18,729 nucleotides of DNA from Planctomycetota bacterium (GTDB taxonomy: Bacteria; Planctomycetota; UBA1135; UBA2386): positions 1 to 18,729 of the forward strand of contig JADZDL010000266.1 in assembly GCA_020851075.1 (NCBI GenBank), given 5' to 3'. Shown one piece after another: positions 1-18,729 of this stretch. Both the position numbers and the translations under genes were made by a program. The notes under the pieces were generated by a model, which saw only the letters and a program-made list of their open reading frames with translations, searched no databases and was not told where the DNA came from. How positions within the stretch are numbered: the stretch's first letter is position 1; each line of letters begins with the position of its first letter.

Positions 1-1
1 C

Positions 2-1423
2 CTCGAGGTGCGCGCTGGCGAAGTGCACGCGCTCGTCGGTGAAAACGGCGCCGGCAAGTCGACGCTGCTCAAGGTTCTCGCCGGCGTGCACACCGCGGAC
101 TCCGGCTCGATCGAACTCGACGGCGCCCCGTTCTCCCCCACGGATCCCGCCCACGCGCGCGCCGCCGGCCTCGCGATCATCCACCAGGAACTGGCCCTAG
201 CACCCCATCTCACGATCGCGGAGAACCTGTTCCTCGGCCGCGAACCACGCCGCGGCCCGTTCGTCGACCGCGCCCGCCTGCACACGATGGCAACCGCAGC
301 CCTCGCCGAGGTCGGCCGCGAGAACCTCGATCCGCGCACGCTGGTCGCCGCGTTGCCCCCCGCCGATCGACAACTCGTCGAGATCGCGCGCGCCCTGGCG
401 CAGGACGTACGTCTGCTCATTCTCGACGAACCCACCTCGAGCCTCGCGCGCGCCGATGTCGAGCCGCTGCTCGCGCGGTTGCGCGCACTCGCTGCGCGCG
501 GCACCGCGGTGGTCTACGTCTCGCACGTGTTTGAAGAACTCTTCGCGGTCGCCGATCGCTACACGGTGCTGCGCGATGGCGCCACGGTCGCCACTGGCAC
601 GATCGCCGAGACGACGCACGACGCCCTCGTCGCCGCGATGGTCGGGCGCAGCGTCACCGAACTCTATCCGCGCACCAAGAACACGCCCGGCGACGTCGTT
701 CTCGACCTCGACGGCCTTTCTGGGCGCCGCCTGCCACAAGGCGCCTCGCTACAACTGCGCCGCGGTGAAGTGCTCGGACTGGCCGGCCTCATCGGCGCCG
801 GCCGCACCGAACTGCTGCGCGCGGTCTTCGGACTCGACCCCGTGCTCGCCGGCCGCGTGCGCGTGGTCGCCACCGAAGGCCCACTCGACCCCGCGCAGAA
901 CTGGCAGCACGGCACGGGCCTGCTCAGCGAAGACCGCAAGGGCGAAGGGCTGCTGCTCGCGCGTTCGCTCGCCGAGAACCTCTGGCTGCCGGTGCTCTCA
1001 CGCCGCGCCCGACATGGCTGGTTGTCCCCACACCAGCTCGAACGCTCCGCCATCCCCTGGTTGCAGCGTTTCGCGGTGCGCTGCTCCGGCAGCGACCAGG
1101 CAATCGGCCAGCTCTCCGGCGGCAACCAACAGAAGGTGGCACTCGCTCGCCTGCTCGCCGCCGACGCCGAGGTGCTGCTGCTCGACGAACCAACACGCGG
1201 CGTCGACATCGGCGCCAAAGCCGAGATCTACGCGGCGATCGACCAACTCGCGCACCGGCAAGGCAAAGCCGTGCTCGTGGTCTCGAGCTACCTGCCCGAA
1301 CTGCTCGGCATCGCCGACCGCATCGCCGTGGTCTGCCGCGGCAAGGTCCTGCCCGCGCGCCCCACCACCGAACTCAACGAACACACCTTGCTGGCCGCGA
1401 TGACCACGGGAAGGACCGCATGA
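2..1423 (+). CDS. Sugar ABC transporter ATP-binding protein (CUT2 family, duplicated ABC cassette; RbsA/XylG/MglA-like); 5' end lies outside the window
   Basis: First cassette has Walker A 'GENGAGKST', Walker B 'LLILDEPTS' and sits before 'LSPTDP...'. Second cassette has Walker A 'GLIGAGRTELL', ABC signature 'LSGGNQQKVALAR' and Walker B 'LLLDEPTRGVD'. The tandem duplication within one polypeptide is typical of CUT2 monosaccharide importers. The ORF runs to the window edge, so the N-terminus is missing. Confidence 0.85.
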   Translation, partial: LEVRAGEVHALVGENGAGKSTLLKVLAGVHTADSGSIELDGAPFSPTDPAHARAAGLAIIHQELALAPHLTIAENLFLGREPRRGPFVDRARLHTMATAALAEVGRENLDPRTLVAALPPADRQLVEIARALAQDVRLLILDEPTSSLARADVEPLLARLRALAARGTAVVYVSHVFEELFAVADRYTVLRDGATVATGTIAETTHDALVAAMVGRSVTELYPRTKNTPGDVVLDLDGLSGRRLPQGASLQLRRGEVLGLAGLIGAGRTELLRAVFGLDPVLAGRVRVVATEGPLDPAQNWQHGTGLLSEDRKGEGLLLARSLAENLWLPVLSRRARHGWLSPHQLERSAIPWLQRFAVRCSGSDQAIGQLSGGNQQKVALARLLAADAEVLLLDEPTRGVDIGAKAEIYAAIDQLAHRQGKAVLVVSSYLPELLGIADRIAVVCRGKVLPARPTTELNEHTLLAAMTTGRTA

Positions 1424-2496
1424 ATCTCCGTCGCCTCTGGCGCGCGTTGGGGCCGCTGCTCGGCCTGCTCGCAACCTGGCTCCTGTTCGCATCGCTGGCC
1501 GGCAGTTCGTTCACGAACTGGAACAACACCGAACTCATGCTGCTGCAGACCGCGGTGGTCGGCACGGCGGCCGTCGGGGCGACCTGGATCATCGTCAGCG
1601 GCGGCATCGACCTCTCGGTCGGTTCCTCGATCGCGCTCGCCACGATGGCCGGCGCAAAGACCCTCGCCGCGGGCGGCGGACTCGCGCTCGCAATGCTGGC
1701 CACCGTGGCAACCGGCACGGTCATCGGCTGGCTCATCGGCGCCCTCGTGGTCGGCGCGTTGCTGCGCGTGCTCGCGACGCTGCTCGCCGGCGGAGTCGTC
1801 TTCTTGCTCTGCCGTGCTCTCGGCGGCTGGGCCACCCCACTAGCCCTTCTGGCCGCCACCACCGCCTGGTTCGCCAGTCGCCGCCTCACGTGGACGCTGC
1901 CGCTGTCGCCGTTCATCGTCACGCTCGGCCTCTGGGGCACCTTGCGCGGCCTCGCCAAGGGCCTCGGCGACAACCAGCCGATCTACTTCGAACGCAACGA
2001 AACGCTGAGTGGCCTCATGGTCACCGGCGGCCTGCTGCCCACCGGCGTCTGGGTCCTCCTAGCCGTCGCCACAATCGCCGCCCTGCTGCTGCAGCGCACC
2101 GTGTTTGGCCGGCGTGTCACCGCCATCGGTTCCAGCCGCCAGACTGCGCGCCTCTGCGGCGTCTCCGTGCCGCGCACCGAACTGCTCGTCTACGTGCTCG
2201 GCTGCACCTGCGCCGGCATCGCCGCCGTGCTGCAACTCTCCTACCTCTCGATGGGCGATCCGACGACTGCGCAGGGTTATGAGCTGAAGGCGATCGCGGC
2301 GGCGGTGATCGGCGGCGCTTCGTTGACTGGCGGCGAGGGCGCAATCTTCGGCACGCTGCTCGGCGCGTTCATCATGACGGTGGTCGACAACGGGTGTACG
2401 AAGCTGGGCCTCGACAACTGGGTCCAGGAAGTGGTGACCGGCGGCATCATCGTTGCCGCGGTGGCTCTCGATCGGTTGCGGCAGCGCGGGAACTAG
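1420..2496 (+). CDS. ABC transporter permease (RbsC/XylH-like, BPD_transp_2 family)
   Basis: The ATG overlaps the upstream stop (ATGA at 1420-1423), indicating translational coupling with the ATPase. The 358-aa product is highly hydrophobic with 8-10 predicted TM helices. Its conserved C-terminal region '...AIAAAVIGGASLTGGEGAIFGTLLGAFIMTVVDNG...' is typical of sugar ABC permeases. Confidence 0.8.
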   Translation: MNLRRLWRALGPLLGLLATWLLFASLAGSSFTNWNNTELMLLQTAVVGTAAVGATWIIVSGGIDLSVGSSIALATMAGAKTLAAGGGLALAMLATVATGTVIGWLIGALVVGALLRVLATLLAGGVVFLLCRALGGWATPLALLAATTAWFASRRLTWTLPLSPFIVTLGLWGTLRGLAKGLGDNQPIYFERNETLSGLMVTGGLLPTGVWVLLAVATIAALLLQRTVFGRRVTAIGSSRQTARLCGVSVPRTELLVYVLGCTCAGIAAVLQLSYLSMGDPTTAQGYELKAIAAAVIGGASLTGGEGAIFGTLLGAFIMTVVDNGCTKLGLDNWVQEVVTGGIIVAAVALDRLRQRGN

Positions 2497-2511
2497 CTCC
2501 CCGCCGCCGGC

Positions 2512-4299
2512 TCAATCCAGCTCGAACACTGGCCCGACGGGCCGAAACGGCAATCGTCTGCCGCCGATCAGCACGAACGCGTGGGACCGCGGGACCGAGA
2601 GCACTTCGCACATGCCGTCGGTGAGGATCAGGATGGGCCCATCGGGCGGAAACGTGTCGCTGTGCACGAGCAAGTCGATGCCGGGCTGCAGTCGAGTCCC
2701 GCCTCGCCCTTGCACCTTCAGGCGATCCGCGATCGCCATCGGATCCAGGTATCCAGCGTCATACGGCACCGCATCGTTGTAGACGACGCGCACGCGCGGC
2801 ACCGAGTGGCTGTCGGCGTAGGACGCAATCGCGCCGAGAGCCTTGCCCAGTTGCCGCACATCCATCGAACTCGAGGTGTCGAGCACCACACCAAACGTCC
2901 GGGCGCGCTGCAGATCCAACGGCGTCACATAACGCGGCCTCGGAATCTCCGGCGTGCTCGCCTGCCGCCGACTCGGCCGCGCGTAGGTGCGACGTTGCTC
3001 GATCGCCGGAAACCACGCGTCGAACCACTGCGCGAGCTTCACATCCCACGGAATTACCGGTTGCTGCAGCGCACGGATCTCTTCGATCAACCCTGCAGGA
3101 AGCAACCCACGCCCCTCGGTGTACAGATCGAGGCCGCGCGCGAGGCACGATCGGTAGAACGCGTCGAGATCCGTGAAGTCCCCAGGCCGACGCAACCCTC
3201 CTTCGATCATGTCGCCGAGCTGGCCACCGCGCAGGGTCAACAACTTGCGCGCGCGGCGCAGGTCCTTGGCAAGGCGATCGTAGATCTCTTCCGCACTCTG
3301 CCCGGCCAGCGCCGGATCGTGCAGCATGCCAAACGATGGTGGTGCGCCAACTCGCATCTCGAGCAACCACCCATTGATGACGAAGTCACACGCGATATTC
3401 CACAGATACGGATCGCGTCCACGCCGCCGATCGAGGTGGCGAAGGCCCACGTGCAGGTATTCGTGGGCGAGCACGAACTTCGCCTGTTCGAGCTGCAGGC
3501 CAGCGCGCGGACTCACGTAGACGACCTGCGCAACCTCGTCGATGGCGGCCACGGCGATATCAAACCGCGAACAGAGTTCGGGATCCTCGACGAGTTCGAA
3601 CGAGCGCGCGAGCGCCCCGAGCAACGGGTAGCTGCTGAGAAACCACTGCCTGGCCTGCATCGCGACGGACATCGTCGGAGCACCATCAAGCAACGATTTG
3701 CGCACCCCACCCGCCATGTCGACGGCGCTGCGCACCGCAGCGCGCAGACCCTGCGCAAACAGGGCCGCCCAATCGACCAGCACGCCCCGGGAGTCCTTGC
3801 GTGGACCATCGACGATCATGTCGGCGTGCCCGGGCGCCGTGGAAAGCCCCGTGATTGCCGACGGAATGCCATCGCGCCCGAACAACTCGTACAGTCGTTC
3901 TTCGTCGCGCGCCGTCGGCTGCTCAGGCAATTGGGCCGTCGCCGGCAGACGCCCGATCCCAAGCCCCTTCACGAAACGGGCAACGATCAGATCACAAGCC
4001 GCATTCCACGCGCGTGGGTTGTCGCGCACCTGGAAGTGACCAAACGCGAAGTGCAGCGTGCAGTGCGCGAGCACCCACAACCACTCGTCGGTCTCGGCGC
4101 GGCGTTTCGGGTGCAGCCAGATGCTGCCGCTCTGCGCCGCCACGGCCCAGCCGTCTTCGGGGCAGCGCCGGTCGCGATGAATGCCCAACTGGATCGCAAG
4201 CGGTCCAAACAACGGGTGGTTGCGCAAGGTGGCGATTGCCGCGCCGAGTCGCGCCTCGGCTTCGCGGCCCGCTTCGTCTCCACTGCGCTTACTTGCCAT
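2512..4299 (-). CDS. vWA-domain protein with two tandem DUF2201-like putative metallopeptidase modules (MoxR partner; 'VWA + metallopeptidase' family)
   Basis: The C-terminus has a vWA/MIDAS motif 'VVLDTSSSM' (DxSxS), followed by 'GGTRLQ' and 'LILTDG'. Two repeated modules are present, each of the form 'VLAHxxLH...WN(A/I)ACD(L/F)(I/V)'. The second module has a canonical HExxH ('HEYLH', 3451-3465). The first has 'HCTLH' (4051-4065). The ATG at 4297-4299 lies 5 nt downstream of the MoxR stop. The longer ORF start at 4371 would overlap MoxR by 83 nt. Confidence 0.8.
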   Translation of the reverse strand: MASKRSGDEAGREAEARLGAAIATLRNHPLFGPLAIQLGIHRDRRCPEDGWAVAAQSGSIWLHPKRRAETDEWLWVLAHCTLHFAFGHFQVRDNPRAWNAACDLIVARFVKGLGIGRLPATAQLPEQPTARDEERLYELFGRDGIPSAITGLSTAPGHADMIVDGPRKDSRGVLVDWAALFAQGLRAAVRSAVDMAGGVRKSLLDGAPTMSVAMQARQWFLSSYPLLGALARSFELVEDPELCSRFDIAVAAIDEVAQVVYVSPRAGLQLEQAKFVLAHEYLHVGLRHLDRRRGRDPYLWNIACDFVINGWLLEMRVGAPPSFGMLHDPALAGQSAEEIYDRLAKDLRRARKLLTLRGGQLGDMIEGGLRRPGDFTDLDAFYRSCLARGLDLYTEGRGLLPAGLIEEIRALQQPVIPWDVKLAQWFDAWFPAIEQRRTYARPSRRQASTPEIPRPRYVTPLDLQRARTFGVVLDTSSSMDVRQLGKALGAIASYADSHSVPRVRVVYNDAVPYDAGYLDPMAIADRLKVQGRGGTRLQPGIDLLVHSDTFPPDGPILILTDGMCEVLSVPRSHAFVLIGGRRLPFRPVGPVFELD

Positions 4300-5353
4300 C
4301 GCGCCGCTCCACGAGGCGCGGCAGGTCGCGCACGACCTCACGCAGCAACCACGCGGGCAGGTCCTTGCCACTACTCTGGTCCGCTACGACTACCTGCGCA
4401 ATCTCGAGGCTGATCGCAGCGAGCTGTTCGAGCAGGGCCTTCGCGCGATGCGCCATCTGGCGCTGCGCCCCACTCACGACACTCTCATCGGCCGGCAATT
4501 CGCGCACGACATGCGAACGAAACGCCTGGGCCAGGAAGTACAGCAGGTCGCGATCCTCCGCGCGCCCCGGCCAGCCGATCTCGCCATCGAGAATCGACTG
4601 CAACCGATGCCGGCCGCGCAACTGCTTCAAGAAGCCGAGGAACTGGCTCGCATGCGCCGGCGTCAGGCAACCGTACGCGAGCGCCTCGAGCGGCCGGCCC
4701 GTGACTTCGAGGCCGAACTCATGCAGGGCATCGCTGAGCATGTGCCACGAACGCGGCGTCGAGAACGGCTCTTCGTGCTTGGGCGGCTTGCTCCACAGGT
4801 GTTCGGGCCGCAGTTCGATGTACTCGAGCACCCACGCATGGATGCCACTCTCCCGCGCCCAGACCAGCCAATCCGTCACCGAGACGCGCAGGTGCACGTG
4901 CACCATACGATTGATCAGCGCCGACGACATGGTGCGCACGATGGCACTGTCCTGCGCCCGGTTGCCTGCCCCGATCACGATCGACCCTTTGGGCAGGTGG
5001 TATTCGCCGATGCGGTGTTCGTGGATCAGGCTGTAGAACGCCTTCTGCACCTCGTGACTGCACGCGTTGAGTTCGTCGAGAAACAGGCAGTACGGCTCTT
5101 CCCGCGCAATCGAGACCGGTGGGCAGAAGCGACTCTTGCCACCTTCGATCTGCGGCACGCCGATCAGGTCTTCGGGGGCCAACTGACTGCCGAGCAGCGA
5201 CACACACGGGATGCCAAGCTGTTCGGCAAAACGCGCCACGAGGGCCGACTTACCGATGCCCGGCGCGCCCCAGAGGAAGACGGGACGGACGACGGCGACC
5301 TCGAGCAAGAATGCAAATAGCTCGCTTTGGGAAAGGGTGATCGGGTCGTTCAT
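4289..5353 (-). CDS. MoxR-like AAA+ ATPase (AAA_5 family)
   Basis: Walker A 'LWGAPGIGKSAL' and Walker B 'CLFLDELN' are present, with a single AAA+ module of about 350 aa. It sits immediately upstream of a vWA-protein gene, the canonical MoxR-vWA pairing (RavA-ViaA, CbbQ-CbbO and NorQ-NorD-like). Start was chosen at the ATG at 5351-5353 ('MNDPITLSQ...'), about 30 aa before the P-loop. An in-frame GTG at 5416 is an alternative start. Confidence 0.8.
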   Translation of the reverse strand: MNDPITLSQSELFAFLLEVAVVRPVFLWGAPGIGKSALVARFAEQLGIPCVSLLGSQLAPEDLIGVPQIEGGKSRFCPPVSIAREEPYCLFLDELNACSHEVQKAFYSLIHEHRIGEYHLPKGSIVIGAGNRAQDSAIVRTMSSALINRMVHVHLRVSVTDWLVWARESGIHAWVLEYIELRPEHLWSKPPKHEEPFSTPRSWHMLSDALHEFGLEVTGRPLEALAYGCLTPAHASQFLGFLKQLRGRHRLQSILDGEIGWPGRAEDRDLLYFLAQAFRSHVVRELPADESVVSGAQRQMAHRAKALLEQLAAISLEIAQVVVADQSSGKDLPAWLLREVVRDLPRLVERRDGK

Positions 5354-5434
5354 CGGCTGGTAGTCATCGGCGGGTAGGTTGCACGATAAGGGCCTAGAAT
5401 GCCACGGGGGGGCCACCGGGAGCCACCCACTCGA

Positions 5435-5989
5435 CTACGCCAACTCCTCCCCCCGCTCCACCATCACTCGAAGCCGCAGCCGACACAACCGCAGGTGCGC
5501 CTCGACATCGCGCGGCCGCACCCAATCAAACCCGATGCGCTCCCAATCCGGATCGTCGGGATCGAGCCCGATCTCGCGGATCGCGTCGTGCACCGTGATG
5601 AAGAACTGCTTGCGGTACGGCAACAGGTAGCCGCCCTCGTCACGCAACGACGCCGCAGCTTCCTCATAGCCCGCAAACCACCGGTTCAGATACGGCGCCA
5701 TGCGATCGCTGTGCATCGTCACCGAACGCAACCCAGGCAGACACGACTCCAGCACCGCCGCCCACGACACAAAACCGTGCGCCAATGCGACCACCGCCAG
5801 AGCATCGGCGCGCGATACCAGGGCCGTCCCGTCGATGAGTTCCTCGAGCGAAGCCGACGCGAAGTGCGCCAACTGCGCAAACTGCACCGCCGCCGCGCGC
5901 GCGAGGTGCACGTCGCCGGACTTGAGGTCGCGCTGCAAGGCGCGCGCTTCCTGCCGGCAGCGGTCGACAAACCCCTCGTCGTCCTTCAT
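5435..5989 (-). CDS. Hypothetical protein (184 aa), no recognisable motif
   Basis: The ORF 'MKDDEGFVDRCRQEARAL...VMVERGEELA' has its ATG at 5987-5989, overlapping the YkgJ stop by 4 nt (ATGA). Codon usage matches its neighbours. I recognise no family, and it contains no TM segment or signal peptide. Confidence 0.55.
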   Translation of the reverse strand: MKDDEGFVDRCRQEARALQRDLKSGDVHLARAAAVQFAQLAHFASASLEELIDGTALVSRADALAVVALAHGFVSWAAVLESCLPGLRSVTMHSDRMAPYLNRWFAGYEEAAASLRDEGGYLLPYRKQFFITVHDAIREIGLDPDDPDWERIGFDWVRPRDVEAHLRLCRLRLRVMVERGEELA

Positions 5990-6378
5990 GCGGGATCCAG
6001 CCTTCCTGCGGGATCCAGCGGCTCGATGCCAGGACACGTGCGCTGCACCAGACGCAGCAGTTCGGGATCGCGGAGCACCTCGGGCCAGAACGGCCACTCG
6101 CGGCACTTCGCGGGCCGCACCGTATAGATCCCGCAGCTCGCTTCGGCGCCGTCCTGCAGGAACACGCAGCGGTTGCCAAACCCGTCCTTGAGCCGCACCC
6201 CATCGGGCTGCAGGTAACGACTCGCGAAGGCTTCCTCCGACAGGCCGAGTAACGCGGCGATCGCGGCCTTCTCGGCGGAGGTCACGCGCACAATGCCGCC
6301 CGGGATCGAACAACAATTGCCCGACCGACGGCACGTAAAGCGGAACGGGTACCCAGGCTGCGTATCCGCCACGTTCAC
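5986..6378 (-). CDS. YkgJ-family protein (CxxCxxCC zinc/iron-chelating domain, UPF0153)
   Basis: The N-terminal motif 'FTCRRSGNCCSIPGG' (C-x4-C-C, GxV) and later Cys residues ('GNRCVF', 'CGIY', 'AKCREW') are typical of the YkgJ/FliB-like Fe-S/Zn family. The GTG start at 6376-6378 overlaps the kinase stop (GTGA). The stop at 5986-5988 overlaps the next gene's ATG. Confidence 0.65.
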   Translation of the reverse strand: MNVADTQPGYPFRFTCRRSGNCCSIPGGIVRVTSAEKAAIAALLGLSEEAFASRYLQPDGVRLKDGFGNRCVFLQDGAEASCGIYTVRPAKCREWPFWPEVLRDPELLRLVQRTCPGIEPLDPAGRLDPA

Positions 6379-7469
6379 CGCCGACGGCGCCGGCTCCGCC
6401 GGTCGAACATGCCACCACTGCGCCCCAGCGGAGACCGCGCGCCACCGAGCTTCGGCTTGTCGCGCTGCTGCTGTTCTTCGAGTTCGCGCTGGTGGCGTAC
6501 CTGCTGCAGGAACGCCTCGACCTCGCGCTGCAGTTGTTTCGGATCCTGGAACCGCATCTCCGGATCCTTCGCCATCATCTTCTCGAGGAAGTAGTGCAGC
6601 TGCGGCGACAGGTGCAAGGCGCGAATGCGTTCGCCGGACAGCGACTCGAGCACCTGCTTGGCGAGCACTTCCTCACTCGTCTTGCCTTCAAACGGCAACG
6701 AGCCCGTCGTCAGGTGGTAGAGCGTCGCGCCGAGCGCGTAGATGTCGGCGCGCACGTCGAGCTGGTGGCTGCCGCGGGCCTGCTCGGGCGCGATGTAGTG
6801 CACCGTGCCCGCCGTCGTCTCGCCCGTGCCCTGGTCGTTCTGCGCCATCGCGAACCCGAGGTCGATGAGCACCGCGCCGCGCTCCTCGGACCACAGGATG
6901 TTGCCGGGTTTGACGTCGCGGTGCACGAGACCCCGTTCGTGCATCACATCGAGCGCGCTGGCGACCTCGACCGTGATCTCGAGCGCGGTCTCCTCGTCCA
7001 GGCGGCCTTCCTCGGCGAGCACGTCCTGCAGGCAGCGCCCGGGCACCTGCTCCATCGCGAAGAAGATCGTCTCCCCCTCCTTGGCGACGCGCAGCCCCTT
7101 CACGAGGTGCGGGTGTGCGAGGTCCATGAGCAGGCGCGCTTCCTTGACGAAACGTTCGGCCTGGGCCGGGTCCTTGGCGAGCTCGGGCCGCAGCACCTTC
7201 AGCGCGATCGGCGTGTTCGGCGCATCCTTGGCTCGATCCTTGGCGGCGAACACACGCCCAACCCCGCCTTCGCCGAGCAGCTCGCCCACTTCGTAGCGGC
7301 TGAGAACGGGCCGCGTGCCACCTTCATTGCGCGACCACTGCTCCCACTGCTGCGCCGTGCAGTGCCCGCGTTTCACGAGGAATGATCCGGCCGCACCGGA
7401 CAACATCGCTTCGCGCGCGAGTTCGGCGGGCACGAGGCCGCGATGCACGAGGATCGCCAGCAGCTTCAT
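6375..7469 (-). CDS. Hanks-type Ser/Thr protein kinase with N-terminal GspE-N/MshEN-like segment
   Basis: Kinase motifs are present: Gly-loop 'GEGGVGRV', 'IALKVL' (VAIK Lys), catalytic loop 'HRDVKPGNIL', 'DLGFA' (a DFG variant) and 'GTVHYIAPE'. The N-terminal ~45 aa ('KLLAILVHRGLVPAELAREAMLS...FLVKRGHCTAQQWEQW') resemble the tandem motifs of T2SSE_N/MshEN domains. Start taken as the ATG at 7467-7469. An in-frame GTG at 7481 is an alternative. Confidence 0.85.
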   Translation of the reverse strand: MKLLAILVHRGLVPAELAREAMLSGAAGSFLVKRGHCTAQQWEQWSRNEGGTRPVLSRYEVGELLGEGGVGRVFAAKDRAKDAPNTPIALKVLRPELAKDPAQAERFVKEARLLMDLAHPHLVKGLRVAKEGETIFFAMEQVPGRCLQDVLAEEGRLDEETALEITVEVASALDVMHERGLVHRDVKPGNILWSEERGAVLIDLGFAMAQNDQGTGETTAGTVHYIAPEQARGSHQLDVRADIYALGATLYHLTTGSLPFEGKTSEEVLAKQVLESLSGERIRALHLSPQLHYFLEKMMAKDPEMRFQDPKQLQREVEAFLQQVRHQRELEEQQQRDKPKLGGARSPLGRSGGMFDRRSRRRRR

Positions 7470-7683
7470 GTCCGGATTCACGTGGTTACAGGCTCTGTAG
7501 GTCCAACGACTTCGGGGGTTTCACGCACCAAGCGTCAAGTCATAACACGGATGCACCCGAAAAGGAGCGCAACCGAACCAGGCAACAAGGCACGACTTGA
7601 AGCACCCAGGAGCTGCGTTCGTCATCAAGTACTTCGACTTGATCGACGAGTTCATCAAAGTACGCTGCTGCTCGGAGGAGCTG
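7470..7683. promoter_or_regulatory. Divergent intergenic region between the kinase operon (-) and the Clp-D2-like gene (+); presumed promoters for both
   Basis: This ~200-bp non-coding stretch has locally reduced GC compared with its flanks. It contains an inverted repeat 'atcaagtacttcgacttgat' at 7627-7646. A Shine-Dalgarno 'ggagga' at 7674-7679 precedes the ATG at 7684. No consensus -35/-10 could be assigned with confidence. Confidence 0.4.
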
Positions 7684-8952
7684 ATGCAGGAAATGCATGC
7701 TTCCCCGATCACCAACAAGTCGACTTACCGCAATCGAGTCGTGCGCGCCTGCGTGCCCACGTTCGAATCGGACGTGCTCGCGGCTGTCCGCCGCATGGAC
7801 GAAGGGTACGACACCGAGATCGTCGAGGAGCTGCTCTACCAGATCTGCATCGACGTAAACCCGTCGCTCGAGATCCACCAGGTGAGCATCCCATCGCCGA
7901 ACGGCCAGAAGGCCCAGAGCGAATCGGAGGACATCTTCCTGCCGCGCCCAGGCAACGACAGCGCCCGCCAGAGCCTGTTCCGCCGGGTGACCAACCTCGA
8001 GCGCGGGCTGCGCCAGCAGATCATCGGCCAGGACGAGGGTATCACCTCCCTCGTGCGTGCCGTGAAGAAGGCCGCCGTCGGCCTGAAGCGCCCGACCCAC
8101 CCGGTCGGCACCTTCCTGCTCGTTGGCCGCACGGGCACGGGCAAGACCGAACTCGCCAAGGCCGTCGCGCGCAACCTGTTTGACGACCCGCAGGCCATGA
8201 TCCGCGTCGACTGCAGCGAGTATGCGCTGCCGCACGAGTACGCCAAGCTGATCGGCTCGCCGCCTGGCTACATCGGCCACAACGAAGGTGGTTTCCTCAC
8301 CGAGGCCATCAAGAAGAAGCCCAACAGCGTCGTGCTGTTCGACGAGGTCGAGAAGGCGCACTACAAGGTGCACAACCTGCTCCTGCAGCTGCTCGACGAA
8401 GGCATCATCACCGACAGCAAGGGCCAGACGGTCTCGTTCCACCAGGCGATGATCCTCATGACGAGCAACCTCGGCATCGAGAAGATCGACGCCGTGCGCA
8501 CCCGCATGGGCTTCTCCGCCGCGCATCGCCGCCAGAGCCTCCAGGACGTCGACCTGCGCAACGTCACGCTCGAAGCGCTGAAGGAGTTCTTCCGCCCCGA
8601 GTTCGTGAACCGCATCGACGAAGTCGTGATGTTCAACCCACTCGACGAGAAGGTCTGCCAGCGCATCGCCGGCAACATGCTGCGCGAGGTGTCGGACCTG
8701 CTGAAGCGTCGCAACATCACCGTGAACTTCTCGCCAGGCGTGCGGGTATTGCTCGCCAAGCAGGGTTTCTCCGAAGAATACGGCGCCCGCGAACTGCGCC
8801 GCCTCATCAAGCGCCGCATCGAGGATCCGCTCACCGAGATGATCCTCGACCACGACCTCGGCCAGGGTGCCGTGGTCACGGTGCGCGTGCGCAACGGCGA
8901 CTACAGCCTCGCCTGCGGCGGCCAGGTGCCGCGCGCCGTCCAGCCGGCCTGA
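7684..8952 (+). CDS. Stand-alone ClpA/ClpC D2-type AAA+ ATPase (AAA_2 + ClpB_D2-small) with novel ~110-aa N-terminal region
   Basis: The D2-like sensor/Walker region reads 'IIGQDEGI...', 'LLVGRTGTGKTELAKAVA', 'IRVDCSEYALPHEYAKLIGSPPGYIGHNEGGFLTEAIKKKPNSVVLFDEVEKAH', 'LLQLLDEGIITDSKGQTVSFHQAMILMTSNLG', and aligns almost position-by-position with ClpB/ClpC D2. The C-terminal 'FRPEFVNRIDEVVMFNPL' corresponds to the D2-small domain. The segment 'RTRMGFS' sits where ClpA/ClpC carry the IGL/VGF ClpP-docking loop. No Clp-N, D1 or M-domain is present. Start chosen at the ATG preceded by GGAGGA. The ATG at 7693 is an alternative. Confidence 0.8.
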   Translation: MQEMHASPITNKSTYRNRVVRACVPTFESDVLAAVRRMDEGYDTEIVEELLYQICIDVNPSLEIHQVSIPSPNGQKAQSESEDIFLPRPGNDSARQSLFRRVTNLERGLRQQIIGQDEGITSLVRAVKKAAVGLKRPTHPVGTFLLVGRTGTGKTELAKAVARNLFDDPQAMIRVDCSEYALPHEYAKLIGSPPGYIGHNEGGFLTEAIKKKPNSVVLFDEVEKAHYKVHNLLLQLLDEGIITDSKGQTVSFHQAMILMTSNLGIEKIDAVRTRMGFSAAHRRQSLQDVDLRNVTLEALKEFFRPEFVNRIDEVVMFNPLDEKVCQRIAGNMLREVSDLLKRRNITVNFSPGVRVLLAKQGFSEEYGARELRRLIKRRIEDPLTEMILDHDLGQGAVVTVRVRNGDYSLACGGQVPRAVQPA

Positions 8953-9053
8953 ACCGCGCCGGCCTGAACTGCGATCGGGCGCTGTTCCCGCGTGAATCGG
9001 GGGCGCCGTCCCCCTAACCTCATGGGGTAGCCCTCCGGGCCGCGTCCGACCCC

Positions 9054-10307
9054 ATGTTGCTGTTCGTTCTCGCTGTCGCGTTCTCGCTGGTATTCTCGTT
9101 CATCTGCTCGCTGGCGGAAGCGACCCTGCTCAGCGTCAGCAAGGCCCGCGTCGAACAACTCGCCCGCGCCGGCAGCCGCGCAGGCACCTTGCTGCGCCGC
9201 TTCAAGCAGGAACCCGACCGGCCGATCGCCGCGATCCTGGTGCTCAACACGATCGCCAACTCCGGCGGTGCGGCGTGGGCGACCGAGCAGTTCGGCGAAG
9301 CGTTCCCGGGCATCAGCCCGGCCTGGTTCGCGGCGATCTTCGTCGTGATGGTGCTGACCTTCACGGAGATCGTGCCAAAGACGATCGGTGTCGTACACGC
9401 CAACAGCCTCTGCGTGCCGATCACGCACATGGTGCACTGGATGATCCTGGTGCTCGCTCCCGCGCTGTACCTGACCCGCATCATGTCGCGCATGTTCTCG
9501 CGCAAGCCGGTCGTACACTCGACGTCGCTCGACGAGATTCGCGTGCTGACGACGGCGGGGCTGACCCAGGGTGCCTTCGGCGCCATCACCGCTGGCCTCA
9601 TCGAGAACGCCACCCGCCTGCGCGACACGAAAGCGCGCGACGTCATGGTGCCCCGCAACCGCGTTGCCTACCTGTCGGGCACCGACTCGACCGAAGCCAA
9701 CCTCGATCGCATCCACAAGAGTGGCCACAGCCGGTTCCCGTATTCCCCGACCGGCGAACTCGATGGTGTGACCGGCGTGATCCTGACCAAGGAGCTGCTG
9801 TTCTCCCTGCGCGAACACACCGAGCCCGAGTGGCAGGACCTGCTCGTGCCGATGCTCATCGTGCCCGAAACGGCGACGCTGAATCACGTGCTGCGGCACT
9901 TCCAGCGCGAGAAGCGGCATATGGCGATCGTCGTCGACGAGTATGGCTCGACGCTCGGGATCATCACGCTCGAAGACGTGCTCGAGGAGATCGTCGGCGA
10001 GATCGAGGACGAACTCGACACCGAAGAAACGCACATGCTCGAACGCCCGGACGGCTCGCTGCTGTGCCGCGGCTTCGCGGAAGCCCGCAAGGTGTTTGCG
10101 CGGCTCGGCCTCGAGGACGTCGAAACCTACAGCCAGACGCTGTCCGGGTTCCTGGCCGAGCAACTGGGCAACATGCCGTCCGCCGGCATGCACATCGACT
10201 TCCGCGGTTATCGCTTCACCGTGACCAAGGCAAACAACAAGCGGGCCGAGCGCGTGCGCATCACGCCCCTGCGCAACGTCGAGGCGGGCGAACCCGAGGG
10301 GACGTAA
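9054..10307 (+). CDS. CNNM/CorC/HlyC-family transporter (DUF21 TM domain + CBS pair + CorC_HlyC C-terminal domain); putative Mg2+/Co2+ efflux or 'hemolysin-family' protein
   Basis: The N-terminal 4-TM DUF21 region begins 'MLLFVLAVAFSLVFSFICSLAEATLLSVS' (the typical 'SA.E.A' opening). Tandem CBS motifs follow ('ARDVMVPRNRV...', 'HMAIVVDEYGSTLGIITLEDVLEEIVGEIEDE'), then a C-terminal transporter-associated domain ('GSLLCRG...FTVTKANNKRAERVRI'). Confidence 0.85.
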   Translation: MLLFVLAVAFSLVFSFICSLAEATLLSVSKARVEQLARAGSRAGTLLRRFKQEPDRPIAAILVLNTIANSGGAAWATEQFGEAFPGISPAWFAAIFVVMVLTFTEIVPKTIGVVHANSLCVPITHMVHWMILVLAPALYLTRIMSRMFSRKPVVHSTSLDEIRVLTTAGLTQGAFGAITAGLIENATRLRDTKARDVMVPRNRVAYLSGTDSTEANLDRIHKSGHSRFPYSPTGELDGVTGVILTKELLFSLREHTEPEWQDLLVPMLIVPETATLNHVLRHFQREKRHMAIVVDEYGSTLGIITLEDVLEEIVGEIEDELDTEETHMLERPDGSLLCRGFAEARKVFARLGLEDVETYSQTLSGFLAEQLGNMPSAGMHIDFRGYRFTVTKANNKRAERVRITPLRNVEAGEPEGT

Positions 10308-10502
10308 ACGGCGGGAACCGGCGGCTTCTCGACAGATTTCCGGGTATTTCGTCCACATCTTCGATACATCCGCAGGCGATGCCCTCGCCCTGCGGCAGCC
10401 AGCCGAGCGCACGGTGCGCAAGGCCGGCTTTCCGAGTCGCTGCAACCTGAGTCGCTGGCAGGTGGGTTACCCACCCGCAGCCCCAATGGAGAACAGGATC
10501 CC

Positions 10503-11069
10503 ATGAGCACGGTCTTCCTTTATTGCGCCGCAATCGGTGGAACGATCCTGGTCCTGCAGTTCCTCATGCTGCTGCTCGGCGCTGGTGGGGACGGGGATGG
10601 TGGCCACACCCACGCCGGCGGCGACCTCGGCGATGGCCACGTCGACATCGGCCACGACCAGGCGTCGTTCCTGAAGCTGCTCTCGCTGCAGACCGTGTCG
10701 ACGTTTGCGACGTTCTTTGGCCTCATCGGCCTCGCCACCGAAGGGCTCGCCTGGTCTCCGATCGCAGTGGTCGGGGCGGCGACCATGGCCGGAGCCGCTG
10801 CGCTCTGGTTTGTCACCCGGCTCATGCACGGCCTTGCCCGCCTGCAATCGAGCGGCACCGTGAACCTCAAGAACGCGATCGGCCACACCGCCAACGTCTA
10901 CCTGCGCATTCCGCCGCACGGCCAAGGCCACGGCCGGGTGATGCTGCAGGTGCAGGGCCGCACCGTCGAATGCACCGCGGTGAGCCGCGGCGACGAGATC
11001 CCGACCGGCGCCGAAGTGCGCGTCATCGAACACAAGGACGACGACATGCTCGTCGTCGAGCCCGCCTGA
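10503..11069 (+). CDS. NfeD-family membrane protein (short form, YqiJ/YuaF-like; TM segments + C-terminal OB-fold)
   Basis: Two hydrophobic segments are followed by the C-terminal β-rich 'GHTANVYLRIPPHGQGHGRVMLQVQGRTVECTAVSRGDEIPTGAEVRVIEH', the NfeD OB-fold. The gene sits immediately upstream of a flotillin gene, the classic nfeD-flotillin pair. A 'GGAGA' SD lies ~10 nt before the ATG. Confidence 0.75.
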   Translation: MSTVFLYCAAIGGTILVLQFLMLLLGAGGDGDGGHTHAGGDLGDGHVDIGHDQASFLKLLSLQTVSTFATFFGLIGLATEGLAWSPIAVVGAATMAGAAALWFVTRLMHGLARLQSSGTVNLKNAIGHTANVYLRIPPHGQGHGRVMLQVQGRTVECTAVSRGDEIPTGAEVRVIEHKDDDMLVVEPA

Positions 11070-11148
11070 CCAGCCCATAGCCGGGCGCACCTTTCCCCAC
11101 CTCTTCCCCCACGTCGCTGGAGCCAAGGTTCCGGCAGGAGACCCCTCG

Positions 11149-12789
11149 ATGTTTGCGCTGATCGACGAAGACCCCAACCTCTTCCTCTTGCTCACGGTCG
11201 CGGCCACCGCCCTCATCCTGCTCGGCTTCGTGATCCTCGTCGTGAAGCGCTACAAGCGCTGCCCGAGCAACAAGGTGCTCGTGATCTTCGGCAAGGTTGC
11301 ATCGGGCCAGTCCGCACGCTGCCTGCACGGCGGTGGCGCGTTCGTGTGGCCACTGATCCAGGACTACGCGTTCCTGTCGCTCGATCCGATGCAGATCGAG
11401 ATCCCGCTGCGCGGTGCGCTGTCGGCCGAGAACATCCGCGTCAACGTGCCGAGCGTGTTCACCGTCGCCGTCGGCACCGGGGCGGCCGTGATGCAGACCG
11501 CGGCCATCCGCCTGCTCGGCCTCGACCCGCGCCAGGTCATGAAGCAGGCCGAGGACATCATCCTGGGCCAGCTGCGCCAGGTGATCGCGTCGATGACGAT
11601 CGAGGACATCAACCGCAACCGCGACAAGTTCCTCGACAGCGTGCAGAACTCGCTGACACCCGAGCTCGAGAAGATCGGCCTCGTGCTCATCAACGTCAAT
11701 ATCACCGACATCACCGATGAGTCGGGCTACATCGAGGCGATGGGCCGCAAGGCCGCGTCCGAGGCGATCCAGTCGGCCGAGATCGACGTCGCGCAACAGC
11801 AGAAGCGCGGTTCGATCGGCGTCGCCGAAGCCAAGCGCGAGCAGGACGTGCTCGTCAGCAACGCCGAAAAAGTGCGCGAGATCGGCACCAAGGAAGCCGA
11901 GCGTGAGAAGCTCGTGCGCCTCGCGGAGCTCGACAAGGAGACCGGCATCGGCAAGAGCCTGGCCAACCTCGAACAGCAGACCGCGATCAAGGACCAGGAA
12001 CGGCGCATGCGCGTGCAGGTCGCCGAGGCCGAAGCCGAAGCGGTGACCGGTGAGAACCTCGCCCGCGCGAAGAGCGTCGACGCCGAAGCGAACCTCAAGG
12101 TCCGTCAGGCCGAAGCCTACCAGCTGACCGAGACGCGCCGTCGCGAAGCCGAAGCCAAGGTGCGCGAAGCGCAGTATCTGGCCGAAGCACGCGCCGCCGA
12201 CGCGATGGCGACCAAGATCGAAAGCGAACAGCGCGCCGAGTTCGAAGCTTCGGCGAAGGCACAGAAGGCCAAGCTCATCGTCGATGCCGAAGCGCAGGCC
12301 GAACAGATCCGGCTGCGGGCGCAGGCCGAAGCCACCGCGACGTTCGCGCGGCTCGAAGCGCAGGCGCGCGGTGAATACGAGATCCTCGCCAAGAAGGCCG
12401 AAGGTCTGCAGCGCATCGTCGAAGGTTGTGGCGGCGCACAACAGGCGTTCCAGTTGCTCATGCTCGAGCACCTGCCGCAGATGGCGGAAACGGCGGCCAA
12501 GGCGATCGCGAACGTCAAGTTCGACAAGGTCGTGGTCTGGGACGGCGGCCCCGGCAAGGACGGCAAGAGTGCCACCGCGGGGTTCCTGCAGGGCCTCGCT
12601 GGCAGCTTGCCGCCGATGCTGCAGATGATGCGCGATATCGGTGGTGTGGAGATGCCGGCCTACTTCGGCAAGCTCGCCGAGGCTCCGGGCGCGATGGCGG
12701 CGCCGGCCGCGGCCTCACCCACAGCACCGGCGGTGCCTTCCCCCGTGGCGGCGTCGAGCAAGCCGAACGCAGGCCCGCAGAAGGGCTGA
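11149..12789 (+). CDS. Flotillin-family SPFH/band-7 protein (FloT/YqiK-like)
   Basis: An N-terminal TM segment is followed by an SPFH domain, then a long Ala/Glu-rich coiled-coil ('AEAEAEAVTGENLARAKSVDAEANLKVRQAEA...') and the flotillin C-terminal region. The tail is Ala/Pro-rich. An SD 'aggag' lies 8 nt upstream of the ATG. It is paired with NfeD upstream. Confidence 0.85.
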   Translation: MFALIDEDPNLFLLLTVAATALILLGFVILVVKRYKRCPSNKVLVIFGKVASGQSARCLHGGGAFVWPLIQDYAFLSLDPMQIEIPLRGALSAENIRVNVPSVFTVAVGTGAAVMQTAAIRLLGLDPRQVMKQAEDIILGQLRQVIASMTIEDINRNRDKFLDSVQNSLTPELEKIGLVLINVNITDITDESGYIEAMGRKAASEAIQSAEIDVAQQQKRGSIGVAEAKREQDVLVSNAEKVREIGTKEAEREKLVRLAELDKETGIGKSLANLEQQTAIKDQERRMRVQVAEAEAEAVTGENLARAKSVDAEANLKVRQAEAYQLTETRRREAEAKVREAQYLAEARAADAMATKIESEQRAEFEASAKAQKAKLIVDAEAQAEQIRLRAQAEATATFARLEAQARGEYEILAKKAEGLQRIVEGCGGAQQAFQLLMLEHLPQMAETAAKAIANVKFDKVVVWDGGPGKDGKSATAGFLQGLAGSLPPMLQMMRDIGGVEMPAYFGKLAEAPGAMAAPAAASPTAPAVPSPVAASSKPNAGPQKG

Positions 12790-12790
12790 G

Positions 12791-12820
12791 GCACCGCGCG
12801 GTGCTGCCGATGGCATCGGC
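12791..12820. terminator. Two adjacent GC-rich palindromes immediately 3' of the flotillin stop (possible intrinsic terminator/attenuator or protein-binding site)
   Basis: 'gcaccgcgcggtgc' (12791-12804) is a perfect 14-bp palindrome. 'gccgatggcatcggc' (12806-12820) is a near-perfect one. No U-tract follows, so a classical rho-independent terminator is doubtful. Confidence 0.25.
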
Positions 12821-12881
12821 GGCACCGCCGGCCCGCCGCAAGGTGCGCGATCCGGACCGCGCCAGGTGCCGATGCAATGGC

Positions 12882-13562
12882 ATGGACACCAGCCTGTGGA
12901 TGGCGCGCGACCTGCTCACGGTCACGCCTGACACCCCGGTCACGCTCGCGACCAAGCGCATGGCCGAGCGCCGCGTCCGCCACTTGCTGGTGGTCTCTCC
13001 CGACGATGCGACCAAGCTCCTCGGCCTCGTTTCGAGCCACGACCTCTACCTCGCGGCTGACCCAGGCATCCACCCACTGTCGCCGCGCGCACTCGATCGC
13101 GAGCAGCACACCATCGGCGAGGTGATGACGCCGCGGCCGTTCTCGATTCCATCGAACACCTCGATCGCGGCCGCCGCGCGCATCCTGCGCGACAAGAAGT
13201 TCGGCTGCCTGCCGGTGGTCGACCGCGGCGTGCTGGTCGGGGTACTCACCGAACACGACATCCTGCGCGCGTTCCTCAGCATGTCGGGCGCCGACCAACC
13301 GGGCTACGAAGTCACCTGCGTCGTGAACGAAGACGACAACGTGCTCGATTCGATGAACGTGCTCGCGACCCAGCGCGGCCTGCGGCTCACGAGCGCCGCG
13401 GTCTTCGATCACGACGGCAAGCGCTACGGCGTCGTGCACTTCGTCGGCAAGCAGAGTGATGCGTTCGTCGAGTCGCTGTGGCGCTCGGGGCACAAGATCC
13501 TGCGCGTGCAGGCCAGTGAGGCGGCAGGCCTGCCTCGGCCGGTCCCAGCACCGACCCGGTAG
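12882..13562 (+). CDS. CBS-pair domain protein with C-terminal ACT-like region
   Basis: Two CBS motifs are present ('ARDLLTVTPDTPVTLATKRMAERRVRHLLVV' and 'IGEVMTPRPFSIPSNTSIAAAARILRDKKFGCLPVVDRGVLVGVLTEHDILRAF'), plus a ~80-aa C-terminal βαβ-like region. Start assigned to the first ATG after the flotillin stop ('MDTSLWMARD'). The ATG at 12900 is an alternative. The ORF is open further upstream only because of the high GC. Confidence 0.7.
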   Translation: MDTSLWMARDLLTVTPDTPVTLATKRMAERRVRHLLVVSPDDATKLLGLVSSHDLYLAADPGIHPLSPRALDREQHTIGEVMTPRPFSIPSNTSIAAAARILRDKKFGCLPVVDRGVLVGVLTEHDILRAFLSMSGADQPGYEVTCVVNEDDNVLDSMNVLATQRGLRLTSAAVFDHDGKRYGVVHFVGKQSDAFVESLWRSGHKILRVQASEAAGLPRPVPAPTR

Positions 13563-13633
13563 ACGCAACGCAATCACGCGCCGAGGGTGCGCAAACGGTC
13601 ATTTCGGCCTACGATGGGACCAGGAAGTCCCCT

Positions 13634-15703
13634 ATGTCGAAACGCTGCCTCGCGCTCCACATCTCACTCGTCCTCGCCGGCCAGGTCTGCGCCCAAGGCC
13701 GCACGTTCGTTCCGAAACAGCCGCTCATGGCCGAGTTTCGCGTCGAAGACGTACCAGGCCTGTTGTCAGGCGCCCAGCAGACCACGCTAGGGCGACTGGC
13801 GGCCCTGCCCGAAGCACGAAGCGCCTACGACCTCGCAGTGCAACGGCTCGAGGCCAAACAACAGCGTGATCGCCTGGTCCGCGAGGCGGCGGCTGCCCTC
13901 GGTATCCATGCGCGCGTCGACGTACCAACGCCCGCGGACTTCGGCCTGCTCGGGGTGCAGAGTTTTCGCCTGTCGGCAATCGCGCCCGAGGGCCCAGCCA
14001 GGGTCCCCATGCGCGTATTCGCCATCGCGCCCACACAGCGCGCGGAAGGCCGGCTCGCCTTGGTCTACGAGCGCCTGCTTGCACGCCTTGAAGGCAACCC
14101 ACGTTGGCAACCCGCGGACTCCGTTCGCCTCGATGGCGGCCCGATCAACGCCTACCGCGCCGTTCCGACCGGCGAGAACCAGCAGGTCTCCCCCTTCGAA
14201 TACCAAGGCGCCTGGCAAGCGCGCCTGCCAGGTTTGTTCTTGTTTGGCGACGAGACGCCCGACCAGTGCGGCGCGCTGCAGGCCGCCGGCACCCCGCGCC
14301 GCGATGTCGCCCTCACGATGCACATGGCGGGCTACCTGAAGATGTTCCAAGGCCAGGGTGGCAGCTTGCCGCCGGAGTTCACGGCCCTCGGCTTTGATGC
14401 GCTGAAGACCTTCGAATGGCGCGTCTCCCTGCAGGGCGAAGACGTGCTCGACGAACATTCGATCGAACTCGACGGCGACCCGCGAGCCCTCATGGCGACG
14501 CTGCTGCAAGGCACCGCGAAGCTGCCGCCCCAGGCGTTGCCAGGCGACGCGCTGTTCCAACTGCGTTGCGCGCTCGACCTGCGCGCCCTGTGGGGTACCT
14601 TGCCAGGCCTGATGGGTCAGAAGGAGCAGATTCCCGCCGAGCTCCAGCGTGGCCTCGAATCCGCACTCACGGGTGGCATTGCAATCGGCGTCACCGCGCC
14701 CGCCAAAGGTGGCGTGATCCCGCGGCTGTTCGTGACCGCGGAGATCGCGGATCCTGCCGCAGTCGCGCAATTGCTGGCGCAGGTGCCCGCGGAACAGAAG
14801 AAGCAGGTCACCTACGAGGGAGTCGAGTGCACGGTGATGACGATCGGCAACCTGCCACCGGCCCTGCAGCCCACGTTCTGCGTGCACGAGGGCCTGCTGC
14901 ACCTCACCGAGTCGCCGCGCAGCATGCGGACGTTCCTGCAGACCAGGAAAACCGGCGGCGAAGCGATGGACATCGGCGCTGCCCCGTTGCCGGAAGGCCC
15001 CGGCGAAGTGCTGCCCTCGTTCGACCTGCGCTTTGATTGCGCCGCGATGTACCGCGCGTTCTACGAGCTGTGGCTGCCGCTGTACGAACTCCAGGTAGCG
15101 GTGACCAACCCCACGGCCGTGCGCATCACGCGCGACGAGATGCCAGAACCAGCGGCCCTCGAGCCCCTGCTCGGCAAGGGCCGCGGCATCCTGCGCCGCG
15201 AAGGCAAACGCTACCTGCTGCAGCAGCGCAGCGCCCTCGGCGGCGTAGAACTGGCCGCACTCGCGATGACCGCTGGCCCGATCGTCATGGCGGAAGCAGC
15301 ATCCCCAAACGAGCGGCAGAACCTGCTGAGCCAGATCGGCGAGAAGAAACTCGCAGAAGCGTGGCCCATTCTGTCGAGCTACCACACCAAGAACGGCCAC
15401 TGGCCAGCCACCCTCGGCGAACTGTTCCAGGATCGCCGACTGGCCGACGACGCGCTCCTGCTCCCCGGCGATGAACTCGCCGAACCCGTGGTACTGCCCG
15501 CCGGCGACACGCGCACGATCCGTTCGTCGTTCCGCTACTTCCCCGAGACCGTCGTGGTGAACCGCGGCGGACAGCAATCCGCCTTGTTGCTGGTTTCGAT
15601 CCAGCCGGCGCCCTACCGGCGCGCGGCGCTAGCGGACAGCGGCGAGCAGCCAATGCTCTGGGGAACGGTGAGCAGCCAGCCGATTGACGCATTTGGCAAG
15701 TAG
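13634..15703 (+). CDS. Large secreted protein of unknown function (689 aa, Sec signal peptide)
   Basis: The N-terminus 'MSKRCLALHISLVLAGQVCAQG' is a signal peptide with an AQG cleavage-like site. An SD 'aggaag' lies 6 nt upstream. The coding potential is long and uninterrupted with genome-typical codon bias. I recognise no catalytic motifs. Confidence 0.65.
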   Translation: MSKRCLALHISLVLAGQVCAQGRTFVPKQPLMAEFRVEDVPGLLSGAQQTTLGRLAALPEARSAYDLAVQRLEAKQQRDRLVREAAAALGIHARVDVPTPADFGLLGVQSFRLSAIAPEGPARVPMRVFAIAPTQRAEGRLALVYERLLARLEGNPRWQPADSVRLDGGPINAYRAVPTGENQQVSPFEYQGAWQARLPGLFLFGDETPDQCGALQAAGTPRRDVALTMHMAGYLKMFQGQGGSLPPEFTALGFDALKTFEWRVSLQGEDVLDEHSIELDGDPRALMATLLQGTAKLPPQALPGDALFQLRCALDLRALWGTLPGLMGQKEQIPAELQRGLESALTGGIAIGVTAPAKGGVIPRLFVTAEIADPAAVAQLLAQVPAEQKKQVTYEGVECTVMTIGNLPPALQPTFCVHEGLLHLTESPRSMRTFLQTRKTGGEAMDIGAAPLPEGPGEVLPSFDLRFDCAAMYRAFYELWLPLYELQVAVTNPTAVRITRDEMPEPAALEPLLGKGRGILRREGKRYLLQQRSALGGVELAALAMTAGPIVMAEAASPNERQNLLSQIGEKKLAEAWPILSSYHTKNGHWPATLGELFQDRRLADDALLLPGDELAEPVVLPAGDTRTIRSSFRYFPETVVVNRGGQQSALLLVSIQPAPYRRAALADSGEQPMLWGTVSSQPIDAFGK

Positions 15704-15725
15704 CGACTTCTTGCCCGTGACGACC

Positions 15726-15746
15726 GGCGGCCTCACCGCGGCCGCC
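15726..15746. terminator. GC-rich hairpin between convergent genes (secreted protein + / lipoprotein -)
   Basis: 'ggcggcc-tcaccgc-ggccgcc' forms a 7-bp stem with a 7-nt loop in the 42-bp convergent gap. There is no T-tract. Confidence 0.2.
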
Positions 15747-16153
15747 TACTTCGCGCTGCCGCGAATCGGCATTTGGTTGGTCACTTCCTCGAGGATTAAC
15801 TTCGCGCGGCGTTCGTTGTCCTTGGTATCAAACGTGCCCACCCGCGCCGTGACGCGCACGTAACCGCCCGGATGCTGCTCGACGCGGACCTTGGTCTTCT
15901 CGACCTCGATCGTGCCCTCGGTCGCGCCCACCTGGGGCTCGCCAGCAATCGGATATCCAAGTTTGCGCATCGCCCGCAGCGTCGCGGCCCACGACTCGGG
16001 CAGGGTCTCCTTGAAGTCCATCCACGCTTCGTTGTGCTCGTAGCTCACAGCACCAGCGGCCGCCGCGCCGACCGCGGCAGCGGCGGCGAGAAAACACCCG
16101 GACAACGGCAGCGCACAAACGAGACCCAACGCAAGGAGTGGTGAGCGGTGCAT
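15746..16153 (-). CDS. Small lipoprotein of unknown function (135 aa)
   Basis: The ATG at 16151-16153 gives 'MHRSPLLALGLVCALPLSGCF', a lipoprotein signal peptide with lipobox 'LSGC'. The remainder is a soluble ~110-aa domain. The ORF track's longer version (to 16216) adds an unlikely Arg-rich leader. Confidence 0.6.
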   Translation of the reverse strand: MHRSPLLALGLVCALPLSGCFLAAAAAVGAAAAGAVSYEHNEAWMDFKETLPESWAATLRAMRKLGYPIAGEPQVGATEGTIEVEKTKVRVEQHPGGYVRVTARVGTFDTKDNERRAKLILEEVTNQMPIRGSAK

Positions 16154-16240
16154 GGTCCTACGGGACCACGCGAGCCCACGCTTGTCCAGGGCACACCCGC
16201 GAACGCGAGTTCCCAAGAGCAGGCACCTATCGCAGGCGGC

Positions 16241-17119
16241 TCAGTTGCCGAACACGAGGTCGTAGGCGTTCAACGGCACGAAAGTTGGCGTTCCGCCAAT
16301 CGAATCGACGCGGAACCCCTGGAACGTGAGCACCGTGCCAATCCAGCCCGTCCCGGACGGAATGCTCATCGAGTAGGTGCCGAAGCCCGCGAACGCGATC
16401 GGGGACGGCGACGTCTGGATCAACAGTTCGCCCCCAAACAGCGGCGTCGGCGTAGCGAGGCCACCCGGCGCGTAGGCGAGGAACGTGAGGATCGTATTGA
16501 TGTTGCCCGCGATCACCCCCTGCCACGTGGTGCCCAATACGGGCAACGTCGCGCAGGAGAAGTCCTGCGGGTTCAGCCCGGATCCGATGTGCAGGTCGCA
16601 GCGCGCCGCCGCGGGGTCGACGATCGCCAGCGTGTCAAAGTTGAAGTCGGAAACGAAATCGATCTCCAGCGTGTCCAGGATCGTGTTCGTGAAGCCGAAG
16701 TAGTTGTTCGGCTGCGATTGGTTCCAGGTGCCCGAGAACGAGTCCATCGTGACGCCGTTGAAGATCGCGCGCATCGACGACGGCGCCGACGTGCTGATCT
16801 GGTGGTAGACGAACGAACAAGCCGTGATCGGACTCGCGAACTGGATGCGCAGCGTATTGGGCACCCCGCTGAAGTCGTTCGTGAGGAAGCCCCCGACGAG
16901 GTTGTTCGACACGCCCGTCGTGAAGTAACTCGCGTGGGTCACCGTGATGCCCGGGAACTGCGTTGAGACCGCCGTGAAGTTCGGCAACACGTTGGCGCCG
17001 AAGTCGATGACACTCGTCGAGTTCGTCAAACCCGAGTTGGCGGCGATGATGGCCTGACCACACAGGGTGCTGGGGAGAAACGACGCCACGAGGGCGACCA
17101 ACAGGGAGGAGATGCGCAT
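16241..17119 (-). CDS. Secreted Ser/Thr/Asn/Phe/Gly-rich protein of unknown function (293 aa)
   Basis: The ATG at 17117-17119 gives 'MRISSLLVALVASFLPSTLCGQA' (signal peptide). The body is rich in T, S, N, F and G ('FTTGVSNNLVGGFLTNDFSGVPNTLRIQFASP...'), suggesting a β-rich extracellular protein. Local GC drops to roughly 52-60% against ~68% in the flanks. The ORF-track 624-aa version is an artefactual in-frame extension running antisense through uvrC. Confidence 0.6.
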   Translation of the reverse strand: MRISSLLVALVASFLPSTLCGQAIIAANSGLTNSTSVIDFGANVLPNFTAVSTQFPGITVTHASYFTTGVSNNLVGGFLTNDFSGVPNTLRIQFASPITACSFVYHQISTSAPSSMRAIFNGVTMDSFSGTWNQSQPNNYFGFTNTILDTLEIDFVSDFNFDTLAIVDPAAARCDLHIGSGLNPQDFSCATLPVLGTTWQGVIAGNINTILTFLAYAPGGLATPTPLFGGELLIQTSPSPIAFAGFGTYSMSIPSGTGWIGTVLTFQGFRVDSIGGTPTFVPLNAYDLVFGN

Positions 17120-17270
17120 GGGGTGCCTAACCAGATTGGGGACAGGAACGCATGACTGTAGCAGAGAGCGTGGCACCCTGGGGCCGGTACGTCTTTCTGG
17201 CATCTCCCGCAATCGCGCCCGCCAGTGGTGTTCGCCAGCGGGGCAACGACGGCACAGCGAGAGCCCGCGA

Positions 17271-18728
17271 CTACTCCTGCTCGCCGTGCAGCGCCGTCCA
17301 CACCGCGTGCGCGACACTCTCCGGCAATCCCGGCATCGCCAGCAGATCCTCGCGCGAGGCGTCCTTGAGCCCCGACAACGATCCGAAGTGCCGCAGCAGC
17401 GCTTTGCGCCGCGTGGGGCCCACGCCCGGAATCTCGTCGAGTTCGCTGCCGATGCGGCCACGCGTCTTGCGGTGGTAGGTGATCGCAAACCGGTGCGCCT
17501 CGTCGCGCAACGCCGCGATGAGCAGTGTTTCGGGCGCCTGCAGCCGCAGCGGCACCGGCGTTTCCTGGTCCGGCAGGAAGATGCGTTCGCCGCTCTCGGC
17601 CCGATGGTCCCCGACCCCTTTGAGTCGACTCTTGGCGAGCCCACACAACCGCAGATCGTCCTGCAAACCCAGCTCCGCGACGGCGCGAACGGCCGCCGCA
17701 AGCTGACCGCGGCCACCATCGACCACGAGCAGGTCCGGCAGGTCTTCGTCGTCGCGTTCGAGGCACAACGACAGACTGCGGCGCACGGCTTCCTGCATCG
17801 CCGAGAAGTCGTCGCCAGCGTGCTCCTTCGAGATCTTGAACTTGCGATACTGCGCGCGTTCAGGCTCACCCGCCACGAAGCAGACGCGCGAGGCGACCGT
17901 GCTGGTGCCCTGGATCGTCGAGATATCGAGGCAATGCAGCCGCTGCGGCGGGTCGGGCAGATCGAGCAGCGCAGCGAGTCGTTCGGCGCCGGCACGACGC
18001 CGCGCCTCCGCATCGGCCGCCATCGCGTCGGCGAGCTGCGCATTCTGCACGGCGAGTTCGAGATGGCGGCGCCGATCGCCGCGCTGCGGCACGTGCAGTT
18101 CGACCTTGCCACCACGTTTGTGTTCGAGCCACTGCGTGATGATCAGGGCCTCGGCGGGCTGGAACGGCAGCAAGACCATCGGCGGCACATACCGATCCCC
18201 TTCGTAGAAGCGCCCGAGCAGTTCGCCGAGCAGCAGTTCGTCGGGCAGGCCACTGCGGAACGCGTGGCGCCGGCAGTTTTCGAGTGCGCCGCCGCGGAAC
18301 GAGAGGAACGCGACCGCCACCTCCTCGCCGCTGCGATGCATGCCGAGCGCATCTTCATCGCCCACGTTGGCGATGACGGCCTGTGGTTCGGCCGTGAACT
18401 GCAACGCCTGGATCTGCTCCTTCAGCGCCTGCGCACGCTCAAACTCGAGATTCTCGGCGGCCGCCTGCATGCGGCCGCGCAGATCGTGCAGCACTGGCCC
18501 GACCTCCCCGCGCAGGATCCGCACCGAGTGGTCGAGCAACCCTTCGTAGGCTTCGCGCGTGACGAGGTCGACACACGGCGCCGGACAACGACCGATCTGG
18601 TGCTTGATGCAGGGGCGCGTGCGGTTGGCAAAGACGTGATCGCCGCAATCGCGCAACGGCACGATCTTGTGCAGCAAGCGCAGCGTGCGGCGCACGGCCT
18701 TCGCCGAGGCGAACGGGCCAAAGTACAA
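17271..18728 (-). CDS. uvrC: Excinuclease ABC subunit C (UvrC), C-terminal ~485 aa; N-terminal GIY-YIG part lies beyond the window end
   Basis: The UVR/UvrB-interaction region is present ('EFERAQALKEQIQALQ'). So are the UvrC central region, the RNase H-like endonuclease domain, and a C-terminal (HhH)2 ('IPGVGPTRRKALLRHFGSLSGLKDASREDLLAMPGLPESVAHAVW'). The ORF is open to the window edge. Confidence 0.85.
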   Translation of the reverse strand: MYFGPFASAKAVRRTLRLLHKIVPLRDCGDHVFANRTRPCIKHQIGRCPAPCVDLVTREAYEGLLDHSVRILRGEVGPVLHDLRGRMQAAAENLEFERAQALKEQIQALQFTAEPQAVIANVGDEDALGMHRSGEEVAVAFLSFRGGALENCRRHAFRSGLPDELLLGELLGRFYEGDRYVPPMVLLPFQPAEALIITQWLEHKRGGKVELHVPQRGDRRRHLELAVQNAQLADAMAADAEARRRAGAERLAALLDLPDPPQRLHCLDISTIQGTSTVASRVCFVAGEPERAQYRKFKISKEHAGDDFSAMQEAVRRSLSLCLERDDEDLPDLLVVDGGRGQLAAAVRAVAELGLQDDLRLCGLAKSRLKGVGDHRAESGERIFLPDQETPVPLRLQAPETLLIAALRDEAHRFAITYHRKTRGRIGSELDEIPGVGPTRRKALLRHFGSLSGLKDASREDLLAMPGLPESVAHAVWTALHGEQE

Positions 18729-18729
18729 C

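Follow-up and report, generated by a model that had tools for sequence, protein, structure and literature searches.

A predicted two-gene module on the reverse strand of the window, by which we mean the whole 18.7-kb (18,729-nucleotide) stretch of DNA analysed here, pairs a MoxR-like AAA_5 ATPase with a 595-aa protein composed of a pseudo-zincin, a zincin and a vWA domain. We read the larger protein as a three-part adaptor/protease in which the N-proximal zincin-like module is a non-catalytic pseudo-peptidase, and the pair as having been recruited repeatedly, at family level, into RNA-repair operons; taken as a whole, this reading seems to us somewhat more probable than its competitors combined.

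The gene for the 595-aa protein occupies positions 2512 to 4299 of the reverse strand, stop codon included, and the gene calls of public assemblies give an identical product. Its translation comprises the N-proximal module (aa 15-200, nt 3700-4257), an inter-module linker (aa 197-212, nt 3664-3711), the C-proximal module core (aa 212-395, nt 3115-3666), the C-terminal part of DUF2201_N with the connector to the vWA domain (aa 396-465, nt 2905-3114) and the vWA domain itself (aa 466-595, nt 2515-2904), all on the reverse strand. The linker is weakly conserved and modelled with low confidence (pLDDT 62-70 in the full-length model), and the C-proximal core is supported by its match to Pfam PF13203 (DUF2201_N), by a selecase profile match and by alignment to phage proteins. 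Over the whole protein, PF13203 scored 104.5 bits in two stretches against a gathering cut-off of 23.2 bits. Taken singly, both modules exceeded this cut-off, the N-proximal module with 26.5 bits (profile positions 3-134) and the C-proximal core with 68.3 bits. The connector is present once and has no counterpart behind the N-proximal module (profile coverage 6-257 for the C-proximal module versus 3-134), and it is among the best-conserved segments of the protein, with a mean pairwise identity among close homologues of 72.6% versus 73.4% for the vWA domain. The match to DUF2201 (PF09967) was slightly under the gathering cut-off (23.5 bits, E 6.6e-5, against 26.4 bits), and many homologues carry a precomputed PF09967 match. 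Proteins with DUF2201_N and DUF2201, named "predicted metal-dependent peptidase," are what we take to be COG3864. No NCBIfam model matched the vWA protein, and a PDB sequence search with this protein alone returned a single marginal match (3gvz, E 0.04), which was judged uninformative.

The first-pass annotation had described the protein as a tandem duplication of a metallopeptidase module. When aa 1-207 were compared with aa 208-595 by BLASTP, the internal repeat emerged with an E value of 6e-10 (152 aa aligned, 28% identical), and hhalign comparison of the two modules, using profiles built from 120 homologues, gave a probability of 99% over 162 columns (E 2.6e-18). With both modules also passing the PF13203 threshold, the duplication is confirmed far above chance. 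The active-site motifs lie where that annotation had placed them, HCTLH at aa 79-83 (nt 4051-4065) and HEYLH at aa 279-283 (nt 3451-3465), and its alternative numbering of the key residues as C104 and E304 is correct for a start at 4371. Of the signature quoted for the repeat, VLAHxxLHxxxxH...WNxACDxxV is common to both copies, but the leading Trp occurs in the first copy only (W73) and is replaced by A273 in the second.

The full-length AF2 model (pLDDT 84) showed an identical order of secondary structure elements in both modules, and the N-proximal module modelled alone reached a pLDDT of 93 and a pTM of 0.88. This module is predicted to have the zincin arrangement of a three-stranded sheet followed by the active-site helix and a second helix with further site residues, and in a Foldseek search of BFVD it matched the peptidase modules of phage proteins that have a single such module. 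The same zincin fold is predicted for both modules, in line with the equivalence that the annotation had suggested be checked by modelling. Searching PDB sequences with the profile of the N-proximal module alone gave nothing meaningful, only designed repeat proteins.

The two-module architecture is not peculiar to this gene, as the first-pass annotation had implied, but is the ancient, defining architecture of a very large subfamily. A homologue search returned 4,874 hits, of which the best 120 were all about 600 aa in length and are referred to here as the close homologues. The family comprises thousands of sequences from Planctomycetota, Acidobacteriota, Bacillota, Cyanobacteriota, Chloroflexota, Myxococcota and Proteobacteria, with identities across phyla of about 50%, and the window gene is an ordinary, typical member. 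The single-module members that the annotation had regarded as typical do exist, in phages, at about 380 aa. One example is a 377-aa protein of Erwinia phage phiEaP8, to which aa 214-537 of the window protein align with 27% identity (E 1e-23). The phiEaP8 pair (AWN06238/AWN06239) resembles the window pair in having a zincin core (HExxHxxxxH...WNxACD), a C-terminal connector and a vWA domain, with the ATPase directly upstream. In contrast to the phage proteins (about 380-440 aa), the window subfamily has an extra N-terminal copy of ∼200 aa that consists of the zincin core only, lacks the Glu and is eroding. Jumbo phages have been reported to encode MoxR AAA+ and vWA pairs whose vWA protein carries a fused metallopeptidase at its N terminus (Iyer et al. 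2021, PMC7824862), and we found no description in the literature of the extra N-terminal dead zincin copy. A literature search on DUF2201, COG3864 and the combination of MoxR, vWA, metallopeptidase and RtcB, the reach of which excluded Burroughs and Aravind 2016 (NAR 44:8525), retrieved no functional study. The family is highly conserved and wholly uncharacterised.

The C-proximal module has an intact site, as had been noted. The catalytic HExxH is HEYLH, with H288 at +9 (nt 3436-3438) as the probable third metal ligand, and the downstream WNIACD motif (aa 300-305, nt 3385-3402, reverse strand) contains the invariant N301 and D305. H279, E280, H283, H288 and D305 are each present in 120/120 close homologues and in 81/81 genome sequences, and E280 is also retained in 61/64 divergent representatives. 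The module therefore has both the HExxH Glu and a third ligand, and is predicted from these residues to be an active metallopeptidase. The family profile matched selecase MJ1213 (PDB 4qhf/4qhi), a minimal metallopeptidase that has been characterised, over the strand and HExxH helix with an E value of 7.6e-5. In relatives of roughly 960 aa, an intein sits precisely at the A303/C304 junction.

An alternative is that the protein is not primarily a protease: both modules would be binding scaffolds, and the system would work, as CbbQO and NorQD do, purely as a MoxR/vWA chaperone for remodelling or metal insertion. Such AAA_5/vWA pairs (CbbQ-CbbO and NorQ-NorD) act without proteolysis, NorQ and NorD belong to the closest relatives with solved structures, and in some divergent members both modules are devoid of the catalytic Glu. 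Specifically, the Glu is missing from the C-proximal module too in representatives P0188, P0199 and P0214 and in a 759-aa variant (P0253), so proteolysis is not required throughout the wider family. Nevertheless, the near-universal retention of E280, together with H279, H283, H288, N301 and D305, is typical of a selected catalytic site, and it is this site that the intein targets. We consider the scaffold explanation unlikely.

At the N-proximal site, the HExxH equivalent is HCTLH, in which Cys replaces the catalytic Glu. H88 follows at +9 (nt 4036-4038), and WNAACD (aa 98-103, nt 3991-4008, reverse strand) is the counterpart of WNIACD, identified by BLASTP and in the homologue alignment. Lacking the general-base Glu of HExxH, the module does not have the site of a catalytically competent zincin. 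The absence of the Glu, claimed from the single sequence, extends to the whole family as sampled: Glu was found at position 80 in none of the 120 close homologues, none of 63 divergent representatives (one per 50% cluster) and none of 81 genome sequences. Among the close homologues the position is occupied by Cys (100), Gly (8), Ala (5), Ser (4) and Thr, Leu and Asn (1 each), and 52/81 genome sequences have Cys; the representatives have Ala (20), Leu (12), Cys (10), Gly (8), Pro (3) and others. The remaining site residues are well kept near the window protein and less so further away. H79, H83 and H88 are present in 119, 120 and 118 of the 120 close homologues and in 31, 49 and 44 of the 63 representatives, C102 in 119/120 versus 32/63, and D103 in 110/120 versus 19/63. 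These five residues are conserved at 92-100% in the clade of the window protein, and a metal site may accordingly be retained in its N-proximal module. All three His residues have been lost in many lineages; Comamonadaceae members in complete rtc operons read LARGVLSYAMDFF here, with all three gone, beside an intact C-proximal module.

The first-pass annotation had raised the possibility that the Cys replaced the general base as a metal or redox ligand. A stronger form of this idea makes Cys-80 a functional innovation and the N-proximal module a live site, in which the Cys would act as a nucleophile, as a redox or thiol switch, or by supplying the metal with a fourth ligand. The Cys majority in the clade of the window protein, its flanking by conserved His residues and the near-invariance of C102 speak for it. 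However, other residues occupy the position in close homologues at 52-56% identity (Gly, Ala, Ser, Thr, Asn or Leu), Cys is found in just 10/63 representatives, and members in intact rtc operons have neither the Cys nor any of the three His. Moreover, as residue i+1 of the first His, the Cys would sit one helical position from where the Glu faces water rather than metal. We regard this explanation as very improbable: the Cys is typical of the clade of the window protein only, the divergent representatives having mainly Ala, Leu, Gly or Cys, and on this pattern it does not appear to be functionally special in the window protein. Since none of the sequences examined has the Glu, the Cys is variable and many lineages have dispensed with the three His as well, we take the N-proximal module for an ancient, eroding pseudo-peptidase rather than a novel active site built on Cys.

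YbeY has a zincin-like fold and an HGxLHxxGxxH-type motif with a small residue at the position of the peptidases' Glu, and the N-proximal module of the main clade could by analogy be a non-peptidase metal hydrolase, such as a YbeY-like metallo-RNase. Such an activity would suit the RNA-repair neighbourhoods described below, but we give this idea hardly any weight. The pseudo-peptidase is still under constraint in the clade of the window protein, where its mean pairwise identity is 47% versus 66% for the C-proximal module and many of its non-catalytic residues are invariant.

The same invariant residues bear on whether the N-proximal module is a pro-domain-like autoinhibitor that is autoproteolysed off at the linker to leave a single-module mature enzyme. 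A weakly conserved, poorly modelled linker would suit such cleavage, and the phage single-module proteins function alone. The nearest structural relatives of the module include the minigluzincins projannalysin and proabylysin, which are zymogens, and selecase, which is autoinhibited by oligomerisation. In addition, the best vWA match was CLCA1, a self-cleaving zincin-vWA protein. Against this, nothing in the analysis showed cleavage, many of the invariant residues of the module are unrelated to an active-site plug, and the module has been retained over very long evolutionary distances at the length of a full zincin core. The likeness of the window protein to selecase (MJ1213), projannalysin and proabylysin is also limited to the core, as these are stand-alone archaeal mini-peptidases of about 100 residues without a vWA domain or ATPase, and their regulation depends on a C-terminal tail or on oligomerisation between molecules, a fused dead copy playing no part in it. 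The CLCA proteins of animals are secreted and eukaryotic, with neither an ATPase partner nor a duplicated dead zincin, and their resemblance to the window protein may be convergent. On balance we think removal of the N-proximal module as a pro-domain rather unlikely, and prefer a pseudo-peptidase that remains part of the protein.

The vWA domain has a Rossmann-like fold with the MIDAS motif D474-x-S476-x-S478 (nt 2866-2880), T535 (in GGT, nt 2695-2703) and D561 (in TDG, nt 2614-2622). All five residues are invariant or nearly so in the 120 close homologues, which upholds the earlier description of an intact MIDAS.

The coupling to a MoxR-like ATPase that had been suggested on the strength of the MIDAS is borne out by gene order. 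The adjacent, co-oriented gene (nt 4289-5353, reverse strand) encodes an AAA_5 ATPase of 354 aa from the ATG at 5353, of the MoxR-like, CbbQ/NorQ/midasin type (Pfam AAA_5, 4.6e-12), with intact Walker A (GAPGIGKS, nt 5246-5269) and Walker B (LFLDE, nt 5072-5086) motifs. Its stop codon overlaps the ATG of the vWA gene at 4299, with an overlap of 11 nt (ATGGCAAGTAA). An ATPase homologue with 57-75% identity lies directly upstream of the vWA gene in 77/80 loci, and these homologues align from residue ∼22 of the longer ORF. The PDB sequence matches of the ATPase were to midasin (7e-9) and NorQ (6e-5). The Pfam model of MoxR proper (AAA_3, PF07726) scored 18.6 bits (E 0.0018) against a cut-off of 27 bits. 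By these matches the name MoxR is valid for the window ATPase in a broad sense only; the protein is of the AAA_5 type and nearest to midasin and NorQ.

We suggest that the conserved module consists of this ATPase translationally coupled to the three-part adaptor/protease. By analogy with CbbO, NorD, ViaA and midasin, the vWA MIDAS would take hold of its partner, which could be the target or the ATPase, through an acidic residue. Unlike the window protein, the adaptors of CbbQ-CbbO, NorQ-NorD, RavA-ViaA and midasin have no zincin peptidase, and the output of these systems is remodelling or metal insertion rather than proteolysis. The middle zincin (HExxHxxxxH and WNxxCD) would be the sole catalytic centre, its most likely substrate being a protein engaged by the ATPase and vWA domain. 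In this reading the zincin core was duplicated long ago, and the N-proximal copy parted with its catalytic Glu when it arose or soon afterwards and has been eroding since. It would be kept as a pseudo-peptidase with a function other than catalysis, most plausibly that of partnering the live module in cis, as a pseudo-dimer, a gate or a substrate-docking surface. How the two zincin modules are placed relative to each other is predicted with low confidence in the full-length model (pTM 0.43), which leaves the pseudo-dimer or gate idea without structural support. A fusion of live and dead protease modules under an AAA+ ATPase would offer a clear-cut case, found in nature, of a pseudo-enzyme in cis.

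Apart from the ATPase, no further neighbour was universally conserved beside the pair in the 80 loci. The 336-aa ORF, the Ser/Thr kinase, the ABC permease and the ClpX-like gene of the window had essentially no counterparts beside the pair in 80 other genomes and were rejected as parts of the system. PADLOC returned no match for the vWA protein and only faint IetA-like P-loop matches for the ATPase, and assignment to a defence system was rejected. Strong PADLOC matches of the upstream kinase to PD-T4-6 were discounted as generic for Pkinase. MoxR-vWA ternary conflict systems with VMAP, iSTAND, FtsH and beta-propeller components have been described (Kaur et al. 2020, PMC7159879); membership of these was rejected on the lack of a universally conserved third neighbour and of a PADLOC match for the vWA protein, and on a bpMoxR score of just 17.3 bits against a cut-off of 27 bits.

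A recurrent embedding of the pair in operons with RtcB, RlaP, Ro60 and Band-7 had been missed in the first-pass annotation. RtcB, RlaP, Band-7, RtcA or RtcR lies within 8 kb of the pair in 17/80 loci, a count inflated by related genomes (five Comamonadaceae), and is absent in 63/80. Among 148 immediate neighbours, the only families with more than two matches were RNA-repair families (RlaP and two Ro60 domains, 3 each); RtcA and RtcB had 2 each, as did about 20 unrelated families. The window itself contains no RtcB, RlaP, Ro60, operon-type Band-7, RtcA or RtcR in its 18.7 kb, no tRNA, Rfam or Y-RNA-like element was found in it, and its Band_7 gene, unrelated to the operon type, was rejected as a system part. 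The link to RNA repair may thus hold for a subset of pairs only. RtcB-centred RNA-repair systems, comprising RtcR-regulated rtcBA, Rsr/Ro60 with Y RNA, Band-7 with a tRNA-like RNA, and RlaP, are described in bioRxiv 10.1101/312249 and PMC12776372, which quote Burroughs and Aravind 2016. The window differs from these systems in lacking their genes, but orthologues of its pair are found inside such operons, in Acidovorax (L062) and Clostridia (L001 and L004).

Recurrent recruitment into RtcB/RlaP/Ro60/Band-7/RtcA operons suggests that in the cell the pair probably acts on a protein belonging to damaged RNA-protein complexes. A bolder proposal is that the pair forms the proteolytic and remodelling arm of RtcB-type repair, freeing RNA ends for RtcB, RlaP and RtcA, with the pseudo-zincin recognising substrate or RNA and stand-alone copies acting in trans. 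To this we assign only a small chance. If true, the pair would pull off or cut proteins that are stuck or cross-linked on damaged RNPs, ribosomes and tRNAs among them, and would be the RNA-side counterpart of the SprT/Wss1 proteases in DNA-protein cross-link repair. The SprT/Spartan, Wss1 (WLM) and ArdC zincins have no sequence-level match to the window protein and differ from it in architecture and partners, and the window protein has no DNA-binding domains.

The gene orders in these operons are RlaP-ATPase-vWA in Azospirillum (L079), ATPase-vWA-Ro60-RtcB in the two Clostridia, with Ro60 between the pair and RtcB, and, in Acidovorax, RtcR | tRNA-like-Band-7-RtcB-RlaP-ATPase-vWA-RtcA. The placement of the pair between RlaP and RtcA, or beside Ro60 and RtcB, gives a concrete lead that can be tested: bacterial RNA repair may include a step of protein handling that has been missing so far.

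The two-module vWA gene lies at positions 2512-4299 of the window on the minus strand and encodes a 595-aa product, as also called in public assemblies. Its ATG (4299) overlaps the stop of the upstream gene across 11 nt (ATGGCAAGTAA). Two stretches of the protein matched DUF2201_N (PF13203, "putative metallopeptidase domain") in Pfam, and a match to the VWA-like DUF2201 (PF09967) fell slightly below the cut-off; the protein belongs to a known yet uncharacterised Pfam family. The motif of the N-terminal module (N-module) is HCTLH (aa 79-83, nt 4051-4065, minus strand) and that of the C-terminal module (C-module) is HEYLH (aa 279-283, nt 3451-3465, minus strand). The first-pass annotation had placed all motifs correctly, and its C104/E304 numbering is right when counted from the GTG at 4371; residues here are counted from ATG 4299.

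The tandem duplication that it had proposed is real. BLASTP of aa 1-207 against the remainder of the protein gave 28% identity over 152 aa (E 6e-10), and module profiles built from 120 homologues aligned over 162 columns in hhalign (probability 99%, E 2.6e-18). The N-module alone scored 26.5 bits against a Pfam gathering threshold of 23.2 bits. It covers profile positions 3-134 only, the zincin core, whereas the C-module runs on through the remaining profile into the vWA domain, so the N-terminal unit is a copy of the zincin core and not of the entire peptidase-connector unit.

In both modules of the full-length AlphaFold2 model (pLDDT 84, pTM 0.43), two helices and three short strands precede the motif helix, which is followed in the same order by a second, long helix, a pair of short ones and finally a long closing helix. 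Modelled alone, the N-module reached pLDDT 93 and pTM 0.88, and in a Foldseek search of viral models it matched single-module phage proteins ("metallopeptidase/VWA-like", 380-440 aa) over their peptidase part, with probability 1.0 and TMq values of at most 0.62. The N-module is thus predicted to share the zincin fold, and the different fold that would have refuted the first-pass reading was not seen. In sequence, the family profile matched selecase (MJ1213) across the C-module strand and HExxH helix (E 7.6e-5); selecase is the nearest peptidase with experimental characterisation.

Relatives at E <= 1e-5 numbered 4,874 in a word-indexed search. The top 120 of these were all ~583-617 aa long and 52-73% identical, and came from Planctomycetota, Thermoanaerobaculia, Armatimonadota, Brevibacillus and others. 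A one-genome-per-species scan gave 80 loci, all at ~47-56% identity, spanning Clostridia, Paenibacillaceae, Cyanobacteria, Chloroflexota, Acidobacteriota, Myxococcota, Comamonadaceae, Azospirillum and Phycisphaerae. This uniform length and wide taxonomic spread mark the duplication as an ancient and defining feature of a large subfamily. When 1.84 billion representatives were searched exhaustively in HMMER with the query C-module and vWA domain, 7,676 matched at E <= 1e-3, only 206 of them at E <= 1e-30.

The expectation that family members typically carry one module is consistent with the phage proteins. Homologues were found by tblastn in 55 phage records, from N4-like phages of Erwinia, Escherichia, Achromobacter, Sulfitobacter and Roseobacter and from jumbo Pseudomonas phages. 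That of Erwinia phage phiEaP8 is 377 aa long (DUF2201_N, 1.7e-46; DUF2201, 3.9e-33), lies directly downstream of a 349-aa ATPase and aligns with aa 214-537 of the window protein (27% identity, E 1e-23); its HExxH region aligned only weakly with the N-module. The pairing of MoxR and vWA proteins with an N-terminal metallopeptidase has been published for jumbo phages, with a proposed role in virion assembly (Iyer et al. 2021, PMC7824862). In some phage records (for example NC_049510.1, NC_071039.1, NC_070850.1, OR805292-5) the single-module homologues are named "HNH endonuclease" or "homing endonuclease", apparently in error; further records of those phages have "metallopeptidase domain protein" or "hypothetical protein" instead. 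The unannotated 15-kb contig MT835968.1, filed as "Bacteriophage sp." from a human faecal sample, encodes at 2847-4007 a C-module plus vWA homologue of 54% identity. Genuine phage proteins are much more distant (~25%), and the contig probably derives from a bacterium or a prophage.

The two modules differ sharply in conservation. Among the 120 close homologues, C-module residues H279, E280, H283, H288, N301, D305 and N309 were each present in 120/120. In the N-module, H79 was found in 119/120, H83 in 120/120, H88 in 118/120, C102 in 119/120 and D103 in 110/120, and position 80 was Cys in 100, Gly in 8, Ala in 5, Ser in 4 and Thr, Leu and Asn in 1 each. Among 64 divergent full-length representatives of the two-module clade, C-module residues were near-invariant (E280, 61/64), whereas the N-module retained H79 in 31/63, H83 in 49/63, H88 in 44/63, C102 in 32/63 and D103 in 19/63. 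Position 80 of the representatives was Ala (20), Leu (12), Cys (10), Gly (8), Pro (3) or others, and never Glu. Mean pairwise identities of N-module, C-module and vWA domain were 47, 66 and 73% in the close set and 21, 43 and 49% among the representatives. One zincin site is under strong purifying selection and the other copy is dead. Judged from these alignments, the N-module appears to have been catalytically dead from its origin onward and to be drifting, with constraint enough to stay recognisable; many of its non-catalytic residues are invariant within the query's clade. The Cys noted in place of the catalytic Glu is conserved among close homologues but not beyond them, and is best read as a clade-typical small residue and not as a conserved functional replacement. 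This goes part of the way towards the non-conservation that the first-pass annotation had named as a sign of random drift.

In the genome set, Comamonadaceae N-modules read LARGVLSYAMDFF, lacking all three His, and the C-modules of these proteins are intact. Such decay of the N-site in operons that look functional disfavours both a Cys-based site and a YbeY-like RNase as readings of the N-module; a cleavable pro-domain is another, less likely, rival reading. The invariance of E280 likewise disfavours a purely non-proteolytic chaperone. Some room for that alternative comes from three divergent representatives of ~600 aa (P0188, P0199, P0214) and a 759-aa variant (P0253), in which the C-module Glu is also lost: the motif is HMALH, HLALH or no HxxxH, and no live zincin site is left. 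The window gene is an ordinary family member, and its Cys at position 80 is not special; the duplication is tidy and yields a testable lead. No description of a fused dead-plus-live zincin as a conserved subfamily was found in the searchable literature.

Relatives of ~957-968 aa (P0123, P0182, also P0177 and P0184) carry a ~360-aa insertion with intein hallmarks, starting C-F-P-A-G-T, containing LAGLIDADG-like blocks and ending V-H-N before Cys. Inteins are unusual in zincin/vWA proteins. The position of the insertion, precisely at the Ala/Cys junction of WNxA/CD in the active module (aa 303/304 of the window protein, nt ~3388-3393), argues that this site is functionally critical.

The upstream gene (4289-5353, minus strand) encodes an AAA_5-type ATPase of 354 aa from ATG 5353 (Pfam AAA_5, 4.6e-12; below threshold for AAA_3, MoxR proper), with midasin and NorQ as nearest solved relatives and with Walker A (GAPGIGKS) and Walker B (LFLDE) intact. 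The longest ORF (4289-5416, minus strand) starts at GTG 5416 and encodes 375 aa. Homologues align from residue ~22 only and orthologues are 354 aa long, so ATG 5353 is the likely start. In 77/80 loci the gene immediately preceding the vWA gene encodes an ATPase homologue (57-75% identity). Two of the other three start only ~100-170 nt before the vWA gene and so lack the upstream region; in the third, a Phycisphaerales MAG (L052), no ATPase match was found.

The pair consists of an AAA_5 ATPase and, translationally coupled to it, an adaptor whose MIDAS is intact, as the first-pass annotation had claimed. By analogy with CbbQ-CbbO, NorQ-NorD, RavA-ViaA and midasin, the MIDAS would hold an acidic residue of a partner protein, which the ATPase would remodel and the live zincin would cleave. 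The dead copy would have some non-catalytic role beside the live module; inter-domain confidence in the full-length model was low (pTM 0.43).

All-against-all clustering of flanking ORFs from the 80 loci revealed no further universally conserved neighbour. The 336-aa ORF without Pfam match (5435-6445, minus strand), the Ser/Thr protein kinase (6375-7481, minus strand), the ABC transporter and the ClpX-like AAA_2 gene (7597-8952, plus strand) were rejected as system parts, as none recurs in these loci. The 336-aa ORF ends 81 nt upstream of the ATPase start on the same strand and overlaps the kinase ORF by ~70 nt, which leaves those gene boundaries uncertain. Neither the ClpX-like gene nor those for a CNNM/CorC transporter (9054-10307, plus strand), a 546-aa SPFH/Band_7 protein (11149-12789, plus strand), a CBS-domain protein (12426-13562, plus strand) and UvrC (17271-18728, minus strand) were linked to the pair in other genomes. 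The Band_7 gene was rejected as an RtcB-system component, being unrelated to the operon-type Band-7. The window held no RtcB, RlaP, operon-type Band-7, RtcA or RtcR, and no tRNA or Rfam elements.

RNA-repair contexts occur in a minority of related loci, in at least 5 or 6 independent lineages and with differing gene orders. Among 148 immediate neighbours searched with Pfam, only RlaP, TROVE and vWA_Ro60 had more than two matches (3 each); RtcA (RTC) and RtcB had 2 each, like ~20 unrelated families. RtcB, RlaP, Band-7, RtcA or RtcR lay within 8 kb in 17/80 loci. The order is ATPase, vWA, Ro60, RtcB in two Clostridia loci (L001, L004) and RlaP, ATPase, vWA in Azospirillum (L079); in Paenibacillaceae, RtcB and Band-7 lie a few kb from the pair. 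In Acidovorax kalamii (L062) the order is divergent RtcR, tRNA-like element, Band-7, RtcB, RlaP, ATPase, two-module vWA, RtcA. The element (2284-2345, plus strand; Rfam tRNA, 35.9 bits; no ARAGORN call) fits a predicted band-7-associated tRNA, and ARAGORN called a tRNA-Cys at the equivalent relative position in L065. The arrangement in L062 matches the Band-7/tRNA-like/RtcB system in bioRxiv 10.1101/312249, where it is credited to Burroughs and Aravind 2016. No description of recurrent insertion of the pair into rtc, Ro60 and Band-7 operons was found in the searchable literature, outside which Burroughs and Aravind 2016 lies, and such insertion may already be known. These operon contexts suggest a substrate in damaged RNA-protein complexes.

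Two further RNA features were observed. Rfam matched RNase P RNA (165.9 bits) at 1-289 (minus strand) of L062, where the locus ends, directly adjoining the end of the rtcR ORF (300-1934, minus strand). In the Phycisphaerales MAG locus L052 (CBDUZO010000027.1), 28 tRNA genes form an array at 11314-15137; it lies downstream of the two-module vWA gene, at a distance of ~1.7 kb, and upstream of a Band-7 gene (16143-17153), at a distance of ~1 kb.

Follow-up and report, generated by a model that had tools for sequence, protein, structure and literature searches.

To our knowledge, the known partners of ClpP are ClpX, ClpA, ClpC and ClpE, and every experimentally defined hydrophobic-Gly-Phe/Leu loop located after sensor-1 at the docking position binds ClpP. 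ClpB does not bind ClpP, and mitochondrial CLPB (Skd3) carries ankyrin repeats and acts as a peptidase-independent disaggregase. In the McsB-ClpC system, the arginine kinase McsB marks substrates for ClpCP; whether Ser/Thr phosphorylation in bacteria directs or gates regulated proteolysis is, as far as we know, a question still open. ClpI, a further Clp unfoldase, keeps two AAA+ rings. ClpI is reported as a class of Actinomycetota set apart bioinformatically by a distinct N-terminal domain (PMC10149685). The docking contact has been mapped in Staphylococcus aureus ClpC, in which the AGF tip of the P-loop docks into the H-sites of ClpP and the G672D/F673D substitution abolishes ClpP binding (PMC12521514).

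Here we describe an ATPase encoded in an 18,729-nucleotide stretch of planctomycetal DNA (the window), whose family was not described in any report found by our literature searches. As judged from sequence, the family appears to consist of undescribed one-ring unfoldases that combine a ClpC-type motor with a new N-terminal domain (N-domain) and a conserved ClpP-type docking loop.

The ATPase gene and its start codon

The open reading frame initially annotated at 7684-8952 proved to be real and its end at 8952 was confirmed, while its start was moved from the ATG at 7684 to a TTG at 7597. The complete gene occupies 7597..8952 on the plus strand (stop codon 8950-8952) and encodes a single-module Clp ATPase of 451 aa instead of 422 aa. 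The TTG was preferred because the 29 residues that it adds at the N-terminus (KHPGAAFVIKYFDLIDEFIKVRCCS) are kept in orthologues and because the start codon itself is conserved, with TTG, GTG or ATG at the homologous site in 78 of 83 related loci. The peptide encoded upstream of the TTG is without conservation across the 83 loci, the residue encoded at 7684 (Met here) is Leu in most orthologues, and orthologue lengths range from 441 to 452 aa.

A single AAA+ module of the ClpC D2 type

The initial annotation had described a D2 AAA+ module followed by a D2-small domain, with Clp-N, D1 and M-domain absent, and the profile searches agree with it. Pfam detected an AAA+ large domain of the ClpA/B/C D2 type (AAA_2, E = 2.4e-52; 8101..8625, plus strand, as are all features of the ATPase below) and a ClpB_D2-small lid domain (E = 1.5e-20; 8641..8883), with no Pfam domain, ankyrin repeats included, N-terminal of AAA_2. 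Only the D2 part of the NCBIfam ClpB profile was matched (555-850 of 853; 329 bits versus a cut-off of 1232), and the same held for the ClpA profile (446-733 of 734; 307 bits versus 993), while the ClpX models TIGR00382 and NF003745 scored 47 and 35 bits versus cut-offs of 359 and 371. Because the ClpB and ClpA profiles match in their D2 parts only, with scores far under the family cut-offs, Clp_N, D1 and the M-domain are all missing from the ATPase by Pfam and NCBIfam profiles; the DNA immediately upstream of the gene, which bears on the missing D1, is intergenic and is followed by a divergent kinase gene. The protein thus has a single AAA_2 in place of the two tandem AAA+ modules of class-1 Clp/Hsp100 proteins, together with neither their Clp_N repeat N-domain nor their coiled-coil M-domain, and consequently has no MecA or McsB adaptor sites.

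The motor motifs of a class-1 D2 module are intact throughout. Walker A (GRTGTGKT, 8125..8148, translation checked) is conserved in the family, and Walker B (VVLFDEVE) lies at 8329..8352. Between them, the pore-1 loop GYIGH (8266..8280) follows the family signature R[IV]DCSE[YF]..HEYAKLIG, with Y225 present in 226 and C206 in 225 of 228 family members. Sensor-1 (TSN, 8461..8469) has its N291 in 228/228 members, the arginine finger R339 within FRPEFVNRID (8611..8613) is an arginine in 227/228, and the sensor-2 GAR is found in the lid domain at 8782-8790.

The best PDB sequence matches were to ClpC D2 (E = 1.2e-82), and the best structural matches were ClpC chains from ClpC-ClpP complexes. Relative to ClpC from Firmicutes, Actinobacteria and cyanobacteria, D2 identity is 42-43% across ~305 residues, whereas the signature DCSEY..HEYAKLIG of the ATPase family replaces DMSEY..S(R/K)L(I/V)G of ClpC, and the ATPase has a different N-terminal domain and none of the Clp_N repeats, D1 ring or M-domain. 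In design the ATPase is akin to ClpX, with a predicted single AAA+ ring, a small N-terminal domain presumed to serve recognition and a loop whose MGF shares alignment columns with the IGF of ClpX, but the two motors are only 24% identical, the C4 zinc-binding domain of ClpX is lacking, and the gene is not beside clpP. The one ClpC-type AAA-2 module of the protein probably assembles into a single hexameric ring, in which the GYIG pore loops would thread the polypeptide, powered by ATP hydrolysis.

An MGF loop at the ClpP-docking position

After sensor-1, residues 294-323 (8476..8565) form a P-loop-like segment that aligns to the S. aureus ClpC P-loop (660-680), is equal in length to the ClpC loop and is predicted to be flexible (AF2 pLDDT ~61). 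It carries the tripeptide M304-G305-F306 (8506..8514), a putative docking motif for the ClpP H-site as identified by alignment and conservation. In HMMER comparisons with PDB chains, RMGF of the query was aligned with F-AGF of S. aureus ClpC, so that by residue count M304-G305-F306 corresponds to A671-G672-F673, and the motif was also aligned with VGF of Bacillus subtilis ClpC. In a MAFFT alignment MGF shares its columns with IGL of ClpA and IGF of ClpX, whereas in ClpB the loop is shorter, contains GEL and lacks the motif. The initial annotation had put MGF at the ClpP-docking position and asked for an alignment to the D2 modules of ClpA, ClpC and ClpB; the loop placement came out exactly as it had predicted. 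It had also named two outcomes that would count against it, MGF falling outside the ClpP loop and the protein proving to be a paralogue of ClpX/HslU whose N-domain was already known, and neither occurred.

The conservation of this loop is strikingly uneven. G305 and F306 are each retained in 227 of the 228 non-identical family members, which come from several phyla, and are thus on par with sensor-1 N291 and the arginine finger R339, while residues 301-303 and 307-323 are free to vary. Position 304 is occupied by M, I, P or V, and PGF, with proline preceding GF, is found in about one quarter of the members, which are of the Riflebacteria type; among known ClpP-docking motifs such a proline is unusual. 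One orthologue has ISF in place of the MGF-type motif.

The ATPase therefore has the hydrophobic-Gly-Phe/Leu tripeptide on a flexible loop after sensor-1 that is typical of ClpP partners, and we infer that the loop tip may dock ClpP, with M304-G305-F306 entering the hydrophobic pockets of the ClpP tetradecamer. Alternatively, the protein may work on its own and independently of ClpP, as a remodeller or disaggregase equivalent in bacteria to mitochondrial CLPB/Skd3, with the GF loop serving ring assembly or another internal role. Human CLPB was matched at E = 6.6e-55 and is likewise an Hsp100 with D2 as its single module and an N-terminal domain of unrelated origin, its ankyrin region having no equivalent in front of the single D2 of the ATPase; the highest NCBIfam score of the ATPase was to the ClpB D2 profile; no clpP gene was found within 10 kb of the ATPase gene (flanks only) in any of ~96 loci; and a 632-aa variant of the family lies in a chaperone neighbourhood, next to Lon, DnaJ and DnaK. 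Nevertheless, the ATPase has no M-domain for Hsp70 coupling, and its family differs from Skd3 in retaining the ClpP-type docking motif, which is missing from the shorter ClpB loop at the same position. A near-invariant GF within an otherwise freely varying flexible loop is moreover the pattern of a docking tip and not that of a structural element, and we thus consider a ClpP-independent role unlikely, if still worth entertaining, and favour docking to ClpP.

A family-specific N-terminal domain

The initial annotation had failed to recognize the N-terminal region, and we likewise found no sequence match for it in Pfam or PDB and fold matches that were weak at best. The N-domain (residues 6-101, 7612..7899) is predicted with confidence (pLDDT 92) to fold as a beta-hairpin and four helices, with the family motifs KYFxxxDxF..VR, Y44 and LYxxCxxVNPxLEIHxV. 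It was seen solely in front of the D2-type motor of this family, and a profile search of a protein database with the N-domain alignment returned fragments only. A variable linker (7888..7956), predicted to be disordered (pLDDT <50 at residues 98-111), joins it to the AAA+ module and differs in length and sequence across the family. ClpI is comparable as a class defined by a distinct N-terminal domain, but its N-domain is a different one.

A zinc-finger reading of the N-domain was considered and rejected: C24, C25, C52 and C84 are invariant in close orthologues, but more distantly related members show no constraint on C24 and C25, C52 is present in 105/228 members, and C84 alone is kept across the family (218/228). 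The cysteines are therefore not those of a ClpX-type N-terminal C4 zinc-binding domain. We propose that the N-domain, held on its flexible linker above the ring, would select substrates or adaptors. One BFVD entry, labelled "AAA domain containing protein", has the N-domain fold (E = 2e-4).

Distribution, phylogeny and vertical conservation

A genome scan was queried with an 8-sequence N-domain alignment, a 36-sequence alignment being too divergent. In Planctomycetota the family occurs in at least 278 species genomes, and further member proteins carry the labels Wallbacteria, Muiribacteriota, Riflebacteria and Cloacimonetes. Close orthologues lie among housekeeping genes (valS, recQ, uvrC and a CNNM gene), which argues for a core cellular function. 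A neighbour-joining tree of AAA modules was star-like, with the ClpA/B/C D2 modules forming one clade inside the radiation, and is compatible both with derivation from ClpC by loss of D1 and with an ancient sister lineage. The tree hints, without resolving the matter, at a possibly equal age of single-ring D2-type proteins and the D2 modules of ClpA/B/C.

We also considered a role of the gene in mobile defence against phages, in which the ATPase would be ClpB-type and DolB-like or would belong to a kinase-based system. PADLOC returned partial matches of the ATPase to PDC-M37B (E = 5.7e-35) and DolB (E = 2.2e-24) and strong PD-T4-6 matches for the kinase, and an N-domain of similar structure is present in a protein labelled as phage. 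However, the ATPase matches extend over no more than residues 101-269 of the 422-aa query, which form the generic AAA core, the PD-T4-6 matches reflect generic Hanks-kinase similarity, and models of the DolB and PDC-M37B partner genes gave no match among seven window proteins (the ATPase and the six upstream gene products). Instead, at least 80 species genomes share the ATPase-kinase pair (62-91% identity) at a single chromosomal site surrounded by housekeeping genes, a case of vertical conservation, and a pattern scan of IMG/VR found no relative. With PADLOC matches that are partial or generic, and neither a full-length model match nor partner genes among the seven proteins scanned, membership in a defence system was rejected and we regard such a role as very improbable. 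A phage origin was rejected as well: the INPHARED tblastn matches are without the N-domain and many resemble bacterial ClpB/ClpC-type genes (two carry the annotation ClpB, and a Salmonella genome is among the records), and the IMG/VR scan was empty.

A divergent Ser/Thr kinase and its neighbours

Divergent from the ATPase gene, a gene on the minus strand (6375..7481) encodes a 368-aa Hanks-type Ser/Thr kinase (Pfam Pkinase, E = 4e-47) with the conserved motifs ALKV, HRDVKPGN, DLG and APE. In 81 of 83 related loci the kinase gene is a divergently transcribed neighbour of the ATPase gene, and the pairing recurs in three further clades (L090, L099 and L100) in which the ATPase is only 38-41% and the kinase 39-43% identical. 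A gene for a YkgJ-type Cys-cluster protein usually accompanies the pair; in the window it encodes 130 aa on the minus strand (5986..6378; CxxCxxCC, Pfam PF03692, E = 9e-9), its start codon and the stop codon of the kinase gene overlap (GTGA), and its product is 75% identical to that at locus L001, with matches in the window and 66 fetched loci. A small unknown ORF (5435-5989) lies, like the YkgJ gene, between the kinase gene and a MoxR-like gene. A 336-aa ORF at 5435-6445 was rejected as a member of the kinase operon, since part of it is an artefact of an alternative frame that runs across the real YkgJ gene.

The initial annotation had proposed co-regulation of the ATPase with a kinase-MoxR-vWA operon, of which the divergent kinase stood and the MoxR-vWA part did not. 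Within the window, the genes for the kinase, YkgJ protein, unknown ORF, MoxR-like AAA protein and DUF2201/VWA protein are co-directional and tightly packed, some with stop/start overlaps, an arrangement that would fit a kinase-MoxR-vWA pathway with the ATPase as its second AAA+ arm on the opposite strand. In tblastn searches, however, 0/83 related loci had a match to the MoxR-like or DUF2201/VWA gene, so that such coupling was rejected, and we hold a shared pathway with them to be the least plausible of the readings considered.

The kinase link is missing in members of the Wallbacteria, Muiribacteriota and Riflebacteria type, and members from other phyla lie in operon-like arrays with a ~640-aa HEAT-repeat protein or with unknown genes. 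These pairings, and the departure of the PGF variants from the classical motif, could indicate that the GF loop docks a partner other than ClpP; candidates would be another peptidase or a factor specific to a lineage, for instance the kinase or the HEAT-repeat protein. Yet the neighbours change between phyla while GF is universal, which favours a universal partner such as ClpP, as does the binding behaviour of the experimentally defined loops at this position; we therefore judge a different docking partner to be decidedly improbable and retain ClpP.

A proposed single-ring partner of ClpP

Our preferred reading, which we regard as probable though well short of certain, is that the family is an uncharacterised Clp/Hsp100 class with a single ClpC-type ring that acts as a ClpX-like ClpP partner and is kinase-linked in Planctomycetota. 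It draws on the observed architecture, motif placement, family-wide constraint and synteny. The ring would be a ClpX-like ClpP partner built on a ClpC-D2 chassis. In the Planctomycetota branch the ATPase gene forms a conserved head-to-head unit with the genes for the Hanks-type kinase and the YkgJ-type Cys-cluster protein. As judged by synteny, the most likely role of the kinase is to control the unfoldase or to mark substrates for it. The McsB-ClpC pair offers a functional analogy only: there too, a protein kinase is genetically coupled to a ClpC-type unfoldase, but the present kinase is of the Hanks Ser/Thr type and the N-domain is unrelated to the phospho-arginine-binding Clp_N. A more specific scheme, in which the kinase marks substrates or activates the unfoldase, the N-domain reads the mark and the ring feeds ClpP, so that the three genes would serve phospho-Ser/Thr-directed degradation, is speculative and in our estimate doubtful. 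If true, it would be a counterpart of the phospho-arginine McsB-ClpCP pathway in bacteria without that system.

Should the broader inference hold, the family would add a further class of ClpP partner, one-ring, with the D2 motor of two-ring enzymes and a recognition domain of its own, spread over Planctomycetota and several candidate phyla without cultured model organisms. The ATPase also offers mechanistic studies a ClpC-type motor that is naturally minimal, and the kinase pairing gives a testable way into proteolysis directed or gated by Ser/Thr phosphorylation.

The shared intergenic region

The region between the ATPase and kinase genes spans ~115 bp (7482-7596), shorter than the 200 bp first annotated. 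It contains a conserved bipartite promoter-like motif, CGTCAAGTC-N14-CCCGA (7533..7560, plus strand). GTCAAGTC was found 54-68 nt upstream of the ATPase start in 55 of 83 loci, and these account for 55 of all 63 plus-strand occurrences of GTCAAGTC in 1.2 Mb; the ATPase gene is thus equipped with its own conserved promoter-like motif.

A conserved non-ATG start defines the ATPase gene

The ATPase gene occupies 7597-8952 (+) and encodes 451 aa from a TTG start. The initial annotation had begun the gene at ATG 7684, which is an internal codon of an ORF that opens at TTG 7597. In a 5.8-billion-protein collection, orthologues with 80-97% identity are 441-452 aa long (close orthologues with organism labels come almost exclusively from Planctomycetota or Planctomycetes MAGs), and the 29 residues ahead of the 7684 start, KHPGAAFVIKYFDLIDEFIKVRCCS, are kept in orthologues. 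In a set of 83 related loci, the counterpart of the 7597 codon (window 7597-7599) was non-ATG in 76 (TTG in 41, GTG in 35) and ATG in 2, and no conservation of the peptide upstream of this codon was observed; in the window, no alternative in-frame start precedes the invariant IKYFD motif, as the Val ahead of it is encoded by GTC. Start-codon conservation, the unconserved upstream peptide and the GTC codon together therefore assign the gene to 7597-8952. The non-ATG start may represent a conserved low-efficiency initiation signal.

The spacer between the ATPase start and the start of the divergent kinase gene (7481) measures ~115 bp in the window; the median over the loci is 114.5 bp. A promoter-like bipartite motif, CGTCAAGTC-N14-CCCGA, lies at 7533-7560, ~60-65 nt ahead of the ATPase start, and GTCAAGTC was found at the corresponding site in 55 of the 83 loci; 63 plus-strand occurrences of the latter were counted in 1.2 Mb, 55 of them at that site, compared to 5 of its reverse complement. 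More distant loci carry a CCTCAAG...CCGATAC variant.

The motor resembles the second AAA+ module of ClpC

Pfam analysis of the ATPase returned AAA_2 (E = 2.4e-52) and ClpB_D2-small (E = 1.5e-20) with no other specific match, and the NCBIfam profiles of ClpB, ClpA, ClpV, ClpK and ClpG matched through their second AAA+ module alone, far under the family cut-offs, with a weak match to the ClpX profile. Among PDB sequences, the D2 modules of S. aureus and B. subtilis ClpC ranked first (E ~1e-82), followed by ClpB, ClpC1, ClpE, Hsp104, ClpA and human CLPB, while ClpX reached E = 2.8e-6. The AF2 model (pLDDT 87, pTM 0.73) superposed best on the ClpC chains of ClpC-ClpP cryo-EM complexes and covered isolated ClpB NBD2 with a TM of 0.9. 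The catalytic and threading motifs are complete and conserved: Walker A (GRTGTGKT) and Walker B (VVLFDEVE), GYIGH in the pore loop, TSN at sensor-1, the Arg finger of FRPEFVNRID and GAR at sensor-2. The protein is a complete threading ATPase of ClpA/B/C-D2 type that lacks D1, Clp_N and M-domain, and it would presumably act as a hexamer. Directly before the pore loop, the family carries the signature R[IV]DCSE[YF][AS]x[PS]HEYAKLIG (C206 in 225 of 228 sequences), whereas ClpA/B/C read DMSEY...S[RK]L[IV]G at this position. Past a variable stretch, the C-terminal tail (window 8911-8949) often ends in QPA (31/77 close orthologues), QSA, LPA or GSA, and could be a candidate degron or docking tail.

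A GF-tipped loop occupies the ClpP-docking position

In the HMMER alignment, R-M-G-F of the query pairs with F-A-G-F of S. aureus ClpC, so that, counting along the chain, M304-G305-F306 corresponds to A671-G672-F673. The P-loop of S. aureus ClpC spans residues 660-680; in the 2025 MecA/ClpC/ClpP structures its AGF tip engages the hydrophobic H-site of ClpP, and G672D/F673D is reported to abolish the ClpC-ClpP interaction (PMC12521514). The same alignment columns hold VGF of B. subtilis ClpC, IGL of E. coli ClpA and IGF of E. coli ClpX, whereas the ClpB loop at this position is shorter and reads GEL. Conservation was assessed in 228 non-identical members, comprising representatives down to 33% identity, genome-locus orthologues and members from other phyla. 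Among these, 227 kept G305 and 227 kept F306, the preceding position was M in 78, I in 64, P in 60 and V in 17, and residues 301-303 and 307-323 varied freely, indels included. The loop is also the lowest-confidence part of the AAA+ module in the AF2 model (pLDDT ~61), which fits a flexible docking loop. Two invariant residues within an otherwise unconstrained flexible loop bear the signature of a docking tip, and the initial structural proposal, a single-module D2-type protein with MGF at the ClpP-docking position, is supported.

Judged from the sequence, the best-supported reading, and one we regard as reasonably probable, is that a single-ring ClpC-D2-type unfoldase would pass substrates to ClpP via its MGF-tipped loop. 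Architecture, motif position, constraint across the family and synteny are established here; the hexamer, docking on ClpP and the functions of N-domain and kinase are inferred. Weak points of this reading are that no clpP match lies within 10 kb at the 83 related loci, the Pro before GF in about one quarter of members and the precedent of D2-only relatives, such as Skd3, that function without a peptidase. That the ATPase is instead a ClpP-independent remodeller seems unlikely to us, and the remaining readings are well below this one in probability.

A new N-terminal domain is shared across several phyla

With residues 1-112 as the phmmer query, 1.84 billion cluster representatives yielded just 88 matching clusters (E up to 1e-3), and the domain stood at the N-terminus of every full-length-looking match (~400-505 aa), with the exception of a 632-aa variant (P0154/P0216; locus L094, 2170-4068) that has ~210 additional residues ahead of it and whose gene in L094 adjoins Lon, DnaJ and DnaK genes. 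The domain profile found no significant match in the PDB sequence set or Pfam. AF2 predicted the isolated domain with high confidence (pLDDT 92.3, pTM 0.83) as a beta-hairpin followed by four helices, and a variable linker, predicted to be disordered (residues ~98-120), connects it to the motor. The sole significant BFVD match was A0A6J5MDF8, presumably a family relative: an uncultured Caudovirales phage protein of 488 aa, annotated 'AAA domain containing protein', whose N-domain aligned with that of the family at a Foldseek E of 2e-4 (TM 0.74, 21% identity). A zinc finger was considered, as four cysteines are invariant in close orthologues, and was rejected because they are not all kept family-wide. 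The residues (near-)invariant across the family are K11, D17, F19, R23, Y44, L80-Y81, V87-N88-P89, L91 and I93. We infer that the domain would serve as the recognition element of the unfoldase.

When one genome per GTDB species was scanned with two N-domain peptide motifs, at least 278 genomes were confirmed as carriers; this is a minimum, since the motifs suit the closer clades alone. By label, uncultured Planctomycetota or planctomycete MAGs supplied nearly all of the best 80 of these 278 loci; a few bore different or unspecific labels, and a short contig was binned as Luminiphilus. A search from the distant member P0180 recovered 118 further proteins (366-528 aa), with labels including Candidatus Wallbacteria, Muiribacteriota, Riflebacteria/Ozemobacteraceae and Cloacimonetes; the N-domain HMM matched all 118 (E ~1e-28 to 1e-32 among the 14 members listed), and a simple pattern found the xGF loop in 116. 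A quick NJ tree of AAA modules was star-like, with ClpA/B/C D2 forming one clade inside the radiation, and is compatible with both D1 loss and an old single-ring lineage. The family joins the known Clp/Hsp100 unfoldases with ClpP-docking loops rather than forming a wholly new type of system; it combines a distinct architecture with a new domain and spans several phyla, literature searches found no paper describing it, and it deserves the attention of the AAA+ protease field.

A divergent kinase and a YkgJ gene are the conserved partners

Head-to-head with the ATPase gene lies a Hanks-type kinase gene with conserved kinase motifs (6375-7481, -), followed by genes for a 130-aa YkgJ/CxxCxxCC protein (5986-6378, -), with a GTG start that shares GTGA with the stop of the kinase, a 184-aa ORF of unknown function with an ATGA overlap (5435-5989, -), a MoxR-like AAA protein (4289-5416, -) and a DUF2201_N/VWA-like putative metallopeptidase (2512-4371, -). 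A 336-aa ORF at 5435-6445 (-) was discarded, since it arises in part from reading an alternative frame; the YkgJ gene and the 184-aa ORF are the real genes here.

When the window proteins were compared by tblastn with the 83 related loci, the divergent kinase (53-79% identity) was directly upstream of the ATPase in 81, the other two being cut by contig ends. The MoxR-like and DUF2201/VWA genes matched none of the 83 loci; their earlier proposed co-regulation with the ATPase is not supported, and the pair appears to have been added behind the kinase operon in a lineage-specific manner. An E. coli ClpP query gave no tblastn match within 10 kb at these loci, and a CNNM/CorC gene was downstream of the ATPase in 37. 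With YkgJ queries from related loci, the YkgJ gene was found downstream of the kinase in the window and 66 fetched loci. The kinase pairing is kept in three clades whose ATPases are 38-41% identical to the window protein; the relatives' loci L090, L099 and L100 each carry a divergent kinase (39-43% identical over residues 4-322), and a CxxCxxCC gene is likewise present at two of these loci. The conserved partner of the ATPase is the kinase, together with YkgJ. ATPase and kinase identities correlated across 75 loci (r = 0.97), which shows that the two genes have long been inherited together and does not by itself argue for an interaction. The pairing makes phospho-Ser/Thr control of proteolysis, a possible role of the kinase, directly testable.

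Ahead of its kinase domain, the kinase has ~60 residues, MKLLAILVHRGLVPAELAREAM... (window 7305-7478, -), that gave no Pfam match at E ≤0.01 and are retained in the 39-43% identical kinases, where the alignment starts at residue 4-5; we take this stretch to resemble an MshEN/T2SSE_N-type helical motif.

Genomic setting and other genes of the window

Close orthologues have housekeeping genes around them, valS, recQ and uvrC/uvrB among others; this speaks against a mobile defence island, although PADLOC gave partial matches. At family loci of other phyla the kinase is absent. The Wallbacteria and Muiribacteriota-type arrangement is purD, ATPase and a HEAT-repeat protein, and one Riflebacteria member is the first gene of an array of unknown genes. 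At L088 (8001-11352), L097 (10001-13941) and L098 (1615-5575), purD and the ATPase gene abut or overlap by up to 4 nt, and the downstream HEAT-repeat protein (~640 aa) is a candidate adaptor or client.

Elsewhere in the window, a 624-aa ORF (16241-18115, -) without a Pfam match was rejected, the real gene being uvrC in another frame (17271-18728, -), which runs off the window end. An SPFH/Band-7 protein (11149-12789, +) is 88-92% identical across 16 related loci, exceeding the conservation of its neighbours, and a 249-aa gene of unknown function (10467-11216, -) adjoins and co-occurs with it.
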